DNA of 64,000 nucleotides from an uncultured Bdellovibrionales bacterium (GTDB lineage Bacteria > Patescibacteriota > Minisyncoccia > Moranbacterales > DUUL01): contig CAZDHE010000001.1 in the NCBI GenBank assembly GCA_964505305.1, positions 95,967-159,966 on the forward strand, given 5' to 3'. The translations under genes and the position numbers were made by a program. Under the pieces are notes generated by a model. That model ran no database searches, was not told the DNA's origin, and saw only the letters and a program-made list of their open reading frames with translations. Within the stretch, counting starts at the first letter, position 1. Every line of letters begins with the position of its first letter. This document shows positions 1-64,000 of the stretch, piece after piece.

Positions 1-1020
1 ATATATTTCCAAGAAGGCCAGGGCTAAAGAAATGATAACCGGGCCTATAATAAAACCCATTGGTCCGAACAAAGCTATTCCGCCCAAGGTAGCCAAAAAA
101 ACTAGCAAGGGATGAAGACTGGACTGTCCCTCGACCAATTTAGGTCTTAAAATATTGTCCACACTGCTAACAATTATGGCTCCTATAGCAAAAATTACTA
201 TTGCTTGCCAGATGTTTCCAAGAAGGAGTGTAATTAAACCAACGGGAAGCCAAACTAGAACAGCTCCCAGGAGAGGAATGATGGAAATAATTACAGTTAT
301 TATCCCCAACAGAACCGGAGCGGATACTCCAACTATCCAGAAAGTTACGCCCATTAGAAAACCTTGGATTAGGGCTATTATTAAAGTGCCATTAATGGTG
401 GCCTTGGAGATGACTTCGAATCTTTTTAAAAGTTTGTCTTCTTGTTTGTCGGATAGGGGGCTGAGTTGTTTTATCTTTCTTAAAAGAGCATCGCCATCTT
501 TAAAGAAGTAATATAAAGAAAAGAACATTACCGCTATCATAAATAAGAAGTTACTAGTGCTTTCATAGGCACTTTTGATAACGCCAAATACGAATCCCCC
601 CGCGTTTTTGGCTCCGGCGGCAATTTGGGAGGAGTTTACTAAATTTTCATAATTAATTTTGGAAGGCAGAATCCCTGAATTTTCTAAAAAAGGAACTTTA
701 TCAAGAAAAGAAGAGTCTATTTTTACTTCTTTTCCTTGAAAATCTCGAATTATTTTATTGGCTTCAGCTACCGCTAAACTCAAGGTTCCCATAAAGGGCA
801 AGATAATTATAAGAACAATCAGCGAACACATAAACAGGGAGGCCAAACTTTTCCTATTATTCATTTTCCTGCTCACCTTTTTGTAAGTTTTTCGAAAGAG
901 GGTGAACAAAACAAAAGCTAAAAATAAGGCCACCAAGAAAGGCTTGAAAATCAAATAAGAAGCCCATAAAACAACACCCATTAAAATAAAGATAAAAACA
1001 CTGCTCAATTTGTTTTGCAT
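1..1020 (-). CDS. AI-2E family transporter (PerM/UPF0118-like), partial - C-terminal end runs off the window start
   Basis: Reverse-complement translation from the ATG at 1018-1020 gives MQNKLSSVFIFILMGVVLWASYLIFKPF... ending ...IIGPVIISLALAFLEIY at position 1 with no stop. It is polytopic, with a typical AI-2E family C-terminal region. It is absent from the ORF track because no stop lies in the window. Confidence 0.6.
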   Translation of the reverse strand, partial: MQNKLSSVFIFILMGVVLWASYLIFKPFLVALFLAFVLFTLFRKTYKKVSRKMNNRKSLASLFMCSLIVLIIILPFMGTLSLAVAEANKIIRDFQGKEVKIDSSFLDKVPFLENSGILPSKINYENLVNSSQIAAGAKNAGGFVFGVIKSAYESTSNFLFMIAVMFFSLYYFFKDGDALLRKIKQLSPLSDKQEDKLLKRFEVISKATINGTLIIALIQGFLMGVTFWIVGVSAPVLLGIITVIISIIPLLGAVLVWLPVGLITLLLGNIWQAIVIFAIGAIIVSSVDNILRPKLVEGQSSLHPLLVFLATLGGIALFGPMGFIIGPVIISLALAFLEIY

Positions 1021-1084
1021 AAAATTAGTGTTACTTGCTACTTTGCCTTATATTTTACATTTAATTTTAATAAAAAACAATGCC

Positions 1085-2557
1085 TTATTTACTCTTGCTA
1101 AAAAATTGGGCTAAATAAGCAAAATCTTTCTTATTAATTTCCCTGAAGGCTATCATTAAAAGTATGTAGAAAGACATTAAAAGAAGTGACCATGCTATAA
1201 AAATATATCTGCCTTGAGTTAGGAATAAACCGACTTGGTAAATAATTAAGCTGGCGGCTAAGCACTTGGCAAGAAGAAAAACATTGATAAAACTGACAAT
1301 TTTGAGATTAGAATAAACAAGAGCGGCCAAGAGAATGATAGCTGAGGTAACGGTAGTAGCTAAAGCGGACCCGATTAGTCCGAATTGTTTTATTAAAAAA
1401 TAATTTAAACCGGCGTTTAAGAGCGCCCCTATAATAGAAATATACATTGGAAATTTATTTAATCCGGCTCCGTTTAAAACAAAAGTCAAGACATAAAAAA
1501 CAGTCAAAAAGCCGAAACCGAAAATTAAAATACTCATAATCGGTCCGCCGGCTGAATAGCCGCTACCATAAAAAAATCTTATTGCCGAGTCGGAGAACAG
1601 GTGGAGGATGGCCACGGTTGGGAATAATCCTATAAATAAGTATCTAAAAGCTTTTTGAAGTAAATTTTGAGTTTTTTCTTTAATACCTTGACTTGTGGAT
1701 TCTGATATTTTGGGCAAGAGAATAACTGTCATAAAAAAGAATAAATAGTAGGGAATTCTACTTACCGTTATGGCGGCGTTATAAATTCCGGTTAAAGCGT
1801 CTTCTTGTAGCATAGCTTTAACAAAATAAAGATTTAGAGAAATCATGAATTCATAAAAAAGCATAAATAAAACGATTGGCCAGGCAAAATGAGCCATTTT
1901 TTTTATCAGATCTTTTTCCAGGGGAGGGTTTTGGAAGCGAGGTTTTTTACGGCACTTGGCTTTAGTGAAAGGATCCAGAAAGTATCCCAGTAAATAAACG
2001 CTGAAAGGAGCCAAGGCTTGACCGATTAAAGCTCCGGCCACTTTAAAATAATATCCCAATCCGACGATGAAGACGATTTTAGCCACGGAACGGAAAAATT
2101 TTAAAAAAGATTTTTTGCCAAAACTTTGAATACCGGTAAAATAGTAAGAATAAAAACTGGCCAAGGCAAATCCCGGTATAATCAAAGAAGAAATTTGAAA
2201 AAGAGTGGTTAGGCTTGGGTCGTTGAGGAGTTTTGCGAAGACGGGAGCCAAAAAGAAATACAGCGAAGTCACAGCAATGACGACTATCATTTGCAAAAAG
2301 AAAGCATTTTTCTTTATTTTGAAAAAATGATTAGTTTTGTCTTGGGTGGCTTCTCCCAGATATTTACTCATAGAAATAGGCAACCCCCGCCCGATTAAAA
2401 TAATAATCATCGTAGTAAAGGTCACCACTAAGCTAAATCTCCCATAACCCTCGGCGTCCAAAATGCGCCCCATTAAAGCGTGGATTACATAACCGGATAA
2501 ATTAAAAGCTAATTCAGACAGGGATAACCAGAGAGAGGCTTTGATTAAGGCGGACAT
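1085..2557 (-). CDS. Wzx-like oligo/polysaccharide flippase (MOP/MATE-like polysaccharide biosynthesis protein)
   Basis: 490 aa with about 12-14 predicted TM helices and an N-terminus (LWLSLSELAFNLSGYVIHALMGRILDAEGYGRF) typical of the Wzx/RfbX family. It ends a glycosyltransferase cluster. Confidence 0.6.
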   Translation of the reverse strand: MSALIKASLWLSLSELAFNLSGYVIHALMGRILDAEGYGRFSLVVTFTTMIIILIGRGLPISMSKYLGEATQDKTNHFFKIKKNAFFLQMIVVIAVTSLYFFLAPVFAKLLNDPSLTTLFQISSLIIPGFALASFYSYYFTGIQSFGKKSFLKFFRSVAKIVFIVGLGYYFKVAGALIGQALAPFSVYLLGYFLDPFTKAKCRKKPRFQNPPLEKDLIKKMAHFAWPIVLFMLFYEFMISLNLYFVKAMLQEDALTGIYNAAITVSRIPYYLFFFMTVILLPKISESTSQGIKEKTQNLLQKAFRYLFIGLFPTVAILHLFSDSAIRFFYGSGYSAGGPIMSILIFGFGFLTVFYVLTFVLNGAGLNKFPMYISIIGALLNAGLNYFLIKQFGLIGSALATTVTSAIILLAALVYSNLKIVSFINVFLLAKCLAASLIIYQVGLFLTQGRYIFIAWSLLLMSFYILLMIAFREINKKDFAYLAQFFSKSK

Positions 2558-2565
2558 AATAAGAT

Positions 2566-3192
2566 TTAAGAGTTATTTTTAGGAATAAGCTTGATAATTT
2601 TTTGATGGATTTTTTCTTTAGACAATTCAGCTTCAATTAAGCTTAGTTTCCATCTGTTAGCAAAATGTTTTAAAATAATATTTTTTTGATACAAGTAATC
2701 GGCTCCTTGCTCTACGCCTCTTTCCCTTTTTAGAATTTTTTCCGGGTTTATTTTTAAGTAAAATCCGTAATGAGGAATAATCGCGTATTTTTCTGCAATT
2801 TTTTGCCAGAAAGGGATTTTTTGGAAGTTCTTATCTTTTTCCAAAAATTTGATATTAACTATTTGGTCATAAAAATATCTGTCAGTTAGAATGAAATCAT
2901 ATTTATTACGATAGTTATTCATTAAATAAAAATGACGAAATCGGAAAACATCTATTATTAAAGCCGTTTTTCTTAAGAAAATAGCCTTTTTACTAGCGGT
3001 TGTCTGAGCTTTTTTTCCGCGGGAGGAGTTCCTCTTTTTTGATTTAAGAATCTTGTTGGCAATAGAAAAAGAAATCATATGAAAACTTTTTATTTTAAAG
3101 CCTTTTTTGGCAAGATTTTTTTTAAGGAGATTCAATTGAGTGGATTTTCCGGATCCGTCCAGTCCGGATATAGTTATTAATTTCATAGACAA
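2566..3192 (-). CDS. P-loop kinase with thymidylate-kinase-like fold (divergent Tmk/dNK family)
   Basis: Walker A ITISGLDGSGKSTQ aligns with the Tmk N-terminus (IEGIDGSGKTTQ). A DRY motif (FILTDRYFYDQ) is present. The length of 208 aa fits Tmk. The REPGGT region is not conserved, so the substrate is uncertain. Confidence 0.45.
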   Translation of the reverse strand: MSMKLITISGLDGSGKSTQLNLLKKNLAKKGFKIKSFHMISFSIANKILKSKKRNSSRGKKAQTTASKKAIFLRKTALIIDVFRFRHFYLMNNYRNKYDFILTDRYFYDQIVNIKFLEKDKNFQKIPFWQKIAEKYAIIPHYGFYLKINPEKILKRERGVEQGADYLYQKNIILKHFANRWKLSLIEAELSKEKIHQKIIKLIPKNNS

Positions 3193-3255
3193 ATAAAAGC
3201 TATTTTTTATAGTTTTTTAAAAGATTGATGTTATAATCGGCTTATTTTTTTATCC

Positions 3256-4749
3256 TTAAGCCATTAAAACTGCAACCGGATTCATTTTAGCCACCGGCTT
3301 CATTACTCCGTTAGCCTTCATCCCCTCAATAGCCGGTTCTATGTTTTTATAGTGAGAGGCATCTTGCTGAATGATTCCTTTGGATGTCCCGTTATAAAGT
3401 CTAATCTTTCTTTCTTCCATTTTTTGCAATAAATCTTTTCGAGAGCGGGGAACAGGGGAAGTTTTTTCTTTGGACTTTCCTGTGCCGTGAGGAGCTGAAA
3501 AGAAGGTGCTTTGGTTCTCATTGGTGGCAACGCCCAAATAAGCCGGAGTGCTCATTGAAGAAGGAACAAAAATAGGTTCTCCGGTTTCTTCGTAGAGTTT
3601 GATTCCCTTCATTCGCTCGGGTCCGAAGGCTCTTACGGAGCCGTTTCTGTGAACCCAAACATCATGATTAAAATGATTCTCTTTCATTATAGAAATATGG
3701 CTCATGTCATAAACTATAGGTAATTCGGTTTTTTTGCCCAATATTCTTTCAATAGCCCCTTCTATTTTTATTTGCAGTAAAGCTCTATTGGCAAAGCCGT
3801 GATTGGCTGCGGCCTTATGAGCTATTAAAAAATGCTTCTGCAGTTGAGAGTTATCAGGAATGGGGAAGAAATCAGATTTATCTTCGTATTGAGGAAGTTC
3901 TTTTTTAAGGGTTTTGTGCCACTTGATGCTATTTTTAAGGAATGTCCTTCTGGCAAATTCATAAACCATTTTTTGACTCAAATGCTCCTTCTTTTTAGGC
4001 ATATAAAAATAACTGGCATATTGGCCGAACATGCCGGATCCGGTGTGCATCAAGAGGATGTATTGGTTCTTTTTTACTCCCAGTTTATCTGCGGTTTCTT
4101 GATCTATGATATCTTCTGTTAGTAAGAGATCAAGAAAATGATTGCCGGCCGCTCCCAAAATTCCCAATCGGGCTTGAGCTATTTTAAAGAAAAGTTTGGG
4201 GAGGGATTCTATTAAGTCTTTATCAGTAATTTTTTCTTCTTCAAACATATTGCCGCGGAGCATAGTGTTTTCTAATTCTTTTTTGCTTTTGCCGAATTTT
4301 TCCAATAAAGGTTCTACTCCGCGGGAAGATATATCTAAAATAGTTCTATGGGACAATAAGCTTCCCAGGTAAGTTTTAGTGGGAATGACTCGAGTAAGCT
4401 CTTGAAATAGATTGTCAATGTCTTCTTCACTCAAGTCCCCTTTGAAGAAGGGAGTTTTTATCATTCTCATTCCGCAATTGGGGGCGGAGTCATTTAATTG
4501 AGGCATAATGGCACCTCGAGTTGCCACTACGGAGCCGGTAGGATTTTTTCTGCCGGGCTTGGAGTGGATGTCGGTTAAGGCGGCTATGTGGTGAAAAATA
4601 TGCGGATCTTCGGCTATGGAGGCTAATTTTTTGTAGCTATCATCTCCCGGCATTAATTCATCGGCTACATGAAAAATAGTGGAAACAGCCTCTTGGTTGG
4701 AGGGGTGCATTATTTGTTTGTGTTGGGATTCCGGAATTATTTTATACAT
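3256..4749 (-). CDS. rtcB: RtcB family RNA 3'-phosphate ligase
   Basis: The RtcB motifs are all present in order: DIHSKPG...PTGSVVA, NCGMRM (metal-binding Cys), HTGSGMFG, GAAGNHF, ANHGFANR, HRNGSVRAF, and a C-terminal PHGTGK that matches the HGAGR catalytic-His motif. Confidence 0.75.
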   Translation of the reverse strand: MYKIIPESQHKQIMHPSNQEAVSTIFHVADELMPGDDSYKKLASIAEDPHIFHHIAALTDIHSKPGRKNPTGSVVATRGAIMPQLNDSAPNCGMRMIKTPFFKGDLSEEDIDNLFQELTRVIPTKTYLGSLLSHRTILDISSRGVEPLLEKFGKSKKELENTMLRGNMFEEEKITDKDLIESLPKLFFKIAQARLGILGAAGNHFLDLLLTEDIIDQETADKLGVKKNQYILLMHTGSGMFGQYASYFYMPKKKEHLSQKMVYEFARRTFLKNSIKWHKTLKKELPQYEDKSDFFPIPDNSQLQKHFLIAHKAAANHGFANRALLQIKIEGAIERILGKKTELPIVYDMSHISIMKENHFNHDVWVHRNGSVRAFGPERMKGIKLYEETGEPIFVPSSMSTPAYLGVATNENQSTFFSAPHGTGKSKEKTSPVPRSRKDLLQKMEERKIRLYNGTSKGIIQQDASHYKNIEPAIEGMKANGVMKPVAKMNPVAVLMA

Positions 4750-4762
4750 AAAATTTGCTTAA

Positions 4763-5911
4763 TTAGTTATCCTTAACCATCTCTTGATAAAGCTTGTGAT
4801 ATTTTTTAATGTTTTTTTCTATGTCAAAGTTTTTTCTAACAAAATTAAAACCGGCTTGAGAAATTTTTTCCCTCAATTTGCTGTTTCGCTTAAGTTTTAA
4901 AATGTTTTCAGCTAATTTTTCGGGGTTGGCCTTGGGCGTGATTAAGCCGTTTTTTTCATTTTTGATAAATTCTTGCAAAACCGGAATATCGGAAATAATT
5001 ACCGGTTTTTTGCAGGCCATAGCTTCCACTATGGCCAGGGGGATATCAAACTTTCCGGCCATCTCTCTAACCGGAAAAATATTAACATCTGACAAATTGT
5101 AAAGGTCGGCCATGTTCTCAACAGTTTCTTTGAAAAGAATTTGTTTAGAGAAGCTCTTCTGTTTAACTTGCTGAATTATTTCCTCTTTTTTCCCCTTGTC
5201 TTGAGATGATTTAATTCGGCAAGCCAAAATAAGTTTAATATCTTTGTTTTGACCGTTTTCAAAAATTATCTCCGCGGCTTTAATTATATCATCAATAGCC
5301 CTCAATCGGGTGTATTCTCCGGCAAATAGGACTACGAAATTATTTTGATTTAATTTCATTTCCTTTAAAACTTTTTTGAGTTTATTCTTTGGGAAAAACT
5401 TTTTCATATTTATTCCGGGATAAATAAGTTCTACGTTCCCAAACCCCTTCTCTTGGATTTTTTTAAGAGTGTAGTCAGATTGAGCTACTATTTTATCAGC
5501 AAAAAGAATTTTTTTTAACTTGCTTTTGTTTTGTAAATTTTTATCAGGAATAGTTGCAATGGTTTGGATCGTCTTTGAAGAGGTGAGAGTTAATCGAGAT
5601 CTTATAATAAAAGAGGTTAAGAGGCGGGGAGTGAATAAAAAGTGAATTATTTGGAAAGATTTTTTTCCCAATAAAAAATAAAGTATTAAACGAATTTTCT
5701 CATATCCGTCGAAGCGGTTTTTGGAGTAAATTTTCCTTTGGATTATTTTGTCGGGCAGCGTCTTTTCGTAGCCGGCTGAGTTTTGGGTAGTTAAAACCTC
5801 AAAGCGCAAATTTTTTTTTTGGCTATTGAAGGCTATTTCGTAAGCTAAATTTTTGGAGGCTTCGTCCCAGGGAGGGCTTAAGGGACGAGTGAAAAGTAGA
5901 ATATTTTTCAT
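4763..5911 (-). CDS. Glycosyltransferase family 4 (GT-B, RfaG-like)
   Basis: The C-terminal GT4 signature EAMACKKPVIISD is present. The length of 382 aa fits, and the gene is flanked by other GT genes. Confidence 0.75.
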   Translation of the reverse strand: MKNILLFTRPLSPPWDEASKNLAYEIAFNSQKKNLRFEVLTTQNSAGYEKTLPDKIIQRKIYSKNRFDGYEKIRLILYFLLGKKSFQIIHFLFTPRLLTSFIIRSRLTLTSSKTIQTIATIPDKNLQNKSKLKKILFADKIVAQSDYTLKKIQEKGFGNVELIYPGINMKKFFPKNKLKKVLKEMKLNQNNFVVLFAGEYTRLRAIDDIIKAAEIIFENGQNKDIKLILACRIKSSQDKGKKEEIIQQVKQKSFSKQILFKETVENMADLYNLSDVNIFPVREMAGKFDIPLAIVEAMACKKPVIISDIPVLQEFIKNEKNGLITPKANPEKLAENILKLKRNSKLREKISQAGFNFVRKNFDIEKNIKKYHKLYQEMVKDN

Positions 5912-5969
5912 TGGATTTTTTAATTTAAAGCGCCAAGATTAATTTAGGCCAGTGTTTGCTGGCAAATGA

Positions 5970-6392
5970 TTACTTGATTAAATCAATTTTCTTGCTTATG
6001 GTAGACTTTTTGTTTTCATAAGAAATTTCCACTTTGTATTTAAGTGAAGACTCTGAAAATTGAGTTATTTTTTCAATTGTTTCCGGAGATAGGCTTACAA
6101 TTTTTTCTGAGCCGGAGTTTATTTCTATCTCTCTTTCACCTATTTTTTCTTGATTAACAAAAAAAGCCGTTTTGTAATTCTGAGTTTTTTGAAAGGTGTT
6201 CTCAATAAAAAAATCAAAAACTTTTTCGTTATTTTGTTTTTTAATATAGAAGACGTTTTCTGTGTGGGAAAAAGCGGCAACAGTGTATTTTTCTCCGGCT
6301 TCTTTGCGCTGTTGCTTTTCTTGCCAAAAGAGCAGGGAGCTGCTGATTAGCAATATCCCTCCCAGCAAAAGATAAAAATAAACTTTTTTCAT
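5970..6392 (-). CDS. Small N-terminally membrane-anchored hypothetical protein
   Basis: Single N-terminal hydrophobic helix (YFYLLLGGILLISSSLLFW) followed by a polar 110-aa domain. No recognisable motifs. Confidence 0.4.
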   Translation of the reverse strand: MKKVYFYLLLGGILLISSSLLFWQEKQQRKEAGEKYTVAAFSHTENVFYIKKQNNEKVFDFFIENTFQKTQNYKTAFFVNQEKIGEREIEINSGSEKIVSLSPETIEKITQFSESSLKYKVEISYENKKSTISKKIDLIK

Positions 6393-6397
6393 AAAAA

Positions 6398-8362
6398 TTA
6401 TCTTACAAATCTTTGATAAATAACCACGTTTTCACTGGTGTAAATCATAGAGAAATTTTCCGATTTTTGGAATTGCTGCGTGTCATAACCGTTGCGGAGG
6501 ATAATATATTCAACCCCGGTTTCTTCATAGCAAGATTTTCCTATTTCCGAATCGGGAATTGAAATCATATCGCGAGTGCAGGTTTCCCTGTCTTTGACCG
6601 GGTCGTCATATCTTTTTAACAAAGCTCTGGAGAGAGGCTTCTCATAACCCCTCATTAGAAAAACTTTTACCCAAGAGTCTGCAGGTAGATGAACGTGATC
6701 TTTAAGGATAACCTCTTCGGAAGTGGTCTTTTCGGCTAAATACCTGGAGGCTCGTAAGGTTTCTGCATACATTTTGGCATTTTTTTTACTATCCTCCGGG
6801 TACCATTCGGAAATATCGGTCGAGCCGGAAATATAGCCGGTAGAAATAATTAAAGCAAAAAATAAAACAGAAGCCTTAGGGTCCAACTTTTTAATTATCG
6901 GTTTTAGCAGCAGAAAAAGACCAAACACGCATAAGGCCGCAGAGGGGTAGGTTAGATAATTGGCTATTCGACCGGAAGGGATGTCTACTTTTAAAACATC
7001 CGGAAAAGAAGTCATTAGAAAAATCACCCAAAACCAGGCCGGGATAACCAAGGCAAGTAACCCTATCTTCAGAGGGTCGCTTAATGTCACAGAATAATAT
7101 TTTTTTGCAAAATCTTTCAAAACTTGCCTTTTTGAAAAAATTAAAAACAAAATACCGCCTAAAAAGACAGTTCCTAGAAAGGAGTAAAAAACACGCCATG
7201 GTCCGGTGGATAAAAGTAAATCTCCAAAAATCACTCCCGTCCTAGTTGACTTGGATGGTTCGCCCACTGCGGTGCTTATGGCGGAGGAGTTGAGGTAAGA
7301 GGGGACTCTAATGAGAAAAACAAAAAGCAACAAGGCAATGCCAACTAACGATGATTTGAGGTTTATTATAGATTTCAGAGTTTTTGTTATTTTTTGTTTG
7401 GAAGTTTTTTTGAAAAAAAATAATAGAGCAAAATAAGCTATGGATAAGATTGTAAATCCGATAATAAAATATAAGAAAACAAAAGTGGATAGATGGTGGG
7501 TGTAAGCCATCGTTCCCACTATAAAAACACCTATGGCTGAAAGCAGAGTGTCTTTTTCTTGAATTGCTTTGGCGAATAAATAAATAGAAACGGGTATGAA
7601 AAGTCCTCCCAATATATTGCCGACCACTCCTCCATTTATGTATTTTCCCTGTGGGGAGGATATTGCGTAGAGAACTCCTATGGCAAGAAGACTTAAAAGA
7701 CCCAGGGCAAAAGAATCTCTGGGAGGCAAAAATGAGGAGGAAATTTGTTTAACCACGGCAAAAATGGCTATCAGAGAGAAAATGTTAATTAAAAACAGAA
7801 TGATATTGGGAAGAGAACTTATTAAACTTATGCCGGAAAGAATGGAAGTGGCGGCGAAAACAATGTGTTCTCCGATAATAACATCCGGAATTCCATACTG
7901 AGGAAGCTCGGCAAAGTCGACAATATGTTTGGCCCAATACATATGATGCCCTGAGTCGGTAGTGTGAGGGATAACCTTGGGAATCAAATAAATTAGTCTG
8001 GCAACTATTGAAAGAAGCAAGATGATGAAAAAAGCTAACCAGCCTTTATGTATAGATTTTCCCTCGGTTTTTTGGGGCTTGATAATTTTTCTTTTGCGAA
8101 AATGAACAAAAGCTGCTCCGGCTGTAAAAAATCCCAACCCCAGTGAAACGGAAATGAAATTAATGGCTATTCCGGCTTTGTCTACAATCATCATCAAAAA
8201 ATTGACAACGGCAATACTTAAAGTAAAAGCCAAAATAGCCTCGCCGGCGTAGCCGAACTTATTTTTCTCCGGATACAATACTTTTAAAGTAAAATACCCG
8301 GGAAGAAAGAATAAAAAAAATAAAGTAAGGCTGAGTTTAATTATATCAAGGGCAAATTCCAT
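6398..8362 (-). CDS. Polytopic membrane protein, GT-C-like (putative membrane glycosyltransferase/polymerase) with soluble C-terminal domain
   Basis: 654 aa with at least 12 hydrophobic helices in the first 480 aa, then a soluble roughly 170-aa tail. This is ArnT/PMT/O-antigen-polymerase-like topology. It lies inside the GT cluster. Confidence 0.4.
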   Translation of the reverse strand: MEFALDIIKLSLTLFFLFFLPGYFTLKVLYPEKNKFGYAGEAILAFTLSIAVVNFLMMIVDKAGIAINFISVSLGLGFFTAGAAFVHFRKRKIIKPQKTEGKSIHKGWLAFFIILLLSIVARLIYLIPKVIPHTTDSGHHMYWAKHIVDFAELPQYGIPDVIIGEHIVFAATSILSGISLISSLPNIILFLINIFSLIAIFAVVKQISSSFLPPRDSFALGLLSLLAIGVLYAISSPQGKYINGGVVGNILGGLFIPVSIYLFAKAIQEKDTLLSAIGVFIVGTMAYTHHLSTFVFLYFIIGFTILSIAYFALLFFFKKTSKQKITKTLKSIINLKSSLVGIALLLFVFLIRVPSYLNSSAISTAVGEPSKSTRTGVIFGDLLLSTGPWRVFYSFLGTVFLGGILFLIFSKRQVLKDFAKKYYSVTLSDPLKIGLLALVIPAWFWVIFLMTSFPDVLKVDIPSGRIANYLTYPSAALCVFGLFLLLKPIIKKLDPKASVLFFALIISTGYISGSTDISEWYPEDSKKNAKMYAETLRASRYLAEKTTSEEVILKDHVHLPADSWVKVFLMRGYEKPLSRALLKRYDDPVKDRETCTRDMISIPDSEIGKSCYEETGVEYIILRNGYDTQQFQKSENFSMIYTSENVVIYQRFVR

Positions 8363-8403
8363 ACTCTAATCCAATTTAAAAATAATGGCTTAAAATAAAC
8401 TAT

Positions 8404-9513
8404 CTAAGAATTCTTCATTTCATCATAGTAATTTTTAGCAATAACTTCCCAGCTATAATTGTTTTTTACGTATTCATAACTCTTTCTTCCTAAGCTTTTA
8501 AGGGAATTGGGATCGTTCTCCAGAACTTCTTTAATTTTTTCCACCCAAGCTTGAGGATTCTCCGGTTCGACTAAAAAGCCGTTTTTTCCTTCCTTGACAG
8601 CATCCTTTAAGCCTTCCAGGTCGGAAGCCAAGACAACTCTTTCGCACATTCCCGCTTCTATGGCATTGATACCAAAACCCTCCATAGAACCGATAACTTT
8701 TATGTTTGGAGAAACTACCAAGTCTACTGTATTAAGCAGTATTTTAACATCTTGCCAAGGAAGAGAGGGTAATAGCTTAACTCTATGTTCTAAGTTGTTT
8801 TCTATTATAGCTTTTTCGCTGCTCAGGAAGTCGTCTTTGTCTCCGGCTGTTCTTTCCGCTACTCGGTTTCCGGCTGCTATCATTACTACATTTTCCGGCA
8901 ACTCCGGCATAACGTTTTCTATAAACCAACTAGTCCCTTTGTGGGGTACGAATCTGGCTAATCTTAAGATAACTTTTTTTTCATTTAAAGTTTTGCCGAA
9001 TAATTGTTCCAGTTCTTTGCGGGAGTGTTTTTCCTTTAAATCTTTTTCGGATACTCCGTTGGGAATAAATTTGCAAAGGTCTGAGTCTATTCCGGCATTT
9101 AGCGCTTCTTCTATGGTAGCATTTCCCACCGCAAAAAGTTTATTCATTTTTTTTAAGGATTCAATGTTGATCTTTTGGTAAATTTTTGGCAAAACCCCTT
9201 CTTTTTGAGCGAAAGTTATGTCCAGCCCGTGAATTATGGAGAAAAATTTTTTCTTGGGATGGAAAAAGCTTAATACTCTTGCCAGCGGAGCCAATACTCC
9301 GCTTCCAACGAGGCAAGCGTCGTATTTAGTCATCAAGAAAAAAGATTTTAGAAAAGCCCAGGGAAGAAAAAGAGGCAAAAAATACTTTCCCTTTTTATTG
9401 GCAATTATTTTGGTGGAAGTAATTTCGGATAAATGACGAGCCAACTCGTAATTTTGTTTTTCAATTCCTCCAACAATAGGGGGATAAGTGTGGGAGATAA
9501 ATAGTATTTTCAT
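8404..9513 (-). CDS. Glycosyltransferase family 4
   Basis: Classic GT4 N-terminus MKILFISHTYPPIVGGIEKQNYELARHLSE and a C-terminal GT-B nucleotide-binding region. Confidence 0.8.
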   Translation of the reverse strand: MKILFISHTYPPIVGGIEKQNYELARHLSEITSTKIIANKKGKYFLPLFLPWAFLKSFFLMTKYDACLVGSGVLAPLARVLSFFHPKKKFFSIIHGLDITFAQKEGVLPKIYQKINIESLKKMNKLFAVGNATIEEALNAGIDSDLCKFIPNGVSEKDLKEKHSRKELEQLFGKTLNEKKVILRLARFVPHKGTSWFIENVMPELPENVVMIAAGNRVAERTAGDKDDFLSSEKAIIENNLEHRVKLLPSLPWQDVKILLNTVDLVVSPNIKVIGSMEGFGINAIEAGMCERVVLASDLEGLKDAVKEGKNGFLVEPENPQAWVEKIKEVLENDPNSLKSLGRKSYEYVKNNYSWEVIAKNYYDEMKNS

Positions 9514-9524
9514 AAAGATTTATT

Positions 9525-10505
9525 TTATTTAAAGTATTTCTCTTTTTTTAGATTATAACTTACTTCTTCGGATACTTTGCGATTAGAGCGGATCATATCG
9601 GCTATTAAGGCAAATACCAATAATTGAATGCCAAGCAACAGGGAAATGGAGCCGAAGAAGACATAATTAAGATAAGGGGAAATCTTAAAATTTTGTATAT
9701 AATTTAGAAAGAAAAAACCATAACTGATTAAGGCCACAAAAATAAAAAACAAGCCCGGCCAGCCAAAAAATTTTAGGGGGCGCACATCTCGAATAGCCTT
9801 TAGAATAATTTTAAAGGAGTTATTAATGAACTTCCAAATGGATTTGGTCATTTTAGACTCCCTGTCTTCAAAATAAGTTACTTTTACCGGCACCCATTGA
9901 AGTTTTAAGTTCTTCCCGATAGCGTCTATAATAGTTTCTTGGGTGTAAGTAAAAACGCTGGCTATATTTAGCCTTAACATTGTTTCTCTGTTGTGAGCTC
10001 GAAATCCGCAAGTGAGGTCATCAATTTTATGATTCAAGAAAAATCCAATAATTCCGGCGGCAAAGCGATTTAAAAAATCTTTAATCCAAGGAATATCTTT
10101 AGCTTCATGCTTGCCAAATCTATTAGCAATAGTCATATCGGTTTTTCCTTCCAAGATGGGTTGAATAAGCTTGGGTATATCTTCGGGGTCGAATTGGCCG
10201 TCTGCGTCAATGTTAACCATAATATCAGCCCTTTGCTTCAAGGCGTTTTCCAGCCCGGTTTTGAAGGTGATTCCCAATCGGCGGTTAGTTTCGTGGGAAA
10301 TAACTATGTCGGCTCCGGATTTTTTGGCTAATTCGGCTGTTTTGTCCGCAGAGCCATCATCAACCACTTGAATAAGTTTTTTTTCAAAAACTTGCCCCGA
10401 TTTTTTTTTGTAAAAATCGCTTTCAAAACTCTTTTTAATTCTTTGAATAGTTTTTCCTATAGCTTTTTCTTCATTGTAGGCAGGTATGTTTACAATCAAG
10501 ATCAT
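9525..10505 (-). CDS. GT2 family polyprenyl-phosphate glycosyltransferase (DPM1/ArnC/GtrB-like)
   Basis: GT-A fold with PAYNEE near the N-terminus and the DxD region VVDDGSADKT. Two C-terminal TM helices are typical of Dpm1/GtrB-type enzymes. Confidence 0.8.
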   Translation of the reverse strand: MILIVNIPAYNEEKAIGKTIQRIKKSFESDFYKKKSGQVFEKKLIQVVDDGSADKTAELAKKSGADIVISHETNRRLGITFKTGLENALKQRADIMVNIDADGQFDPEDIPKLIQPILEGKTDMTIANRFGKHEAKDIPWIKDFLNRFAAGIIGFFLNHKIDDLTCGFRAHNRETMLRLNIASVFTYTQETIIDAIGKNLKLQWVPVKVTYFEDRESKMTKSIWKFINNSFKIILKAIRDVRPLKFFGWPGLFFIFVALISYGFFFLNYIQNFKISPYLNYVFFGSISLLLGIQLLVFALIADMIRSNRKVSEEVSYNLKKEKYFK

Positions 10506-10529
10506 TTTTTAAAATTATTATTTATAAAA

Positions 10530-11816
10530 TTAATGCCTTCCGATGCCGTGGTAGAGAATGCCGAACTTTTTAATTTTTTCTCCGTCCAAAGAATTCATTC
10601 CGTCTACCACCACTTTAATATTTTTTCCTTTAATTTTTTCTTCAACGCCTTTAAAATCATTATGATTAGTGATTAACAACAAAGCTTGGGATTTGTCAAT
10701 TAATTCGTCCAGACTTTTAACATCAGAGTCTTGAGGTAGGTAAGGATCAAACTTAATTGATCTGGCCCCCTTTTTTTCTAATTCTTCCAATATTTTGAAC
10801 ACGGGGGACTCGCGCAAGTCGTCTATATTAGCTTTATAGGAAAGCCCCAAGATGCCTACCCCGGTATTTTTTAAAGGCATTTCGGCTTCATTTAAAAGGT
10901 CTTGTAGTAGCTTGACCGTATAAAAAGGCATATAATTGTTGATTTCTCGAGCGGCTTTTAGAAATTTATGGCTAAAACCTTTTCTCTTGGCTTGTTCGAT
11001 TAAATAATAAGGATCCACCGGGATGCAGTGCCCCCCGACTCCTCTGCCCGGATAGTGGGCCATAAAAGCAAACGGCTTAGTGGCAGCTCCATCGATAACA
11101 TCTTTAACGTCTATTTCCATTTGATCGAAGCTTTGGGCCAATTCATTTACGAAAGCTATGTTGATATCCCTAAAAGAGTTTTCCACAACTTTAACCGCTT
11201 CAGCCTCCCGAATATATTTCATCGGTTTTATTTTCCCGTCGATAATGGATTCATAAAAAGATTTGGTTTTTGATAGTCCCTTTTGAGACATTGAGCCCAC
11301 CACTCTGGAAATATTGCTTACATCCCATTTTTTGTTTCCGGGGTCTATTCTTTCCGGACAGTGGGATAAGTAATAATCCCGACCTTCTTCCAGCCCTTCT
11401 CTTTTAAAGATGGGCTCTATTACCTCTTCGCAAACTCCGGGATTGATAGTGGATTCCATAATAACCAGTCGTCCCGGCTTGTGATTTTTGATGGCGGTTC
11501 TAATCGCCCCTTTGACCGGCTTAAGGTCGGGGTAATAGTCTTTGTCTATCGGGGTGGGAACACAAATAACCAAGATGTCGGCATCTTGGATAACCTCAGA
11601 GTTGTCTGAAACTTTTAATTGTTTCAAGAATTTTTTGCGTTTTTCAATAAATTCTTCAATAAAAGGACTTTTTCCCTGCTTAATCTTTTCTATTTTTTCC
11701 GGACTTAGATCAAATCCGGATACGGAATAACCCTTTTCTGCGCAAAGAACAGCCAAGGGAAGGCCTACATATCCAAGTCCTATTATTCCCACCTTTTCTT
11801 TTTTTTGTTCAGTCAT
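10530..11816 (-). CDS. UDP-glucose/GDP-mannose dehydrogenase family (nucleotide-sugar 6-dehydrogenase, WecC/Ugd-like)
   Basis: Rossmann N-terminus KVGIIGLGYVGLPLAVLCAEKGYSVSGFD and the catalytic region GGHCIPVDPYYL are present. The length is 428 aa. Confidence 0.85.
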   Translation of the reverse strand: MTEQKKEKVGIIGLGYVGLPLAVLCAEKGYSVSGFDLSPEKIEKIKQGKSPFIEEFIEKRKKFLKQLKVSDNSEVIQDADILVICVPTPIDKDYYPDLKPVKGAIRTAIKNHKPGRLVIMESTINPGVCEEVIEPIFKREGLEEGRDYYLSHCPERIDPGNKKWDVSNISRVVGSMSQKGLSKTKSFYESIIDGKIKPMKYIREAEAVKVVENSFRDINIAFVNELAQSFDQMEIDVKDVIDGAATKPFAFMAHYPGRGVGGHCIPVDPYYLIEQAKRKGFSHKFLKAAREINNYMPFYTVKLLQDLLNEAEMPLKNTGVGILGLSYKANIDDLRESPVFKILEELEKKGARSIKFDPYLPQDSDVKSLDELIDKSQALLLITNHNDFKGVEEKIKGKNIKVVVDGMNSLDGEKIKKFGILYHGIGRH

Positions 11817-12068
11817 TTAAATTTTTAATTAGTTAAAGCGTTAATCTTATTTTGATTTACAACAATGATTTATAACAATAACACAATAAATTAATTTCTC
11901 AATGAGGCTGTTTTCAAACACCATTTCGTTACAAAATTTAGTAAAAAAGGTGGAATTGTAGCGGGAACGGCGTTTGGAAACAGCCCCTCAATAAAACTGT
12001 TTTTGAATTATTTTCCACACCGCTAATAATAATTTATCCTTGTCAGTATTAAGCGATTAAAAGTCAAA

Positions 12069-12095
12069 TAAAAAAACCATCAAAAACCTTTTGAT
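12069..12095 (-). terminator. Rho-independent terminator downstream of the 832-aa gene
   Basis: On the minus strand the sequence reads atcaaaaggtttttgat (7-bp stem) followed by ggttttttt. Confidence 0.5.
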
Positions 12096-12143
12096 TTCAT
12101 CAGGACATCTTTGTCATTAAGCAAAATAAAGCTTTTTTGAAGC

Positions 12144-14642
12144 TTAATACTTAAAAACCAATAAATTATCTTCCTTATCTACAATATAAAACTTTTTTTG
12201 GTTAAAATCAACCTGAAAATCCTTGGATTTCTTAAATTTGTCATCGGCAAAGGATTCTAAAAAGTCTCCATTGTCTGTATCGAATTTTACTATTTTGCCA
12301 TTATCCTTGTCTAAAACAAAGAAGCTTTCTGCATCTACTCCCGCTTTAACCTTGAAGGGGGTGAATTCTTCCTCGGTCAAAGATGCCTTAAACATTTCTT
12401 TGCCTTGAAAGAATTTTGAAACAAATCCATCTTCAAAGGCAATGTAGATGGAGTCGCTCACGCTTATGTCTATCGCTTTTTCTATTTTTATAGGATTATC
12501 AAGCCATTTTACAGGACTTCCGAATCCGCCCGATGAGCGAGGGTAGCGATAAATCTGCCCGTCTTCTTTGTTGGGCAAGTATAAATATGTCAAATAAGTG
12601 CCCACTCCTTTGGAGTTGTCAAATCCAAAAGGTAGAGATATTCGATTGCTAAAAAAATTACCAGTTACCGGACTATAAGAAAAAATAGCCTCTTCAGATA
12701 CAACGAAGACAAGTTGCAGGGAAGGGATAGCGGCCAAGTAGCGAGGATTTTCAGCTTCCTCCGGCAGGGATATCTTAGTCTGGTTGTTTTCCGAGGGATT
12801 GAATTGAATGAGTTGGTCGTTCTCTGTCAAAAAAAATAAAATTCCTTCCATTTGAGTGGAGTTTTTAATTTTTTCTTTAAAGCTGGCAATCTGAGAAAGA
12901 TTATCCAATTGCTCTCCTACGTCCTTGACGGGTGTTTGCTTCTCGGAAGGGTTGTCGGCTTGGTTATGGGAGGGGTTTGATTTAGGGAAAAAATTTACTG
13001 CCAAGGCGGATACAACGCCCGCTAAAATAACAAACGAGACAGTAATAATAATTTTCTTTTTTCTTGTGTTAAGGCTTTGGTTCAATTTAGCCCAAAAAGA
13101 AGTGTTTTTAAATTTACTCCATAATGTTGAAAAATAACTTAACATTTTTTTTGGGTTAGCTTTTTTAAACTTACTGTTTATTATTGTTTTTAATTTTTCG
13201 AGGGAAACACTCTTTTTGGCTAATTTTTTTTCTGAATCTTTATTAAAAAAAGCAGCTATTTTATCCTTTTTGGCAGAAGCAGCCTTTTCACTTTTAGTTA
13301 CGGAAAAGCTTTTCTCCTTCTTTTCTTCTTGCTTTTCTTCATCCCTTTTGTCCTCGCCCTTTCCATTTCTTATTTTTTCGAAAAAATTTTGTAAAGCGTT
13401 TTTTGCTTGAGAATAAAGCCGGCAAAAGAGAGCTTGAATTTTTTTAAGCAAAAGAGTTGTTTTTTCGGTTAGGGATTTAAAGAAATTTTTAAGGCTAATT
13501 TCTTGAAAAAAAGATGATGCGCTTTTGCAAAGGGAGTCTTTTTTTTCTGTAATTTTATCCTTAATATCCCTAAATAAATCAGGCTTTAAGCGTTCTTCTT
13601 TTTCTTGCAACTCTTTTTCCAGGTCTTCCGGAAAGTCTTTTTCTTTAAGGTGAATTTCAGGCTCCTTTTCAAAGGGAGGTATGTCTTGATCGTATTCTTC
13701 TTGAGGGACTTCTTCTTTTTGTGTGCTTGGTTCTTCACCGGCCTCATCTTTCTTTTCTTTTATTAGACTTTCCATGTCTTCCTGCTCCACTAAGGTTTCC
13801 TGAAAATTATCTTGTTGATGAATTTCTTCTTTTTTCATATTTACCTGAGAGGATTTTTCTTTTTCGGTTTTTCCGAAAAAGTTTACATCTTTTTCTGATT
13901 TGGAGGTCTTTTCCGGAGAGTAATCTTTTTCTTCGGTTGGAAGCTTTTTTTCTTTAATATTGACGACAACTCCTCCCGTTTGATCTCCATCTGATTGAAG
14001 AGTAGAGCTTAGTATGTTGTCAAATTCATCTGAAGTGAAGGTTTTGGAGTGTCTTTCCATTTCCTCTTGAGAGAGAAACTCCAGGGCGTTTTCCGGGATA
14101 AGAATGATTTTGTCTCCGGGAAACAGTTTTCCTGAGGAGATACTGGAAAAGGTTTTAATGGGATGGGTGATGGAGTTTTGGTTTTCGTTGGGAGTAATAT
14201 CGGATAATTTTTTATCTCTCAAAAGAAGAACTTTTGCCCTGCCAACTTGGACAAAATGAAATTCTTCATTTTTAATTACTCCGATTGCGGCATTAAACCC
14301 GCCCATCCATTCGATTATTTCATGCTGAGCTAAGTCTGTTAGGGCTAAGTTGGCCTTGTGAAGAGCTTTTTCAAAACTTTCTCCGGTTTCTTGTTTGGGC
14401 GCTTTGAAAAATTCTCTTTTAATAACCTGGGTTAAGAGATTGGGAATGTATTCGGAATTTTTGCTGTGGTTTTCCACTTGGATGACACCAAAAACTTGCC
14501 CCAGTTTATTCTGGGCTACATTTTTACCTTCTAACTTGAATACATTTAAAAACGGCCTATGATCGGGATTTTTTACTGCGGTGACTTCGAAAGAATCCGC
14601 TTCGAGCAAGCTTTGCCCTTTCTCTTGGTTGGCTTTTTTCAT
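12144..14642 (-). CDS. Multidomain membrane protein: degenerate PP2C-like N-terminal domain, K/E-rich low-complexity linker, one TM helix and a beta-rich C-terminal domain
   Basis: The N-terminal 230 aa align to PP2C phosphatase motifs (FNAAIGVIKNEEFHFVQVGRAKVLLLRDKKLSDIT; LFPGDKIILIPENALEFL). The metal-binding Asp positions are replaced (GDSR to GRAK, SDGL to IPEN). The TM helix is IIITVSFVILAGVVSALAVNFF. The C-terminal 270 aa carries repeated aromatic/Gly/Asp beta-strand motifs. Confidence 0.55.
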   Translation of the reverse strand: MKKANQEKGQSLLEADSFEVTAVKNPDHRPFLNVFKLEGKNVAQNKLGQVFGVIQVENHSKNSEYIPNLLTQVIKREFFKAPKQETGESFEKALHKANLALTDLAQHEIIEWMGGFNAAIGVIKNEEFHFVQVGRAKVLLLRDKKLSDITPNENQNSITHPIKTFSSISSGKLFPGDKIILIPENALEFLSQEEMERHSKTFTSDEFDNILSSTLQSDGDQTGGVVVNIKEKKLPTEEKDYSPEKTSKSEKDVNFFGKTEKEKSSQVNMKKEEIHQQDNFQETLVEQEDMESLIKEKKDEAGEEPSTQKEEVPQEEYDQDIPPFEKEPEIHLKEKDFPEDLEKELQEKEERLKPDLFRDIKDKITEKKDSLCKSASSFFQEISLKNFFKSLTEKTTLLLKKIQALFCRLYSQAKNALQNFFEKIRNGKGEDKRDEEKQEEKKEKSFSVTKSEKAASAKKDKIAAFFNKDSEKKLAKKSVSLEKLKTIINSKFKKANPKKMLSYFSTLWSKFKNTSFWAKLNQSLNTRKKKIIITVSFVILAGVVSALAVNFFPKSNPSHNQADNPSEKQTPVKDVGEQLDNLSQIASFKEKIKNSTQMEGILFFLTENDQLIQFNPSENNQTKISLPEEAENPRYLAAIPSLQLVFVVSEEAIFSYSPVTGNFFSNRISLPFGFDNSKGVGTYLTYLYLPNKEDGQIYRYPRSSGGFGSPVKWLDNPIKIEKAIDISVSDSIYIAFEDGFVSKFFQGKEMFKASLTEEEFTPFKVKAGVDAESFFVLDKDNGKIVKFDTDNGDFLESFADDKFKKSKDFQVDFNQKKFYIVDKEDNLLVFKY

Positions 14643-14785
14643 AATAAAGTTTTTTATTTTCAGCTTGGTTTGATTATAAAATAGAATGAAAAAAAAATAA
14701 AGAATGCTTGGATAAAATTTTTCTTTTCGGAAAATGTTGAATCAGGGAAGTTGTTTCAAAAAAGCAAAGAGTTGTTTAATGCAAG

Positions 14786-15409
14786 CTATAAAAGAGAGGA
14801 TTGAGTAGATCTTTTTTCTTTTGGCGGCTCCTGTTTTTTATCCTTCTTGATTATCTCCAAGACTTTTGGTATTTTGCCAAAATCTTGCGCCAAAGTGCTT
14901 TTGAGATTGCCGTTATATAAAGCTGCCGCGGGGTGATAGCAAGGAAAAAATACCATTTTACCAAAGGGCGGAAATTCCTTGCGCAAAGCGCGCCCGTGGT
15001 GCCGGGTGATACTTGCCTTAGGTAGAAATCTTTGCAAACTGTGGCGCCCCAGCAAAACTATTAATTCCGGTTGAATTATAGAAATTTGTTTTTCCAGCCA
15101 TGGCCAGCAGGTTCTAACTTCGGCCGGCAGAGGATCCCGGTTTCCCGGCGGACGGCATTTAACTACGTTGGTAATATAAACATCTCCTCTTTTTAGGTTA
15201 TTTTGTTGCAGCATTTCATCCAAAAGCCTCCCGGCGGCTCCCACAAATGGTCGGCCTTGTAAATCCTCATTTTTGCCCGGCCCTTCTCCGATAAACATAA
15301 TTTCTGCCTTCGGGCTGCCTTCTCCGGGAACTGCGTAAGTTCTGCCAGCGGACAATTGACAGGATTGGCAAGATTTTATTTCTTTTTCTAATTCTTGCAG
15401 GGAAGTCAT
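14786..15409 (-). CDS. Uracil-DNA glycosylase, family 4
   Basis: The family signature [50 protein letters not shown] matches throughout. Confidence 0.85.
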
Positions 15410-15411
15410 TT

Positions 15412-15723
15412 TTAATCAATTTTATATTTAGAATTTCTTTTATCGGAAACCTTATTGAACTTTTCCTTTACTAAGTCCGATAGGGAATAACCCAGCCTGG
15501 TGCAGAGCAAGTCCGCATAGCCGACTACGTCGGCCACTTCCTCGGCAATATCTTTTTTGTCTATTTCTTCGCCTCGGCGGAGCTTTTTTATCTTGTTGCA
15601 GGCTTCGCCGCACTCGCCGGCCATAGCATTGCCCCAGTCCGAATAAGACCAGTCTTCCAGGTTGTGAAAAACCTCATTGCAACGCTTGGCGTTGAGTTCG
15701 GAAAATTTTTCGAAGTCAAACAT
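15412..15723 (-). CDS. MazG-like nucleotide pyrophosphohydrolase (all-alpha NTP-PPase)
   Basis: 103 aa with EE/ExxD acidic metal-binding pairs (AGECGEACNKI...EEVADVVGYADLL) typical of small MazG/HisE-like NTP-PPases. The 4-bp start/stop overlap with the UDG gene suggests translational coupling. Confidence 0.6.
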   Translation of the reverse strand: MFDFEKFSELNAKRCNEVFHNLEDWSYSDWGNAMAGECGEACNKIKKLRRGEEIDKKDIAEEVADVVGYADLLCTRLGYSLSDLVKEKFNKVSDKRNSKYKID

Positions 15724-15797
15724 TAAAGTTTCTTAAAAATTATCAAAGATTATTTGCATTTTCATCAAGATGGAAAAAGTTGCTTTTTTGAATTAAA

Positions 15798-15886
15798 GTC
15801 AAATCTCAAATCTCAAAAGTCAAAACCACAACTAAAAACTTAAAGTCGAACAGTTTTTAGTTTTAGCCTGTGTTTTGAGATTTGAG
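15798..15886. terminator. Long imperfect stem-loop (roughly 90 nt) between the nfo and MazG-like genes; candidate terminator or structured RNA
   Basis: ctcaaatctcaaaa (15805-15818) pairs with ttttgagatttgag (15873-15886) and caactaaaaact (15829-15840) with agtttttagttt (15852-15863), around the loop taaagtcgaac. It includes a tandem tcaaatc x2. Confidence 0.35.
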
Positions 15887-15921
15887 TTCACTTTATACTT
15901 TAAGGAAAATTGAGGGTTAAT

Positions 15922-16770
15922 TTACTTAAGAAATTCCAGAGTGGTCTTAATATCCTTTTTTATCTTATCATGCTTGGTCTCCAAATACAAATTGATGCCC
16001 AGTTCCTTAGCTTTTCTTGCTACAGCTTTTAATCCGATTTCGCCGATTTCGCCTTGCCCGATGTGTTCATGGCGATCTATGTGAGAATCTAAAGTGCTCT
16101 TGGAATCGTTAAAATGAATACAGTTTAGCTTTTTTAGTCCTATTTCTCGGTCTATTTCTTGGAAAGTTTCTTGAACCGCCTCCGGCGTTCTCAGGTCTTT
16201 TCCGGCCGCAAAAGCATGGCAAGTGTCAAAACAAAAACCAAGCTCTATTTTCGACTTGCCGGCTTCTTTTAAAAAATAAGAAAATTCCTCCAAATTATCT
16301 CCTATGATGCTTCCGCTTCCGGCGGCAATTTCAAGGCTTAAAACAGCTCTCCCTCGGTAGTCTTGTAGAACTTCCTTCAAGCCTTTAATAACCCTTTTTT
16401 TAATAGCTGGCCAATTTTCGTTTTTGTCCAGATCTTTTGAACTCCCCAAGTGAGTGATTACATAAGGACATTTTATTTGATTGGCTATTTCCAATTCTTC
16501 TTTTAAGACGCGGATAGAGCTTTTGTAAATTTTTTCTTCCCGGCTGGCTAAATTGATATAGTAGGGAGTGTGAATTATATAATCTTTGCCGATATTGAAA
16601 TTGTATTTTTTGCACTCATTAAAAAATTTTTGTTCGTCAATTTCTTTTCTTTTGCCTCCCCGGGGAGAACGGGTGAAAATTTGAAAACATTCGCATCCAA
16701 GAATTTGGGCGTTTCCGGGTGCATTTTCCACTCCGCCGGCAATGGAGACATGGGCACCAACTTTAGTCAT
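15922..16770 (-). CDS. nfo: Endonuclease IV (AP endonuclease family 2)
   Basis: N-terminus MTKVGAHVSIAGG with a conserved His/Asp/Glu metal-site pattern (ITHLGS, CFDTCHAFAAG, LHLND-like). The length is 282 aa. Confidence 0.9.
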   Translation of the reverse strand: MTKVGAHVSIAGGVENAPGNAQILGCECFQIFTRSPRGGKRKEIDEQKFFNECKKYNFNIGKDYIIHTPYYINLASREEKIYKSSIRVLKEELEIANQIKCPYVITHLGSSKDLDKNENWPAIKKRVIKGLKEVLQDYRGRAVLSLEIAAGSGSIIGDNLEEFSYFLKEAGKSKIELGFCFDTCHAFAAGKDLRTPEAVQETFQEIDREIGLKKLNCIHFNDSKSTLDSHIDRHEHIGQGEIGEIGLKAVARKAKELGINLYLETKHDKIKKDIKTTLEFLK

Positions 16771-17218
16771 AATCGGTAAAGGTTAGATTTCGTTATTATA
16801 TCAAAATTATACAATCAAAATAAAAACGCAGCAAGCAAAAAGGCGGTCAAATCAAAGTTTAATTGTTCTTTATTGCAATTTCGTTTTGTTAAACTTGTTA
16901 TTTAGTCTAAAAAATCTCTCTATCTGGAACTATTGGGAAAGATTGAAGCGTAGTTCTTTTTCAGCGGGATTCTTTAATTAGGTTGAACAAGATGAGAAAC
17001 ATTTTAGACATAGGTTTGATTTATGTTATTATTTATGCTATTCTAATTTGAGATTTATTGGGCGGATTCGAAGAAATTTTTCTGAAATCAACAATTTAAA
17101 ACAGCGCCAAGTCCTATTTTAAAGGCTTTTTTCAAATTAATTTTCTATGCCGAGACTTGGTTTTGAAAATAATTCAAAAAAAGAAAATCTCTAAATCTTA
17201 ATTTTTTGTCTTTTAAAG

Positions 17219-20086
17219 ATGGAGCAAGAAAAAATAATTATAAAAGGGGCCGAAGAAAATAATTTAAAAAACGTAAACTTGGAATTGCCCAAAAACAAAA
17301 TTATTGCCATTACAGGTTTATCGGGAAGCGGGAAGAGTTCTTTTGCTTTTGATACCCTGTATTTTGAAGGTTATCGCAGGTATGTGGAAAATCTATCCGG
17401 CAGCGCCAGATTTTTTATGCATTCAGTCAAGAAACCCAAAGTTAAAGAAATCCAAAATTTGTGCCCTACCATTTCAATTAGCCAAAGAAACAACAATCAA
17501 AATCCTCGCTCTACAGTGGGAACTTTAACCGGAATTTATGATTTTTTAAGAGCTCTCTATTTTAGATTTGGAACTTTTTATTGCCCTCATTGCGGCAAAG
17601 AACTCAAGAAAAATACTACGCAGGAGATTTTGGATAAAATTAGTCAACATTCTCAAGGCACCGAGGTGTTAATAGCCTCTCCTGTTACTATTGAGGGTAA
17701 AGGCATTACAGAGGTTTTGAAATCTATTGAAAATGCCGGTTATTCCAAAATAATTCCTGTCTATAAGGATAAGGATAAAAAGACAACGCTCTTGGAACTT
17801 GCTCAAGCAGAGAACTCTCTTGGGGAGAGCGAGCTTAGAGAGCTTTATATTTTAGTAGATAAATTGTATTTGGATAAATCCAGATTAGATAAAGAAAGAA
17901 TTATTGATTCTTTAAAATCAGCCGAAAAATTATCGGAAATTTCTCTCACGCCAAAAAGCCACGTTCGGACTAGTTTATCTGCATCAAAAGATCATGCCGG
18001 AGCAGGAAAAATGGCTTTTATATTTTTTGACCGAAAAGAGAGAGCTTCTTTTAGCCGGTGTTATGTTTGCTCTGGGTGCGGTTATCAAAGAAGAGATTTT
18101 GTCTTCCGGGATTTTTCTTTTAATTCTCCCGAGGGAGCATGTTCTTTGTGCAAAGGAATCGGAGAAGTTGCCAGATTAAACGTGGATAAAGTTATTCCCA
18201 ATCAGAAACTCTCCTTTAAAGAGGGCGCTGTTGAGCCTTGGGTTCGTTTGGGAGGAAGATCGGGCTTCAATAAATTTTCGAAAGGTAAACTGCAAGAGCT
18301 GGCCAATTTCTTGGGTTTTAGCTTAGATGATCCGATTGAAAAATTGACTAAAGAGCAATTCGAGGCTTTCATTTATGGATTTCGAGATGATTCTCGAGGA
18401 ATCTTTTTTGAGGGGGTGGAAAAAGATTTAAACGATCGATATGAAAAGGCGGACTTAACTTCATCTAAAAGGGAATTGGAAAAATATTTTTCTTTTAAAA
18501 TCTGTCCCGATTGCGGAGGGGGTAGACTTAAGCCCGAAGTTTTGAATGCCGAGGTTTGGGGAAAGAAATTTAAAGAAATGACTGAAATGGAAATCGGGAA
18601 TTTATTAGCTTTTTTAAGAGAAAAAACAGGCAGTAATAAAAAAAATAAGCTAAAGGAAAATCAGGCTAAAATTATTGAGGAAATAAATAAAAGACTGGAT
18701 CCCTTGGTGAATGCGGGTGTTGGGTATTTAAGCTTGAACAGGGGTTGCAATAGTCTTTCCGGGGGAGAACTTCAAAGAACCAGGATTGCTTCCCAGCTTT
18801 ATAGCGGTTTAAATGGAGTTTTGTATGTTTTGGATGAACCCACCATCGGACTTCATAGTAGAGACACTCAAAAATTGATAAAAACTTTTCAAAAATTAAA
18901 AAATAACAAAAGTTCTTTGGTGGTGGTAGAGCATGATAAAGAAATAATCGAAAGCGCCGATGAAATTATAGATTTTGGGCCCGGTGCCGGAGAGCAAGGG
19001 GGAGAAGTAATTTTTCAAGGCAATTTCGGGGAACTCAAGAAAGCGGACACTCCAACGGCGGATTTTTTTAACAATAAAATATCTTTTCAATCCAAGAACA
19101 GAAAACCCAAAAAACATCTCGAAATCCAAGGGGCGAGACATAATAACTTGAAAAACATTGATTTGAAGATCCCTCTGGGTTGTTTAGTTTCTTTTGCCGG
19201 AGTATCCGGAAGCGGTAAAAGTTCTTTAGTGGTGGATGTTTTGGCTAAGGCTTTGAGACAAGAGATTCATCAAACAGGAGAAGAGCCGGGAAGTTTTAAT
19301 GAAATCAAAGGTTTGGAAAACATTCAAAAAGCGGTTGCGGTCGATCAATTGTCCATCGGAAGATCTCCACGGTCTAATCCGGCAACCTATACCGGCATTT
19401 TTAGCCATATTCGAGAGTTGTTTGCCCAAACGGAGGCGGCTGAGAAAAAGGGTTTTAATGCCGGCTATTTTTCCTTTAATTTAAAAGGAGGCAGGTGCGA
19501 GCATTGCCAGGGTGAAGGAACAGTTTCCGCGGAGATGCCGCTTTTGGAGGATGTTAGATCTTTGTGTCCTTACTGTAAAGGGACTCGATACAATAAAAAA
19601 ATTCTTGAAATTGAATATCATGGAGTTAATATTGCGAAAGTTTTAGATATGAGTGTTGATTATGCTTATAGGTTTTTTCACTTGAATAAGCTTGTCCAGA
19701 AAAAGTTGAAGGTTTTGAAAGATGTCGGTTTGGGTTATCTTAAATTGGGGCAAAGCGCTAATCGCCTTTCCGGCGGAGAGGCTCAGAGAATAAAGTTGGC
19801 CACCGAATTAATCAGGAAATCAAGAGGAAACTGTTTATACATCCTCGACGAGCCGACCATAGGACTTCATTTTCAAGACATTAAAAAACTTTTAAAAGTT
19901 TTAAATGAATTGGTCGATCAAGGAAATTCAGTTTTTGTCATTGAACACAATACAGAGATGCTCAAGGCTAGCGATTGGATTATAGAAATGGGTCCCGGAG
20001 GAGGTGAAAAAGGAGGGGAGGTTATTTTCGAAGGAACGCCGAAAGAGCTTTCCGCAACAAACACCGAAACAGGCAGGGTTTTGTGA
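17219..20086 (+). CDS. uvrA: Excinuclease ABC subunit A
   Basis: 955 aa with two ABC ATPase modules (GLSGSGKSS; GVSGSGKSS), LSGGE signatures and Zn-finger CxxC pairs. Its full length is conserved. Confidence 0.95.
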   Translation: MEQEKIIIKGAEENNLKNVNLELPKNKIIAITGLSGSGKSSFAFDTLYFEGYRRYVENLSGSARFFMHSVKKPKVKEIQNLCPTISISQRNNNQNPRSTVGTLTGIYDFLRALYFRFGTFYCPHCGKELKKNTTQEILDKISQHSQGTEVLIASPVTIEGKGITEVLKSIENAGYSKIIPVYKDKDKKTTLLELAQAENSLGESELRELYILVDKLYLDKSRLDKERIIDSLKSAEKLSEISLTPKSHVRTSLSASKDHAGAGKMAFIFFDRKERASFSRCYVCSGCGYQRRDFVFRDFSFNSPEGACSLCKGIGEVARLNVDKVIPNQKLSFKEGAVEPWVRLGGRSGFNKFSKGKLQELANFLGFSLDDPIEKLTKEQFEAFIYGFRDDSRGIFFEGVEKDLNDRYEKADLTSSKRELEKYFSFKICPDCGGGRLKPEVLNAEVWGKKFKEMTEMEIGNLLAFLREKTGSNKKNKLKENQAKIIEEINKRLDPLVNAGVGYLSLNRGCNSLSGGELQRTRIASQLYSGLNGVLYVLDEPTIGLHSRDTQKLIKTFQKLKNNKSSLVVVEHDKEIIESADEIIDFGPGAGEQGGEVIFQGNFGELKKADTPTADFFNNKISFQSKNRKPKKHLEIQGARHNNLKNIDLKIPLGCLVSFAGVSGSGKSSLVVDVLAKALRQEIHQTGEEPGSFNEIKGLENIQKAVAVDQLSIGRSPRSNPATYTGIFSHIRELFAQTEAAEKKGFNAGYFSFNLKGGRCEHCQGEGTVSAEMPLLEDVRSLCPYCKGTRYNKKILEIEYHGVNIAKVLDMSVDYAYRFFHLNKLVQKKLKVLKDVGLGYLKLGQSANRLSGGEAQRIKLATELIRKSRGNCLYILDEPTIGLHFQDIKKLLKVLNELVDQGNSVFVIEHNTEMLKASDWIIEMGPGGGEKGGEVIFEGTPKELSATNTETGRVL

Positions 20087-20159
20087 GCTTGCGGAAGAAA
20101 TGAAAAATTTTAGTTTTCGCGAGCTTAATAGCTTAAAAAGTTTAAAATAATTTTAGAAA

Positions 20160-21083
20160 ATGAAAGACGAAATCATTAAAGAGGTTTATTTTACTATAAT
20201 TTATTTCAATGTTCTTAAGCGGCCGCCTTCCACTTTTGAAGTTTGGCGCTTTTTTATGGATTTTTCCAAAAGAAAAACCGCATGTTCTTACGAGGAGGCG
20301 GTAAAAGTTTTGGAGAAACTTCAAGAACAGCGAAAAATTTTAAACAAAAACGGATTTTGGGTTTTACCGGAAAAGCAAGATTTATCCAAAGAAAGGATTT
20401 TGCGTCAAAAAATTTCTGTTTCAAAGATAAAAAGGGCGGCTTTCTGGATTAAATTAATGAATTTAATTCCTTATTGCAAAGGAGTTTTTTCTTCCGGAGC
20501 TTTGACTTTGGGCAATTGTGGGAAAAACAGTGATTGGGATATTTTAGTGGTAATTAAGAAAAATAGAATTTGGATTGGCAGGTTTTTCGTGACTGTTTTT
20601 TTGGCTTTTTTGGGCAAAAGAAGGAGCTCTAAAAAGATTGCGGATAGATTCTGCTTGAATCATTTTATAACAGAGAATAACCTTGTTTTTGCCGATAGAA
20701 GTGAATTTGCCGCTTTGGACAAAAGTTTTATGACTTCTTTTCTTGGAAAAGAGTATTTTCATAAAATGCAACAATTAAATTTTGCCTGGTCAAGACTTTC
20801 AATGCCCAACTTTTCTCAAGATGCTTTCGGGTATGATTATTTTAATTGCAGAAACACCTTCTTAATACTAATCAGAGAACAATTAGAAAGGATATTGGAA
20901 TTCTTGAGGCTTGGAGGATTATTGAATAATTTTTGCAGAAAAGTAATGATAAAGAAGATTGAAAAAAATCCCGAAACCCACAGAGAGGGAGCTTTTATAG
21001 TTTACAATGAGGGGGAGCTGGCTTTTTGGCCCAAGCCCAAAAAAAATGAATTATTGCTTAAGATACAAAACCAATTTTTTTAA
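20160..21083 (+). CDS. Pol-beta superfamily nucleotidyltransferase-domain protein (function unknown)
   Basis: The minimal NTase signature G[GS]-x11-D-x-D is present in SSGALTLGNCGKNSDWDILVV. There are no other recognisable domains. Confidence 0.45.
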   Translation: MKDEIIKEVYFTIIYFNVLKRPPSTFEVWRFFMDFSKRKTACSYEEAVKVLEKLQEQRKILNKNGFWVLPEKQDLSKERILRQKISVSKIKRAAFWIKLMNLIPYCKGVFSSGALTLGNCGKNSDWDILVVIKKNRIWIGRFFVTVFLAFLGKRRSSKKIADRFCLNHFITENNLVFADRSEFAALDKSFMTSFLGKEYFHKMQQLNFAWSRLSMPNFSQDAFGYDYFNCRNTFLILIREQLERILEFLRLGGLLNNFCRKVMIKKIEKNPETHREGAFIVYNEGELAFWPKPKKNELLLKIQNQFF

Positions 21084-21607
21084 AGGGATTGAGATTGTCA
21101 GGTGATTTATTGATTTTTTCAGAGTTTTTGGTTAACTTAATTGACATTTTTGTTTAAATTTGTTTAAATTCAGCAAAGGCATGAATGCCGGTTGTTTGCA
21201 TTTGGATTTTTGTTTCTGTGATTTTTTAAGACAGAATCCGCTGATCTCGTATAGCCGGGACAAGGATATAAAAATTTATATTCTTTAAGCGGTGCGAAGA
21301 TCAAAAATTTCCGGGTAAGGATTATTTCACTTTTTTTGCGGGATTAGAGGTTTAGAAGCCTGACCCCTTAAATTCTCGAAAGCCAGACTTCTAATTGTTT
21401 TGAGGTGGAAACGGATTTGAAAAATACGTTCTTGTTAAGCCGGCCACAGTAGTAAATGATTTTAGTGTTGGTCGATAAGCGGAGAAATAAGTTTCGGATT
21501 CTTTTACTAATTTGACAGGAAAAGGATCTTTAAAATTTTTAAACAATAAATTTATTAGAAGCTATTTTTTTCAAGTCAATCTCAGTTAATTATTATTTGC
21601 TGAATTG

Positions 21608-21679
21608 GCCCCATCGTCTAGTGGTTAGGACGCCAGGTTCTCATCCTGGTAACAGGGGTTCGACTCCCCTTGGGGTCAC
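21608..21679 (+). tRNA. tRNA-Glu (anticodon CTC)
   Basis: A 72-nt cloverleaf was folded by hand. The acceptor is GGCCCCA/TGGGGTC (one G-U pair). The D-stem is GTCT/GGAC. The anticodon stem is CCAGG/CCTGG with loop TTCTCAT. The T-arm is AGGGG-TTCGACT-CCCCT and the discriminator is A. CCA is not encoded. Confidence 0.85.
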
Positions 21680-21787
21680 ATCCGTTTAATTTTGTAATCA
21701 TCTAATCGCTCAAACAATTTTAAAACTTGTCTTGATTAAATATTAAGATGATTACGCAAATGCTTGCTTAAATGTTTAAATTAAAAT

Positions 21788-22879
21788 ATGGACGCTAAAG
21801 ATTATCTAAAAGAATATAAAAACAAATTAGATCCTTTTTTGAAAGAGTATTTCAATAACAAAAAAGCAGAGGCTAAAAAGATAGATCCTTTAGCTGAGCA
21901 GGCGGTTAAAATGATTGCCAAGTTTACTATGGCGAGTGGGAAAAGAATTCGGCCGACTGTTATGTATTACGCTTTCTTGGCTGACAAGAAAGAAGAAGAA
22001 ATTTCTTTTGAAAAAAGCCGGGCCATTATGGAAGCTTCAATGTCGGTAGAGCTTACCCATACTTTCTTGCTAATCCATGACGACATTATCGATAGAGACT
22101 CGAAAAGACATGGGACAAAAACCATTCATGAAGAGTATAAAAGTTTAGCGGAAAAATTTTTCCCCGGGACTGATAAACATCATTTTGGGAATTCCATGGC
22201 AATGATTGTGGGTGATATAGCAGCTTCCATGGCCAATGAAATACTTTTTGAATCCCGTTTTGAGGCAAATAATATTTTGCGAAGTTTGACTCAGCTTCAA
22301 AAAATTGTTTATAAAACTATTCCGGGGGAAATGCTGGATATTGTTATGGAGGCCAAGGGAAAAACCACTGAAGAAGAAATCCTTAGAATGCATGAAGGAA
22401 AAACAGCTAATTACACCTTCGAAGGCCCTATGCATCTGGGAGCCGCTTTGGCCGGTAATCTTTCGGAAAATTTTTTAAATAAATCTTCCCAGTATTCCAA
22501 GGCGGTTGGTAAAGCTTTCCAGATAAGAGATGACATCCTGGGGGTTTTTGGAGACGAAAAAAAACTTGGCAAACCGGTGGGGTCTGATATAATAGAAGGG
22601 AAACAAACACTTCTTTACATTAAAGCTATGGAGAAGGCGAATCAGGAGCAAAGAAAGCAGCTTTCAGCTTTGTTGGGAAAAAAGAACCTAAATAAAAAAG
22701 AGCTGAAAATTTTTCAAGACATTGTCAAGGACACGGGTTCCTTAAAGTATTCAGAAGAGCTGGCCGGCAAACTTTCCCGGGAAGCTGTCGAGTCTCTTAA
22801 AAGCGCCGGCATAAAGAACCAAAAATCTTATGATTTTCTAAAAAAAATAGCCGAGTATATCTCTAAAAGAGAGAATTAA
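21788..22879 (+). CDS. trans-Polyprenyl diphosphate synthase (FPP/GGPP synthase family)
   Basis: The first DDxxD motif is LIHDDIIDRD, the second is FQIRDDILG, and a KT motif is present. Confidence 0.85.
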   Translation: MDAKDYLKEYKNKLDPFLKEYFNNKKAEAKKIDPLAEQAVKMIAKFTMASGKRIRPTVMYYAFLADKKEEEISFEKSRAIMEASMSVELTHTFLLIHDDIIDRDSKRHGTKTIHEEYKSLAEKFFPGTDKHHFGNSMAMIVGDIAASMANEILFESRFEANNILRSLTQLQKIVYKTIPGEMLDIVMEAKGKTTEEEILRMHEGKTANYTFEGPMHLGAALAGNLSENFLNKSSQYSKAVGKAFQIRDDILGVFGDEKKLGKPVGSDIIEGKQTLLYIKAMEKANQEQRKQLSALLGKKNLNKKELKIFQDIVKDTGSLKYSEELAGKLSREAVESLKSAGIKNQKSYDFLKKIAEYISKREN

Positions 22880-22992
22880 GGTCTCAAAATATTGCCAAAA
22901 TATTTATTAATATTTATTATGTTTTCTGGGAAGAGAAGAGCTTAATAGACTGCAAAGCATCCTTTTTGGCTTATTAATCAATAATTTTAACA

Positions 22993-23721
22993 ATGAATTC
23001 CATTGAGAACACGATTCCATATCACGTGGCTGTTATCCCCGACGGCAATAGAAGGTGGGCTAAGCAGAGAGGAGAAAAGCCATGGAAAGGTCATAAAGCC
23101 GGAGCTGAAATAATAGAGGAGCTAAGCAGAGAAGCTTTGAAAATGGGGGTGAAATGCATAACTTTTTGGGGGTCTTCCAAGGATAATCTCCAAAAAAGGC
23201 CAATGGAGGAAAAAAGAGAGCTGCTGAGAATTTACGAGGAATATTTTAAAAAACTTATAAACAGCTCTGATATCTTTGATAACGAAACCAAGATTCAGCT
23301 TATTGGCCGATGGGAGGAGCAGTTTCCAAATAAGCTTAAAAAAATTCTCAAAGAAGGCGCGGAGAAAACCAAGCATCATACTCATAGTTTTCTAAATTTT
23401 CTTTTGGCCTATAGCGGGGATGATGATATTTTGCAGGCGGTGAAAGAAATTAAAAACAAGGCTCGTAATAGCGACCATGATATTGAAGTTACGGAAGATT
23501 TTTTTCAAGAAAATTTGTTAAGCGCTCCTCTGCCCGAGGTTGATTTAATAATAAGAACGGGAACAGAAGGAGATCCTCATAATAGCGCCGGATTTTTAAT
23601 GTGGCAAACTCAAAACTCCCAATTCTACTTTACGGATAAGCTGTTTCCCGATTTTGATTCCCGGGAATTCAAGAAAGCTTTAAACGATTATGCAAACAGG
23701 GAGAGAAGACTGGGAAAATGA
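22993..23721 (+). CDS. uppS: Undecaprenyl/polyprenyl diphosphate synthase (cis-prenyltransferase)
   Basis: The signature HVAVIPDGNRRWAKQRG is present, along with the RTGTEGD...SAGF region (the RTSGE motif equivalent). Confidence 0.9.
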   Translation: MNSIENTIPYHVAVIPDGNRRWAKQRGEKPWKGHKAGAEIIEELSREALKMGVKCITFWGSSKDNLQKRPMEEKRELLRIYEEYFKKLINSSDIFDNETKIQLIGRWEEQFPNKLKKILKEGAEKTKHHTHSFLNFLLAYSGDDDILQAVKEIKNKARNSDHDIEVTEDFFQENLLSAPLPEVDLIIRTGTEGDPHNSAGFLMWQTQNSQFYFTDKLFPDFDSREFKKALNDYANRERRLGK

Positions 23722-23807
23722 ATGGAACAAAGCCCAAATAATTTTTTTGGCAATTTGTTTAACAACGGTTTAACAAAAAAGAAGGTTTTAAAAATTAATA
23801 AGATTTT

Positions 23808-24125
23808 ATGGCCATTGAATTTAAGGATGATAATTTTCAGCAGGAAGTTTTAGAGAGTGATAAACCGGTTTTAGTTGATTTTTGGGCTCCTTGGTGCGGT
23901 CCTTGCCAGATGATGAGTCCCATTATAGATGATGTTTCCGAGCAAGTTTCCGAAAATGCCAAAGTCGGAAAATTAAATGTGGATGAAAATCCTCAGACTG
24001 CTCAAAAATACGGAGTGATGTCTATTCCCACCTTGATTATATTTAAAGATGGAAAAATTTTGAAACAAATGACCGGGGTTCAGTCCAAGGAAACCCTGAC
24101 GGAAGAATTGAAAAATGCGGGATAA
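23808..24125 (+). CDS. trxA: Thioredoxin
   Basis: The WCGPC active site is present in DFWAPWCGPCQMMSP. The length is 105 aa. Confidence 0.9.
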   Translation: MAIEFKDDNFQQEVLESDKPVLVDFWAPWCGPCQMMSPIIDDVSEQVSENAKVGKLNVDENPQTAQKYGVMSIPTLIIFKDGKILKQMTGVQSKETLTEELKNAG

Positions 24126-24227
24126 AACTCTTTTTTATTTGGTCGGGAAACCTCAGTGTTTTTGAGTCTTTCTCAAAGAAGTGGCTTTTTATGTTCGGGT
24201 GGTATAAAATTTAAAAGTTTACAAAAA

Positions 24228-25142
24228 ATGGAAAAAAAGAAAGCAGTTATCTTGGGGGCCGGCCCGGCAGGTTTGTCGGCCTCTATTTATGCGTCTCGTT
24301 TCAATATTGACCATTGCGTCCTCGGAGAAGAGTTTGGCGGATATATGAATGAGAGTTTTAAAATTGAAAACTATCCCGGCTTACCGGGAGTGTCCGGGGC
24401 GGAATTGGCTCAAAAAATGAAAGTCCATGCAGAGTCTTTGGGCGGAGAAATTTTGCAAGATAAAATTGATTTTGTAAAAAAGAAAGAAGATTTTTTTGAG
24501 ATTAAAACCTATAAGCAAACATACGAGACCGAAGCTGTTATTTTATCTACCGGGACGGTTTTTAGAAAGTTAAACATTCCCGGGGAAGCCGATTTATCGG
24601 GAAGAGGAGTCTCTTATTGCGCTACTTGCGATGCTCCTTTTTTTAAAGACAAAAAAGTGGCAGTTGTAGGAGGGGGTAATTCAGCTATTAATGCAGCGCT
24701 TTTGCTTTCCGGTTATGCCAAGGAAGTGGTTGTTTTTTATAGAGCGGAGAAGTTGAGGGCAGTTCCGGCTTATGTGGAGCAAGCAAGTAAAAAAGAAAAC
24801 ATTAAAACCGCTTCGAAGACCAATGTTGTCGAAATTAAAGGAGAACAAAAAGTTGAATCTTTGGTTTTGGATAACCCATATCAAGGAGAGAAAGAGGTTT
24901 CTTTTGATGGAATATTTATAGAAATAGGCTCCTTGCCGGATACGAGTTTTATCAGAGATCTAAAAATTGAAAAGGATGAAGAAGGCTATATAAAAGTTGG
25001 GGCGGATCAATCTACCGAAGAAGAAGGTTTTTTTGCCGCCGGAGATATTACCACCGGTTCTAACGGTTTTAGGCAAATCATAACCGCCGCCGCTGAAGGA
25101 GCAATAGCAGCCTCCGGTGTTTATCGGTATTTACAAAAATAA
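24228..25142 (+). CDS. trxB: Thioredoxin-disulfide reductase
   Basis: The FAD site is VILGAGPAGLSASIYASR, the redox-active motif CATCD and the NADPH site VVGGGNSA. The start was moved from the track's GTG at 24156 to the ATG at 24228 (MEKKKAVILGAGPAG), which matches the canonical TrxB N-terminus. Confidence 0.85.
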   Translation: MEKKKAVILGAGPAGLSASIYASRFNIDHCVLGEEFGGYMNESFKIENYPGLPGVSGAELAQKMKVHAESLGGEILQDKIDFVKKKEDFFEIKTYKQTYETEAVILSTGTVFRKLNIPGEADLSGRGVSYCATCDAPFFKDKKVAVVGGGNSAINAALLLSGYAKEVVVFYRAEKLRAVPAYVEQASKKENIKTASKTNVVEIKGEQKVESLVLDNPYQGEKEVSFDGIFIEIGSLPDTSFIRDLKIEKDEEGYIKVGADQSTEEEGFFAAGDITTGSNGFRQIITAAAEGAIAASGVYRYLQK

Positions 25143-25226
25143 AAATATTTGCAATTATTTAAACATCTGATAAGATGAAGTCAAAGAGGAGGTCTGGGTA
25201 GAATTATAAAAATTAATTAAATTGCA

Positions 25227-25667
25227 ATGAAGGTGGTTTTACTTGAAAATGTTGATAAGCTTGGAAGCGCGGGAGAAGTTAAGAATGTTTCTGACGGTTT
25301 TGCCCGCAATTATTTAATTCCTAAGAGATTGGCTCAGCCTGCAACTCAACAAGCCCTTAAAAAGGTGGAAAAGCAATTGGAAGATCGATTAAAGAAAAAT
25401 GAAGAAGAATTAAAAGAAAACCAAAAAATTGCAGACCAAATTAATAAAAAAGAATTAACAATAATTAGAAAAGCCAAAGAGGGTAAGCTTTTTGGTTCTG
25501 TTTCTGAAGAAGACATTGCCAAGGCTCTTAAAAAAGAAAACGTGAATATTTCCAAAGAAAATGTCTCTCTGGAAAATCCTATAAAAGAAGTGGGTGAATA
25601 TAAAGTTAAGATAAATCTTGAGCACAATATTGAGGCTACTTTAAGAATTTTTGTAAAAGAGGAATAA
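25227..25667 (+). CDS. rplI: 50S ribosomal protein L9
   Basis: MKVVLLENVDKLGSAGEVKNVSDGFARNYLIPKRLA is the canonical L9 N-domain. Confidence 0.9.
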   Translation: MKVVLLENVDKLGSAGEVKNVSDGFARNYLIPKRLAQPATQQALKKVEKQLEDRLKKNEEELKENQKIADQINKKELTIIRKAKEGKLFGSVSEEDIAKALKKENVNISKENVSLENPIKEVGEYKVKINLEHNIEATLRIFVKEE

Positions 25668-25699
25668 TTTTGGTGACGGGTTTCATTTTGACATAAGCA

Positions 25700-25737
25700 G
25701 AAACCGCTAGGGGGAGGCGGTTTTTTAGCGGTTTTTT
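25700..25737 (+). terminator. Rho-independent terminator after rplI
   Basis: A GC stem ccgc/gcgg with loop tagggggag is followed by ttttttagcggtttttt. Confidence 0.5.
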
Positions 25738-25846
25738 ACTCGACAAGAACTCTTAATTTTTCAGGAAATAACCTTTAAAGCCGGTTTTTTGGTTCGGAAT
25801 GGTTTGCCTACGCCGTAATTTTTGTTGTAAATATTAAATTAAAATA

Positions 25847-27490
25847 ATGGCTAAAAAAAGAATCCCCAAGTATGTTTTTGTTTTTGGCGGAGTAATGTCC
25901 GGGATAGGCAAAGGAGTTGCCACCTCCTCTATTGCTAAAATAATCCAGTCCCAGGGCTTTGAGGTTTCCGCTATCAAGATAGATCCTTATGTTAATGTAG
26001 ATGCCGGAACAATGAACCCCACTGAGCACGGAGAGGTTTTTGTTTTGTCAAGTGGATTGGAAACTGATCAGGATATGGGAAATTACGAGAGATTTCTAGG
26101 AATAACCTTGCCGCCTGAGAACTATATGACTACCGGGAGTGTTTATTGGAAAGTAATTCAAAAAGAAAGAAATTTAGAATATAAAGGCAAGTGCGTTCAA
26201 ATCATTCCTCATATTACCGATGAAATCATTTCCACGGTAAAAAAAGCATCCTCCAACAACAAAGCGGATTTTATTATAACCGAAGTGGGAGGGACTACCG
26301 GGGATTATGAAAACGATTTATTTACTGAAGCGGCTCGCCAGATGAAGCTTAAATATCCGAAGGATGTTTTGTTTGTAATGATAAGCTATGTTCCTTATCC
26401 CGACAAAATAGGGGAAATGAAAACCAAGCCCACCCAGCAGGCGGCAAGAGCTTTGAACGAAGCCGGGGTGCAGCCGGATATTATAATTGCCAGAAGCGAA
26501 AAACCAATAGACAAGAAAAGAAAAGAAAAGATAGCCCTTTTCTGCAATATTAAAGAAGAAGCCGTTATTTCCGCTCCTGATGCAGATTCTATTTATGAAG
26601 TTCCTCTAAATTTTGAAAAGGACGGCTTAAGCCGGGTTATTTTAAACAAACTGGGATTAAAATCCAAAGAAAAGGATTTAAAAGACTGGAAGAAACTTGT
26701 GAACAATATTAAGACCGCTAAGAAAGAATTAAAAATAGGAATAGTGGGAAAATATTTCGGCACCGGGGATTGTGTTTTATCCGATTCTTACATTTCCGTT
26801 ATAGAGGCGGTTAAGCATGCTTGTTATAAAATCAAAAAGAAACCCTCCATAGATTGGATTAACGCCGAAGAGATGGAAAATAATCCTGAAAAAATTTCAG
26901 AGCTTGATCAATATGATGGGATCATTGTTCCGGGGGGATTCGGAAGCAGGGGAGTGGAGGGAAAAATAAATTGTATTAAATATGCCAGGGAAAATAAAAT
27001 TCCATATTTAGGGCTTTGTTACGGAATGCAGTTGATGGTGGTGGAATTTGCCAGAAACGTAGCGGGGATTAAAAATGCTCATACCGGAGAAATTGATCCC
27101 GAGGGAGAAGACTTAGTAATAGACATTATGCCGGATCAAAAAGACAATATACAAGAAAAAAAGTATGGCGGCACTATGAGGCTGGGGGAGTATCCGTGTG
27201 AAGTTCTTAAAAACACCTTAGCTTTTCAATCTTATCAAAAGGGTCTCATAAAAGAACGCCATCGCCATAGATATGAGGTAAATCCGGAATATATCTCCAA
27301 ATTAGAAAAAGCCGGAATCGTTTTTTCCGGGAAGTCTCCGGATAATGTTTTGATGGAGATCGCTGAAATTCCTCAGAAAAAACACCCTTTTATGGTGGGA
27401 AGTCAATTTCATCCGGAATTCACATCCACTCCCTTAAATCCCAATCCTTTATTTTTATCTTTCATTAAAGCGGCTGCTGCCAATAATTAA
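25847..27490 (+). CDS. pyrG: CTP synthase
   Basis: The N-terminal synthetase domain is YVFVFGGVMSGIGKG. The C-terminal glutamine amidotransferase has GLCYGMQ (catalytic Cys) and the HPEF His. The length is 547 aa. Confidence 0.95.
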   Translation: MAKKRIPKYVFVFGGVMSGIGKGVATSSIAKIIQSQGFEVSAIKIDPYVNVDAGTMNPTEHGEVFVLSSGLETDQDMGNYERFLGITLPPENYMTTGSVYWKVIQKERNLEYKGKCVQIIPHITDEIISTVKKASSNNKADFIITEVGGTTGDYENDLFTEAARQMKLKYPKDVLFVMISYVPYPDKIGEMKTKPTQQAARALNEAGVQPDIIIARSEKPIDKKRKEKIALFCNIKEEAVISAPDADSIYEVPLNFEKDGLSRVILNKLGLKSKEKDLKDWKKLVNNIKTAKKELKIGIVGKYFGTGDCVLSDSYISVIEAVKHACYKIKKKPSIDWINAEEMENNPEKISELDQYDGIIVPGGFGSRGVEGKINCIKYARENKIPYLGLCYGMQLMVVEFARNVAGIKNAHTGEIDPEGEDLVIDIMPDQKDNIQEKKYGGTMRLGEYPCEVLKNTLAFQSYQKGLIKERHRHRYEVNPEYISKLEKAGIVFSGKSPDNVLMEIAEIPQKKHPFMVGSQFHPEFTSTPLNPNPLFLSFIKAAAANN

Positions 27491-27880
27491 AATCTTATTC
27501 CTGAGGACTCGGGATTGCTCCATTGGGACAAACCCTCATAAATGACGAATCAATGACTAAATGAATAAAGACCAAATTAGGATTAAGAGATAAACAAAAG
27601 GAATTATAATTGAATTTTGAGAAAAACTTAATTAGTTGATAATTTAAATATTCGGGTTTTGCTTGCTTGGTGGCGGATAGGGATTTTATGATAAATACAA
27701 TTTAGTTAAGAATGACTGAGAAAAAACTTATCCATAAAATTATTTAAAGAGCTTTAATTTAAACCCGACAAACACTGATTGTCGGATTTAAATAAAAAAT
27801 TTTAGGACTATTTGACGGGCAGATTGAAGTTTCCAAATTTTCTTGAATAATTCATTTTTATAGAATGAGTGAGTTTAAAT

Positions 27881-27910
27881 AAAAAAACCTCTTATGACAA
27901 GAGGTTTTTT
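27881..27910. terminator. Bidirectional Rho-independent terminator (serves rpmA on the minus strand)
   Basis: aaaaaaa-cctctt-atgaca-aagagg-tttttt is a 6-bp stem flanked by an A7 tract and a T6 tract. Confidence 0.55.
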
Positions 27911-27940
27911 GAATTATGAAGAGTTATTCTTTTTTGAAAG

Positions 27941-28213
27941 CTATTTAACGTTGACGATTTTGGTTTTTTGGGGCTTGCCTGTAAATTTCCTAATTCTTTT
28001 GGTGGTAAACTCCACCACTCCGTCTTTGAGAGCCATAAGAGTATCGTCGGTGCATCTTTTAACGTTTAATCCCGGCTTAAATTTAGTGCCTCTTTGCCTG
28101 ACAATGATTTGGCCGGCATAAACTTTTTGACTGCCAAAAATTTTAACGCCTAAGCGCTTGGAAATGGAATCTCTACACAACCTTGTTGAGCCCCCTGCTT
28201 TTTTCTGTGACAT
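27941..28213 (-). CDS. rpmA: 50S ribosomal protein L27
   Basis: [51 protein letters not shown] matches the L27 consensus. The start was chosen at the second Met (the track ORF extends 12 codons further upstream). Confidence 0.9.
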
Positions 28214-28317
28214 ATGAATAAAATACTTAGCCAAAGATGCTCTTGGCATCTATGGAAAGATGAGTTATAATTATTAAAGATTAAATTCCAAAGCTATTGT
28301 AATATTAATTTTGGATT

Positions 28318-28782
28318 ATGTCAAATAATCATCCGGAGGGAATTTATAGGAAAAGCTTAAAGTTTTGGAAGGATAATGAAGAGAGATTATTGTTTGTGGT
28401 AGCTATTATTTTAGTTGCTTTTGCCGGATTTAAAGCCGGGGAAACCAAAGAGTCAAGCAGGGAAGACAGCGAAATCAAGGTGGCCATAAATAATATAGAA
28501 GCATCCAATCCTCGACAACAAAACGCCCTCGCTTTGGGAGAAGCGGCCCAGCGCAAAGGTGTTTCCGTGGAAGGAGAAACTTCTCCCTCGGAAAATAAAG
28601 AAGCTGAAAACAAAGAAGTTGAAAATGAGGAATGTCCTTTGGTAGGTTCGGAAAATTCGGATAAATACCATTCTTCTGATTGTACTTGGGCGGAAAAAAT
28701 CAAGCCGGAAAACAGAGTTTGTTTTTCTTCCGAGGAGGAGGCTGAGGAAAAGGGATATAAAGCCGCCGGATGTTGTTTTTAA
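28318..28782 (+). CDS. Membrane-anchored protein with C-terminal Ada-Zn-binding-like small Cys domain
   Basis: The N-terminal TM helix is LLFVVAIILVAFAGF, followed by an acidic linker. The C-terminus DKYHSSDCTWAEKIKPENRVCFSSEEEAEEKGYKAAGCC fits the YHxxxC...N.vxF.S.EEA..GY..C.C pattern of the Ada metal-binding-like fold. Confidence 0.5.
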   Translation: MSNNHPEGIYRKSLKFWKDNEERLLFVVAIILVAFAGFKAGETKESSREDSEIKVAINNIEASNPRQQNALALGEAAQRKGVSVEGETSPSENKEAENKEVENEECPLVGSENSDKYHSSDCTWAEKIKPENRVCFSSEEEAEEKGYKAAGCCF

Positions 28783-28802
28783 AAATTTCTTAAATTAGCA
28801 TA

Positions 28803-29504
28803 ATGAAAAAAAATCTTTTTATAATCTCTTTAGGTGGATCTCTAATTGTTCCCGATGCCATAGATTGGCATTTTTTAAAAAAATTTAAAAAAATTATCAT
28901 AGAACAAATTGAGAAAGGAAATAAATTCGTGATAGTAACCGGAGGAGGAAATACAGCCAGGCGCTATCAGGAAGCGGCCAATAATGTTGCTCAGTTGAAA
29001 AATGATGACCAGGATTGGCTGGGAATTCATGCTACCCGCTTGAATGCCCATTTGATAAAAACTATTTTTAGGGAATATGCCCATCCCAGAATTAATAAAA
29101 ATCCCTGCACCAAGGAAGACCTGGGTCAACATTTTGCTCACGGTGAAGGCTTGATGGTGGCTGCCGGGTGGAGGCCGGGCTGGTCTACGGATTACGTGGC
29201 CGCTATTTTAGCGGAAAGATTGGAAGCAAAAAAAATATTAAATCTTTCCAATATTGAATACGTTTGTGATAAAGACCCTCGCCAATATCCGGATGCAAAA
29301 AAAATTAAGGAAATAAGCTGGAAAAAATTTAAAAAATTAGTTGGAGATAAATGGGATCCGGGACTCAATACGCCTTTTGATCCAATTGCTTCCAAGCATG
29401 CGCAGGAAAGGAAAATGGAAGTTTTCATTATGGACGGAAGAAATTTAGATAATTTAAGCAGCTTTTTCTCGGGGGAGAATTTTGTTGGAACTAAAATAGG
29501 TTAG
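28803..29504 (+). CDS. pyrH: UMP kinase, archaeal-type (amino-acid kinase family)
   Basis: The sequence aligns along its whole length to archaeal PyrH. IISLGGSLIVP matches the N-terminal GGS motif. FVIVTGGGNTARRY matches VVGGGKLARKY. WLGIHATRLNA and GWRPGWSTDYVAAILAERL match GGTHPGHTTDAVAALLAE. The C-terminus ends GTKI. Confidence 0.75.
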   Translation: MKKNLFIISLGGSLIVPDAIDWHFLKKFKKIIIEQIEKGNKFVIVTGGGNTARRYQEAANNVAQLKNDDQDWLGIHATRLNAHLIKTIFREYAHPRINKNPCTKEDLGQHFAHGEGLMVAAGWRPGWSTDYVAAILAERLEAKKILNLSNIEYVCDKDPRQYPDAKKIKEISWKKFKKLVGDKWDPGLNTPFDPIASKHAQERKMEVFIMDGRNLDNLSSFFSGENFVGTKIG

Positions 29505-29626
29505 CATTTTTTTATCAAATAAGAAAATATCGATTTAGGTTTCACAAACGGAGATTAATTTGTTATTATTTTTGTGAGGAAGCACTTATTTTAGAAAAAT
29601 AATGCAATAAAAATTAAGTTAAAATT

Positions 29627-30367
29627 ATGAGATTGGAAAACAAAGTTGCTATTGTTACCGGAGCGGCTTCCGGAATAGGAAAAGCCATTGGAGAGGAGTT
29701 TCTAAAGGAGGGAGCCAAAGTGGTTTTTTCGGATATCAAAGAAGAAAATAATCTTGTTGATGAAGAAAATGAAGAAAACGCCGAGTTTATTAAGTGCGAT
29801 GTTTCTAACGCGGACCAGGTTAAGCATCTGGTGGAAGAAACCGCCAATCGATTTGGGAAAATGGATGTTATAGTTAACAATGCCGGAGTCGGTTCTCAAA
29901 AAAGTATTTTAGAGGAAACTGACGAGGATTGGGAGAAAATTTTAAAAATCAATTTATTTGGGGTCTTTTACGGAACTAAAGCTGCCGCTAACTATATGAA
30001 AGACCATCATATCAAAGGTTCTATAATAAATATGAGTTCCATTTTGGGTAAGGTGGGATTGCAGGGAGCTGTTTCTTACTGCGCTTCCAAAGGGGGAGTT
30101 GTTCAAACAACTCATGCAAGTTCTTTGGATTTAGCTCCTTATGAAATAAGAGTCAATGCCATTGCTCCCGGCTTCATTAAAACCAAGATGACAGAAGCGG
30201 TTCTGGAAAATGACGATTTTAGAAATATGGTAGAATCCAACACGCCTCTTGGACACGTAGGAGATGCTCAAGATATCGCCAAAGCAGCTGTCTATTTGGC
30301 TTCTGATGAGTCCAAATATGTAACGGGAGAGGTTTTGTATGTAGATGGAGGCTGGAGAGCAAGATAA
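29627..30367 (+). CDS. SDR family NAD(P)-dependent oxidoreductase (FabG/glucose-dehydrogenase-like)
   Basis: The cofactor-binding motif is TGAASGIGKA. NNAG is present, and the catalytic S...YxxxK appears as SYCASKGG. Confidence 0.8.
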   Translation: MRLENKVAIVTGAASGIGKAIGEEFLKEGAKVVFSDIKEENNLVDEENEENAEFIKCDVSNADQVKHLVEETANRFGKMDVIVNNAGVGSQKSILEETDEDWEKILKINLFGVFYGTKAAANYMKDHHIKGSIINMSSILGKVGLQGAVSYCASKGGVVQTTHASSLDLAPYEIRVNAIAPGFIKTKMTEAVLENDDFRNMVESNTPLGHVGDAQDIAKAAVYLASDESKYVTGEVLYVDGGWRAR

Positions 30368-30467
30368 ATTAATCTGATCTATCTTGGAGTTTTAAAGGTT
30401 ACGGAACTTCGATAAATATTTTAAAAAATTGCACAAAAGCTATTTTTGTAATTAAGGAAATAAAAAA

Positions 30468-31187
30468 ATGTCCGGACATTCTAAATGGGCTAATATTAAA
30501 CATAGAAAACAGGCTCAAGACGCCAAAAAAGCCAAAATTTTTTCTTCTTTGTCCAAGGAAATAATTCTCGCGGCCAAAAACGGAAGCGACCCGGAAACTA
30601 ATTTTCAGCTCAAAATGGCTATAGACAAAGCCGGAAGTTATAATATGCCTAAAGACAATATAGAGAAAGCTATTAAAAGAGGTTCGGGAGAATTGAAGGA
30701 TGAAAACCAAATCGAAGAATATATTTTTGAAGCTTATGGACCAAGTCAAATTGCTATGCTGATCAAGACGGCGACTGATAATAAAAACAGAACGTTGAGC
30801 GAGGTCAGGAATATACTATCTAAAAACGGCGGAAAGATGGTTGAGGAGGGGGCGGTGAAGTGGCAATTTAGACAATCGGGCTGCATTTATGTTGCTAAAA
30901 ATGGGTTGCCGGAACAAAAACTGGAGGAAGCCTTTATAGAAAGTGGAGCAGATGATTATGAAAAAGAGAGTGAAGAAAGTTATCTTGTTTACACGCAAGT
31001 GAAAGAAACTCAAACTGTCAATGAAGAGTTGAACAACAAGGGGCTCTCCGTGGCGGCAATTAATTTGGTTTATGTCCCTGAGGGCAAAATAGAAGTAGGC
31101 CAATCAACGAAGGAAGATTACAAAAATCTACTGGAAAAACTGGAAGAACAAGAGGATGTGGTAGAAATTTTTGACAATTTGTTTTAA
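30468..31187 (+). CDS. yebC: YebC/PmpR family DNA-binding transcriptional regulator
   Basis: The N-terminus MSGHSKWANIKHRKQAQDAKKAKIFS is highly conserved in the family. Confidence 0.9.
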   Translation: MSGHSKWANIKHRKQAQDAKKAKIFSSLSKEIILAAKNGSDPETNFQLKMAIDKAGSYNMPKDNIEKAIKRGSGELKDENQIEEYIFEAYGPSQIAMLIKTATDNKNRTLSEVRNILSKNGGKMVEEGAVKWQFRQSGCIYVAKNGLPEQKLEEAFIESGADDYEKESEESYLVYTQVKETQTVNEELNNKGLSVAAINLVYVPEGKIEVGQSTKEDYKNLLEKLEEQEDVVEIFDNLF

Positions 31188-31233
31188 TTTAAACAAAAGA
31201 GATTTTTTGAAAAATATTAAAGACATCAAAAGC

Positions 31234-31725
31234 TTGAAAATTCTTGGTATTGATCCCGGGACCGCCACCACCGGTTGGGGGTTGGTTTCTTCAGACAATA
31301 AAACCCCCCGAGTTTTAGCTTATGGCTGCATAGAAACCTCTAAGGCCGAATCCGACAGCTTGAGGCTTAAGGAGGTGGCAACGGATATGAGAGAAATTAT
31401 ACAAAAGTATAATCCTGATGAAATAGCCGTAGAAGGTTTATATTTCTTTAAAAATTTAAAAACCGCCATCAAAGTAGCTCAATCCAGGGGAGTGTTGCTT
31501 TTGGTGCCGACTGAAATGAAATTGCCTGTTTTTGAATACACTCCTCTGCAAATAAAGCAAGCTCTGACCGGTTATGGACGCGCCGAGAAAAAACAGATTC
31601 AATATATGGTCAAAAATATTCTCGAATTAAAGGCTATTCCCAAGCCGGATGACGCCGCCGACGCTTTGGCTGTAGCTTTATGTCACCAGCAGTCAAGGAA
31701 ATTGGAACTATTAAAGAGTAACTAA
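31234..31725 (+). CDS. ruvC: Crossover junction endodeoxyribonuclease RuvC
   Basis: KILGIDPGTATTGWGLV contains the first catalytic Asp. The later acidic residues are in EIAVEGLYF and the C-terminal PDDAADALAVALCH. The start was set to the in-frame TTG at 31234. The track ORF begins at a TTG inside the yebC tail (31171). Confidence 0.85.
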   Translation: MKILGIDPGTATTGWGLVSSDNKTPRVLAYGCIETSKAESDSLRLKEVATDMREIIQKYNPDEIAVEGLYFFKNLKTAIKVAQSRGVLLLVPTEMKLPVFEYTPLQIKQALTGYGRAEKKQIQYMVKNILELKAIPKPDDAADALAVALCHQQSRKLELLKSN

Positions 31726-31818
31726 AGTTGGTTTTTTAGCAAAATTATAAATTACTCCTAAATTTGCTTGTTTCCTTTTGCGCTTTAATTAATTTTAACA
31801 TTAAAAATAAACAAAAAA

Positions 31819-33516
31819 ATGAAACAAATTGAAAACAAACGAAAAGAAGATTTGAATTTCTGGTTAATTAAAACTCGCTGGGTATACGCTTCAGGTATTT
31901 TTGTTTTGGATTTAATTGCCAAGTCTCTTAGTTTCACCAATGTCAATTTTCATTATTGGCAGATGATTTTAATTTATCTGGCTTTCTTGGCGTCCAATGC
32001 TATTTTATGGCTTATTTTAAAGTTTTTTAAATGGAATAGAAAAAAAGGCTTTTTGGCCTTTATTGGTTTTTTACAAATCCTGGTAGACATTTGCTTTTTT
32101 GTGGTCATTTTTCATTTTGAAGGAGGAATTGAAAGCGTAGCCTTTATTTTCTTCTTGTTACCGATTTTTTACGCCTCCTTGCTTTTTGGTATGAGGGGGA
32201 GTTTAATCACAGCCCTTTATATAGGAATTGTTGTCAATTTGGTAGTTATTTTTGAATATCAAGGAATTTTAACTCACATTAATAGGCACATGGAAACTCC
32301 CCCCGAGCTAAATGATTTAAACCTTGCTCTGACCAAAACCAGTGTTATTTCTGTTTTTTATGCTATCGCAGCCTTTTTTGCCGGTTATTTTTCTATGTTG
32401 ATCTCCAAAAGGGAGGAAACCATTTATGACAAAATGCAAGATTTAAAAAAAGAAAAAGACAAAATATCTTCCATTATTTCCAATTTTGTTGATCCTGTTT
32501 TGGTGGTTAATCCCAAGAATCGCCTGGAATATATTAATCCGGCTGCTCGGAAAGAGCTGAAAATACCTAAATTTGCAGTCAAGACCAAGCTTAACCTGCA
32601 AAAAAGTCACTCTCTTGATAAATTCAAGGATTTATTTGGCGAAAAAATTCAAGTAAAAGAAGAAAAGGATTTTATAACCGGAGAAAAGATAGAAGAGGTT
32701 TCTATTGAGAGAGATGGTGAAGCAAAAGAATACAAAGTTATCACGGCTAAAATAGGAGGCAAAAAAGGAAAGCTGGGCATAATGAAAATATTTTATGATA
32801 TTACTAGGGAAAAGGCTATGGATAAATTAAAATCTGAATTTGTCTCTGTGGCTGCGCATCAGCTTAGGACTCCTTTATCGGCTATAAAATGGACGCTTAG
32901 AAGTGTTATAGACGAAGAAGACGGAAAAATCAATAAACCTCAAAAAGATATTCTTCTGAAAAGCTATGAAAGCAATCAGCGGATTATCAACTTGGTGAAT
33001 GACTTATTGAATGTTTTAAAGATTGAAGAGGGAAGGTTTGGCTACACTTTTACTAAAACAAAAGTAGAAGATTTGATAAAGGAATCTACGGAAGACTTCA
33101 AAAGAATAATAAAAAAGAAGGGCTTAAATTTAAAGATAGAGAAACCTAAAAGGATCGGAAGCTTCTACATAGACAAAGAAAAAATAATGATGGTTATCCA
33201 AAATCTATTAGACAATGCCATAAAATATAGCGGCAATGTAGAAAATGTTTACTTTAGAGTAAAGAATCAAAAAAACTATTTGAAGTTCGAAATTGAAGAT
33301 GAGGGGGTTGGTATTCCCGAGAAGAGTCGCAAAAACTTATTCACTAAATTTTTCAGAGCTTCAAATGTCATCAAAATGGAAACAAGCGGATCCGGGTTGG
33401 GATTATATATTGCTAAAAATATTATAGAAAAACATAAAGGAAAAATAGCTGTGGAGAGCCGGGAGGGGGAGGGAACAAAGGTTTATTTCACTATAAAAAA
33501 AGACTTATACACTTAA
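31819..33516 (+). CDS. Sensor histidine kinase with polytopic N-terminal membrane domain
   Basis: The H-box is FVSVAAHQLRTPLSAIKW. The N-box is QNLLDNAIKYS. The G-boxes are DEGVGIP and GSGLGLYIAKNIIEKHKG. There are 5-6 N-terminal TM helices. Confidence 0.85.
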   Translation: MKQIENKRKEDLNFWLIKTRWVYASGIFVLDLIAKSLSFTNVNFHYWQMILIYLAFLASNAILWLILKFFKWNRKKGFLAFIGFLQILVDICFFVVIFHFEGGIESVAFIFFLLPIFYASLLFGMRGSLITALYIGIVVNLVVIFEYQGILTHINRHMETPPELNDLNLALTKTSVISVFYAIAAFFAGYFSMLISKREETIYDKMQDLKKEKDKISSIISNFVDPVLVVNPKNRLEYINPAARKELKIPKFAVKTKLNLQKSHSLDKFKDLFGEKIQVKEEKDFITGEKIEEVSIERDGEAKEYKVITAKIGGKKGKLGIMKIFYDITREKAMDKLKSEFVSVAAHQLRTPLSAIKWTLRSVIDEEDGKINKPQKDILLKSYESNQRIINLVNDLLNVLKIEEGRFGYTFTKTKVEDLIKESTEDFKRIIKKKGLNLKIEKPKRIGSFYIDKEKIMMVIQNLLDNAIKYSGNVENVYFRVKNQKNYLKFEIEDEGVGIPEKSRKNLFTKFFRASNVIKMETSGSGLGLYIAKNIIEKHKGKIAVESREGEGTKVYFTIKKDLYT

Positions 33517-33678
33517 GTTTGGCAATAAAGCAAAATCAGTGTAAAATTAAATCGTTACATCCTCGCTATGGAAACGGGCTGATTTGGCCGAGAGGCGTGC
33601 GTTAGATAGCGACACTTTTTTGAGGATTACTTGTGTCATCGATTTGAATGTATTTTATTTAAAATTAATTTTTAAACT

Positions 33679-34047
33679 ATGAAAGTTTTGTTAGTGGAAG
33701 ATGAAAAAATATTAAGGGAAATGTGCTCCAAGCATTTAAAGAAAAACAATGTTTCCGTTATTGAAGCAATTGACGGAGAAGAGGCTATTCAAAAAGCCGA
33801 GGAAGAACTCCCCGACGTGATTCTTTTGGATATTATTATTCCTTCAAAAGATGGTTATGAGGTTTTGGAAAATATTAAAAACAATCCCCAGACTAAGAAT
33901 ATTTCGGTAGTGATGCTTTCCAACTTGGGACAGCAGGAAGAGGTTGATAAAGCTGAAAAATTGGGAGCTGATGACTTTATAATCAAAGCCAATACTATGC
34001 CTAAGGAAATAGCGGAATATGTTTTAGAGAATTTTGCTAAGAATTAG
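33679..34047 (+). CDS. Single-domain response regulator (CheY-like receiver)
   Basis: The acidic pocket is MKVLLVEDE, the phospho-acceptor is in ILLDIIIPSKDG, the conserved Ser is in VVMLSN, and the conserved Lys is in FIIKA. Confidence 0.85.
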   Translation: MKVLLVEDEKILREMCSKHLKKNNVSVIEAIDGEEAIQKAEEELPDVILLDIIIPSKDGYEVLENIKNNPQTKNISVVMLSNLGQQEEVDKAEKLGADDFIIKANTMPKEIAEYVLENFAKN

Positions 34048-34208
34048 ATTTTTTTGGTTGAACAATATCCAAGAGCTATTTTTAGGCAGTGAAAACAAAA
34101 AACAATCGATTTCAAAAACCCTTTTCAAATAGGTTTTTTACTGCTATTATTTTCTTAGGGACTGTTTATGAAGATCTAATATTGCTAAATAAAAATTAAA
34201 TTGTTTAC

Positions 34209-35105
34209 ATGAACATTATTCAGAAAAGGCTGTATTTTTTTATTGTTTCGGCTGTGCTTATTTTAACCAGCGTGGCAGCTTTGTCTATTTGGAAGCTTAA
34301 CTTGGGGATTGATTTCACTGGCGGAGTTTTGATGGAAATTCAATTTGAGGAGGCCGATCCTGGTAAAGACGAAGTGGAGAACACCTTTAGAGAGCTGAGT
34401 CTTGCCGGGTTGGTAGTTCAGCCATCAGAGGGAGGAAATTATCTTATTCGCTACCAATCTCCTGAAAATAAAATAAACAAGCAAGTTAATCAAAAAATTG
34501 AAGAAAAATATGAAAACGCAGAAATTGTGAGAAACGAGTTTATTAGCTCGGTTATATCCAACGAATTAAAAACCAAGGCTATTTATGCTATTGCTATAGC
34601 GGTTATAGGAGTGGCTTTGTATATTTCTTGGGCTTTTCGAAAAATTTCTTATCCGATAAAAAGCTGGAAATATGGAGCGGGCGCAGTGCTGGCCTTGATT
34701 CATGATGTTTTAATTACCTTGGGCGTTTTTTCCTTTTTGGGTTATTTCTACAATGTGGAGGTGGGAATCCCTTTCGTGGCAACGCTTTTAACTGTTTTGG
34801 GCTACAGTGTTAACGATACCATCGTTATTTTTGATAGAATTAGAGAAAATCTCCTTAAAGCCGGAGCCGCCAAGAATTTTGAAGAAACTGTAAATCAATC
34901 TATAAAAGAAAGCATCCCTCGTTCCTTAAATACTTCCATAACAGTTATTTTGGTTCTTTTGGCTATTATATTTTTCGGCGGGGAGACGATTAAATTTTTC
35001 TCTTTGGCTTTGTTGGTAGGGGTCTTCTTTGGAACTTATTCTTCCATTTTTATTGCTTCGGCTTTTGTAACCGAGCTTTGGAAAAGAAGCCTCAAAAAGG
35101 CATAA
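34209..35105 (+). CDS. secF: Protein translocase subunit SecF
   Basis: The first TM helix is followed by the LGIDFTGGVLMEIQFEE periplasmic domain start. There are six TM helices. DTIVIFDRIREN is the conserved SecD/F motif. Confidence 0.85.
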   Translation: MNIIQKRLYFFIVSAVLILTSVAALSIWKLNLGIDFTGGVLMEIQFEEADPGKDEVENTFRELSLAGLVVQPSEGGNYLIRYQSPENKINKQVNQKIEEKYENAEIVRNEFISSVISNELKTKAIYAIAIAVIGVALYISWAFRKISYPIKSWKYGAGAVLALIHDVLITLGVFSFLGYFYNVEVGIPFVATLLTVLGYSVNDTIVIFDRIRENLLKAGAAKNFEETVNQSIKESIPRSLNTSITVILVLLAIIFFGGETIKFFSLALLVGVFFGTYSSIFIASAFVTELWKRSLKKA

Positions 35106-35141
35106 CCGCGTTAAGGCTTTGCGGCAATAAAATTTAAGAAA

Positions 35142-36422
35142 ATGCAAGGTATGAATTTTAAAAAAGAAACTTTAAAAAATGGAGCCAGGGTGGTTTTAAT
35201 TCCGATGAAAGACACCCAAACAGTGACAGTCCAGGTTTTAGTAGAGGCCGGTTCCAAATATGAAAACAAGCAAAACAACGGCATTTCGCATTTTTTGGAG
35301 CATATGATGTTTAAGGGCACCCAAAAAAGACCAAATGCTCAAATAATTTCCGAGGAGTTGGATAGTGTGGGTGGAACTTACAACGCTTTTACCGGCAAAG
35401 AACAAACCGGTTACTGGGTGAAAGTTCCCAAGAAGCACACTGATATGGCCTTGGACGTGGTTAGTGATATGTATTTGAATTCGCTCTTAAAACAAGAAGA
35501 AATAGACAAAGAAAGAGGAGTAATTTTGCAGGAAAAGTCAATGTATCAAGACACTCCTATGAGATATGTCTGGGATGTATTTGAAGAGCTTCTCTACGGG
35601 GATCAACCGGCCGGTTGGGACATTGTGGGAAGCGAGGAAAATATTAAAAAGCTAAACCGGCAAGATTTTGTGAGTTATCTGAAAAATTTCTATATTCCTC
35701 AATCTACCGTGGTAGTAATAGCCGGCAATTTTAATGAGCAATCAATTCTGTCCAAGGTAGAAGAATATTTTAACAAGCAAGAAGGCGGTGAATCGAAAGA
35801 GAAAAAGAAAAAAACCGTAGAAAAACAAACCGCCCCGGGACTCAAAATCCACTACAAGGAGACCGATCAAACTCATCTGTTGTTGGGAGTTCGCGCAGCC
35901 AATATGTTTGATCCGGATCGTTACGCCGCGGTTCTTTTGGGGACAATTTTGGGAGGCGGTATGTCCAGTCGAATGTTTAGCGAGATTCGAGAGAAAAGAG
36001 GTTTAACTTATTACATTCAATGCGCGGCCGACCAGGCTACTGATACCGGTTATCTCTTCACCGGAGCCGGCGTGGAACATAAAAACCTAATTCCGGCCGT
36101 AGAGCTTATTCTAAAAGAACTTAAAAAAACTGCTCAAGAATTGATTCCCGAGAAAGAGATAATCAAAGCCAAGGAGTATATTAAGGGTAAGACCTTGATG
36201 TCGCTGGAATCCTCCAGCGCTGTAGCTTCTTTTTTCGGCGACCAGGAGCTTTTCAAGAAGAAACCTCAAAAACCGGAGGATTTATTCAAGAAAATAGACG
36301 CGGTTACCGCCGAGTATATGCTAAAAACAGCCCAAAATATAATCAAGAACGAAAAACTTAATTTGGCTGTTATCGGACCTCATAAAAAGGAAGAGGAAAT
36401 TAAAAAAAGTTTGACTTTTTAA
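35142..36422 (+). CDS. M16 family zinc peptidase (pitrilysin/insulinase-like)
   Basis: The inverted zinc motif HxxEH (GISHFLEHMMFKGT) and a downstream Glu (EEIDKERGVILQE) are present. The length is 426 aa. Confidence 0.85.
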   Translation: MQGMNFKKETLKNGARVVLIPMKDTQTVTVQVLVEAGSKYENKQNNGISHFLEHMMFKGTQKRPNAQIISEELDSVGGTYNAFTGKEQTGYWVKVPKKHTDMALDVVSDMYLNSLLKQEEIDKERGVILQEKSMYQDTPMRYVWDVFEELLYGDQPAGWDIVGSEENIKKLNRQDFVSYLKNFYIPQSTVVVIAGNFNEQSILSKVEEYFNKQEGGESKEKKKKTVEKQTAPGLKIHYKETDQTHLLLGVRAANMFDPDRYAAVLLGTILGGGMSSRMFSEIREKRGLTYYIQCAADQATDTGYLFTGAGVEHKNLIPAVELILKELKKTAQELIPEKEIIKAKEYIKGKTLMSLESSSAVASFFGDQELFKKKPQKPEDLFKKIDAVTAEYMLKTAQNIIKNEKLNLAVIGPHKKEEEIKKSLTF

Positions 36423-36468
36423 TTCTTTAAGGCTGTCTGCTTAGGAATTAAGTTAAATTCAACAATAA

Positions 36469-37506
36469 ATGAAAGAAGAGATTAAGAAAATAGATATTTC
36501 CACCAAGGCGATTTTAAAAGTTGTTTTAATCGGTCTTTTTCTTTGGTTGGTATTCTTGACTCGGGAAGTGTTAATGTTGCTTTTTGTGGCCATTATTTTG
36601 GTTAGCGCTTTGGAGCCGGCCATTGACAAGTTGGAAACTAAAAAAATCCCCCGAGTTGCCGGTGCCGCCATGGTTTATTTAGCTTTTATAGCTTTTTTGG
36701 TTTTAGGGATTTATGTCATTGCGCCCATTTTGCTTCAAGAAATTAAACACTTAGCTGAAAATGTTCCTCAATATTTGGATGGATTGAATAAATTTATGGG
36801 AAATTTAAACACTCTGGCGGTAGACTACAATTTTGAAAGAAACCTTCAATCCTTACTGAATAATGCTTCGGAAAGGTTGACGGATTTAGTCTCTATGGCT
36901 TTTTCCAACACCTTTACTTTCTTTTCCGGTTTATTGAAACTTGTAATTGTTCTTTCCCTTTCCTTTTATTTGGTAGTGAAAAGAGAGGGGATTCGGGGCT
37001 TTATAAATTTCATAGTTCCGGAGAAACATCGTCGTTATTCCATTCAACTTACTCAGAAAATTCAAAACAAGATGGGACGCTGGTTAATCGGGCAGCTTTC
37101 TTTGGCTTTGGTGGTATTTCTTTTAGATTTTGCTATTCTTAGTTTTCTGGGGGTTCCTTATGCGCTTCTTCTGGCTTTAATCGGAGGATTCTTAGAGATT
37201 ATTCCTTATATCGGCCCGGTGCTGGCCTTTATCCCGGCGGTTTTGGTGAGCTTAACCGTTTCTCCTATTATTGCTCTCTTGGTGGCTTTTTTCTATATTT
37301 TAGTCCAGCAAACGGAAAATCACGTCTTGACTCCCTTGATTATGAAAAAAGCTGTCGGACTGGATCCGGTGGTGATTATTTTAGCGCTTTTGATTGGAGG
37401 CACCCTGGCCGGCTTGCTTGGAATATTGATTGCCGTCCCCCTTGCCACCGCCGCAAGTGTTATCATCGAGGATTTTCATAAATTTATGAACAAAAAAGAA
37501 GCATAA
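36469..37506 (+). CDS. AI-2E family transporter (PerM-like)
   Basis: 345 aa with 8 TM helices. The C-terminal region is GGFLEIIPYIGPVLAFIPAV...LLGILIAVPLATA. Confidence 0.8.
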   Translation: MKEEIKKIDISTKAILKVVLIGLFLWLVFLTREVLMLLFVAIILVSALEPAIDKLETKKIPRVAGAAMVYLAFIAFLVLGIYVIAPILLQEIKHLAENVPQYLDGLNKFMGNLNTLAVDYNFERNLQSLLNNASERLTDLVSMAFSNTFTFFSGLLKLVIVLSLSFYLVVKREGIRGFINFIVPEKHRRYSIQLTQKIQNKMGRWLIGQLSLALVVFLLDFAILSFLGVPYALLLALIGGFLEIIPYIGPVLAFIPAVLVSLTVSPIIALLVAFFYILVQQTENHVLTPLIMKKAVGLDPVVIILALLIGGTLAGLLGILIAVPLATAASVIIEDFHKFMNKKEA

Positions 37507-37533
37507 TAATAGTCAATATAAAGTTTTTAAATT

Positions 37534-38085
37534 GTGAGCTACACCGGAAGAATTTTTATAGGTATCAATCTTGACCAAAAAGCCAAGCAATTTATTTCCA
37601 AAAAAGTTGCCGGAATAAACTGGAAAAACAAGCTCAATCTTCGTTTTGTTGATCCGGAAAACTATCATTTAACTTTGATGTTCCTGGGAGTTTTAAGAGG
37701 AGAAGATATCGCTGATATTTGCTTAAAGCTTAGGGAGGCCTTAAAAAAAACGGAAGTTTTTGATCTTGAATTTGAGGAATTCGTCAAAGCTCCATCCAAA
37801 GAAAATCCCAAGATGATCTGGCTTGCTGGTAAAGAAAGCCAAGAATTGACTGATTTAAAGAATAAAATAGAAAATGCTTTAATAGAATGTAAGACCGACG
37901 CCAAGAAGTTTTCTCCTCATATTACTATCGCCAGAGCCAAGAAAGGAGACTTGTCTGAAGAAGAAATTAATCAAAAAGCTCGCCTGCTTGCTCCGGTGGA
38001 AAGTGTGGAAGTGCTGGAAAGCGTTATGGAGCATGGAAAAAGAAGATATCTTACCTTGGAAACTATACCTTTGAAAGAATTTTAA
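37534..38085 (+). CDS. thpR: RNA 2',3'-cyclic phosphodiesterase (2H phosphoesterase, LigT/ThpR)
   Basis: The two H-x-T/S-x motifs are HLTLMFLG and PHITIAR. The length is 183 aa. Confidence 0.85.
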   Translation: MSYTGRIFIGINLDQKAKQFISKKVAGINWKNKLNLRFVDPENYHLTLMFLGVLRGEDIADICLKLREALKKTEVFDLEFEEFVKAPSKENPKMIWLAGKESQELTDLKNKIENALIECKTDAKKFSPHITIARAKKGDLSEEEINQKARLLAPVESVEVLESVMEHGKRRYLTLETIPLKEF

Positions 38086-38789
38086 TGAAAATTCTCGGTG
38101 TTCAAGTAGATGAATATAGTAAAAATGAAATCCGGCAAAAGGTGGAGGCTTCTTTGAGGGGTGAAGAATTTTTGACAATAGCGACCCTCAATCCGGAAAT
38201 GCTTTTGTTTGCTGAAAAAAATTCTTCTTATGCTAAAATACTAAACAGCTTTGATTTGAAAATAGTTGACGGCTTTGGCTTGCAATTGGCCGGGCTTTTC
38301 AAGTTCCATCGAGAAATCGCTCGTTTTCCCGGATCCGACTTAGCCGGGTTTATTTTAAAAAAATCGCTCAAAGAGAACCGAAGAGTCGCCTTGATAAATA
38401 AAAAAGGCGGTCTTAGCAACAAGAGGGATTTAGAGTCTAAGTTTGGCGCTATTCAAGGAGTGGATGTTTTTGATGTAGAGATGAATTCAAACTACTCGCA
38501 ATTTGCCATGCAGCACCTGTTAAAAACAGAAATTTTACTGGTCGGTCTCGGGGCGCCCGAACAGGAAAAATTTATTCAGGCGGCTAAAGACAAAATCCCC
38601 AATCTCAAACTCGCTATCGGCGTCGGCGGAACTTTGGACTTCTGGAGCGGAAAACAAAAAAGAGCCCCCCGGTGGATGCGAAAAATCGGCTTGGAGTGGC
38701 TCTATAGATTCTGTCGCCAACCCAAAAGATATCGAAGAATATTCAACGCAATAATCATTTTTCCCTTCAAAGTTTTTATAAAAAACTGA
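38085..38789 (+). CDS. WecB/TagA/CpsF family glycosyltransferase (GT26)
   Basis: MKILGVQVDEYSKNEIRQKV...TIATLNPEMLLFA...DLKIVDGFGL...LLVGLGAPEQEKF is the family core. It overlaps the thpR stop by ATGA. Confidence 0.85.
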   Translation: MKILGVQVDEYSKNEIRQKVEASLRGEEFLTIATLNPEMLLFAEKNSSYAKILNSFDLKIVDGFGLQLAGLFKFHREIARFPGSDLAGFILKKSLKENRRVALINKKGGLSNKRDLESKFGAIQGVDVFDVEMNSNYSQFAMQHLLKTEILLVGLGAPEQEKFIQAAKDKIPNLKLAIGVGGTLDFWSGKQKRAPRWMRKIGLEWLYRFCRQPKRYRRIFNAIIIFPFKVFIKN

Positions 38790-38981
38790 TAATGTTCAAA
38801 AATTATTATTCTAAGCCCGGTTTTAAAGCCACGGTTTAAGAGTTTTCTATATTTAAGCCTTTAAAGACTATGCCATAGTGAAGCTGGAGATAGAAACCCT
38901 TGTAAAATAAAAAGCTTAATGAGCGCTAAATTTAGAAGACAAAAGGAGAAAGCTATTTCTTAAAATAAAAGCTGAGTTTTT

Positions 38982-39707
38982 ATGAAACAAAGATTTTGGG
39001 AAATAGATTTTTTAAGAGGAGCGGCTGTTGTGATGATGGTCATTTTTCACTTTGCTTGGTATCTTGATTTTTTTACCGGTCTGGAAATTTCTTTAAAAAG
39101 CTTTTTTTGGGAAATTTTTCGAATTATCACAGTCTCCGCATTTTTGTTTTTGGTTGGGATTTCTCTTTATATAAGCTCCCATAGTAAGGATGGGGTCTTT
39201 CTCAAATTTGCCAAGAGGGGTTTATACATTTTTTCGTTGGGGCTTGGGATTACTTTATTTACCAAGATATTTTTTCCGGACCATTACGTTTTCTTCGGCA
39301 TTTTGCATTTAATCGGAGTTTCCATTTTTTTAGCTTACTTCTTTTTGGATTTTAAATTTATAAACTTATTTTTCGGTTTTGCCTTTTTTGCTCTAGGAGG
39401 GTTGTTGAAAGCGCTCTCTCTTGATATTTCCTGGCTGTATTTCTTGGGGTTTTCTTCAAGCAATATATCTACTTTGGATTTTTATCCAATTATACCCTGG
39501 TTTGGAGTAGTTTTGTGGGGAATATTTGCCGCTAAAATTCTTTACAAAGACAGAGTCAGACAATTCAAACTGCTTGATTTGGGTGACAATTTCTTGATAA
39601 AAAAATTTTGCTTCTTGGGTAGAAATTCTTTGTTGATATATTTCCTTCACCATCCGGTGTTGACATTACTGGTTTACCTTATTCAGTTTTGGCTTAGATC
39701 GGGTTAA
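38982..39707 (+). CDS. DUF1624/acyltransferase-3-like integral membrane protein
   Basis: The N-terminal REIDFLRGAAVVMMVIFHF motif is typical of the family. There are about 8 TM helices. Confidence 0.5.
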   Translation: MKQRFWEIDFLRGAAVVMMVIFHFAWYLDFFTGLEISLKSFFWEIFRIITVSAFLFLVGISLYISSHSKDGVFLKFAKRGLYIFSLGLGITLFTKIFFPDHYVFFGILHLIGVSIFLAYFFLDFKFINLFFGFAFFALGGLLKALSLDISWLYFLGFSSSNISTLDFYPIIPWFGVVLWGIFAAKILYKDRVRQFKLLDLGDNFLIKKFCFLGRNSLLIYFLHHPVLTLLVYLIQFWLRSG

Positions 39708-39817
39708 GCAGATTTTCTTTTTACGGGGTTAAAAAAATGTTATGCTTATAGTGAGCTCTAAAAAAGGGATGGGTGAACTTCCAATAGGGAAAGGATATTA
39801 AAATAAAAATAATTTTT

Positions 39818-40228
39818 ATGAAAACTATCAGGGTTTTGATTTTGGAGGATGATTTGAAGGCTTGCCAGGCGATATTGAAGGTTCTGGAGGAGGTGGAGTT
39901 TGAGGCGATAAAAAAGGGGGTTGAACTTTCGGCGCTGGTTTTTCAGGAGCGTGTTTTTGTGGAGGAATTTGTCAACCAAAGGGAGTGGACCGGCGAAGAG
40001 ATTGTTTTTCTGGATCGAGAAGCGGACAAGGGTCAAGCCGGAAATTTTCACGATTTGGACTTTGAGAAATTTGACAAAGACAGAATCATCTCCATCTCTT
40101 CCGTTCCGGATTTCAACGAAGATGCCAGGAAACGGGGAATTAATCGGGTGGTTCAGAAAGATTTTACTAAGATGGATGAGTTTGGGGAAAAGATTGAAAG
40201 GGAGCTGCGGGTCATATTAGGTTTATAA
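39818..40228 (+). CDS. Atypical receiver(REC)-like single-domain protein
   Basis: VLILEDD, IVFLDRE (candidate phospho-Asp), ISISS and VVQKDF follow REC topology, but the domain is divergent. Confidence 0.5.
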   Translation: MKTIRVLILEDDLKACQAILKVLEEVEFEAIKKGVELSALVFQERVFVEEFVNQREWTGEEIVFLDREADKGQAGNFHDLDFEKFDKDRIISISSVPDFNEDARKRGINRVVQKDFTKMDEFGEKIERELRVILGL

Positions 40229-40297
40229 TACAATCCTTCAATAAGCGCTATTTAACAAAAAAGGGTGTGGCAATATAAGAAAATAAACAATAATTAA

Positions 40298-40600
40298 AAG
40301 GAAGCAATAAAAGAAAAAATAGAAAACATCAATGTTCCCAATGAAGATATGGGAAATTGGATTAACACTCTGTATGAAGCCGGTTTTTCTCAAGAGGAAA
40401 TTGACAAGGCGATGGTGATGCTCAATGATCAGCATGCTGAGCAAAAATAGGAAGTGTACGAGAAAGAAATTGAAAAATTGGCCGGGGATGAGTTCAAAAA
40501 AATTAGAAGGAAGATTAAATTGGAAACCGGGCGCTCGCTGAATTTGCAACAAAGAGAAACCTTGTGGGATTTGGTGAAAACCAAACCAAAACAAAAGAAT
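40298..40600 (+). pseudogene. Coding-like frame without a start codon, interrupted by an in-frame TAG (possible gene remnant or two tiny ORFs)
   Basis: The frame reads KEAIKEKIENINVPNEDMGNWINTLYEAGFSQEEIDKAMVMLNDQHAEQK*EVYEKEIEKLAGDEFKKIRRKIKLETGRSLNLQQRETLWDLVKTKPKQKN*. There is no ATG upstream. The only ORF the track calls here is a low-complexity antisense one. Confidence 0.25.
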
Positions 40601-40620
40601 TAAGAAGATTGTAAGTGTTT

Positions 40621-40759
40621 AAATAATATTATAACTCCCATATTCACATTTCAAAGGTCTCATTGATATTACCATGGTTCCATCTTAGCGTCTCAAAAAG
40701 TTATTGCACTTTTGCTCATTGAAGGGTATTATTTAAGCAATTGGCGCGAATATTTAATT
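40621..40759 (+). repeat. 139-bp direct repeat copy 1 (promoter plus leader of Cys-rich paralog 1)
   Basis: 138 of 139 positions are identical to 42443-42581 (one c/t difference). It ends 18 nt before the start codon. Confidence 0.85.
40704..40732 (+). promoter_or_regulatory. Sigma-70-type promoter: -35 TTGCAC, 17-bp spacer, -10 TATTAT
   Basis: Read directly: ttgcac-tttttgctcattgaaggg-tattat. It lies 46 nt upstream of the ATG at 40778. Confidence 0.5.
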
Positions 40760-40777
40760 TATAAATAAAATTAAAAT

Positions 40778-42448
40778 ATGGAAACTAAAAATGAAAAAAG
40801 ATGGAAAAAAATATTAAAATGGCCTATTACCGGAAAAGCTTATTGGTTTATAGGAGTAAAGATTGGATTTTTGCTCGTTTTCTTGTTTTTTCTTATTGCT
40901 GGTTTAGTAGTAGTTTTTCAATTATTAAATGGTAATGAGTTTCCTTCTGGTATGGTGGTTTTTCATCATCACAGGAACTATTTTCTGGAGCCAGTGATAA
41001 GAAATGTGTTTTGGGTTGATTCCACCTTTTCTATCGACAGGGGAAGAATTTGTAATTATCTTGTTTTTCCCAACGCAGTAGGTTTAACTTTTTCGTTTTT
41101 GTTTGTAATGATACCACTCACATTTATTGGATCATTACTGGATATTTTTAAAAGAAAAAAGTTTGTACCATTTGCATTAATTTCCTTCCTTGTTATATCT
41201 GCAGTTTCCTACTATTGCATTATCGAATTTTCCAACTTTCCATTTAGATGCAATCTCATGTTTGACAATGTACATAAGAGTAGTGGAATTTCTGCCAGAA
41301 GCAGCTGCTTAATCAGTGAGTTGAAATCAAGTGAAGAAAACAAAGACCCATCCTACTGTGAAAAAATGACAAATAGTTATAAAGTAGAATGCTATGATTT
41401 AATTTTAGAGAAAATGAATAAAAAGAATTGTCAAGATTTAAGCTTTTGTAATTCATTTCCAAAAGAATACAAGAATAGATTTACTACTTGGAAATATCAA
41501 ACTGATTGCTTGATAAGCTGCGCATTGATAAATAATGATAAATCAATATGCAAAAAACTTGATTCGGAAGAAGAAGTAGAGGGTTGCGAAAACAAAGTGG
41601 ATATTGACAACAAGGTAGAGCCCTATTTGAGCGAAACTGAAAAGCAAAGCGTCGATGAAGATGCATTGGAAAGATATAAAGAGCAATTTGAAACCTGTAT
41701 TTATGTGCATAGTGGTAAATTTGCAGATGAAACAACAGATAAAATAGAAAAAGGCTCAGAGGAATGCCTTCAAGAAAGAAGATTAACACACAATCGAAAT
41801 TGCTACATATTCTTTAAAGACAAGTGTTACTTAGATATAGTAGAAATAAATGGCAATGTTCTTAATTGCAAAAAAATATACAACTCAAATAAAAAGGATG
41901 AATGTTATTACAAAGCATCATTGAGTTTAAATGATTATAAATCTTGCGATAATATCAAAGATAAAAAAATGAGAATGCATTGTAAAGAAGAAATTAAAAA
42001 AGGCGAAAACGAAAAATGGAAAAATTACAAACATAAATCAGGAGTAAGCTTTAAATATCCTGCGAATTGGCATGTTAAGTTTGATCCTGTTGTTAACAGA
42101 ATAATAATAGAATCCGAAAAGAGAAACGGAATTGATTGGACAAGGCCTGGTATGTTGTGTGCTAGTAGAGTGCGCTTTGGAACCAAAGACAATGAGGGGT
42201 TGTCTTTAAATGAATATATTGAAAAATATGAAAAAGATGCAAAAAACATTAAGAGAGTTAAAGTTGACGGAAAAAATGCTATAAGGTTTATACCAAGGCC
42301 AGACTCCTCATACGAAATCTACATCTCACTGGAAGATTCAAAATTGTTTTATCTTGAGTCATCTTTAGAAAAAGGCCATGAAAAACATGAAGAATTGTTT
42401 AATAAAATGATGCAAAGCATTGAAATCAATGAATCACCATTGAAATAA
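40778..42448 (+). CDS. Cys-rich repeat membrane protein, paralog 1 (3 N-terminal TM helices, Cys-rich ectodomain, conserved C-terminal domain)
   Basis: 556 aa. The N-terminus is KWPITGKAYWFIGVKIG. The ectodomain holds about 30 Cys in repeated C-x-C/CY spacing. The C-terminus is SFKYPANWHV...FNKMMQSIEI, shared with paralog 2. Confidence 0.6.
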   Translation: METKNEKRWKKILKWPITGKAYWFIGVKIGFLLVFLFFLIAGLVVVFQLLNGNEFPSGMVVFHHHRNYFLEPVIRNVFWVDSTFSIDRGRICNYLVFPNAVGLTFSFLFVMIPLTFIGSLLDIFKRKKFVPFALISFLVISAVSYYCIIEFSNFPFRCNLMFDNVHKSSGISARSSCLISELKSSEENKDPSYCEKMTNSYKVECYDLILEKMNKKNCQDLSFCNSFPKEYKNRFTTWKYQTDCLISCALINNDKSICKKLDSEEEVEGCENKVDIDNKVEPYLSETEKQSVDEDALERYKEQFETCIYVHSGKFADETTDKIEKGSEECLQERRLTHNRNCYIFFKDKCYLDIVEINGNVLNCKKIYNSNKKDECYYKASLSLNDYKSCDNIKDKKMRMHCKEEIKKGENEKWKNYKHKSGVSFKYPANWHVKFDPVVNRIIIESEKRNGIDWTRPGMLCASRVRFGTKDNEGLSLNEYIEKYEKDAKNIKRVKVDGKNAIRFIPRPDSSYEIYISLEDSKLFYLESSLEKGHEKHEELFNKMMQSIEINESPLK

Positions 42449-42581
42449 TATTATAACTCCCATATTCACATTTCAAAGGTCTCATTGATATTACCATGGT
42501 TCCATCTTAGCGTCTCAAAAAGTTATTGCACTTTTGCTCATTGAAGGGTATTATTTAAGCAATTGGTGCGAATATTTAATT
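42443..42581 (+). repeat. 139-bp direct repeat copy 2 (promoter plus leader of Cys-rich paralog 2)
   Basis: See copy 1. It overlaps the last codons of paralog 1. Confidence 0.85.
42526..42554 (+). promoter_or_regulatory. Sigma-70-type promoter (duplicate of 40704-40732)
   Basis: An identical -35 TTGCAC, 17-bp spacer and -10 TATTAT precede the ATG at 42595. Confidence 0.5.
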
Positions 42582-42594
42582 AATAAACACATAA

Positions 42595-44073
42595 ATGAAA
42601 AACAAAAAAATAAATTTCTGGAGAAGTGTATGGAATTGGCTTTTAAAGGGAGGCTACTCTTGGCTTATTGGGGCAAAGATTGGATTGGTTTCTTTTTTTG
42701 TCATTTTACCTGTTTTCTTTTATTGCATTGCCTTTCCGATAGAAGTGCTTGTTACAAACACCCTGGGTTTTGATGTTTCAAATTGTCACATGTTTTTATG
42801 TGTCCCAACTATTTTAGGTGTATTTTTTTTACTTTTTTTTCTTATTCTTGCAGGAGCAATTGTAGGGTCTTTTTTTGATGTCATCAAAAAAGTAAATTTT
42901 TTGACTTCATCCTTTTTCATTTTAATTGGAGTTATTATGGTTTTATACTACTTTGTTGTTAATTTCTCGACACCTCCAAAAAAGTGCGAATTCCTCTTTG
43001 ATTTCTCGCCCGGCTTTCCTAGAAGTGAGTGTTTTTTGAATAATTTGAAGTATAAAGAAAAAAGCAATAGTCTTTCATATTGTGATAAAATCAAAATCAA
43101 ATCTAGTAAATGCGAAGATTTGATTATTAGTAACGTTAATGAGGAGCAATGTCAGGAACTAAATTTTTGTAATCAATTTTCCAACAAGGATGCGTGTTTA
43201 GAAAAATGCATGCTACATAAACAAGAGTTAAAAAATTGCATGATTCATCTTACAGAAAAATCAAGCGAAAAAGTAAAAAATAATATTTCTAAATGCTTAC
43301 ACTCCTCTGAAGTTGAGAAGTTTGAGAAGTGTTATGAACAGAGCAAAGACATTTGTTATTCAAAGTTGGCAAAACAAATATGGAAAATTGAAAATTGCAA
43401 TAAAATTGAAGCCTTAAACAAAAAAGAGGAATGCTACCACGATTTAGCCTATCAAAAAAAGGATATCAATATTTGCCATAAGATTAATAAATCTAGTCTG
43501 AAAAATTCTTGTTATTTATTAGTTGCCAGCAAGAAAAAAAACTCCAAACCTTGTCAAAATATTAACAAGGATCAAACGAAAAAAAAGTGCATAAAAATTG
43601 CGAATAGGGATGATATTGATGCTTGGCAAACTCATGATGTTTTTAAAAAGGGCAACTTAAATCTCTCCCTCGAATTGCCTTTGTTTTGGAAGTTGGTTGA
43701 TAACAAAACAAACAAGGAAATCATACCAAAGGAACAAGTAAATTGTGTTAGCCAAGAAGGTGCGGACGAGACATGTATAGACAAAATCAAGCTAAAATAT
43801 TATGAAAATAGAAACAATCTGAATTTGGAGACATTTTTCCGAAAGAAGTTTGGTTGGAAAAAAGGGACTAATTTCAAAAATGTTAACACAATAAACGTAA
43901 ATGATTATTATATGTCTAATGCTACTTTAATATATCCTCATGATGGAGAAGAGGATCCATCCGTGTGGATAGGCATAGCATCAGGTTATTATAAAATATC
44001 GGGAAACTATTTAGAGAGATACCAAGAAGAAATTTTTGATAAGATTGTTCAAAGCATCGAAATCAGTAAATAA
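42595..44073 (+). CDS. Cys-rich repeat membrane protein, paralog 2
   Basis: 492 aa. The N-terminus is WNWLLKGGYSWLIGAKIG and there are 3 TM helices. The ectodomain has about 30 Cys in about 22-aa repeats (ENCNKIEALNKKEECYHDLAYQKKDINICHKI...). The C-terminus is IVQSIEISK. Confidence 0.6.
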   Translation: MKNKKINFWRSVWNWLLKGGYSWLIGAKIGLVSFFVILPVFFYCIAFPIEVLVTNTLGFDVSNCHMFLCVPTILGVFFLLFFLILAGAIVGSFFDVIKKVNFLTSSFFILIGVIMVLYYFVVNFSTPPKKCEFLFDFSPGFPRSECFLNNLKYKEKSNSLSYCDKIKIKSSKCEDLIISNVNEEQCQELNFCNQFSNKDACLEKCMLHKQELKNCMIHLTEKSSEKVKNNISKCLHSSEVEKFEKCYEQSKDICYSKLAKQIWKIENCNKIEALNKKEECYHDLAYQKKDINICHKINKSSLKNSCYLLVASKKKNSKPCQNINKDQTKKKCIKIANRDDIDAWQTHDVFKKGNLNLSLELPLFWKLVDNKTNKEIIPKEQVNCVSQEGADETCIDKIKLKYYENRNNLNLETFFRKKFGWKKGTNFKNVNTINVNDYYMSNATLIYPHDGEEDPSVWIGIASGYYKISGNYLERYQEEIFDKIVQSIEISK

Positions 44074-44104
44074 CTAGAAAAATAACATTTTAATCAAATT
44101 TTAT

Positions 44105-44494
44105 ATGAACTCACTAATTTTTATTTTTGGGTTTGGCGTGGGGGTGGCTGTGGCTTGGTTTTTTATGCGGGAGGCTATGGAGAGGCACAGGGTGGAGGTG
44201 GATCGGATGGAAAGGGAGAAGCAAGAGCAGGAAGAGGTTGGGAGCGGGCTGGAAGGATTTAACGAGGAAGTCCAGAGGAGGATCGAGGGGCGCAAAGCTA
44301 AAATTATCCATGAGATTCAGCGGGCCGGCGCTGTGCAAAACCAGGAGGTGGCGGATATGCTGGATGTCTCTTCCCGCACTGCATTGCGGTATTTATCGGA
44401 GTTGGAGAAAGAGGGAAAAATTCGGCAAGTGGAAAAACTCGGCCGGAATGTTCGGTATGTGCTGAAAAAGGATGCTCTAAACCCGCCAAACTAG
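44105..44494 (+). CDS. Membrane-tethered winged-helix (DeoR-type HTH) DNA-binding protein
   Basis: The N-terminal TM helix is LIFIFGFGVGVAVAWFFM, followed by a charged coiled-coil-like segment. The C-terminal wHTH is IIHEIQRAGAVQNQEVADMLDVSSRTALRYLSELEKEGKIRQV...RNVRYVL. GC content is strongly elevated compared with the rest of the window. Confidence 0.55.
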   Translation: MNSLIFIFGFGVGVAVAWFFMREAMERHRVEVDRMEREKQEQEEVGSGLEGFNEEVQRRIEGRKAKIIHEIQRAGAVQNQEVADMLDVSSRTALRYLSELEKEGKIRQVEKLGRNVRYVLKKDALNPPN

Positions 44495-44514
44495 TGTTTG
44501 TCGGGTTTAATTTT
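44479..44514 (+). terminator. Palindromic terminator overlapping the stop codon of the wHTH gene
   Basis: aaacccgccaaac-tagt-gtttgtcgggttt is a 13-bp stem with one mismatch, followed by aatttt. The TAG stop lies in the loop. Confidence 0.5.
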
Positions 44515-44550
44515 AAGGCGGGAGGATTAAATATTTAAACTGGACAAACT

Positions 44551-46041
44551 ATGAAAATGCTAACTAAGTCAGATTTTCTGAAGTTTTGGCAGTGTCCGAA
44601 GGCGCTGTGGCTTAGTGTGTATAGAAAAGACTTAAAACCGGAGGTTAGCGAAAACCAACAGGCAATTTTTGAGGCCGGTTATGAAGTGGAGCAGTATGCT
44701 TACCGGTTGTTTCCCAAAGGCGAGAAGGTTTCCGAGGAGGAAAATAGTGATATTGGACACGAGACAAAGAAAACAAGGGAAATGATTGAAAACAAAAAAC
44801 CGGCTCTTTTCCAACCGGTCTTTTCTGTCGGCGGGTTGTTTTGCCGGTGTGATATTTTGGAGTATGACAAAGGCGGAGAGGCTTGGAATATCTATGAAGT
44901 GAAAAGCTCTACCAAGGCGCAAAAAATTCATTATTATGATTTGGCATTCCAGAAAATTTGCTTGGAAGAAGCGGGGTTGAGGGTCGGAGAGTTGAAGGTG
45001 ATTCATATCAATAAAAATTATGTTAAGTATGGCTCAATCGAGCCGGAGAAATTGCTTGAAACCGAGGACGTAACTGAAAAGGTTTTAAAATTGGAGGAGG
45101 AAACAAGAAAAATGATTCAGGAAGCGTTTGAAGTTCTTAACAAAAAGCAAGAACCGAAAATTCCTATTCTTCGCCAGTGCTGCAATCCTTATCCGTGCGA
45201 TTTTGTGGATTATTGTCTGGGAGAAGTTGAGGTTGACTCTATTTATTCCATCGGCAGCGCTTTGGGCGTTAGAAAATTAAAAGAATTGCTGAGCGGGGAG
45301 ATTTTCAAAGTTCAAGATATCCCGGATAAGATGCTTGATAAAAAGAAGCTTTGGCTGCATAAAGAGCTGGTTAAAAACGGCGGTGTTTATAAAGAAAAAG
45401 AAAATATCAAAAAGGAATTAAGCAAATTGGAATACCCGCTTTATTTCTTGGACTATGAAACTTCTGGGCCGGCTATTCCAATGTTTGACGGTTACAAGCC
45501 ATACCAGCGAATAATTTTCCAATATTCTTTGCATATTCAAAGGACGCCGGGCGGGGAATTGGAGCATCATGAATTTCTCTCAAAAGAAGCGAAAGACCCG
45601 GCTTGGGAGCTTTCCCGAAGCTTGCGGGAGAAGATTGGCGAGAAAGGTAGTTTTATTGTTTGGTATGCTCCTTTTGAAAAAGGATGCAATCAAGAAATAG
45701 GGGAGAGATATCCGGAATTCAAGGAGTTTTATCAAAATATCAATAATAGAATATATGATCTGATGGATGTTTTTAAAAATAGCTACTATGCTCATAAGGA
45801 ATTTCGAGCCAGCGCATCTTTGAAAAATGTTTTGCCGGTGATGGCGCCGGAACTTTCCTACAAGGACTTGGATATTCAAGAGGGCGGCACCGCTTCCAAT
45901 CGGTGGGCAAGAATGATACAATCAGACACAAGCGGAGAAGAAAAGGAGAGAATATATCAAGATCTTTTGAAATACTGCGAGCTGGACACCTTGGCAATGG
46001 TGAGGATTTTGGAGGAATTGAGAAAGGAAATTAAAGAGTAA
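44551..46041 (+). CDS. DUF2779-family protein: N-terminal Cas4/RecB-like Fe-S PD-(D/E)xK nuclease domain plus C-terminal DEDD-like (RNase H-fold) domain
   Basis: The N-terminus LTKSDFLKFWQCPKALWL carries the first Cys. D (CDILEYD) and E-V-K (NIYEVKSS) form the PD-(D/E)xK core. The Q/Y motif is HYYDLAFQ. The Cys cluster is CCNPYPCDFVDYC. The C-terminal half has YFLDYETSG...IIFQYSLHI, like DnaQ-type motif I. Confidence 0.65.
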   Translation: MKMLTKSDFLKFWQCPKALWLSVYRKDLKPEVSENQQAIFEAGYEVEQYAYRLFPKGEKVSEEENSDIGHETKKTREMIENKKPALFQPVFSVGGLFCRCDILEYDKGGEAWNIYEVKSSTKAQKIHYYDLAFQKICLEEAGLRVGELKVIHINKNYVKYGSIEPEKLLETEDVTEKVLKLEEETRKMIQEAFEVLNKKQEPKIPILRQCCNPYPCDFVDYCLGEVEVDSIYSIGSALGVRKLKELLSGEIFKVQDIPDKMLDKKKLWLHKELVKNGGVYKEKENIKKELSKLEYPLYFLDYETSGPAIPMFDGYKPYQRIIFQYSLHIQRTPGGELEHHEFLSKEAKDPAWELSRSLREKIGEKGSFIVWYAPFEKGCNQEIGERYPEFKEFYQNINNRIYDLMDVFKNSYYAHKEFRASASLKNVLPVMAPELSYKDLDIQEGGTASNRWARMIQSDTSGEEKERIYQDLLKYCELDTLAMVRILEELRKEIKE

Positions 46042-46115
46042 AATATGAAAAAACAAGGAAGGTGTCGAGATTTTAAAGCCGGGATGAATGTTTTTATCAT
46101 TAAACGCTTATTATT

Positions 46116-46967
46116 ATGAAAAAAGTTTTAATTGCTGGCGCTAAGGGGATGCTGGGAGGGGAGTTGGTTAAAGTTTTTCAAAGCGATGGTGCGAAGGTTT
46201 TGGCTTGGGATGTTGAGGAATTGGATATAACCAACAGAGAAGAAGTTTTAGAAAAAATTGAAGAAGCAAGTCCGGATATTGTTATCAACGCTGCCGCTTA
46301 TAATGCGGTGGATAAGGCTGAGGAGTCGGCGGAGGAATTTGAAAAAGCTCTTAAAATCAACGCCGAGGGACCCAAGAATTTAGCGATTGCCGCTCAAAAA
46401 ACCGGAGCAACTCTAATTCACTATGTTTCCGATTATGTTTTTAGTGGAAACAAGGAGGGGTATGTGGAAAATGACAAGCCTGATCCAATTTCAAATTATG
46501 GCAAAAGCAAGGCCGCGGGAGGGGCTGAGGTGGAAAAAATCGGCGGTAAGTATTATTTGATTAGGACTTCTAAAATTTTCGGGGATTCGGCTAATCATGA
46601 AGGGGCTAAAAAAAGTTTTTTTGAGATAATGATGAATTTGGCCGAGGAGAGAGATGAAATAAAAGTAATTGATTCAGAGAGGTCTTGCTTCACTTATGCG
46701 CCGGACTTGGCTGAAGCTACCAAAGATTTATTGAAGAAAAAATATGATTATGGGACTTATCACATTGTTAATGAAGGCGCGGTAACTTGGTATGAAGGAG
46801 TTTTGGAGTTGTTTAAAATTGCCGGAATTGAAAATATTAAGGTGAATCCCGTTTCTTCAGAGGAGTTTCCGCGTTTGGCTAAAAGGCCCGCCTCATCAGT
46901 CTTGATTAACACTAAGTTTTCGAAATTAAGACATTATCCGGAAGCGATAAGAGATTGGTTGAAATAG
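46116..46967 (+). CDS. rmlD: dTDP-4-dehydrorhamnose reductase
   Basis: The Rossmann N-terminus is MKKVLIAGAKGMLGGEL. AAYNAVDKAE and YVSDYVFSG are present, plus the catalytic YGKSK (YxxxK). Confidence 0.85.
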   Translation: MKKVLIAGAKGMLGGELVKVFQSDGAKVLAWDVEELDITNREEVLEKIEEASPDIVINAAAYNAVDKAEESAEEFEKALKINAEGPKNLAIAAQKTGATLIHYVSDYVFSGNKEGYVENDKPDPISNYGKSKAAGGAEVEKIGGKYYLIRTSKIFGDSANHEGAKKSFFEIMMNLAEERDEIKVIDSERSCFTYAPDLAEATKDLLKKKYDYGTYHIVNEGAVTWYEGVLELFKIAGIENIKVNPVSSEEFPRLAKRPASSVLINTKFSKLRHYPEAIRDWLK

Positions 46968-47029
46968 CAGTTCCAGCAAAATTTTAGCGCGAGTATTTTC
47001 GAGCGCTTTTTTACTTATTAATCCGCTTT

Positions 47030-47722
47030 ATGAAAAAAAAGATTTTACTTGGTTTTACTACCACTTCCGGATCCGATTATAAGAAAAAATTAGAGGAAAT
47101 TGAAGAAATGGGCATAAAAGAAGCGGCCTTTTTCTTAACCGGGTTAGATTTAAAAAGAAGAAAAGAGTTGTATGGATTACTCGAAAGATCTTCTCTGGAG
47201 GAAGCTCCCCATATTCATATGAGAAATGATATGGAGAAGTGGGAGGTTGATTTTCTCGAGAAAAGGTTTAATGTTCAAGCGTATAATATTCACGATAAAA
47301 ATTCCTTGCACCCCTTTGAAAACTGTAAGGATAAATTTTTGGAGTATGCGGAAAAGATATTTATTGAAAACACCGAAACCATTCCGGAAAAAGACGAATT
47401 GAAAGAATTAGGCGGTTTATGCATAGACTTTAGTCATTGGCAGGATAATTTTCTAAAGGGTGAAAAAGATCATTATCAAAAAATCTTGAATCTAATTAAA
47501 AAATTTCCTATCGGTTGTAGTCATATTTCTGCCGTTCAAAACAAGCTAAACGAATTCGGCTCTTTTGCTAAGCATTCTTTTAGAAACTTAAGAGAATTTG
47601 ATTATATGGTAAATTTTGTTAATTTTTTACCCGATTTAGTCAGCTTGGAATTAGAAAACTCTTTTCAAGAGCAAATGAAGGTCAAAAGATATCTGGAAAA
47701 AAACTTAGAAGGAAAAGTTTAA
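47030..47722 (+). CDS. Hypothetical protein (His/Cys-rich, possible metal-dependent TIM-barrel-like enzyme)
   Basis: 230 aa. There are no confident motifs. Conserved-looking HIHM, CIDFSHW and GCSHIS segments are present. Confidence 0.4.
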   Translation: MKKKILLGFTTTSGSDYKKKLEEIEEMGIKEAAFFLTGLDLKRRKELYGLLERSSLEEAPHIHMRNDMEKWEVDFLEKRFNVQAYNIHDKNSLHPFENCKDKFLEYAEKIFIENTETIPEKDELKELGGLCIDFSHWQDNFLKGEKDHYQKILNLIKKFPIGCSHISAVQNKLNEFGSFAKHSFRNLREFDYMVNFVNFLPDLVSLELENSFQEQMKVKRYLEKNLEGKV

Positions 47723-47806
47723 ATATTTGAGTTGTTTGATTAAAAATGCTATTATATAATCAAATCCCGGTTTTTCGGGTTGATTTTTAATAACTATAAA
47801 ACAATT

Positions 47807-48742
47807 ATGAAGATAAAAGAAATAATGGATTTGGCTGTTAAAACGGGTATGGAAAATGATTTTCGAAGCAAAGAGGAAATAAAAGAATTTTTACAAAGAA
47901 AAAAAGAGAAATTTGAAAGCTTGCCTAAGGAGGAGAAGGATTATTTTGATCGAGAAGAACTGGAAAACCCTTATATGGATTCGGCTGTTCATTATGATAA
48001 TGGCAAAGAAATCAAGAAGGCTTTGGCGGGGATTGATATAACTATGGGAGGACTAATGCTGGCAAAAGAATTGGGGTATGACTTGGTTATCAATCATCAT
48101 CCGGTCGGCAAAGCTTTGGCTCGATTGGATGATGTGATGGAATATCAAGTAGATGCTTTGGAAAAATTCGGAGTTCCGGTGAATATTGCCGAGAAAATGT
48201 TGCAAAAGAGAATTTCCGAAGTAGCTCGGGGAATAAATCCAGCCAATCACTATGCCGTAGTAGATGCGGCCAAGCTACTGGACATTAATTTGATCAATAT
48301 CCACACTCCGGCGGATAACTGTGTGGCAATGCTTGTTACTAAAAAAATAGAAAAAGCTCAATCTCGATATGTTAAAGACGTTATGAAGGTTTTAATGAGT
48401 ATTCCGGAATATCAAGAGGCTAAAAAAAGGTCCAACGGGCCTGTTTTGTTTACCGGCGTGGAAAATAATCGATGCGGGAAAGTGGTGGTTTCAGAGATGA
48501 CGGGTGGAACCGAAGGGTCTAAAGATATTTACCAAGCTATGGCTAATGCCGGAATAGGAACTATTGTGGGAATGCATCAAAGCGAGGAACACAGAAAAAG
48601 AGCCGAAGCAGCCAATTTGAATGTTATTATTGCCGGCCATATGTCCTCTGATTCCATCGGAATGAATGTTATTATGGACAAATTGGAAAAGAAAGGCTTG
48701 GAAATTACTCCTTTTTCCGGGCTGATTAGAAATAAAAAATAG
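47807..48742 (+). CDS. NIF3/YqfO family dinuclear-metal-centre protein
   Basis: The N-terminus is MKIKEIMDLA. GIDITMGGLMLAKELGYDLVINHHP matches the HHP metal motif, and INIHTPADNCVAMLV matches H-x-P-x-D-x4-N. The ATG at 47807 was chosen because the track's TTG start at 47780 lies inside a GC hairpin-T-run (cccggtttttcggg ttgattttt). Confidence 0.6.
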   Translation: MKIKEIMDLAVKTGMENDFRSKEEIKEFLQRKKEKFESLPKEEKDYFDREELENPYMDSAVHYDNGKEIKKALAGIDITMGGLMLAKELGYDLVINHHPVGKALARLDDVMEYQVDALEKFGVPVNIAEKMLQKRISEVARGINPANHYAVVDAAKLLDINLINIHTPADNCVAMLVTKKIEKAQSRYVKDVMKVLMSIPEYQEAKKRSNGPVLFTGVENNRCGKVVVSEMTGGTEGSKDIYQAMANAGIGTIVGMHQSEEHRKRAEAANLNVIIAGHMSSDSIGMNVIMDKLEKKGLEITPFSGLIRNKK

Positions 48743-48840
48743 CAGTTTGGGAAGGAAACTATTTTTGGCTTAAGTTGCAAAGCGAGATTGAGGAGTTGAG
48801 AAACAAGAAAATTGATTTAAAAAATCTTTAATATCCTTGT

Positions 48841-49965
48841 ATGCGAATTGCACTAGTTCATGATTATTTGGTTCAGTATGGCGGGGCGGAAAGGGTTTTG
48901 GAGAATTTCACTGAAACTTGGCCGGATGCTCCTATTTTTACTTTGGTTCATGACTCCGAAAAGGTGCATCAGAAATTTAAAGACAAAAAGATCCGGACTT
49001 CTTTTTTGCAAAAATCCAGAATAGTTAAAAATCATCACCGTTTGTTTCCGCCCGTTATGATGGCGGCGATGGAGCAGTTTCATTTTGATAAATATGACGT
49101 AGTGCTTTCGGATTCCTCCAGTTTTGCCAAAAACATTATTACTTCCCCGGAAACTTTGCACATTTCCTACTGCCACACTCCTATGCGGTATGCTTGGGAT
49201 GATTGCCAATATTACATCAAAGAATTCAGCTTTCCGGGTTTACTGAAAAAAACCGCCCCCTTTTTTATGAATTACATTAGAGTTTGGGATTATTTTTCTA
49301 CTAACGGGGTGGATGAATTTATCGCCAACTCCAATTTTGTTGCCGGCAGAATTAAAAAATATTATGGCCGGGACTCTACAGTAATCAATCCCCCTGTTGA
49401 TGTGGATAATTTTTACGTGTATAATGAGAATAAGGGCGGGTACTTACTGGCAGTCGGCAGGATGATGAAATATAAAAGAATGGATCTGGTTATAAAAGCT
49501 TGCAATCGCTTAAATCAACCCTTGAAAATTATCGGCAGAGGTCCGGAATATAAAAATTTGCAAAAAATTGCCGGTCCTTCGGTGGAATTTACCGGTAGAG
49601 TTTCTGATAAGCAATTGCGAGAACTTTATGCCAAGGCTAAAGCTTTTATTTTCCCCCAGGAGGAGGATTTCGGGATTGTGGCTATCGAGGCCTTAGCCAG
49701 CGGACGGCCAGTGGTGGCTTATGCTTCCGGAGATATTGTAGAAAACATAGAAGATGGCAAAACAGGAGTTTTATTCTGGAAGCAGAATGAAGAAGAATTA
49801 GCCAAGGCTATTAAAAAATTGGATAAAATTAAGTTTGACCCAAATTATATCAGAAGCACCAGCTTGCGTTTTAAGAAAGATATTTTCCAAAAAAAGATAA
49901 AAAAATTGGTGGAAAGCAAATATCAAGCTCATCAAAATAAATTGCTGAAAAAAGCGGTTGCTTGA
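48841..49965 (+). CDS. Glycosyltransferase family 4
   Basis: The N-terminus MRIALVHDYLVQYGGAERVLENF is present. The C-terminal GT-B motif is EEDFGIVAIEALASGRPVVA. Confidence 0.8.
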   Translation: MRIALVHDYLVQYGGAERVLENFTETWPDAPIFTLVHDSEKVHQKFKDKKIRTSFLQKSRIVKNHHRLFPPVMMAAMEQFHFDKYDVVLSDSSSFAKNIITSPETLHISYCHTPMRYAWDDCQYYIKEFSFPGLLKKTAPFFMNYIRVWDYFSTNGVDEFIANSNFVAGRIKKYYGRDSTVINPPVDVDNFYVYNENKGGYLLAVGRMMKYKRMDLVIKACNRLNQPLKIIGRGPEYKNLQKIAGPSVEFTGRVSDKQLRELYAKAKAFIFPQEEDFGIVAIEALASGRPVVAYASGDIVENIEDGKTGVLFWKQNEEELAKAIKKLDKIKFDPNYIRSTSLRFKKDIFQKKIKKLVESKYQAHQNKLLKKAVA

Positions 49966-50001
49966 AACATTGAATAGTAAAATAAATTTTAAATATAAAC
50001 A

Positions 50002-51051
50002 ATGAAAAAAATAACTGACTTAAGTCTTCAAGATAAAAAAGTATTAGTCAGGTGCGATTTTAATGTAGGCTTGAAAGATGGAGAAATAGTTGAAGATATT
50101 CGCATTCAAAAAGCGTTAGAAACCATAGAATATGCTAAAAGCCAAGGCGTTCGCTGTATAATGGTGGTTTCCCATCTGGGAAGACCTGAAGGAGAAAAGA
50201 AAAAGGAACTTTCTTTATACCCGGTTAAGCAAAGATTGGAAGAGTTGCTTGGAAGCAAGGTTGGTTTAATAGACAATCCGGAGGATATTCAAAAGAATTT
50301 AGAAAAGGCCGCCTCCGGAGAAATTTTTCTTTTGGAAAACATAAGGTACTGGAAGGAAGAGAAAGAAGGTGACCGGGCTTTTTCGTCAAAGATAGCCGGT
50401 CAATTTGACGTTTATATAAATGATGCTTTTTCGGCCAGTCATCGAGCCCATGCTTCTATTGCCGGTTTCCCGGAGTTTACCCCTGAGGGGGCGGCGGGGC
50501 TTCTTTTTGAGAAGGAATTAAAGAATTTGTCTAAAGTTCGCTTCGAGCCCTCCACTCCGGCAGTAGCCATTATTGGCGGAGCTAAGATCGAAACCAAACT
50601 TCCGGTGATTAAAAATTTGGAAGAGAATTATGATTTTATTTTGGTGGGAGGAATGACCGCTAATGAGGCTTTGGATGAGGAAATGGAATTTTCCGATAAA
50701 GTTTTGTTGCCGGAGGATTTCTCCCCGAAAGAGAAGAAAGAAGATAGATTGGATGTTGGCCCGGCAACGGTGGAAAAATTTATTGATAAAATAAATTCGG
50801 CTCAAACAGTGGTTTGGAATGGGCCGCTGGGGATGTTTGAAGATTCTGATTGCGCTATGGGAACCAAGAAAGTAATGGAAGCCATAGAGAAAAATAAAAA
50901 AGCCTTTAAACTTGTAGGAGGAGGAGAGACGCTTGAAGCCGTTAACCGATTCTCCTCTTTGGATAATTTTGATTATGTTTCTATGAGCGGAGGAGCTATG
51001 CTGGAATTTTTGGCGGGGAAGGAGCTTCCCGGCATTGAAGTTTTGAAATAG
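50002..51051 (+). CDS. pgk: Phosphoglycerate kinase (short form)
   Basis: KKVLVRCDFNVGLKDGEIVEDIRIQKALETIEY...VSHLGRPEG is the canonical PGK N-domain. The C-domain has GGAKIETKLPVI and GGGETLEA. Confidence 0.85.
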   Translation: MKKITDLSLQDKKVLVRCDFNVGLKDGEIVEDIRIQKALETIEYAKSQGVRCIMVVSHLGRPEGEKKKELSLYPVKQRLEELLGSKVGLIDNPEDIQKNLEKAASGEIFLLENIRYWKEEKEGDRAFSSKIAGQFDVYINDAFSASHRAHASIAGFPEFTPEGAAGLLFEKELKNLSKVRFEPSTPAVAIIGGAKIETKLPVIKNLEENYDFILVGGMTANEALDEEMEFSDKVLLPEDFSPKEKKEDRLDVGPATVEKFIDKINSAQTVVWNGPLGMFEDSDCAMGTKKVMEAIEKNKKAFKLVGGGETLEAVNRFSSLDNFDYVSMSGGAMLEFLAGKELPGIEVLK

Positions 51052-51091
51052 CTTCGGTCTAAATTTTATAATCCAAAAATAATTTAAAAAT

Positions 51092-52099
51092 ATGAAAAAA
51101 GTTATTTGTATCGGTTCGGCTACCAAAGATATTTTTGTACAACTCAAAGAAACTCGATTGATTGATAATCCGGAGGACATTACTGCCAAAAAGCTGATGG
51201 CTTTTGAATTCGGCGCTAAAGAATACGCCCAATCTTTAAAGGAGGAGGTTGGAGGAAGCGCAGTTAATGTAGCCTCCGGGTTGGCAAAAAATGACTTGAA
51301 ACCTTTTGTTTTTTCCAGAACTTCCCGTGGAGAAACAGGCAAGTGGATAATTAAAAAAATTTCCAGACTTGGCGTCAAAAAAAATTATATGCAGCAAAGA
51401 GGCGCTCCTTCAAGCGAGGTGTCTGTTATTATATCCGATAAAAAAAATAAAGATCATATTATTTTGAGAACCGGAGATTCGGTTAATTGGTTTGATTTAG
51501 ATAAAGCTTTGGATAAATTTAGAGAAAAGGTGGATTGGATATTTTTGGCTTCTCAAAAAAATGCTACTGAAGAAAAAATGGAAAGCGTTGTCAAGTTTGC
51601 CGAACGCAAAAAAGCCAAATTGGCCCTAAACCCAAGCAGTTATCAAATATCTAAAGAAATCAAATCTTTGATTGAATTTTTAGAATATTTTGAGGTACTT
51701 TTTATTAATCGAGATGAGGCGATTGAAATTTTACAGAACAAGGGAGTAGAAGTAAAAGATAATCCAAATTATTTATTGGAAAACATTTTTAAGCTGGGTG
51801 TTAAAGTCGTAGTTATAACTGACGGAGCAAGTGGCGCTTATGTTTATGATGGTAAAGAGAAGCTGAGCTTGGGGATTGAAGCAAAAACAATAGTGGATAC
51901 AGTGGGAGCGGGGGATTCTTTTACCAGCGGTTTTCTTTCTTCTTATATCGAAGAAGAGGATATTAAAAAAGGATTGGCGCAAGGTATCATTAACAGCGGT
52001 TCGGTAGTCTCTTCTTTTGGCGCTACCAATGGCTTATTGTCTAAAAAAGATCTTAAAAAAAGAGAAAGGGAAGTTTTAAATAAAATAAAAACAATATAA
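51092..52099 (+). CDS. PfkB family carbohydrate kinase (ribokinase-like)
   Basis: The anion-hole/ATP motif is DTVGAGDSFTSGFL. The N-terminal GG motif is EVGGSAVNVA. Confidence 0.8.
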   Translation: MKKVICIGSATKDIFVQLKETRLIDNPEDITAKKLMAFEFGAKEYAQSLKEEVGGSAVNVASGLAKNDLKPFVFSRTSRGETGKWIIKKISRLGVKKNYMQQRGAPSSEVSVIISDKKNKDHIILRTGDSVNWFDLDKALDKFREKVDWIFLASQKNATEEKMESVVKFAERKKAKLALNPSSYQISKEIKSLIEFLEYFEVLFINRDEAIEILQNKGVEVKDNPNYLLENIFKLGVKVVVITDGASGAYVYDGKEKLSLGIEAKTIVDTVGAGDSFTSGFLSSYIEEEDIKKGLAQGIINSGSVVSSFGATNGLLSKKDLKKREREVLNKIKTI

Positions 52100-52103
52100 A
52101 CTA

Positions 52104-54179
52104 ATGAAAAATTTTTTAGAACCGAAATCGATTGCTGTAATAGGCGCCTCCAACAAAAAGGGGAAAATAGGCAATATTTTGGTTAAAAACTTAAAGGAAG
52201 GCGGCTTCAAGGGTAAAATTTTTCCGGTTAATCCCAAACATTACAAGGTAGAAGGTTTGCGCGACTATGCTTCAGTTGCTGATATAGAAGGCGGGGTGGA
52301 TATGGCTATCGTGGCTTTGCCGGCCGGGTTAGTAGTTCAGGCAGTGGAAGATTGCGCTTGGAGAGAGCCTTTAATTAAGAATATTGTTATTATCTCGGCG
52401 GGGTTTTCTGAAATCGGCAAAGATGGAGAGGAGAGAGAGGGAGAGCTAAAACAATTGGCTCGGGAGTATGGATTGAATGTTCTAGGTCCAAATTGCCTGG
52501 GATTTATAAACACGGGTAAGAGTTTAAATGCTTCTTTTGCTAAAAAAGATTTATCAAAAGGAGGGACGGCTATTGTATCTCAATCGGGGGCTTTTGTGAC
52601 GGCTTTAATGAGTATGGCCGAAGATGAAGAAATGGGATTTTCCAAAATTATAACGCTTGGCAATAAAGCGGTTTTGGACGAAAAAGATTTTATTGATTAT
52701 TTAACCAATGATCCTGATACCAAGGCGGTCGGTTTTTACTTGGAAAGTTTGGAAAACGGAAGGGAATTTAGAAACAAGTTAATCCATCTTTCTCAAAAAA
52801 AGCCTGTCTTGGTTTTGAAAGCGGGCAACTCTAAAAAAGTTAAAAAGGCTATTCAATCTCATACCGGATCTATGGCCGGAGAAACAAGCGTTGCCAGGGC
52901 GGCTCTTGAAGAATCCGGAGCATTGTTTTTTGACAATATCAATGATTTTTGGAACACCTTAAAATTGTTTGATTATGCCAACAAAACCAAATCTTTAAAA
53001 AGCAACAAAGGTTTGATTTTAACTAATGCCGGCGGTCCGGGAGTCGTAGCAACCGACTTAATTGAGGGAAATTCTCAATTCAGTCTTTTAGACTTTTCAA
53101 CTAACGCCAAAGAGCGACTCAAAAAAGCTTTGCCGAGGGAAAGTTCGGTAGAAAATCCGATTGATGTTTTGGGGGATGCCGATCCGGAAAGATATGACGC
53201 GGTCTTAAGAATTCTTCAGAAAAACAAAGAGGTCGGATTTGCTGTTGCTTTAATAACTCCGCAATCTCAAACTGATATCAAGGGAATTTTATCTAAAATC
53301 TCAAAAAGGCAACAAAGCGCTTATTTTCCTATTTTTCCCGTGGTTATGAGTTCTGGAAAAAACTTTACTTCTCGGGCGGGGCAGACTTGTTTTAAGTTTC
53401 CGATTAATTTAGTAAAGGCTTTAGAAAGGGGGTTTGAATATCAAAGACTTAATTTGAAATCTTCCAAGCAGAAAAACGCTCCGAATAAATCCCATTCGCA
53501 AGAAGCCAAAAAAGCTTTAAAGATTTACGAGAAGGCTGTTAGTGAAAAAAGGAAGGTTTTTTACTATCAGGAAGGAGTAGAGTTGGCAAAACTTTATGAA
53601 ATAAATTCTTTACCGGCAGAAGAAATTGAATCGAAAGCCAAATTGGACAACTTAAAAATCCACAAAAAAAGTATCTTGAAACTGGATGACCCCTCTGTGT
53701 TACACAAAACCGCCCAAGGAGGTGTAATAGCCGGTATCTCTGAAAAGAAAGAGTTAGGAAAATCGGGAAAAAAGCTTTGGAGTAAATTTCCCGGAAAAAA
53801 ACTGATCCTTCAAGAGCAAGTGGAAAAAGGATCGGAGTTTATCATTGGAACAAAGAACGATTCTTCTTTGGGACCGATTTTAATGTGCGGAGTGGGCGGA
53901 ATATTAACGGAGATATTGGACGAAAAAATTATTTGGATCTTACCGGCGGAGAAAAGCGAGATCAAAGAAAAGATAAAGCAATCCAAAATGGTCGATATCC
54001 TGGCAAAGCAAGAAATAGACCTCTTATCCTTATCTGAATTGGTTTACAAAGCCGGAAGGATGAGTTGGGAAAATCCTTGGATAGAAGAATTGGATATAAA
54101 TCCGGCCTTTTTATACTCCGGTGAGCCATCTTTAGCGGTTGATATAAAATTAAAAATAAACATTAAGTCACAAAAATGA
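52104..54179 (+). CDS. ADP-forming acetyl-CoA synthetase (acetate-CoA ligase, fused alpha/beta: CoA-binding, CoA-ligase, ATP-grasp)
   Basis: The CoA-binding Rossmann is PKSIAVIGASNKKGKIGN. The succinyl-CoA-synthetase-like region is SQSGAFVTALM with the His-loop area HTGSMAG. A C-terminal ATP-grasp is present. The length is 691 aa. Confidence 0.8.
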   Translation: MKNFLEPKSIAVIGASNKKGKIGNILVKNLKEGGFKGKIFPVNPKHYKVEGLRDYASVADIEGGVDMAIVALPAGLVVQAVEDCAWREPLIKNIVIISAGFSEIGKDGEEREGELKQLAREYGLNVLGPNCLGFINTGKSLNASFAKKDLSKGGTAIVSQSGAFVTALMSMAEDEEMGFSKIITLGNKAVLDEKDFIDYLTNDPDTKAVGFYLESLENGREFRNKLIHLSQKKPVLVLKAGNSKKVKKAIQSHTGSMAGETSVARAALEESGALFFDNINDFWNTLKLFDYANKTKSLKSNKGLILTNAGGPGVVATDLIEGNSQFSLLDFSTNAKERLKKALPRESSVENPIDVLGDADPERYDAVLRILQKNKEVGFAVALITPQSQTDIKGILSKISKRQQSAYFPIFPVVMSSGKNFTSRAGQTCFKFPINLVKALERGFEYQRLNLKSSKQKNAPNKSHSQEAKKALKIYEKAVSEKRKVFYYQEGVELAKLYEINSLPAEEIESKAKLDNLKIHKKSILKLDDPSVLHKTAQGGVIAGISEKKELGKSGKKLWSKFPGKKLILQEQVEKGSEFIIGTKNDSSLGPILMCGVGGILTEILDEKIIWILPAEKSEIKEKIKQSKMVDILAKQEIDLLSLSELVYKAGRMSWENPWIEELDINPAFLYSGEPSLAVDIKLKINIKSQK

Positions 54180-54745
54180 GCAATCAAGAAGACAAAAAAA
54201 CTATCTTGCTGGTAGATGACCATAATGAAATCAGGGAGAATTACAAAGAAATTTTTATCTCTTATGGTTTTGAGGTAATTACTGCTGAAAACGGCATAGA
54301 AGCTTTGGAAAAAATAGAAAATAATAAGGTTGACGCAGTTTTTACCGGTATTATAATGCCTCGAATGGACGGATTTCAACTTTTGGAAAGCCTTAAGAAG
54401 CACACTCACACCTCCGGCATTCCGGTAGCTATAAACTCTCACTTGGGAAGAGAGCAAGACAAGAAAAAAATGATGGAAATGGGAGCGGATGACTTCATTG
54501 TTTATGGTACTGTTCCTCCCGTTAGGGTGGCCGAAAGAATCAAAAGAATGGTTGAACCTAATAAATTTCTATTAAAGATAATTAAAGAAGAGGCTGACTT
54601 TAAGAAATTTATTGAAGAAAAAGATCTTTCTTCTCAAATGACTTGCCCGGATTGTGGAGGCGATTTGGCTTTGGAATTAAAGGAAAAAGAGAAAGATGTT
54701 TATGAAGCTAAGGTTGTTTGCTTAGAGTGCAAGAGTTATTTTTGA
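54176..54745 (+). CDS. Response regulator: receiver domain plus C-terminal zinc ribbon
   Basis: The REC domain has ILLVDDHNE, AVFTGIIMPRMDG, AINSH and FIVYG. The C-terminus is CPDCGG...CLECKSYF (CxxC...CxxC). It overlaps the upstream stop by ATGA. Confidence 0.75.
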   Translation: MSNQEDKKTILLVDDHNEIRENYKEIFISYGFEVITAENGIEALEKIENNKVDAVFTGIIMPRMDGFQLLESLKKHTHTSGIPVAINSHLGREQDKKKMMEMGADDFIVYGTVPPVRVAERIKRMVEPNKFLLKIIKEEADFKKFIEEKDLSSQMTCPDCGGDLALELKEKEKDVYEAKVVCLECKSYF

Positions 54746-54822
54746 TTAAGGAAGTTTTTAAGATAAACCGGCCTTTAGTTCAAAAAAGCAAAGATTATTG
54801 AAATTAAACACGGAAATCACAG

Positions 54823-56523
54823 ATGAAAAAGAATTGGAAATACGATCCTATAAAAAACAAACGGACATTTAAAGATTTGGAGCCCGCTACGGAAAACCTG
54901 CTTTTAAAGAGAGGGATTAACACTACCAAAAAACTTGAAAAGTTTTTATCTCCGGATTATGAAGAGGGGATGTACGACCCTTTTTTGTTAAGCGGTATAA
55001 AGAAAGCAGTAAATCGTTTTTTGAAAGCTCGTCAAAATAAGGAAAAGATTTGCGTCTATGGAGATTATGACGCGGATGGTGTAACCTCTTCAGTTTTATT
55101 GCACTTTTTCCTAAGTGAGTTGGGGGTGGATAATTTTTGCTATATTCCCGATCGCGACAAAGAAGGCTATGGCTTAAACACTAAAGCTATTGATTATATA
55201 AAGGGTAAAGAGGCTGATTTGATTATTACTGTGGATTGCGGAATAACCAATAAAGAAGAAGTGGAATATGCTAAGGAAAAGGGAATAGATGTGATAATTT
55301 TAGATCATCATCATGTTCCTCCCGAGATTCCCAAGGCCGTTGCGGTAGTTGACCCCAAGAGAAAACAGGGAAAATATCCTTTTGATGAATTGGCCGGGGT
55401 GGGAGTTGCTTTTAAATTTGCTCAAGCGGTAGCTCAAAAAACAAAAGATTATGAGGATGAGAAACTGAAATGGTATTTGGATTTAGTGGCTATCGGAACG
55501 GTGGCTGATTGCGTGCCCTTGGTGGAAGAAAACAGAGTTTTGGTGAAATTTGGCTTAATTGTTTTATCTAAGACTAAAAATGTTGGCCTGAAGCAGCTTT
55601 TTAAGGTGGGCAATATAAATATTAACGAAAATTGCTTTCCCAACAGCCAGCAAGTTTCTTTTCAAATAGCGCCTCGCATTAACGCCGCCGGAAGGATGGA
55701 TCACGCCAATATTGCTTACGAGCTTTTATCAAGAAGGGAAACTCAAATAGCTCAAGCGCGGGAGCTGGCGCTGGAGTTAGAAGCTCAGAACAGTCATCGC
55801 CAAAAAGTCACCAACTATATAACCCAAAGTGTTGAAGACAACTTAGCCAAATTAAAAAAAGTTCCCAAGGTGATTATCCAAAGCTCGCCGCATTGGATGA
55901 TTGGAGTTATTGGCTTAGCCGCTGGTAAATTAGCGGATAAATTTAATCGACCGACTATCTTGCTTCAAGACACCGGTTCCAATTGCAGGGGGTCGGGAAG
56001 ATCGGTAGAGGGTTTCAACTTGGTGGAGAGCTTGGAAAGAAACGGCGCTTGGTTAAAGAAATTCGGGGGGCATAATCAGGCGGTGGGGTTAACCGTTTCT
56101 AATAAAAATTTCCCCAAGTTTAAAGAAGTTTTCATTCAGGATGTAGAAAAGCATTTACCAAAAACGGTTGACAAGAAGATTTATGTGGATGTTCAGGTTA
56201 AAGAAGAAGAGATCAATCAAAAACTTTGTAATGAAGTTTCTTTGCTGGAGCCTTTTGGAAAGGGCAATGAAGCCCCGATATTTCTTTGGAAGAAGGCCGC
56301 GGTGGCGGATAAAAAACTGCTTGGAAAACAAGGCAAACATCTGAAAATATGGTTGAAAGACAACAAAGGGGAGCGTTTGTTGGAAGCCATAGGTTTTGGT
56401 TTAGGAGAAAGTTTTGAGGAAATTCAACCCGGAAATAAAATAGATGTTTTGTTTCATATAGAAGAAAATAATTGGAACGGAAGAAAAAATTTGCAATTAA
56501 GATTAATTGATCTTGATTATTGA
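54823..56523 (+). CDS. recJ: Single-stranded-DNA-specific exonuclease RecJ
   Basis: DHH motifs I-IV are YGDYDADGVTS, ITVDCG, LDHHH and GGH, plus DHHA1. The C-terminal OB domain is present. Confidence 0.9.
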   Translation: MKKNWKYDPIKNKRTFKDLEPATENLLLKRGINTTKKLEKFLSPDYEEGMYDPFLLSGIKKAVNRFLKARQNKEKICVYGDYDADGVTSSVLLHFFLSELGVDNFCYIPDRDKEGYGLNTKAIDYIKGKEADLIITVDCGITNKEEVEYAKEKGIDVIILDHHHVPPEIPKAVAVVDPKRKQGKYPFDELAGVGVAFKFAQAVAQKTKDYEDEKLKWYLDLVAIGTVADCVPLVEENRVLVKFGLIVLSKTKNVGLKQLFKVGNININENCFPNSQQVSFQIAPRINAAGRMDHANIAYELLSRRETQIAQARELALELEAQNSHRQKVTNYITQSVEDNLAKLKKVPKVIIQSSPHWMIGVIGLAAGKLADKFNRPTILLQDTGSNCRGSGRSVEGFNLVESLERNGAWLKKFGGHNQAVGLTVSNKNFPKFKEVFIQDVEKHLPKTVDKKIYVDVQVKEEEINQKLCNEVSLLEPFGKGNEAPIFLWKKAAVADKKLLGKQGKHLKIWLKDNKGERLLEAIGFGLGESFEEIQPGNKIDVLFHIEENNWNGRKNLQLRLIDLDY

Positions 56524-56621
56524 AGCAAAATTGAAGGGGGGGGCGTCTCCAGGCGCCATTTCTACTGTAATTCCAACTTTTTTGCTAATTTCCCCAAAAA
56601 TTTTTTGCATTATCTCTGCTA

Positions 56622-56637
56622 TCCCGAGTACTCGGGA
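56622..56637. promoter_or_regulatory. Perfect 16-bp palindrome tcccgagtactcggga upstream of xseA (candidate operator)
   Basis: Exact dyad symmetry, 114 bp upstream of the xseA ATG. Confidence 0.35.
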
Positions 56638-56750
56638 CGAAGGTTGTTGGAAAAACTTATCTAAAAAAATATAAATTTCGCAACGAAATGGTGTATGGAA
56701 ATAATTCCTTGCGAGTGAGATATTTTTGCTGAAATAATATATGAATTTGT

Positions 56751-58316
56751 ATGGAAAAAACTTTGCAAAAATTAAGAGACTGGAGAGATAAAGAGGCCGC
56801 GAGAATAGGCAGGCCTCCGTATTATGTTTTATCCAATGGCGATCTTTATCAGGTAGTTCAAAATAATCCACTGAAAAAAGAGGATTTAAAGGATCTTCCG
56901 GGCTGGGGAGATCGTAAAATTGCCAAATACGGAGACAAGGTTTTAAAAATAATGCAAAAACAAGAAAAGGGCTATCAAAAGAGCAAAGCCGTAAATTCTG
57001 AAAAAAATTTTATTGAAACAAATAACTCCGGGGAGGTGCTTGATAAAAACGAAAAAAATAACGTCATATCGGTTTCTGAATACGTTAATTTGATTAATTT
57101 CACGGTTAGTCAATTCGGAGTTATAAAAGTCAAAGGAGAAATTAGTGATTTAAGCGGAGCTCAGCGGGGTTTAGCCTTCTTTGATTTGAAAGACACGCAA
57201 AAAGACAATTGTGTAATGCAATGCGTAGTCTTCAGAAGAAACTTTGAGTATTTGAAACATATGCTGGAAGAAGGAATGGAAGTTGTTGTTTATGGTAAAC
57301 CGTCTATGTATGAACCAAATGGCAGTTTTCGTTTCGTGGTTGACAAGATGGAGCCTGTGGGCGAAGGCGCTTACAGAAAGGCTATGGAAAAACTAAAGAA
57401 AAAACTTCAAGAAAAGGGATATTTTTCTTTGGAAAGAAAAAGATTTGTGCCTGATGAAATTCGCAACATCGGCTTGATAACCTCCAAAAACGGAGCCGCT
57501 ATTGATGATTTCCGAAAGAACTTAGAAGAATTTGGATTTCAGGTTTTTTTAAAGAATGTTTTCGTGGAAGGCGCTTCGGCGGAGGCTTCTGTTATAAATG
57601 CCATTAAATTTTTTAATCGATTGAATTTCGAGTTGGATGTCTTGGTTTTAATTAGAGGAGGAGGGAGCTGGGAGAGCCTCAGGGCTTTTAACGAAGAGAA
57701 AGTGGTAGAAGCGGTGGCCGAATCCAGATTGCCGGTAATTACGGGAGTTGGGCATCAAAAAGATGAGACGCTTGCCGGAATGGCTTCTGATGTTGATTGC
57801 TCCACTCCTTCTATGGTGGCCTCTTTTTTGAGTGAAAAAAGAAGAAATGTTTTGGACAAAGCGTTGGAATTGAAGAAAAACTTGCTGGAAAGACAAGAAA
57901 ATTTACTGGAAAATAAATATGACGATTTGTTGAAAATTAACAGAGAATTAACTACTAAAATAGAAAATATTTTTTATAGAATGGATATTTTAAAAAATAA
58001 TTTCAAGGAGAAGCTTTCCGCGAAATTAGCGGAGGAGGAAAAGCAATCGGAAAAACTGAAAAGTTTTGCCAAGAATCTTTCTGATTTATTAGAAAATCAA
58101 ATAGAAAGAAAAGAAATTTTTTTGAATAATTTTTCAAAATCTCTTCAGTTTCTAAATCCCAAAAAAATTTTATCCAGGGGTTATAGCATTGTTTATGATG
58201 AAGGAGGGAGAATAATCAAAGAAACCCAAGACGCTATTAAAGAGCAAAAGATTAAAATTGAGGTTTCAGACGGCTTTTTTGATTCTTTGGTGAAAAAGAT
58301 TTACAGAAAAAAGTAG
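56751..58316 (+). CDS. xseA: Exodeoxyribonuclease VII large subunit with N-terminal HRDC domain
   Basis: Residues 1-70 match the HRDC consensus (LQKLRDWRDKEAARIGRPPYYVLSNGDLYQVVQNNPLKKEDLKDLPGWGDRKIAKYGDKVLKIM). After that the OB fold is SVSEYVNLINFTVSQFGVIKVKGEISDL. The catalytic core is IGLITSKNGAAIDDF and VLIRGGGS. A C-terminal coiled coil is present. Confidence 0.85.
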   Translation: MEKTLQKLRDWRDKEAARIGRPPYYVLSNGDLYQVVQNNPLKKEDLKDLPGWGDRKIAKYGDKVLKIMQKQEKGYQKSKAVNSEKNFIETNNSGEVLDKNEKNNVISVSEYVNLINFTVSQFGVIKVKGEISDLSGAQRGLAFFDLKDTQKDNCVMQCVVFRRNFEYLKHMLEEGMEVVVYGKPSMYEPNGSFRFVVDKMEPVGEGAYRKAMEKLKKKLQEKGYFSLERKRFVPDEIRNIGLITSKNGAAIDDFRKNLEEFGFQVFLKNVFVEGASAEASVINAIKFFNRLNFELDVLVLIRGGGSWESLRAFNEEKVVEAVAESRLPVITGVGHQKDETLAGMASDVDCSTPSMVASFLSEKRRNVLDKALELKKNLLERQENLLENKYDDLLKINRELTTKIENIFYRMDILKNNFKEKLSAKLAEEEKQSEKLKSFAKNLSDLLENQIERKEIFLNNFSKSLQFLNPKKILSRGYSIVYDEGGRIIKETQDAIKEQKIKIEVSDGFFDSLVKKIYRKK

Positions 58317-58534
58317 GATGTTTGTTTAATTGTTTAATGTTGCTTTGGGAAAGCCAATTTTAAGGCAATTGGACATATTTTAAATATTTGTTATACTAAA
58401 TGCAGCTGTTTCTGGTGGCGCCGTTTTGTTTGTTTATGTTTTTAAAATTGACTTTACGTCTGTCCGCTATTGTTTTTTGGCAAAAATAATTTTTTCGGAA
58501 AAAAATAAGATTTCATAATTTAAATTTAAAACAG

Positions 58535-59305
58535 ATGGCTAGAATAATTTCTTTGGTTAATCAAAAAGGCGGAGTGGGAAAGACTACTACGGCGGTGAAT
58601 ATGGCAACTTACTTGGCTTCTTCGGGAAAGTCCACCTTGTTGGTTGATTTGGATCCCCAGGGAAACGCCTCCAGCGGATTGGGATTGGATGTGAGGGGAC
58701 TCAAAAAGAGCCTTTATCACAGTCTTGTGTTAAAAGTTCATCCTCGCGAGGTGGTGGTTAAAAGCAAGTCTATTGATTTAAGCCTTTTTCCTTCCAATCA
58801 AGACTTATCGGGAGCAGCCGTGGAATTATCCGAAATAGAAGACAGAGAATTTCAATTGAGGCAGCTGCTGGAAGAGGTTAAAGAGGATTATGATTATATC
58901 ATAATTGATTCTCCTCCCAGTTTGGGACTTTTGACCATTAACGGACTGGTAGCTTCCAATGAGGTGATTGTGCCGGTGCAGACTGAATATTTTGCCTTGG
59001 AGGGCCTTGGTCAGCTTCTTGAAACAATCGATTTGGTTAGGGACAACTTACATCCGGGGCTTGAAATTAACGGAATTTTATTAACTATGTTTGATAAAAG
59101 AAACAAGCTTGCTCGGCAAGTAGTGAAAGAGGTGAAAAATTATTTTTCCGGAAATGTTTTTGATGCCGTTATTCCCAGAACTGTCCGTTTAGCGGAAGCG
59201 CCCAGCTTTGGCAAGTCTATTCTGGACTTTGACCGTTTTTCCAAGGGAGGACGGGCGTATAAACAATTTGCAAAAGAAGTGGTGGCACAAGAGAAAAAAG
59301 AGTGA
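58535..59305 (+). CDS. parA: Chromosome-partitioning ATPase ParA/Soj
   Basis: The deviant Walker A is NQKGGVGKTTTAVN. The Walker B is IIIDSPPS. Confidence 0.9.
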   Translation: MARIISLVNQKGGVGKTTTAVNMATYLASSGKSTLLVDLDPQGNASSGLGLDVRGLKKSLYHSLVLKVHPREVVVKSKSIDLSLFPSNQDLSGAAVELSEIEDREFQLRQLLEEVKEDYDYIIIDSPPSLGLLTINGLVASNEVIVPVQTEYFALEGLGQLLETIDLVRDNLHPGLEINGILLTMFDKRNKLARQVVKEVKNYFSGNVFDAVIPRTVRLAEAPSFGKSILDFDRFSKGGRAYKQFAKEVVAQEKKE

Positions 59306-59382
59306 TATAATAAATAAAAGCGATTTGGATAGTCAAAAAACCAATCTTGAATTTAATTTATTTAATAAATAAAGAAAAACAA

Positions 59383-60354
59383 ATGCCAAGAGAAGGCGGA
59401 TTAGGCAAGGGGCTTTCTTCTTTAATTCCTCAAAAAAATTCGGCCGATGAAAATGAATATCAATATTCCGGATTTAGACAAAAAAGCAACTCAGCTATTC
59501 AAGATGAAGCTCAAAATAAAGAAGAAAACAAAAAAGTTTCCAACGCCAAGGAAGCAGAGCCTGGCAAACAAGGAGTAATTGAAGTGGAAGTGGAGAGGAT
59601 TTCCCCAAATCCCTATCAACCTCGTGTTGATTTTGATGCGGGAAAATTGCAAGAGTTAGCTGAATCAATTGGGAAGCATGGAATTTTGCAACCTTTAGTG
59701 GTGACTGTGAAGCAAGATGGAAATTATGAATTAGTTGCTGGAGAGCGAAGACTGCAAGCTTCTAAAAAAGCGGGTATCAAAAAGGTTCCCGTGATAATTA
59801 GGGATCTTGATAAAAAAGGCAAGATGGAGATTGCTTTGATTGAAAATATTCAAAGAGAAAATTTAAATGTAATAGAAGAGGCTAAAGCTTATCAAAAATT
59901 AAAAAATGAATTTGGATATACTCAGGAAGAGGTTTCTAAGCAAGTAGGGAAAAGTCGTTCAGTGATAGCTAATTACTTGAGATTGTTGAACTTGCCTCTT
60001 GAGATAAGAGATGCTTTGGTTGAAGGTAAGATTACTGAGGGGCATGCCAGGTCTCTACTGGGCATTGAAAATCCGGAGAGGCAAAGAGCCGTTTTTCGGA
60101 AAATTATATCCAAAAACTTAACCGTGAGAGATGTTGAGAAAATAGCCGGGGAAGGTGAAATAGAGATATCTTCTTATAAAAGAAGCGCCGGCAATGTTGA
60201 CCCGGAAGTCAGAAAAATGGAAAACGAAATAGAGGAATCTCTTGGAACCAAAGCAAAAATCAAAAAGAAGAAAAATGGAAAAGGAGACTTTTTAATAACT
60301 TTTTATTCAGAAGAAGAATTTAAAAATTTATTTAATAAGCTAACTTCCGTTTAA
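59383..60354 (+). CDS. parB: Chromosome-partitioning protein ParB/Spo0J
   Basis: The ParB box is GILQPLVV...YELVAGERRLQASKKAGIKKVPVIIRD. The HTH is GYTQEEVSKQVGKSRSVIANYLRLL. The ATG at 59383 (MPREGGLGKGL) was chosen over the track's upstream TTG. Confidence 0.9.
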   Translation: MPREGGLGKGLSSLIPQKNSADENEYQYSGFRQKSNSAIQDEAQNKEENKKVSNAKEAEPGKQGVIEVEVERISPNPYQPRVDFDAGKLQELAESIGKHGILQPLVVTVKQDGNYELVAGERRLQASKKAGIKKVPVIIRDLDKKGKMEIALIENIQRENLNVIEEAKAYQKLKNEFGYTQEEVSKQVGKSRSVIANYLRLLNLPLEIRDALVEGKITEGHARSLLGIENPERQRAVFRKIISKNLTVRDVEKIAGEGEIEISSYKRSAGNVDPEVRKMENEIEESLGTKAKIKKKKNGKGDFLITFYSEEEFKNLFNKLTSV

Positions 60355-60355
60355 A

Positions 60356-60784
60356 ATGATTCAATTTGAAGAGCCGGAAGATAAATATGATTTCGATCCG
60401 GTAAAACAAAAAGAAATCAAAACCAAAATAAGAGTTTTTTCTCTTTTTATCATTTTTCTTATGCTGATCGTTTTTGCTATTAAAAATGATTTTAGCTTTG
60501 AAGTCGGAATTAATAAGGATATTGGCTTTGCTTGCTCCGGCGACAATACTTTAAAAAAAGGTGATGATGATGAATTAAAAGCAATAAAAGCAGAGAAGGC
60601 ACTAAAAGATAACGAGGAGTCACTGTCTAAAATAAAAGGGTTTGAAGAGGTTGTTATTGATTCGGAAAAAACTTACAATGGCGGTAACCGGCCTATTTTT
60701 AAGATCATTTTTAATAATGAATATCCGGAACATTCAAATATCCCGGATGACTTGTGCGGGTTTTCTTTGGAATTCAAATATTAA
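60356..60784 (+). CDS. Small membrane-anchored hypothetical protein
   Basis: One TM helix (IRVFSLFIIFLMLIVFAI) and an acidic soluble domain. No recognisable motifs. Confidence 0.4.
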   Translation: MIQFEEPEDKYDFDPVKQKEIKTKIRVFSLFIIFLMLIVFAIKNDFSFEVGINKDIGFACSGDNTLKKGDDDELKAIKAEKALKDNEESLSKIKGFEEVVIDSEKTYNGGNRPIFKIIFNNEYPEHSNIPDDLCGFSLEFKY

Positions 60785-60804
60785 TACGAACAAAGCCTAT
60801 TAAA

Positions 60805-60845
60805 AAGCTTTGCAGTTACCGCAAAGGTCGTCATTATTTTTTTAT
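60805..60845. terminator. Bidirectional terminator between convergent genes (hypothetical gene on + and uvrB on -)
   Basis: The hairpin ctttgc-agttacc-gcaaag is followed by a T-rich run tcattattttttttatttcc. Confidence 0.45.
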
Positions 60846-60891
60846 TTCCATTTTTATGGTTTTGTATTGATTTAATCAAGACGATTTTTTC

Positions 60892-62901
60892 TTATTTTTG
60901 GAAATTTTTTTCCAGTATTTTAATTTCATCCCTTAAAATAGCGGCTGTTTCAAAATCCATAATTTTTACCGCCTCTTTCATTTTAAGCTTTTTTTCCTTT
61001 ATTAATTGCTTTTGTTCTTTGCTTTGCAGTTCTATTTCTAAATTATTTGCCGCCGTTTTCTCTCTTTCAGATCGAATTTGATCGGTGATGTCGTTAATTT
61101 TCTTAGAAATGGTTTGCGGAGTAATGTTATGTTTTTTATTATATTCCAATTGAATTTTCCTTCTTCTCTTTGTTTCCGCTACGGCTCTTTCAAGGGATCC
61201 GGTTATTTTATCCGCATACAAAATTACCCTACCTTCTACATTTCTGGCGGCTCTTCCCATTGTTTGAATCAGAGACGTTTCTGAGCGCAGAAAACCCTCT
61301 TTATCAGCATCGAAAATTCCTATAAAAGAAACCTCTGGCATATCCAATCCTTCTCTTAGTAAGTTAACTCCCACTAAACAATCAAATTCTCCTTTTCTAA
61401 ATTGGGTAAGAATGTTGATTCTTTCAATAGTTTTTATTTCGCTGTGAAGGTATTTAGAATTCAAGCCCCTTTCTTTAAGGAAATCAGTTAAATCCTCGGC
61501 CATTTTTTTGGTTAAAGTGGTTGCTAAAACCCTGCCGCCTTTTTGAATAACTTTTTCCGCTTCTTGAATGAAGTGCTTTACTTGTCCGGGGTAGGAGCCC
61601 TTTTCCACCACTGGCTTGATTTCAGTTTTAGGATCCACTAAACCGGTGGGGCGAATAATTTGCTCTACCACCTGGGTGCTTGATTTTAACTCAAATTTGC
61701 CCGGCGTGGCAGAAGTGAAAATAGCCTTATTAATTCTTTCTTGAAACTCTTCAAATTTAAGCGGGCGATTATCCACTGCCGAAGGAAGACGAAAACCGTG
61801 CTCTATCAAAGTTTTTTTTCTGGCTCTGTCTCCGGCGTACATTCCAGCTATTTGAGGTATCGTTACGTGGGATTCATCTATAATAGTCAGAAAATCGGGA
61901 TCCCCATTTGATTTATGGGGAAAATAGGAAAGTAGGGAGTGAGGAGCCTCCCCCGGTTTTCTTTTATCAAAATGCCGGGAATAATTTTCTATTCCATTAC
62001 AATAACCGAATTCTCTAATCATTGCTATATCCTGTCGAGTGCGGCGTTTAAGCCTTTCCGCTTCCAATAATTTTCCCGCTTTTTCGAATTTTTGCAGTTG
62101 CTTATATAGCTCCAATTCAATTTGCTTGAGAGCTCTATCTTTTTCTTTTTCCGGAGTTACAAAATGCTTAGCCGGGAACAGGAAGAACACCTGAGGTTTT
62201 TCTATGATAGAGCGTGAAAGCGCATCTATTTTTTCTATTTTTTCTATTTTTTCTCCGGTAATAAAAACTCTAAAGATAATCTTTTCATTTATCGGCATTA
62301 TTTCCACTGTATTACCCACGACTCTAAATTTCCCGGGCTCTAAATCGGCGCCGGTTCTTTCAAAATAAATATCTATCAATTTTCTAATAATCTCAAAACG
62401 ATTCTCTTTTTGTCCCGATTCAATTCTTAGATGAACCTTTTCATATTCTTGAGGACTGCCTAAACTGTAAATGCAAGACACTGAGGCTACGATTATTACG
62501 TCTTGACGAGTTAGGAGCGCTTGGGTGGCCGCGTGGCGTAATCGATCTATTTCTTCGTTAATCTGAGCCTCTTTTTCGATGTAGGTGTCTGTTACGGGAA
62601 TATAGGCCTCCGGTTGATAGTAGTCATAATAGGAAACAAAATAATGCACAGCATTTTCGGGGAAAAAGGTTTTATATTCTTGAGCCAGCTGAGCCGCCAA
62701 AGTTTTATTGTGAGCGATAACCAAGACCGGTTTTTGAAACTTTTCTATTACATTGGCCATAGTGAAAGTTTTCCCGCTTCCGGTAACGCCTAAAAGGGTT
62801 TGATAACGGTTTTTGTTGCTTAAACCGGCCGATAAAGACTGAATAGCTTTGGGCTGATCTCCGGCCGGTTGATATTCAGATTTTAAATTAAATTTTTTCA
62901 T
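60892..62901 (-). CDS. uvrB: Excinuclease ABC subunit B
   Basis: Helicase motifs LLGVTGSGKT and DESH are present. The beta-hairpin region and the C-terminal UVR coiled-coil domain are also present. The length is 669 aa. Confidence 0.95.
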   Translation of the reverse strand: MKKFNLKSEYQPAGDQPKAIQSLSAGLSNKNRYQTLLGVTGSGKTFTMANVIEKFQKPVLVIAHNKTLAAQLAQEYKTFFPENAVHYFVSYYDYYQPEAYIPVTDTYIEKEAQINEEIDRLRHAATQALLTRQDVIIVASVSCIYSLGSPQEYEKVHLRIESGQKENRFEIIRKLIDIYFERTGADLEPGKFRVVGNTVEIMPINEKIIFRVFITGEKIEKIEKIDALSRSIIEKPQVFFLFPAKHFVTPEKEKDRALKQIELELYKQLQKFEKAGKLLEAERLKRRTRQDIAMIREFGYCNGIENYSRHFDKRKPGEAPHSLLSYFPHKSNGDPDFLTIIDESHVTIPQIAGMYAGDRARKKTLIEHGFRLPSAVDNRPLKFEEFQERINKAIFTSATPGKFELKSSTQVVEQIIRPTGLVDPKTEIKPVVEKGSYPGQVKHFIQEAEKVIQKGGRVLATTLTKKMAEDLTDFLKERGLNSKYLHSEIKTIERINILTQFRKGEFDCLVGVNLLREGLDMPEVSFIGIFDADKEGFLRSETSLIQTMGRAARNVEGRVILYADKITGSLERAVAETKRRRKIQLEYNKKHNITPQTISKKINDITDQIRSEREKTAANNLEIELQSKEQKQLIKEKKLKMKEAVKIMDFETAAILRDEIKILEKNFQK

Positions 62902-63330
62902 ACCACTTACAGTTTTTGTGACTCTTAGAAATTTTTTCTTGAAATAAAGTTGTCTTAAAGGTTTTTCTTAATACATACAAAAAATTAAAAACTGACAACT
63001 TTTGATAATAATTAACCACACAAATTATTTAAAAGCAAACAATATTGATTCAAAAGATTAGCGAATTTTTAAAAAACGAAGATTTGAACTAATAAAATTA
63101 TATCCGGAGCAGCGTGAACTTTTTATTAAAAGTATTGAGTTTTTAAGCTAAGAAAGTTATAATACAAAAGCTTTGATTAAGAAAAGAAAACTTTTTAACT
63201 CAGAGATTGACGAGAATCAAAAAAACTGTTTGTTAAAAAGGGAAATAAGCGTTGTTAGTGTTGTTTTTAGGGAAGAGTTTTCTTTGCTATAAAAGGAAGG
63301 AAGAAGCGTTTATGAAATAAATAAACTATT

Positions 63331-63957
63331 ATGAGCGCAAATAATTTTTGCCCGGCTCAAGACAGTTGTCAAGATAAATCTGATGAGGAAGTGGTGGAAC
63401 TTGTTAAGAAAAATAAGGAGTGTTATGTATGCTTGATGAATAGATATGAGGCCAAAATTAAAAGGTATATTAGAAGAATTAGCGGAGTGAATGAGGAAAC
63501 CTGCGAGGATATTTTGCAGGATATTTTTATGAAAGTGTATATTAATTTAAACAACTTTAAGCCGGAAATGAAATTTTCTTCCTGGATTTATCGTATTGCA
63601 CATAACGAGGTTATCAATCACTGGAGGAAAAACAAGAGAAATAAACCGAATAACGTTTCTATTGATTATCACGATTTATTAAAAAATATTATTAAGTATG
63701 AGTATAACACGGAAGAAGGAGTTTATCAAAAGATGATAAATAGCGATTTAAGAGGCGCTTTGGAAAGGCTTGATGAAAAGTATAAAAGCGTCTTGGTTTT
63801 AAATTATTTGGAAGGTAAAAGTTATCAGGAAATTGCCGATATATTAAAAAAGCCTATTGGAACGGTGGGAACTTTAATTAGCAGGGCCAAAAAGAAAGTC
63901 TTTCAAGAATTAAAAAAAGAAGGAGTAATTGGCGGAGAGGGTGCTTTAAGAAATTAG
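63331..63957 (+). CDS. ECF-type sigma-70 family RNA polymerase sigma factor
   Basis: Region 2 is DILQDIFMKVYINL...WIYRIAHNEVINHWRK. The region-4 HTH is LNYLEGKSYQEIADILKKPIGTVGTLISRAKKK. Confidence 0.8.
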   Translation: MSANNFCPAQDSCQDKSDEEVVELVKKNKECYVCLMNRYEAKIKRYIRRISGVNEETCEDILQDIFMKVYINLNNFKPEMKFSSWIYRIAHNEVINHWRKNKRNKPNNVSIDYHDLLKNIIKYEYNTEEGVYQKMINSDLRGALERLDEKYKSVLVLNYLEGKSYQEIADILKKPIGTVGTLISRAKKKVFQELKKEGVIGGEGALRN

Positions 63958-64000
63958 AATAACGGACTTTGCTTATTTTTCAGAAAGCATAATAATTTTT

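Follow-up and report, generated by a model that had tools for sequence, protein, structure and literature searches.

What might a protein do that appears to hold a degenerate phosphatase-like module on the inner side of the membrane and a propeller-like domain on the outer side? The question is raised by a gene for an 832-residue protein in the 64-kb stretch of DNA analysed here (the window). The original prediction, made from the sequence, described a cytoplasmic, degenerate PP2C-like module, a long charged linker, one transmembrane helix and an extracytoplasmic propeller. Fold searches, alignments and a survey of 176 relatives support this core.

The gene, the protein and the family

The features discussed below are as follows.

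12144..14642, minus strand: complete coding sequence of 832 aa with ATG start, from the list of open reading frames; the stop codon (12144..12146) is included
13947..14642, minus strand: residues 1-232, cytoplasmic domain of predicted PPM/PP2C fold with a degenerate metal site (AF2, Foldseek, hhalign, column counts)
13053..13946, minus strand: residues 233-530, K/E-rich cytoplasmic linker of variable length, 42% K/E/D/R
13872..13883, minus strand: residues 254-257, short motif NFFG just past the PP2C-like domain
13644..13679, minus strand: residues 322-333, PPFEKEPEIHLK, the subclade-specific linker motif SPFE..PEIYIK (consensus block of alignment A1)
12987..13052, minus strand: residues 531-552, single transmembrane helix, preceded by R527-K-K-K530; N-in, C-out
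12147..12929, minus strand: residues 572-832, predicted six-bladed, NHL-type beta-propeller, extracytoplasmic (AF2, Foldseek, profile match)
12079..12145, minus strand: two weak AT-rich hairpins past the stop codon, each followed by a T-run (read from the sequence)

The open reading frame is a real gene, as originally called: it starts with ATG, and a 100% identical protein (P0001) is on deposit as a hypothetical protein from a Patescibacteria MAG. Met1 is also the point at which the homologue alignments start. Searches of the full protein against Pfam, NCBIfam and, with phmmer, the PDB returned nothing usable; the sole hint was a 15.5-bit match to the NCBIfam model Stp1_PP2C_phos, below its cutoff of 230. 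In particular, the Pfam models PP2C, PP2C_2 and SpoIIE gave no match at E<=10, and Pfam NHL did not match either. None of 41 homologues carries a precomputed Pfam domain, and neither Pfam nor NCBIfam has a model for the family. Yet the family is large, with about 2,600 clusters at 50% identity, and its identifiable members belong to the Patescibacteria/Moranbacteria. The window contains no paralogue of the N-terminal or the C-terminal domain. A search with the C-domain profile for other architectures (for example, kinase fusions) retrieved nothing but family fragments and a single distant relative, itself of the same layout.

The 832-residue protein is a bitopic membrane protein, N-in and C-out. 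Hydropathy by Kyte-Doolittle peaks at 2.74 at residue 531, and exactly one transmembrane helix is found in 142 of 153 full-length relatives, in line with the single helix first proposed. Among the relatives, Lys plus Arg residues average 4.1 on the N-terminal flank of the helix vs 2.4 on the C-terminal flank. This positive-inside flank places the PP2C-like domain in the cytoplasm and agrees with the proposed exterior position of the C-terminal domain.

The linker is indeed long and charged, but it is not entirely of low complexity. Across the family it spans 122-810 aa (median 274) with a median of 33% charged residues, and it aligns poorly except at short motifs; amphipathic segments are present. 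N254 of the NFFG motif is conserved in at least 90% of the sequences in alignment A1, and the pattern N[FYLAV][FLV][GS] occurs at positions 235-300 in 143 of the 153 full-length relatives. The SPFE..PEIYIK motif is present in 35 of 153.

One claim fared badly. The gene was said to have its own Rho-independent terminator, but the region past the stop codon lacks a stable GC-rich hairpin. The two AT-rich hairpins there fold at -4.5 and -3.0 kcal/mol (z -0.56 and +0.22), no better than shuffled sequences, and a terminator scan of the minus strand past the stop codon reported no site. Rfam returned one chance, snoRNA-level match in this intergenic region, below threshold.

Fold and metal site of the N-terminal domain

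The AF2 model of residues 1-232 (pLDDT 89.6, pTM 0.86) retrieved 157 PDB matches with Foldseek at E<=0.001. The best 50 of these 157 are all PPM/PP2C-fold proteins and cover the whole domain (E 4e-11 to 2e-7; TM 0.55-0.71), as the original assignment would have it; identity to the matched PP2Cs is 11-16%. Top matches include PppA, PstP, tPphA, STP, SpoIIE, RsbU, and RsbX. Alignment by hhalign of the N-domain profile with PstP plus tPphA gave a probability of 90% (E 1.4e-6), with three motifs in register: G-x-x-x; HP; and GD..(S)DGL. A HMMER search of PDB sequences with the same profile reached PPM1H and TAB1 at a sub-significant E of about 1. These two matches served only to check the register, which agrees with that of hhalign. 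The model thus predicts a PPM/PP2C phosphatase fold for residues 1-232, a membership seen at the level of fold and not at that of sequence as judged by curated family models.

Could the resemblance be an artefact of prediction or alignment, with the domain an unrelated alpha/beta sandwich? The sequence-only searches are weak enough to invite the thought (nothing from Pfam, E about 1 for the PDB profile, identity no higher than 16%). However, the explanation is most improbable in view of the uniform PPM fold of the best 50 of 157 matches (TM up to 0.71), the three motifs held in register at 90% probability, the independent recovery of PPM1H and TAB1 in that same register, and the faint match to Stp1.

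The metal site was surveyed column by column in 176 relatives, with PstP as reference. In the shared hhalign and HMMER register, D118 of PstP (GDSR) falls on G134-R135-A-K and D191 (SDGL) on P183-E184-N185-A186. The predicted changes of GDSR to GRAK and of SDGL to IPEN are thereby borne out, and neither method restores an Asp through a shifted register. The Asp of DGMGGH (D38 of PstP), said to lie in VENHS, corresponds to N58 in a register read off the secondary structure of the model rather than off a confident alignment. Secondary structure has to guide this part, the N-terminal third, since hhalign aligns it with near-zero confidence. For the same reason, the global hhalign register of that third, with D38 at mid-strand F51, was rejected, and V56-x57-D58 was instead equated by secondary structure with L36-A37-D38 of PstP. 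The broader claim that all metal-coordinating aspartates are substituted stands for N58, R135, and E184, but it overlooked the fourth ligand: D229 of PstP (DN motif) pairs with D220 in a low-confidence global alignment, and D220 is possibly retained as a ligand Asp.

Degeneracy is a trait of the whole family. At the GDSR position Asp is found in 19 of 176 relatives (11%). The SDGL position holds Glu in 51 (29%), Pro in 49 (28%), and Asp in 30 (17%), and is acidic in 46%. Position 58 is Asp or Glu in 96% of relatives, whereas the protein studied here has Asn; position 220 is acidic in 76%. Acidic residues occupy all four ligand positions in 4 of the 176, and Asp all four in just 2. Motif I (R-x-x-N/M-E-D; columns 24-33) has neither a conserved Arg nor a conserved acid, in a segment aligned at near-zero confidence. 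No catalytically intact subclade was found among these relatives. Some elements persist: in the hhalign alignment the flap residues H160-P161 and T164 match PstP H156-P157 and S160, the last being the third-metal ligand of PstP, and E57, E184, and D220 lie near the site according to hhalign and the low-confidence global alignment.

Conservation has moved elsewhere. The catalytic motifs carry little information (SDGL, 2.04 bits; DN, 1.81 bits) vs a domain mean of 2.51, and the highest values belong to helix alpha1 (3.36), helix alpha2 (3.15), and the flap HPxKTF (3.21). Mean column identity is 54% for the N-terminal domain vs 42% for the propeller, making the former the best-conserved part of the protein and therefore subject to purifying selection despite its degenerate site. 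We infer that selection acts on alpha1/alpha2 and the flap rather than on the ligand positions. Because the positions that bind the two catalytic metals in real PP2Cs are free to vary among the relatives and carry substitutions here, the domain is probably a pseudophosphatase that has lost activity. PPM fold, ligand loss, and apparent purifying selection on non-catalytic surfaces would together place it among the PPM-fold pseudophosphatases; the equivalents of D38, D191, D229, and D118, which a catalytic PPM/PP2C enzyme conserves, appear not to be conserved as a set. The domain may nevertheless hold a single-metal site or have residual or altered activity.

Known systems and genomic neighbourhood

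The architecture was at first not recognised. Its propeller ectodomain and long charged linker do set it apart, but the layout is not unprecedented, because PstP already combines a PP2C domain, a transmembrane helix, and an ectodomain, and RssB and TAB1 are PPM-fold pseudophosphatases. PstP (Rv0018c) of M. tuberculosis consists of a cytoplasmic PP2C domain, a transmembrane helix, and an extracellular domain (bioRxiv 10.1101/2022.02.28.482390). The order is the same here: N-terminal cytoplasmic PP2C fold, juxtamembrane linker, single transmembrane helix, extracellular C-terminal domain. PstP structures 1txo and 2cm1 are among the top structural matches of the N-terminal domain (E about 1e-10), and both proteins carry HP in the flap and the Gly of GDSR, at about 14% sequence identity. 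PstP, however, is active with all its catalytic Asp residues, which here are substituted or unconserved; the ectodomain here is instead an NHL propeller, and a much longer, strongly charged linker precedes the helix. Moreover, PstP is co-transcribed with the kinase PknB (PMC6213207), whereas no kinase was found near this family: a motif search for Hanks kinases (HRDxKxxN), FHA domains, and canonical PP2Cs found none in the window or in about 500 neighbouring open reading frames from 47 loci. Kinase linkage as in a pknB-pstP type operon is thus absent from these loci.

The propeller model is of high confidence (pLDDT 94, pTM 0.91; 23 strands in 261 residues), and its best Foldseek TM-scores are to six-bladed NHL domains (Brat, 0.77; NHL-2, 0.77; Pizza6, 0.75-0.78), which favours the propeller-like repeats first noted in this region. 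The best sequence-profile match of the family propeller is to the NHL sensor of PknD (E 0.007), with the NHL domains of Brat, Thin, and SOQ1 at E about 0.2. Residues 572-832 are accordingly modelled as a six-bladed, NHL-type propeller like the PknD sensor. Its six blades are four-stranded. As in PknD (Rv0931c), the propeller is borne outside the membrane after a single transmembrane helix, with a signalling-type domain in the cytoplasm (PMC6213207); in PknD that domain is a Hanks kinase, whereas here it is a PP2C-like module. The blades here are divergent rather than highly symmetric. The family has a conserved loop of its own (YPR..GGFG..W), found in the form QIYRYPR..GGFG...W (residues 696-713) in 140 of 153 relatives.

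TAB1 is a PPM-fold pseudophosphatase with kinase-docking segments; RssB is fused to a receiver domain, and PHLPP2 to PH and LRR domains. In SpoIIE, RsbU, and RssB, alpha1 and alpha2 are "switch" helices that serve dimerisation and regulation. The switch helices of the E. coli PP2C-fold pseudophosphatase RssB are still functional (PMC6546054), and PHLPP2 is a further PPM-fold pseudophosphatase (PMC12002173). All three share with the present domain a PP2C fold that lacks some catalytic Asp residues, and in them it is used for protein binding; the helices that matter functionally in RssB are the most conserved ones here. TAB1 and P. aeruginosa RssB are also among the sequence or structure matches of the domain. 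These proteins, however, are soluble cytoplasmic adaptors, none of them a transmembrane, receptor-like protein, and past the shared fold they have no detectable specific sequence relationship to it. SpoIIE and RsbU share the fold as well (5mqh, 5ucg, and 3ke6 are among the Foldseek matches), SpoIIE is likewise membrane-anchored, and their alpha1/alpha2 switch is a plausible analogue for the working of the conserved helices. Both are nonetheless catalytically active, and their metal ligands are intact; SpoIIE begins with ten transmembrane helices and has no ectodomain, and the neighbourhood studied here shows none of the STAS substrates of partner switching.

Within the window, the gene stands first in a co-directional run; the genes that follow encode a UDP-sugar dehydrogenase, a GT2, a GT1, a DUF1616/DUF6541 membrane protein, a second GT1, and a Wzx/MurJ-like flippase. 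Related loci were collected with a six-sequence N-domain alignment and reduced to 45 non-redundant ones; because of this starting alignment the set is biased toward Moranbacteria, whose synteny could reflect shared descent instead of function. In 16 of the 45, a same-strand DedA/VTT gene is found upstream, at a distance of 16-63 bp in about 10 of those. DedA proteins are undecaprenyl-phosphate flippases (PMC9876793, PMC10127716). As a raw count, 28 of 45 loci include, within 7 kb, one or more genes of the polyprenyl-phosphate or glycan type (DedA, MraY/WecA-type GT4, UppS, polyprenyl synthase, PMT_2, GT2, or UDPG-DH). The neighbourhood varies, however, with a convergent gene for a VirD4-like ATPase as its most frequent member, and a strictly conserved operon was rejected in favour of a loose linkage to DedA and glycan genes. 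It points weakly to polyprenyl-phosphate-dependent assembly of envelope glycans.

What the protein may do

The reading we prefer, with a probability of roughly 60%, is a non-catalytic transmembrane sensor or scaffold with a pseudophosphatase module, possibly tied to envelope glycan assembly. Outside the cytoplasm, the propeller would bind a ligand, for which a glycan of the cell envelope or a lipid-linked intermediate is the most plausible candidate. Inside, the PP2C-like module and the NFFG motif of the linker would bind partner proteins and set them in place, in the manner of RssB and TAB1; the process served could be polyprenyl-phosphate-dependent glycan assembly, to which the neighbourhood gives its weak pointer. 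A more specific, and tentative, version is a receptor-type transmembrane pseudophosphatase. In it, a ligand signal from the propeller would make the switch helices and flap of the dead PP2C domain bind or release a partner, such as a flippase or an enzyme that serves the synthesis of polyprenyl-phosphate-linked glycans, and so control envelope assembly.

Two further explanations, neither of them likely, depart from this. One regards the N-terminal domain as an active, atypical, membrane-bound PP2C analogous to PstP, in which a rearranged or single-metal site (D/E58, E184, D/E220, and T164, with nearby acids) dephosphorylates cytoplasmic phosphoproteins under ectodomain control. The PstP-like layout suits an enzyme, as do the largely acidic positions 58 and 220, the flap residues aligned with those of PstP, and the nearby E57, E184, and D220. 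Yet the D118 and D191 equivalents are unconserved, the latter being Pro in more than a quarter of relatives, and the motif I Arg and Asp are not conserved either, in that poorly aligned segment. A full set of Asp residues is confined to two relatives, this protein has Asn at the one position otherwise conserved, and the catalytic-motif columns fall below the domain average, the opposite of active PP2Cs; nor do Hanks kinases, FHA domains, or canonical PP2Cs occur in the window or among the neighbouring open reading frames searched.

About equally improbable is a protein that serves mainly at the surface, for instance in the binding of host cells or polymers by an episymbiont. Only the propeller would then be functional, perhaps together with a type IV pilus or VirD4-like machinery, and the PP2C-like domain would be a mere anchor or oligomerisation module without transmembrane signalling. 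The commonest neighbour is in keeping with this: in 23 of 45 loci a convergent gene for a VirD4/TraG-like ATPase follows downstream, and 7 loci have PilM/N/O genes nearby. The strong conservation of the propeller loop fits too, as do three gene calls that comprise linker, helix, and propeller alone (P0177, P0178, and P0181). But the VirD4-like gene is not co-transcribed and is absent from the subclade to which this protein belongs; the short forms could result from split genes or faulty gene calls; and the greater conservation of the cytoplasmic domain is hard to square with a passive anchor.

The Patescibacteria (CPR), which account for a large part of bacterial diversity, have greatly reduced genomes, and almost none of them have been cultured. 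Large, conserved, lineage-wide, and unannotated proteins are prime candidates for lineage-specific cell biology, and this family can now be annotated as a degenerate PP2C-like domain with a transmembrane helix and an NHL propeller. To our knowledge, PPM-fold pseudophosphatases have come mainly from eukaryotes, apart from the soluble adaptor RssB, and a receptor-type transmembrane class has not been described in bacteria. If the domain is a pseudophosphatase, the pseudoenzyme concept would extend to a bacterial transmembrane receptor; if the receptor-type version is true, genome-reduced Patescibacteria with no kinase beside the gene would gain enzyme-free transmembrane signalling for envelope assembly. 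Were the protein active instead, it would represent a PP2C whose metal site departs from convention. The alpha1/alpha2 helices, HPxKTF, NFFG, and the propeller loop offer handles for the study of envelope sensing and organisation. The gene is the founding member of a large family, so far unstudied, which may connect the cell surface with the interior without recourse to enzyme chemistry.

A large, unannotated family

The minus-strand ORF at 12144..14642, which starts with ATG and encodes 832 residues, is a real gene in a window of ~36% GC; an identical protein, P0001, is deposited as hypothetical from a Patescibacteria MAG. The protein had no match in Pfam or, by phmmer, among PDB sequences, and the sole hint from NCBIfam was the Stp1/IreP PP2C model, at 15.5 bits against a cutoff of 230. 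A word-indexed search returned 41 relatives (630-1350 aa) from Patescibacteria/Moranbacteria, all annotated as hypothetical and none with a Pfam domain. Their alignment reveals two conserved blocks, residues 1-232 and ~572-832, on either side of an unalignable middle. An exhaustive search of 1.84 billion cluster representatives with the N-domain profile retrieved 2,598 clusters at E≤1e-3; of these, 1,825 reached E≤1e-10 and 521 reached E≤1e-30. Throughout the best 150 of these 2,598 matches, the PP2C-like domain is N-terminal or nearly so; sizes are mostly 700-980 aa, and the shorter entries may be fragments. The family is large and unannotated, and its identifiable members are Patescibacteria. 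Several loci (L008, L011, L017-L019, L022, L031, and L039) come from MAG records titled "uncultured Bdellovibrionales bacterium", yet carry the Patescibacteria-type gene; these are probably mislabelled bins.

Linker, membrane topology, and ectodomain

The predicted arrangement, a PP2C-like domain inside the cell, a single transmembrane helix, and a C-terminal domain outside, is supported across the family. Exactly one strong hydrophobic helix is present in 142 of 153 full-length relatives, with a median of 300 residues from helix start to C-terminus; the query's helix covers residues 531-552, just after an RKKK sequence. Within 15 flanking residues, K+R averages 4.1 on the N side versus 2.4 on the C side, and the N-terminus is hydrophilic and lacks a signal peptide, so the topology is N-in, C-out. 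The linker (residues 233-530) is indeed long and charged, with 42% K/E/D/R in the query; family linkers range from 122 to 810 aa (median 33% charged), consistent with a flexible tether. It is not featureless, however: 143 of the 153 relatives have an NFFG motif (254-257 in the query), one subclade (35 of 153) is distinguished by SPFE..PEIYIK (322-333), and segments 385-425 and 497-514 are amphipathic.

The C-terminal domain is a β-propeller. The model of residues 572-832 (pLDDT 94, pTM 0.91) is all-β with 23 strands, and Foldseek matches are propellers throughout, the top TM-scores going to six-bladed NHL structures (Brat, 0.77; NHL-2, 0.77; Pizza6, 0.75-0.78). Among PDB sequences, the family profile best matches the extracellular NHL sensor of the receptor kinase PknD (E 0.007) and then the NHL domains of Brat, Thin, and SOQ1. 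The ectodomain is most conserved at the loop QIYRYPR..GGFG...W (696-713), present in 140 of 153 relatives. Searching with a profile of the propeller domain returned no other architectures, only fragments, calls without the N-domain, and one distant relative. P0177, P0178, and P0181 are linker-transmembrane-propeller calls that lack the PP2C-like domain, and one lies on a 331-kb contig; they may result from gene splitting or alternative gene calls or be true architectural variants, as may the 1347-aa relative P0013. Distantly related P0189 (21% identity) has the order PP2C-like domain, transmembrane helix, propeller, with SDGL replaced by SHGF. Overall, this architecture and topology very probably hold as described.

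The PP2C fold and its catalytic positions

The N-domain model, built from a 25-sequence alignment (pLDDT 89.6, pTM 0.86), gave 157 Foldseek matches in the PDB at E≤0.001. The best 50 of the 157 are all of the PPM/PP2C fold (E 4e-11 to 2e-7; TM-score 0.55-0.71 across the whole domain), the matches listed including PppA, PstP, tPphA, S. agalactiae STP, SpoIIE, RsbX, the RsbU domain of Rv1364c, PPM1K, plant ABI/HAB, and P. aeruginosa RssB. The domain is thus a PP2C fold, as originally predicted.

Residue correspondence was established by comparing the family profile with the deposited PstP and tPphA sequences (hhalign: probability 90%, E 1.4e-6, residues 87-197). HMMER comparison with PPM1H and TAB1 independently gave the same register, so the proposed equivalences of GDSR to GRAK and of SDGL to (I)PEN are correct.

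Residues paired by hhalign (query; M. tuberculosis PstP)
G134-R135; G117-D118 (GDSR)
H160-P161; H156-P157
K163-T164; R159-S160
G176-D177-K178; G183-D184-R185
P183-E184-N185; S190-D191-G192

Global profile alignment with PstP has no confidence over the N-terminal third. There, the strand end at V56 and the start of helix α1 at I66 in the model lead us to equate V56-x57-D58 of the family with PstP L36-A37-D38, which would place N58 of the query at a ligand position. At the other end, a low-confidence global pairing sets D220-Q221 opposite PstP D229-N230, so one ligand Asp may be kept.

Residues at catalytic positions in 176 family members
58 (PstP D38): D 138, E 31, N 5, the query among the Asn
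135 (PstP D118): Asp 19
184 (PstP D191): E 51, P 49, D 30
220 (PstP D229): E 81, D 52
24-33 (R..NED motif; aligned without confidence): no Arg or acid conserved

Loss of conservation at the metal-ligand positions is family-wide: all four positions are acidic in 4 of 176 members and Asp in two, and no catalytically intact subclade was found among them. Conservation is concentrated elsewhere, on α1 (3.36 bits), α2 (3.15), and the flap HPxKTF (3.21), with β8 at 3.16, versus 2.04 at the SDGL position, 1.81 at DN, and a domain mean of 2.51. This is the reverse of the catalytic PP2C pattern. G48, Y65, N68, N98, W112, P161, T164, F165, and G171 are invariant; K75, K76, K96, K163, and D177 nearly so. 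Conservation is also higher in the N-domain than anywhere else in the protein (mean column identity 54%, versus 42% for the propeller). Judged from sequence, this is the pattern of a pseudoenzyme that purifying selection maintains for a role other than catalysis. We put the probability that the protein is not a conventional phosphatase at about 0.75.

Genomic setting and possible function

Genes around the target
14786..20086: directly upstream, a DNA-repair cluster of UDG-family glycosylase, MazG-like pyrophosphohydrolase, and endonuclease IV (minus), with divergent UvrA (plus)
1085..11816, minus: downstream, a co-directional surface-glycan cluster of UDP-glucose/GDP-mannose dehydrogenase, GT2, GT1, DUF1616/DUF6541 polytopic membrane protein, GT1, RtcB, and Wzx/MurJ-type flippase
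21788..22879, plus: polyprenyl synthetase, near the glycan cluster on the opposite strand

ORFs of at least 220 aa are all on the minus strand over 1085..16770 and all on the plus strand over 17219..60354, except an overlapping minus-strand ORF (50518..51378). This sharp switch at ~16770..17219, with cumulative GC skew flat or lowest at ~10-16 kb and rising steadily afterwards, may mark a replication-origin-type inflection.

The Rho-independent terminator originally assigned to the gene is unsupported. A minus-strand scan 3' of the stop codon reported none, and the two AT-rich hairpins that can be read from the sequence (12145..12129 and 12095..12079), both with a T-run behind them, have folding energies of -4.5 and -3.0 kcal/mol, which shuffled sequences equal. 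In so AT-rich a genome, the gene may nonetheless have one. Farther on in the 327-bp gap between the target and the UDP-sugar dehydrogenase gene lies an 84-nt extended hairpin (11904..11987, minus; -34.4 kcal/mol, z = -5.85, 0 of 200 shuffles as stable). No Rfam family matches it, and no second copy of its arm occurs in the window; it may be a strong terminator/attenuator or an RNA element.

Among 45 non-redundant loci from relatives, the neighbourhood varies. The commonest neighbour, in 23, is a convergent downstream VirD4/TraG-like coupling ATPase (TrwB_AAD_bind, TraG-D_C; L003 and within L016-L046, for example L021 9956..12481, minus); PilM/N/O genes occur in seven. Both sets lie in subclades distant from the query. 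In 16 loci from three subclades, the family gene is preceded on its own strand by a DedA/VTT gene (16-63 bp away in ~10), and 28 loci have within 7 kb at least one gene of the recurrent DedA, GT4 (MraY/WecA-type), UppS, polyprenyl synthase, PMT_2, GT2, or UDPG-DH clusters. At the locus of the close relative P0010 (L001 507..7093), ATP-grasp genes (RimK/GSH-S-like, five or six in a row) and a 7TM_transglut gene adjoin the family gene. Neither a Hanks kinase nor a canonical PP2C was found in the window or among ~500 neighbour ORFs. DedA proteins flip undecaprenyl phosphate (PMC9876793, PMC10127716), so these surroundings hint weakly at polyprenyl-phosphate-dependent assembly of envelope glycans. 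Some of the synteny may simply be inherited from a common ancestor, and we regard a tie to envelope glycans as tentative and rather doubtful.

Each element is individually familiar. PstP, with its cytoplasmic PP2C domain, transmembrane helix, and extracellular domain, is a precedent for the layout (bioRxiv 10.1101/2022.02.28.482390), and PknD for the ectodomain; PPM-fold pseudophosphatases include RssB (PMC6546054), PHLPP2 (PMC12002173), and TAB1. The combination is new to the literature as searched: no description was found of a receptor-like transmembrane protein that joins a degenerate PP2C module to an NHL propeller, and a full-text search on Patescibacteria and PP2C returned nothing relevant.

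The likeliest reading is that the protein acts as a transmembrane sensor or scaffold without catalysis. In true PP2Cs such as SpoIIE and RsbU, as well as in the pseudophosphatase RssB, dimerisation and regulatory contacts run through the α1/α2 switch helices (PMC6546054). The exceptional conservation of these helices in this family suggests that they form the output interface.

Follow-up and report, generated by a model that had tools for sequence, protein, structure and literature searches.

The window, by which we mean the whole 64,000-nt stretch of DNA analysed, comes from an ultra-small bacterium of the Patescibacteria and carries on its + strand two adjacent genes, g1 (40778..42448, 556 aa) and g2 (42595..44073, 492 aa), each preceded by one of two near-identical copies of a 145-nt element, E. 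Copy A (40621..40765, + strand) is 98.6% identical to copy B (42443..42587, + strand) and takes up nearly the whole intergenic region 5' of g1, of which it would be the putative promoter and 5' leader. An earlier note, made from the sequence, had described the genes as adjacent paralogues of 556 and 492 aa; the + strand open reading frames and an end-to-end BLASTP alignment of the proteins (24% identity, E 8e-32) confirm this, and at the level of coding DNA the two are unrelated. Both proteins have the N-terminal motif remarked on earlier (W9, W15, G19, W23, I25-G26, K28-I29-G30), and the QSIEI that it placed at the C-terminus of each is there in the sequence.

The tandem order was obtained from a short-read metagenome-assembled genome (MAG), and we checked it against a second assembly of the run, made independently at k=31 (Logan, SRR11308339). 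Logan contigs cover 38755-40650, 40715-42472 and 42537-44865 with 0 mismatches, breaking exactly inside E, and all junctions are thus independently supported; the k=31 graph alone cannot pair the 5' and 3' halves of E. The public annotation of g2 contains the last 277 aa only, and Logan gives the 492 aa.

Domains of the g1 and g2 proteins

Each protein comprises a three-helix membrane anchor (about aa 19-152 in g1, aa 22-124 in g2), a Cys-rich ectodomain (helical in g1, aa 158-402; a Cys-repeat solenoid in g2, aa 131-332) and a PsbP-like C-terminal domain (about aa 405-550 and aa 340-492, respectively). The three transmembrane (TM) helices proposed earlier are backed by hydropathy and by the AlphaFold model of g2, which has long helices at residues 22-55, 70-97 and 102-124. 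Loop charges in both proteins are consistent with an N-in, C-out topology, and the Cys-rich part is presumably extracellular and disulfide-stapled. The earlier view of the two genes, as encoding related extracytoplasmic proteins anchored in the membrane, is supported. The anchor is lineage-restricted; other members of the surface-protein family also have a modular ectodomain.

The cysteines did not conform to the earlier description of about 30 per ectodomain in repeats of about 20-25 aa: we counted 19 in the ectodomain of g1 and 20 in that of g2 (of 21 and 23 in the whole proteins), and the repeat is 26 aa long (C-x13-C-x11), no more than three canonical units occurring in each protein (at aa 254, 280 and 306 in g2). 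The explanation of the locus that we tentatively favour takes this region as a predicted helical, TPR-like α-solenoid of 26-aa repeats. TPR units have 34 aa and Sel1-like repeat (SLR) units 36-44 aa, and the Helicobacter cysteine-rich proteins (Hcp) are disulfide-containing members of the TPR/Sel1-like solenoids. By sequence the Cys repeat does not fall into the TPR or Sel1-like families, there being no TPR or SEL1 Pfam match and the unit being 26 aa, not 34 or 36-44. From such solenoids, Hcp included, g1 and g2 are set apart both by the length of the unit with its C-x13-C-x11 pattern and by belonging to a mainly archaeal family. That family is large, unannotated (1,317 cluster representatives at E<=1e-3) and widespread, mostly in DPANN and Altiarchaeota archaea and also in some candidate-phyla bacteria; it merits a name and structural work. 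No Pfam or NCBIfam model for the repeat matches g1, g2 or the strong members of the repeat family, and the best Foldseek match of the repeat region in the PDB has an E of only 0.24. The earlier statement that no known family could be recognized therefore holds for the Cys repeat, as regards Pfam and NCBIfam models, and fails for the C-terminal domain, which has a PsbP fold and is PF18933-like.

The fold of this C-terminal domain was examined on an AF2 model (pLDDT 89.7, pTM 0.82). Its top Foldseek matches in the PDB are PsbP, CyanoP and PsbP-like subunits, followed by LpqN, Apa, MTC28 and DcrB; the Foldseek probability is 1.0 for these matches (0.95 for DcrB), and TM-scores are mostly 0.53-0.59, those of Apa, DcrB and one NDH PsbP-like subunit being lower at about 0.4-0.45. 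PF18933 (PsbP_2) is matched by 8 of the 11 aligned family members (best E 5.7e-08; P0073 at 30.1 bits); g1 scores 26.6 bits (E 7e-06) against a gathering cut-off of 27 bits, and g2 does not match. As modelled, then, the last ~150 aa of each protein form a predicted PsbP-type α/β sandwich, PF18933-like. In common with the PsbP-Mog1 fold proteins of M. tuberculosis (LpqN, Apa, MTC28) and Salmonella (DcrB) the domain would be extracytoplasmic and envelope-tethered; unlike PsbP and PsbP_2 proteins it contains a conserved pair of cysteines and follows a 3-TM anchor and a Cys-repeat solenoid in the same polypeptide, and unlike PsbP it has no photosystem context.

Flanking genes and relatives

On the left of the locus lie a conserved 136-aa gene (39818..40228, + strand), with a receiver-like N-terminus and no Pfam match, and a pseudogene of a conserved 98-aa gene (40307..40605, + strand). 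The former is 89% identical to a 131-aa gene in the syntenic block of a Ca. Moraniibacteriota MAG, ASO1. The latter has lost its start (ATG to ATA, 40307-09) and acquired an in-frame TAG (40448-50), both lesions being visible in a DNA alignment with the ASO1 orthologue (66% aa identity, no frameshift), which is intact and directly upstream of the ASO1 surface-protein gene. On the right, a 129-aa protein (44105..44494, + strand) joins an N-terminal TM helix (residues 1-21) to a winged-helix DNA-binding domain (wHTH; HTH_24 at 1.1e-08), its extracellular part being almost nil; two Moraniibacteriota relatives have it at 84% and 78% identity, and it is a candidate regulator. The gene beyond it (44551..46041, + strand) is of the DUF2779/RecB-like nuclease family (PF11074 at 6e-40) and 79% identical to its ASO1 counterpart.

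Between these flanks, 89%, 84% and 79% identical, ASO1 has a single homologue, P0179, alignable only at the N-terminal anchor (28%) and the C-terminal domain (45%); in another relative, BLK6-3.bin.191, there is no such surface-protein gene between the same conserved flanks. With flanks conserved and one divergent homologue or none in relatives, the locus is hypervariable, both in its sequence and in the number of copies (0, 1 or 2), which lends substance to the suggestion already made of a diversifying cell-surface family. g2 is the positional orthologue of P0179 and is closer to it (147+73 bits) than to g1 (115-123 bits), g1 being the most distant from P0179 (57+27 bits); the g1/g2 split is therefore older than that of the two genomes. 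In the explanation that we tentatively favour, g1 and g2 would have separated long ago within a surface-protein family that is confined to Moraniibacteriota-like Patescibacteria. Upstream regions in the family show no conservation even between close relatives.

The duplicated upstream region

The copies of E are identical for 124 nt (40621-40744 and 42443-42566), differ at 40745 (C/T), agree for 14 nt, differ again at 40760 (T/A) and agree for the 5 nt up to 40765; beyond E similarity falls to ~50% identity up to the ATG. The 139-bp element with one difference that had been reported corresponds exactly to 40621-40759, and the repeat runs on past the second SNP. E thus differs at only 2 of 145 positions, in contrast to the old g1/g2 split. 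Both SNPs lie within the last 21 nt, on the gene-proximal side. Clustering next to the genes is the appearance expected of an allele boundary, and gene conversion between old resident paralogues, together with a loss in ASO1, explains the same facts, including the clustering at the 3' edge. The contrast drawn earlier between near-identical upstream regions and diverged coding DNA stands, at 98.6% over 145 nt against 24% protein identity; since it is the whole upstream non-coding region, not coding DNA, that is near-identical, a recent event (duplication or gene conversion) is implied rather than slow divergence.

E is the only direct repeat of at least 40 nt in the window. The earlier note would have counted a common genome-wide repeat against its reading; no further copy occurs in the 83 kb of contig searched, where the only two are each 5' of a paralogue. 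It is absent from GTDB representative genomes, JGI metagenomes and phage and plasmid collections, and an origin as phage or plasmid DNA was rejected on the last count. Rfam yields nothing at gathering score and, at E<=1, only a match of chance level; folded as RNA, E is no more stable than shuffles on either strand (z +1.0 and 0.0), and we discarded a structured cis-regulatory RNA or sRNA on these grounds. Folded as DNA (-5.9 kcal/mol) it is weaker than shuffles (z +1.2), and with no hairpin potential and no integrase nearby an integron attC or hairpin recombination site was likewise set aside. E contains no homopolymer tract >5 nt and has neither terminal nor flanking inverted repeats; no recombinase lies within ±10 kb, nor is any transposase or integrase encoded nearby. 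A phase-variable switching locus was accordingly rejected.

The first 6 nt of copy B, AAATAA, are the last sense codon and stop codon of g1, and the 5' edge of copy A and the stop of g2 have the same hexamer. AAATAA is also the commonest gene ending in the window (6 of 52 genes), and the argument from microhomology is therefore weak.

Our favoured explanation would make E the complete 5' intergenic region, promoter and untranslated leader, of such a surface-protein gene. A putative sigma-70-type promoter lies at 40704..40732 (+ strand) in copy A, with TTGCAC at 40704-09, a 17-nt spacer and TATTAT at 40727-32 (-35 at 42526-31 and -10 at 42549-54 in copy B). These elements had been called a textbook promoter; they are indeed present, but the -35 matches TTGACA at 3 of 6 positions and the whole matches the consensus at 8 of 12, below the scan threshold, two other matches of 9/12 each lie in or overlap E, and this A+T-rich DNA has the pattern TTGnnn-16..18-TAnnnT about 1.6 times per kb on each strand, so that the match is statistically unremarkable. 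Given the weak -35 match and the frequent background sites, the promoter is plausible by position, not textbook, and E may have promoter activity. The repeated motif mentioned earlier, CTCATTGA, occurs twice per copy (at 40659 and 40715 in copy A), the second (40715-22) within the putative promoter spacer; two copies of an 8-mer in 145 nt are only weakly unusual. As for a possible regulator of the upstream 85 bp, which the earlier note proposed to look for, no motif common to E and the region upstream of the ASO1 orthologue was found.

Origin of the duplication and role of the proteins

Variable surface-protein gene families with conserved 5' regions include vlp, vsp and mpl of Mycoplasma and bab/sab of Helicobacter. 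The present locus resembles them in having divergent adjacent surface genes, in a reduced genome, behind a near-identical upstream region, which in vlp/vsp/mpl-type loci and here can be both recombination substrate and common expression signal. Unlike the members of those families, g1 and g2 have a 3-TM anchor instead of a lipoprotein signal and are only two; and unlike the vlp/vsp/mpl type, the E locus has no homopolymer tract, invertible promoter, flanking inverted repeats or nearby recombinase, and its conserved block ends before the start codon, excluding the signal peptide.

The near-identity of the E copies most likely arose by recent recombination, through allele stacking or gene conversion. 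Our best explanation overall, to which we give somewhat less than even credence, is of modular surface proteins encoded at a variable site, with E as their 5' region duplicated by recent recombination or allele stacking and the two genes co-expressed. The near-identity would be a product of that recombination, not of selection on a special RNA nor of a mobile repeat. By the route we favour, a second allele, the unit [E-g1], would have been stacked on the 5' side of the resident [E-g2]. Closely related genomes would have exchanged DNA by unequal crossover or by homology-facilitated illegitimate recombination, with the joint at the AAATAA that the 5' edge of E shares with the stop context of these genes. 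Homology-facilitated illegitimate recombination and unequal crossover give rise to tandem units in transformable bacteria. The arrangement AAATAA-E-g1-AAATAA-E-g2-AAATAA, with one long homologous anchor available, is like such products; it differs from them in that g1 and g2 are non-identical, and therefore two different alleles were involved, and in that this genome has the 6-nt microhomology at many places. We found no genome carrying g1 alone at this locus, and g1 with g2 has been seen in this one sample only, so the donor allele is hypothetical. As a consequence of stacking, g1 and g2 would be driven by the same promoter and leader, alike in expression and regulation, and the cell would display two different binding surfaces.

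The same facts might be due to concerted evolution, which we regard as possible but on the unlikely side: g1 and g2 would be old resident tandem paralogues, a conversion tract of at least 124 bp (40621-40744) would have overwritten one upstream region, and ASO1 would have lost its g1-type copy. That the g1/g2 split predates the divergence from ASO1 fits, as do the 124 perfect nucleotides and the stepwise decay after them (40745, 40760, then ~50% to the ATG), which look like a tract ending inside older homology, with a 5' edge at the limit of any possible homology, the g1 stop. Such a history needs an extra loss in ASO1 on top of the absence in BLK6-3.bin.191, and prior similarity between upstream regions which in this family are not conserved even among close relatives; nor is there a third copy or donor elsewhere in the 83 kb searched.

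We think it improbable that E is itself functional and held constant by strong purifying selection, as a structured leader or riboswitch, an sRNA gene or an operator array for the neighbouring membrane-tethered wHTH protein. The direct repeat CTCATTGA-N48-CTCATTGA, its second copy in the promoter spacer, and the conservation of the wHTH gene immediately downstream in two genomes would suit an operator; the lack of an Rfam family, the fold z values (+1.0, 0.0 and +1.2) and the absence of E from GTDB representatives, JGI metagenomes and phage and plasmid collections speak against function, as does the failure to find a motif common to the ASO1 upstream region when the wHTH proteins are 84% identical. 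Selection alone, moreover, seldom keeps 124 of 124 non-coding bases beside saturated coding DNA.

The roles put forward earlier for g1 and g2, as adhesin, receptor decoy or episymbiont-host interface, are hypothetical, and a part in binding or adhesion would be argued from analogy of fold. We give as little credence as to selection on E to the proposal that they are not adhesins but extracytoplasmic co-sensors signalling, as ToxR/ToxS do, via the adjacent single-pass wHTH protein. The latter's near lack of an extracellular part and the order surface protein then wHTH, kept in two genomes where the genes stand 31 and 93 nt apart, would agree with it, but both BLK6-3.bin.191 and a more distant contig from a metagenome have the wHTH gene with no such neighbour, and hypervariability and copy-number variation are not usual for sensors.

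An assembly artefact, two strain alleles of a single-copy gene joined in tandem via a common flank, seems to us very improbable. The MAG is from short reads, the 145-nt repeat is about one read length and the core of E is collapsed in the k=31 graph; against this, the g1 3' end enters E without a branch to the wHTH flank, the same junction is present in the independent assembly (L002 ends 30 nt into E), and an allelic bubble requires a common downstream flank, which g1 and g2 do not have. It is scarcely credible that chance brought a small mobile or dispersed repeat, whether MITE-like, a promoter-carrying insertion or an attC-type site, to the 5' side of both genes. In spite of a sharp 5' boundary and lineage specificity, E occurs just twice in 83 kb, each time oriented and placed alike with respect to the start codon of a paralogue, with no terminal inverted repeats, hairpin potential or nearby transposase or integrase, and a 3' edge that is not sharp but grades into the translation-initiation region.

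A wider but improbable extension can be imagined, in which E, more than a duplicated promoter, serves as a conserved docking arm for cassettes exchanged within a population: alleles of a surface-binding protein would be swapped or stacked at one chromosomal site via E in naturally transformable, host-attached Patescibacteria, giving 0, 1, 2 or more co-expressed variants. The protein would join to its PsbP-fold domain a disulfide-stapled helical repeat of 26 aa that DPANN archaea also have, and this Cys repeat would be a hitherto unnamed host-contact module of ultra-small episymbionts in both domains of life.

The duplicated promoter region is in itself a modest finding, a datable trace of recent recombination that could be used in population metagenomics of locus remodelling. 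The g1/g2 locus evolves much more rapidly than the genes beside it, and close relatives differ in how many copies they have; a protein at the host interface, or exposed to the environment in some other way, would be expected to leave such a signature. Little is known of host recognition and attachment in Patescibacteria, and this locus offers a concrete candidate, a membrane-anchored protein that would combine a Cys-stapled solenoid with a PsbP fold.

The paralogues g1 and g2 and their modules

The adjacent genes g1 (40778..42448, + strand, 556 aa) and g2 (42595..44073, +, 492 aa) encode tandem paralogues, as the earlier note had proposed: their products align end to end (24% identity, E 8e-32), and both share the N-terminal motif and the QSIEI C-terminus described there. 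The G+C content of the two genes, 31%, is among the lowest in the window (mean 37.7%, sd 4.0%). In public annotation g2 starts at about 43240 and encodes only 277 aa, a call that lacks the membrane anchor altogether and cuts the Cys region by half (42595-43239, +); the 492-aa reading frame is supported by homology to g1 and to the homologues P0179, P0012 and P0014, and by the Logan gene call.

Word-indexed searches with g1, or with an alignment of the N-terminal region, returned scarcely any homologues, so the g1+g2 alignment was used as the query of an exhaustive profile search (threshold E<=1e-3). It yielded 1,317 cluster representatives which sort into three groups, and this shows that the proteins are modular. 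Matches to the N-terminal membrane domain are limited to three other clusters (P0007/P0179, P0012 and P0014); its conserved residues include W23, G26, K28, G30, G118-S119, D122, P155 and C158. Helices are modelled by AF2 at residues 22-55, 70-97 and 102-124, and hydropathy, the AF2 model and loop charges together indicate three transmembrane helices, with the N-terminus inside and the remainder of the protein outside.

The Cys region belongs to a very regular 26-aa repeat, CYxx[VIL]AxxxxDxS[IL]CxKIxDxxx[KR]Dx, in which C-x13-C and C-x11-C spacings alternate. We counted 19-20 cysteines per ectodomain, not the "about 30" previously estimated; g1 and g2 have three canonical units apiece, plus degenerate ones. 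Among 183 fetched proteins there are 993 such units, with up to 69 cysteines in one protein. Named taxa among the matches are DPANN and Altiarchaeota archaea (Pacearchaeota, Altiarchaeota, Aenigmarchaeota, Micrarchaeota, Burarchaeum), and one further match is labelled just "bacterium HR35". Many of the repeat-family members P0003-P0178 have lipoprotein-like N-termini. The repeat has no model in Pfam or NCBIfam, its matches are annotated as "hypothetical" or by a name taken from another domain only, and we found no description of it, or of the g1/g2 family, in the literature; this large unannotated family is one of the most useful by-products of the analysis. The repeat region of the g2 AF2 model is all-helical (pLDDT 88-98), predicting a TPR-like solenoid of a repeat type unnamed to date, and the spacing of the cysteines, with their extracytoplasmic location, suggests that disulfides staple the repeats.

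The C-terminal 150 aa belong to a family frequent as a membrane-tethered domain in Parcubacteria-type genomes. g1 scores 26.6 bits against PF18933 (PsbP_2), just below the cut-off of 27, and 8 of the 11 aligned members of the domain family match this model. Full-length AF2 prediction of g2 was poor outside the repeats (C-terminal domain pLDDT 30-50); re-predicted from the domain alignment, the domain reached pLDDT 89.7 and matched PsbP, CyanoP and PsbP-like subunits, and, among bacterial envelope proteins, LpqN, Apa, MTC28 and DcrB, with probability 1.0 (0.95 for DcrB). The ectodomain did not turn out to be a known, functionally well-characterised family: the fold of one domain is known, though not its function in the g1/g2 context, and the domain combination is uncharacterised.

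The repeat upstream of both genes

Each gene follows a copy of E, the sole long direct repeat in the 64-kb window: copy A lies at 40621-40765 and copy B at 42443-42587. Positions 40621-40744 and 42443-42566 are exactly identical (124 nt), SNPs occur at 40745 and 40760, and similarity ends after 40765; the 139-bp element with one difference first noticed is 40621-40759. Two further stretches of the contig, which brought the searched DNA to 83 kb, added no extra copy of E and no extra paralogue. E occupies almost all of the intergenic space at both positions: copy A starts 15 nt past the stop of a 98-aa pseudogene and ends 12 nt before the g1 ATG, whereas copy B starts on the last two codons of g1 and ends 7 nt before the g2 ATG. 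Each copy contains two CTCATTGA repeats (40659 and 40715 in copy A).

The putative promoter in E had been called textbook, which overstates it: the -35 sequence TTGCAC shares just TTG with TTGACA, and the site, at 8/12, went unreported by a consensus scan which found two 9/12 promoter-like sites within or overlapping E. In the window, TTGnnn/TAnnnT pairs have a frequency of about 1.6 per kb and strand. No terminator-like hairpin was found between g1, g2 and the following gene for a 129-aa transmembrane winged-helix (wHTH) protein. The 3' end of E includes an A+T-rich pre-start sequence typical of this genome. The simplest reading of these features is that E would be the ordinary promoter-plus-leader of a gene of the g1/g2 family, present twice.

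Most genes in the window are preceded by A+T-rich sequences of the "TTAAAT / AAATTAAAAT" type, and a Shine-Dalgarno-like motif precedes only 2 of the 52 long ORFs, so initiation of translation in this lineage seems to be Shine-Dalgarno-independent. Elsewhere in the window, long ORFs to the left of about 16770-17220 are all on the - strand while those from 17.2 to 60.8 kb are nearly all on the +, and GC skew is clearly positive from near 18 kb; the switch could be a replication origin.

The locus in close relatives

Comparison with relatives gave the most informative result. The window belongs to contig JBMCHA010000001.1 (170,628 bp) of the Patescibacteria MAG GCA_048619615.1, and flanking-gene identities of 78-89% place it close to two Candidatus Moraniibacteriota MAGs, ASO1 (GCA_034522495.1) and BLK6-3.bin.191. 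ASO1 carries the same gene block with one family member: the counterpart of window 39818-40228 (131 aa, 89% identical); the intact counterpart of window 40307-40605 (98 aa), which immediately precedes the surface-protein gene; the surface-protein gene itself (P0179, 751 aa, the single family member); the TM-wHTH gene (129 aa, 84% identical); and a DUF2779 gene (79%). P0179 can be aligned with g2 at its two ends only, with 28% identity in the anchor and 45% in the PsbP-like domain; its middle is unrelated, and its alignment with g1 is poorer still. This makes g2 the positional orthologue and places the branching of g1 before the separation of the two genomes. In BLK6-3.bin.191 (L015 1-1583) there is no family member: the 136-aa, 98-aa and surface-protein genes are all missing, and the homologue of the acyltransferase gene at window 38982-39707 has the wHTH gene (78% identical) as its immediate downstream neighbour, so that close relatives differ by an indel of the 4.4-kb segment holding these genes. 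The site therefore has 0, 1 or 2 copies.

P0012 and P0014, from another lineage, share 61-68% identity at either end and are distinguished by about 240 aa inserted in the middle. By these comparisons, the surface-protein family diverges rapidly and shuffles its modules while its surroundings stay conserved. The "diversifying surface protein" of the earlier note thereby gains real support, from a locus that is modular, fast-diverging and variable in copy number amid conserved flanks; this hypervariable syntenic locus is another of the most useful by-products. The single-copy P0012 gene (GCA_002328565.1, L003 6923-9200) has a divergent tyrosine recombinase gene 260 bp away, with no repeat at the locus; no recombinase gene was found near g1 or g2. 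A metagenome scan with a wHTH profile returned one locus only, distant and uninformative.

The neighbours have features of their own. The 98-aa gene is a pseudogene in the window (40307-40605, +), with its ATG start changed to ATA and a Pro codon to an in-frame TAG (40448-50); it retains 66% amino-acid identity to its ASO1 counterpart with no frameshift, so its decay is recent. The 136-aa protein (39818-40228, +), with a receiver-domain-like N-terminus (MKTIRVLILEDD...), has no Pfam or NCBIfam match and, at 89% identity in ASO1, is conserved and uncharacterised. The wHTH gene (44105-44494, +) has 51.5% G+C; its product being 78-84% conserved in the relatives, this probably reflects amino-acid content rather than transfer.

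Origin of the two E copies and role of the proteins

The 119-bp region upstream of the ASO1 orthologue has no detectable similarity to E and carries its own TGnTATAAT element; upstream of the homologues in ASO1 and GCA_002328565.1, k-mers shared with E are chance-level A+T-rich words only. A 15/16 match of the E 5' end to sequence just upstream of the ASO1 wHTH start is suggestive in position but at chance level (E 0.91), and was discarded. Since divergence from ASO1, then, well-conserved flanking proteins have come to differ by 11-21% and the upstream region has changed beyond recognition. As the g1/g2 split predates that divergence, the identity of the E copies must be recent.

Its cause we tentatively take to be allele stacking, without regarding this as established: unequal crossover or homology-facilitated illegitimate recombination would have placed an [E-g1] unit, donated by the genome of a close relative, in front of the resident [E-g2]. 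Stacking accounts for the copy-number differences among relatives, for g1 as outgroup, for both SNPs adjoining the genes and for AAATAA at all three unit boundaries, although this last argument is weak, AAATAA being the commonest gene ending here (6 of 52 genes). A further weak point is that genomes carrying only g1 have not been found. If instead g1 and g2 are old residents, gene conversion between them would explain why identity falls off in steps at the 3' edge of E, but it requires loss in ASO1 and enough prior similarity for initiation; we consider it only a little less likely than stacking.

Other explanations are less likely. One is selection on E as a functional element; Rfam gave no credible match, at gathering score or at E<=1, RNA and DNA folding of both strands gave no structure signal, neither the GTDB representative genomes nor the JGI metagenomes (collections that do not include the source assembly) contain a 24-mer from E, and a blastn search with the whole locus found nothing in phage or plasmid collections. 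Another is that E is a mobile repeat; it has no terminal inverted repeats and just two copies in 83 kb, each directly 5' of a paralogue. A third is an assembly artefact; an independent k=31 assembly (run SRR11308339) gave three contigs that match the window perfectly, each stopping exactly 30 nt inside E from either side, and every junction—left flank-E, E-g1-E, E-g2-right flank—has thus been seen independently. DGR-type hypermutation as the source of coding divergence was dropped, since divergence spans the whole gene and there is no reverse transcriptase or template repeat nearby.

The arrangement of anchor, solenoid and PsbP-fold domain, the last two outside the membrane, and the fast, modular, copy-variable evolution of the genes point to an exposed binding protein. 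Conceivably g1 and g2 act as co-sensors for the membrane-tethered wHTH protein encoded next to them, but the wHTH gene is also found without such a neighbour. The initial observation was accurate and its general interpretation reasonable: the locus is a lineage-specific case of a familiar theme, that of variable surface-protein genes sharing a 5' region via recombination.

Follow-up and report, generated by a model that had tools for sequence, protein, structure and literature searches.

Two adjacent genes on the forward strand

Within the window (the whole 64-kb stretch of DNA that was analysed), the list of open reading frames contains two adjacent forward-strand frames, gene 1 (44105–44494, 129 aa) and gene 2 (44551–46041, 496 aa), placed exactly as in a preliminary description of this DNA. 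Their features are as follows.

44105–44494, forward strand: gene 1 (129 aa), G3-rich; a hydrophobic anchor at the N terminus leads into a long charged helix, and a winged helix-turn-helix (HTH) forms the C-terminal part.
44105–44167, forward strand: single predicted membrane-anchor helix, gene 1 codons 1–21 (MNSLIFIFGFGVGVAVAWFFM), from Kyte-Doolittle hydropathy and AlphaFold2.
44291–44464, forward strand: winged HTH, gene 1 codons 63–120, from Pfam match, AlphaFold2 and Foldseek.
44479–44516, forward strand: intrinsic-terminator-like hairpin over the stop codon of gene 1 (AAACCCGcCAAAC-tagt-GTTTGtCGGGTTT); a T-rich tail, AATTTTAA, comes next.
44551–46041, forward strand: gene 2, a 496-aa DUF2779-family dual nuclease (Pfam PF11074).
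44551–45225, forward strand: Cas4/RecB-like PD-(D/E)xK domain, gene 2 residues 1–225, with catalytic D101, E116 and K118, and Q134.
45178–45216, forward strand: cysteine cluster C210-(C211)-x4-C216-x5-C222, which with C15 (44593–44595) makes up the predicted Fe-S ligands.
45226–45426, forward strand: all-helical linker between the two nuclease domains, gene 2 residues 226–292, from AlphaFold2.
45427–46041, forward strand: DUF2779 domain, gene 2 residues 293–496, an RNase H-like DEDDy 3′–5′ exonuclease by motifs and fold.

Gene 1 is overlapped by other-frame ORFs, as had been pointed out previously, although those of at least 61 aa number four rather than three (44101–44295, 44114–44338 and 44304–44489 on the reverse strand; 44127–44465 on the forward strand). 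Of these frames the annotated one is real, since it carries the Pfam winged-HTH match and differs from its orthologue in the sister genome, L002, at 14/11/42 sites by codon position; these differences show gene 1 to be under purifying selection.

A two-nuclease protein of the DUF2779 family

The gene 2 product is 100% identical to an NCBI entry annotated as ‘DUF2779 domain-containing protein’, and translation likely starts in fact at the second ATG (44557), given that MLTKSDF opens the family consensus. Residues 298–423 span the whole 126-position profile of PF11074, scoring 136.9 bits against a gathering threshold of 23.3 (E 6e-40). Homologues numbered 3,935; the best 120 of the 3,935 were 47–100% identical and nearly all full length, and the named ones in this subset were almost all Patescibacteria.

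The AlphaFold2 model (pLDDT 91.8, pTM 0.86) resolves into three parts. In the N-terminal part, D101, E116-V-K118 and Q134 were invariant in an alignment of 26 homologues, a PADLOC Cas4 model matched residues 2–224 (4.5e-9; the PADLOC Cas4 models carry no curated cutoff), and the top Foldseek matches were Cas4 (8d3l, E 1.2e-4; 4r5q; 4ic1; probability 1.00) and also MGME1. The N-terminal cysteine lies in a Q14-C15-P-K motif. C15, C210, C216 and C222 were likewise invariant in the 26 homologues while C211 varied, so that the cluster motif of DUF2779 is C15 plus C-x5-C-x5-C, a set of four ligands that, by analogy with Cas4 and AddB, would hold an Fe-S site. The linker is modelled as helices 231–238, 240–248, 265–276 and 283–290, bears a conserved motif (...LLDxGIxxIKDIP..., from the same alignment) and may, like a helix-hairpin-helix, bind DNA.

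The C-terminal part contains ExoI (F-L-D301-Y-E303-T), ExoII (D403) and ExoIII (Y475-x3-D479) motifs, the acidic residues and tyrosine of which were invariant in the 26 homologues. Its structural matches, to the DinG exonuclease domain (9kqh), ERI2 (7n8v) and RNase HI, were weaker than those of the N-terminal half (E 0.03–0.09, probability 0.95–0.97), and sequence searches of gene 2 against solved structures returned no match. Pfam, alignment and structure prediction together bear out the initial reading of a DUF2779 protein whose Cas4-like Fe-S PD-(D/E)xK domain is joined to a DEDD-type exonuclease. Every motif listed in that reading is literally present and most are invariant across the 26 homologues; the exceptions are C211, which is not conserved, and the Y of a proposed Q/Y motif, a position occupied mostly by F or L.

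Relationship to known nuclease families

DUF2779 is a large and widely conserved family and, to our knowledge, function or biochemistry has been determined experimentally for none of its proteins, so that we infer the nuclease polarity, the Fe-S binding and whether DNA or RNA is the substrate. A gene of the family in Mycoplasma bovis, Mbov_0804, is tabled among the transposon-disrupted genes in a study of cell-culture survival. The two-nuclease architecture was published in 2014 and 2026 (PMC3985635, PMC13621843), the earlier study (Majorek 2014) placing the family as F.17 in the 3′–5′ exonuclease clade of the RNase H-like superfamily, and MMSYN1_0389, a member from mycoplasma, has quasi-essential status in the minimal cell JCVI-syn3.0 (PMC13621843). 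Gene 2 is a full-length member with the same order of Cas4-like and DEDD-like regions as other DUF2779 proteins, MMSYN1_0389 included, and it keeps the D...ExK triad, the four DEDD acidic residues and the tyrosine as described for that protein. The CPR proteins are, however, shorter (approximately 490 aa), whereas in the mycoplasma protein the DEDD-like region does not start until about residue 460, and they retain all four cysteine ligands where MMSYN1_0389 has only two. Against the mollicute UU173 family (NF045869), gene 2 scored 77 bits, below the cutoff of 225, and through its C-terminal part only.

Three further families invite comparison. The TM0106 family (TIGR03491; COG2251/PF13482 RNase_H_2) also combines a Cas4-like Fe-S domain with an RNase H-like exonuclease in approximately 500 aa, and gene 2 aligns end to end, at 22% identity, with a TM0106-family protein encoded in L005. 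Gene 2 is nonetheless not a member: it scored 26.8 bits against a TIGR03491 cutoff of 97.45, compared with 250.5 bits for the 503-aa L005 protein, and the canonical TM0106 cysteine spacing, C-x2-C-x5-C (seen in the L005 sequence), contrasts with C-x5-C-x5-C in gene 2. With Cas4 (PF01930, TIGR00372) gene 2 shares the PD-(D/E)xK fold, the catalytic triad and the disposition of one N-terminal and three C-terminal cysteines. It is not Cas4 proper: Pfam Cas_Cas4 gave 19.5 bits against a cutoff of 22.7, TIGR00372 gave no match, and the canonical C...C-x2-C-x5-C is replaced by C15...C210-x5-C216-x5-C222. Unlike Cas4, moreover, gene 2 is fused to a DEDDy exonuclease and, unlike the Cas4 of mobile elements, DUF2779 is nearly absent from phages. 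No CRISPR-like array was found in the 64-kb window and no cas gene among its annotated neighbours, nor did any cas gene recur among the neighbours in 80 DUF2779 loci; solo-Cas4 genes likewise occur outside CRISPR loci (PMC5704561).

The likeness to AddAB/RecBCD is a functional analogy only, resting on a RecB-family nuclease (with Fe-S in AddB) and two nuclease activities acting on DNA ends. Gene 2 differs in being a single 496-aa polypeptide with no helicase or motor domain, and in having as its second nuclease a DEDD exonuclease rather than another of RecB type; we know of no Chi-type regulation of gene 2 such as AddAB/RecBCD have.

A small membrane-anchored winged-helix protein

Gene 1 matched the Pfam families HTH_24 (1.1e-8) and HTH_DeoR (1.1e-6) over residues 63–108. 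Its first 19 residues have a Kyte-Doolittle value of 1.88, the AlphaFold2 model runs as one helix from residue 4 to 74, and G9, G13 and W18 are invariant among orthologues. Because an Arg-/Glu-rich stretch follows the anchor, everything beyond it is predicted to lie in the cytoplasm, a topology drawn from the positive-inside rule. Residues 51–120 were modelled at pLDDT >90, including the winged helix (H2 79–86, recognition helix 90–102, beta-hairpin wing 106–120), and Foldseek superposed this domain on MarR, ArsR, PapI and AspA at 1–2 Å rmsd over approximately 60 residues.

The hydrophobic N-terminal helix, the Pfam HTH match and the modelled fold uphold the earlier picture of a membrane-tethered winged-helix protein. 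Its description as a ‘sensor’ does not survive, the protein having essentially no extracytoplasmic residues, and ‘DeoR-type’ proves too specific, for the fold is a generic winged helix of the MarR/ArsR/PapI/AspA kind: HTH_DeoR scored 28.6 bits (cutoff 21) but HTH_24 scored higher, all full-length DeoR-type NCBIfam models fell far under their cutoffs, and the 129 aa include no C-terminal sugar-phosphate-binding effector domain, as a DeoR-family regulator would have. The nearest likenesses are small stand-alone winged-HTH proteins (PapI/FaeA, AspA, MarR/ArsR-type), on which residues 63–120 superpose as above, and the HTH of Csa3/CasR, gene 1 matching FaeA, HTH_24, HTH_DeoR and Csa3 HTH profiles. 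Unlike all of these, it begins with a membrane anchor and includes a charged helix approximately 50 residues long and, unlike Csa3/CasR and DeoR proteins, it lacks an effector, CARF or DeoR C-terminal domain. PADLOC matches of gene 1 (CasR, Csa3, WYL and SoFic models) were confined to the HTH region.

The hairpin over the gene 1 stop codon has an MFE z-score of −2.1 and a consensus of 13 pairs, two of them with compensatory changes in L005. Hairpin and T-run follow every HTH orthologue examined, whatever gene comes next, and genes 1 and 2 are probably transcribed separately.

Base composition

The window has a GC content of 36.7%, with its maximum, 44.0%, in the 1-kb interval starting at 44001 (1-kb windows, sd 2.75%), and sliding GC places the sharpest step of the 64 kb at the 5′ end of gene 1. 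Scored against the 54 genes of the window, gene 1 is an outlier in GC (0.515, z +3.3), GC3 (0.608, z +3.8) and synonymous-codon log-likelihood (−1.20, z −3.2), with a skew towards G-ending codons (G3 0.457, background 0.207). Gene 2 is not atypical, whether in GC (0.408, z +0.7), GC3 (0.457, z +1.3) or codon log-likelihood (−0.996, z −0.2), so the GC shift formerly ascribed to both genes belongs to gene 1 only. The abruptness of the step is exaggerated in part because the two genes upstream, a pair of surface-protein paralogues, are among the most AT-rich of the window (GC 0.309 and 0.307).

It had been proposed that the two genes form a recently acquired, GC-shifted horizontal islet, and the outlying composition of gene 1 (z of approximately 3.2–3.8 in magnitude), with the step at its 5′ end, does argue in that direction. 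Gene 2, however, is native in composition, and in the sister Moraniibacteriota genome L002 surface protein, HTH and DUF2779 follow one another in conserved synteny, with the same AT-rich surface gene and the same G3 bias of the HTH gene, so that any acquisition must be older than the split of the two genomes. Furthermore, GC3 is native (0.35 and 0.39) in the HTH genes of L005 and L008, which are orthologues of similar protein identity, the close gene 1 homologues found by protein search all belong to the same clade, and no tRNA, integrase, or flanking or direct repeat was found at the boundaries of the pair. DUF2779 as a family, too, is virtually absent from phages and rare on plasmids. With only gene 1 atypical and the whole unit present in L002, the locus does not qualify as a horizontally acquired genomic island; recent import is largely refuted, and we rate it very improbable indeed. 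The strong G3 bias of gene 1 does, however, count against the explanation that we favour, in which the pair is resident.

Gene order at related loci

A third genome, GCA_046497225.1, has the ancestral order HGSNAT, HTH, DUF2779. Elsewhere, over many phyla, the HTH gene adjoins DUF2779 in only 1/80 loci, that one being the sister genome, and at the four loci of DUF2779 relatives 56–58% identical to gene 2 the HTH gene is absent. No gene cluster recurred beside DUF2779 in more than 5/80 loci, and no Pfam family in more than 4/66 upstream or 2/77 downstream neighbours; an HD_4 gene lies directly upstream of DUF2779 in L114–L116 and, in L112, downstream past McrBC.

These counts bear on whether the two genes form a functional module, in which the tethered winged-helix protein, by binding DNA at the membrane or regulating the nuclease gene, would recruit or control the nuclease, for example on DNA entering the cell. 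In favour of such a partnership, the HTH gene lies directly upstream of, and co-oriented with, DUF2779 in the window, in L002 and, ancestrally, in GCA_046497225.1; L008 has a second HTH paralogue three genes downstream of DUF2779; in L005–L007 an 80%-identical HTH orthologue lies 90 nt downstream of a nuclease of the TM0106 family, which matches gene 2 in its Cas4 plus RNase H-like architecture although only 22% identical to it; and three of these HTH contexts also include a small DUF7672 gene. All of the positive cases come from one narrow clade, and shared ancestry could therefore account for them. The partnership is, on the other hand, missing from 79/80 DUF2779 loci and from those of the 56–58% identical relatives, and no Cas4 plus RNase H-like nuclease was found in the available flanks of the HTH orthologues of L110 and L111 or of 20 more distant HTH relatives, while a conserved terminator ends the HTH gene irrespective of what lies downstream and so separates it from gene 2. 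The HTH–nuclease module first suggested is not borne out as a conserved unit by the neighbourhood comparison, and we regard a functional link between the two genes as unlikely: HTH beside DUF2779 is synteny common to a few close relatives. The adjacency of HTH and TM0106 genes hints at such a link, although our preferred explanation treats it as coincidence or synteny.

Defence genes near DUF2779

In the window itself, no defence gene was found among the annotated genes from 38982 to 49965 around the pair (39818–40228 and 47030–47722 are without a family match). Nor did PADLOC-DB 2.0.0 identify a known defence system: gene 2 matched only Cas4 models, their partner genes were absent, and the flanking surface-protein genes gave no match. 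Relatives present a more mixed picture. The loci of the 56–58% identical proteins border McrBC, HsdR, GmrSD, MazE and Fic/RhuM, and L002 has RhuM/Fic nearby; one plasmid copy of DUF2779 has QatABCD, an SF1 helicase and a dGTPase as neighbours, and another is flanked by an AAA+ gene and, across from it, by WYL and PLD genes. A HerA, GmrSD, AAA_15, AAA_13, SF1-helicase, AAA+, HsdR or Fic gene was present no more than two genes away in 19/80 loci, HerA, SF1-helicase and AAA+ genes directly adjoining DUF2779 at some of them, whereas approximately three quarters of loci had no listed defence neighbour.

Neighbours of this kind in about a quarter of loci, the window's own clade and the 56–58% identical relatives included, fit dedicated defence at least as well as housekeeping. 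DUF2779 could accordingly be a dedicated anti-phage or anti-plasmid nuclease, working either on its own or as effector for an ATPase or helicase partner that varies, with the copy in the window lying outside any island. The bordering genes of close relatives and the plasmid copies in defence islands speak for this, as does a count of PADLOC models matched at E≤1e-10 of 340 for the 143 genes at ±1 compared with 135 for 143 at ±4 to ±6, although the comparison of model counts is crude and the seeded positional gradient is biased by the choice of seeds. The family tree, in which CPR and non-CPR sequences are intermixed between phyla, indicates that transfer does occur and is a further point in favour, as well as one against the resident reading that we prefer. 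Against it must be set the lack of a defence gene among those annotated around the pair in the window, the majority of loci lacking a listed defence gene, conservation of the family at approximately 50% identity across CPR classes, its quasi-essentiality in a minimal mycoplasma grown without phage, its near absence from phages, and the fact that PADLOC, in which only generic Cas4 models match, holds no DUF2779 system model. On balance we think dedicated defence possible, but on the unlikely side.

A bolder combination would tie the HTH protein, as a dedicated partner, to Cas4 plus RNase H-like nucleases, one of which it would keep beside it in its clade through a swap between DUF2779 and TM0106. 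Both families would then be unrecognised effectors of defence islands that work with one or another adaptor or motor (the HTH tether, HerA, SF1 helicases, AAA+ ATPases) to destroy incoming DNA at the membrane. Taken jointly, these propositions seem to us distinctly unlikely.

Discussion

Gene 2 is an ordinary, resident member of the widespread two-nuclease DUF2779 family beside a small, lineage-specific, putative DNA-binding protein; the pair is not a recently imported defence islet. As a whole, the account that we consider probable, if well short of certain, is that of a resident stretch of Patescibacteria (Moraniibacteriota-like) chromosome carrying two adjacent genes, in which gene 2 is most likely a helicase-independent nuclease that processes DNA ends. 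Gene 1, being lineage-specific, lacking an external sensing domain and having its own terminator, would most likely act as a local DNA-binding regulator or membrane tether.

The arrangement of gene 2 suggests how such an enzyme might operate. It would be a cytoplasmic, two-headed nuclease, in which an N-terminal PD-(D/E)xK half (D101, E116, K118), held by the predicted Fe-S site, is joined through the helical linker to a DEDDy head (D301, E303, D403, Y475, D479). We infer that the Cas4-like head would attack 5′ single-stranded ends and the DEDDy head trim 3′ ends, and one polypeptide with no built-in helicase could thereby make frayed or linear DNA ends blunt or break them down. AddAB and RecBCD combine repair with the degradation of foreign linear DNA. 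As a compact enzyme of DNA-end surveillance and processing, gene 2 could similarly serve repair and recombination and also destroy incoming linear DNA, and in some lineages DUF2779 appears to team with separately encoded motors (HerA, SF1 helicases, AAA+ ATPases).

The window itself adds little that is new, the gene 2 protein having already been annotated and its architecture published, and the more attractive claims, of a horizontally acquired islet and of a conserved HTH–nuclease module, fail. The by-products that may be of use concern the family: no neighbourhood is conserved across the 80 DUF2779 loci, yet a sizeable minority of them lie by defence genes or motor ATPases, and DUF2779 and TM0106 nucleases are exchanged beside one HTH gene. 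The CPR proteins are compact yet have lost neither active site and none of the four Fe-S cysteines, and would for that reason be good subjects for a first biochemistry. If both the bordering defence and motor genes and the DUF2779/TM0106 swap held up in a proper census, the family would be a candidate for a RecBCD-like role, in both repair and defence, in organisms of reduced genome.

Organisation of the locus

The two open reading frames of the preliminary description were placed exactly, separated by a 56-nt spacer, within the following arrangement (window positions; strand given for the pair):

38982-39707, HGSNAT gene
39818-40228, open reading frame without any family match
40778-42448 and 42595-44073, tandem paralogues encoding Cys-rich membrane proteins
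44105-44494 (+), gene 1, 129 aa, predicted membrane-tethered winged-helix (HTH) protein
44551-46041 (+), gene 2, 496 aa, DUF2779 (PF11074) protein
47030-47722, 230-aa open reading frame without any family match

The paralogues 5′ of gene 1 are divergent (24% identity over their full length), with a membrane region at the N-terminus, a weak PsbP-like domain at the C-terminus and a GC content of 0.31; their C-terminal 150 aa share 45% identity with a syntenic 751-aa gene in L002, a locus of a sister Moraniibacteriota genome (L002 5652-7907). Gene 2 is followed by RmlD, the 230-aa reading frame (AT-rich, GC 0.32, matching nothing in Pfam or NCBIfam), NIF3-like, GT4 glycosyltransferase and PGK genes, and more metabolic genes. 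Profile searches revealed no defence genes among the annotated genes around the pair (38982-49965, an interval in which two reading frames, 39818-40228 and 47030-47722, had no family match), and there was no CRISPR array in the 64-kb window.

Gene 2 encodes a DUF2779 dual nuclease

Gene 2 matched Pfam DUF2779 at 6e-40 (residues 298-423) and the Cas4 models of PADLOC at 4.5e-9 (residues 2-224); the Pfam Cas4 match was weak and under threshold, and TIGR03491, the TM0106 family of RecB-like nucleases, aligned end to end with a score far under its cutoff. NCBI holds the identical protein as ‘DUF2779 domain-containing protein’. There were 3,935 homologues; the best 120 had identities of 47-100% and were full-length with few exceptions, and the named ones among those 120 belonged almost entirely to Patescibacteria. 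Across 26 aligned homologues Q14, C15, D101, E116, K118, Q134, C210, C216 and C222 were invariant, as were D301, E303, D403, Y475 and D479 further along. The cluster previously described as CC-x4-C-x5-C is literally present, but C211 varies among these homologues and the family motif is therefore C-x5-C-x5-C, as against the canonical C-x2-C-x5-C of Cas4.

An AlphaFold2 model built from the 26-homologue alignment (pLDDT 91.8, pTM 0.86) had alpha/beta domains at its N- and C-terminal ends, joined by a helical linker (approximately residues 226-292). Foldseek comparison of gene 2 with the PDB returned Cas4 first (8d3l, E 1.2e-4, then 4r5q and 4ic1) and MGME1 next, with weaker matches of the C-terminal half to the DinG exonuclease domain, ERI2 and RNase HI. 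The invariant catalytic residues and the fold matches agree in supporting the proposed combination of a Cas4-like and a DEDD-type nuclease. PDB sequence searches, whether with the single sequence or a 26-sequence profile, found no relatives of solved structure; the modelled protein is tied to Cas4 structures by fold comparison only. The annotated start (MKM...) lies two codons before the family consensus MLTKSDF (44551-44559), and the true start may be the ATG at 44557.

This two-headed architecture is already known from two papers. Majorek et al. 2014 (PMC3985635) assigned DUF2779, as family F.17 within the RNase H-like superfamily, to the 3′-5′ exonuclease clade and reported its co-occurrence with DUF83 (Cas4). 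A 2026 mSphere paper (PMC13621843), which calls the family uncharacterised, identified the quasi-essential MMSYN1_0389 of JCVI-syn3.0 as a DUF2779 protein, Cas4-like fused to a DEDD(y) nuclease.

Gene 1 is a predicted tethered winged-helix protein with a conserved 3′ hairpin

Residues 1-21 of gene 1 are strongly hydrophobic, and AlphaFold2 predicted a single long helix (residues 4-74) followed by a well-predicted winged helix (pLDDT >90) that superposes on MarR, ArsR, PapI and AspA-type domains. The proposal of membrane tethering is supported, and gene 1 is best described as a predicted membrane-tethered, generic winged-helix protein. Almost none of the protein is predicted to lie outside the cytoplasm and it lacks an effector domain; the earlier terms ‘sensor’ and ‘DeoR-type’ therefore overreach.

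A hairpin spans the gene 1 stop codon (44479-44508) and is followed by a T-rich tail; it shows two compensatory pair changes and a z-score of -2.1 against shuffles. Every HTH orthologue examined carries an equivalent hairpin and T-run at its 3′ end regardless of which gene comes next, and the HTH gene therefore probably terminates its own transcript. A consensus scan for promoters and terminators gave chance-level counts and missed this hairpin, which has a mismatch and a short T-run. A near-identical palindromic hairpin (AAACCCGnCAAAC...GTTTGnCGGGTTT) is present at both 27761-27789 and 44479-44508, in intergenic or 3′-end sites, and other genomes have related versions 3′ of their HTH genes; the element could be a small repeat or a terminator motif typical of the lineage.

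Atypical composition is confined to gene 1 and arose within its lineage

The pair had been proposed to form a GC-shifted islet acquired horizontally. The window has a GC content of 36.7% and its richest 1-kb segment, at 44.0%, starts at 44001. Gene 1 is clearly atypical (GC 0.515, GC3 0.608, synonymous-codon log-likelihood -1.20; 3.2 to 3.8 standard deviations from the mean of 54 genes), but gene 2 is not (GC 0.408, GC3 0.457, log-likelihood -0.996, all inside the normal range of the same genes), so that the shift holds for only one of the two. The step at gene 1 is moreover exaggerated because the upstream paralogues are among the most AT-rich genes of the window.

Gene 1 favours G-ending codons (GAG, GTG, CGG, AGG; G3 0.457 against a background of 0.207), and four spurious overlapping reading frames result from this bias. 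That gene 1 is itself a real coding gene is evident from its differences from the 84%-identical L002 orthologue, distributed 14/11/42 by codon position, and from its Pfam winged-helix domain. Many GGAGG-like motifs occur in the gene; no explanation was found for the G3 bias, which is common to L002 (8001-8390) but not to L005 or L008, loci with other HTH orthologues. The L002 HTH gene has a GC3 of 0.592, whereas the L005 and L008 orthologues, of comparable protein identity, have ordinary values (0.35 and 0.39); the bias therefore arose within the lineage and is not the sign of a GC-rich donor. Expression-linked codon bias was rejected: the other GC3-elevated genes (MazG-like, UDG, ParA-like and WecG) are not obviously highly expressed. 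A structured RNA hidden under gene 1 was likewise rejected, Rfam giving nothing credible across 43-47 kb; the sense RNA was less structured than shuffles (z +1.9) and the antisense unremarkable.

Gene order in L002 (which, with L009, represents one genome) is that of the window: a homologous AT-rich surface-protein gene, the HTH gene and a DUF2779 gene 79% identical to gene 2. With native composition in gene 2, synteny and the same G3 bias in L002, and no island boundary (the sole window tRNA is at 21607, there is no integrase, and flanking repeats are short and at chance level), horizontal acquisition of the pair is essentially refuted.

In assembly GCA_046497225.1, the ends of contigs L109 and L008 overlap (98.7% over 156 nt), and the junction comprising the HTH 3′ end, spacer and DUF2779 5′ end is duplicated at 93-99% identity, with one copy at each end of a ~1.3-kb insertion that carries a 197-aa PEP_exosort-domain gene. 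The copies lie as follows:

L109 1543-1776 and 2956-3109; L008 1-280, duplicated junction

Either an insertion duplicated its target region or this is an assembly artefact. From the duplicated junction, the ancestral order there was HGSNAT, HTH, DUF2779, as in the window.

The winged-helix gene is not a regular partner of the nuclease

The preliminary description saw in the pair a compact functional module, a reading that fared poorly as a conserved arrangement. Only seven close relatives of gene 1 were detectable, all Moranbacteria-like, and of 80 DUF2779 loci sampled across many phyla in reference genomes a single one, that of the sister genome, had a gene 1 homologue. Nor did any other neighbour recur: no BLAST cluster was found in more than 5 of the 80 loci, and a Pfam scan of the immediate neighbours found no family in more than 4/66 upstream or 2/77 downstream. 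DUF2779 relatives at 56-58% identity (L112, L114-L116) had no HTH gene. Conversely, no DUF2779 or TM0106 nuclease was found in the available flanks of the L110 and L111 HTH orthologues or of 20 more distantly related genes from metagenomes.

One observation resists this reading. In three loci, L005-L007, an HTH orthologue (80% identical) lies 90 nt 3′ of a gene for a bona fide TM0106-family nuclease (250 bits). This nuclease shares the Cas4 plus RNase H-like architecture of gene 2 at an identity of just 22%, and the genes upstream encode type I HsdR, a DUF5655 protein and an FtsK-gamma protein. L008 has a second HTH paralogue in the vicinity of DUF2779, which also favours a module; this reading is possible, at lower probability, given the single HTH-bearing locus in 80, the HTH-less relatives and the separate terminator hairpin of gene 1. 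Gene 1 is best read as a tethered winged-helix protein specific to its lineage, with an adjacency to DUF2779 that reflects mainly shared ancestry.

Associations seen in the related contexts are listed here.

Gene associations in related loci
L005 6399-8761 (also L006, L007), TM0106 nuclease and HTH context
L002 11098-11343; L005 8519-8761; L008 1763-2005, DUF7672 gene
L114 4977-7482; L115 382-2464; L116 3255-5751, HD_4 and DUF2779 block
L092 3383-4367; L096 1977-2917, distant gene 1 relative and second paralogue, adjacent
L097 2242-2538 and 3653-4246, the same two, ~1.1 kb apart

The DUF7672 gene (80-81 aa), absent from the window, lies a few genes from the HTH and nuclease genes in three of these contexts. 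In L114-L116 a RelA/SpoT-type HD_4 hydrolase gene (192 aa) lies ~22 nt 5′ of DUF2779, preceded in L114 and L116 by an unannotated 134-aa gene; the defence genes adjoining the block differ (McrBC, HsdR, GmrSD), and in L112 the HD_4 gene is downstream of DUF2779, past McrBC. Distant relatives of gene 1 (~100 aa, a TM helix plus winged helix) co-occur with a second paralogue in which a Pro/Ala/Glu-rich N-terminus replaces the TM helix; those in L096 and L100 adjoin DNA methyltransferase and restriction-like genes.

Defence neighbours and the role of the nuclease

The surroundings of the family bear on a link to defence. Close relatives adjoin McrBC, HsdR, GmrSD, MazE and Fic/RhuM genes, and two copies on plasmids lie within obvious defence islands: the first has QatABCD, an SF1 helicase and a dGTPase beside it, and the second has an AAA+ gene to one side and WYL and PLD genes to the other. 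Large neighbours in the 80 loci were mostly HerA, GmrSD, AAA_15, AAA_13, SF1-helicase or AAA+ proteins, and at least 19/80 had such a gene within two positions (CPR 12/44; other or unclassified lineages 7/36). Motor proteins stand directly at DUF2779 in several phyla (HerA/DUF87, an SF1 helicase of 1,100-1,600 aa, or an AAA+ ATPase), which suggests a recurrent pairing of motor and nuclease:

HerA at -1: L016, L030, L040
SF1 helicase at -1: L018, L020, L046
Motor beside DUF2779 on plasmids: L117, L118

Seeded counts of defence genes fell with distance (15/110 at ±1, 5/97 at ±2, 3/319 at ±3 or further), a gradient not relied on because the seeds were chosen from ±2 neighbours. An unbiased PADLOC comparison (E≤1e-10) matched 340 models in 143 genes at ±1 and 135 models in 143 genes at ±4 to ±6, an excess of ~2.5-fold in models matched, which is a crude measure; restriction-modification methyltransferases and AbiEii are found among the far genes as well. 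In a neighbour-joining tree CPR and non-CPR members were intermixed and loci with defence neighbours scattered.

In favour of a housekeeping role stand the native composition of gene 2, the conservation of the family at ~50% identity across CPR classes, the quasi-essential mycoplasma member (PMC13621843) and the Mycoplasma bovis DUF2779 gene Mbov_0804, which a study of survival in cell culture tabulates among transposon-disrupted genes. The family is also rare on plasmids (33/72,556) and almost absent from phages (6 partial matches in 50,697 records, ruling out a phage origin). A dedicated defence function is possible, at lower probability.

Gene 2 itself is best read as a resident DUF2779 dual nuclease. 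From what Cas4/RecB-type and DEDD-type domains are known to do, it would process DNA ends with both polarities. By itself it would be helicase-independent, separately encoded motors sometimes adjoining. The preliminary description stands in part, both as observation and as interpretation: the locus is a further member of a known, uncharacterised family. If the enzyme both repaired DNA and destroyed foreign linear DNA, as RecBCD or AddAB does, the quasi-essentiality of the mycoplasma member and the island associations of the family would be reconciled.
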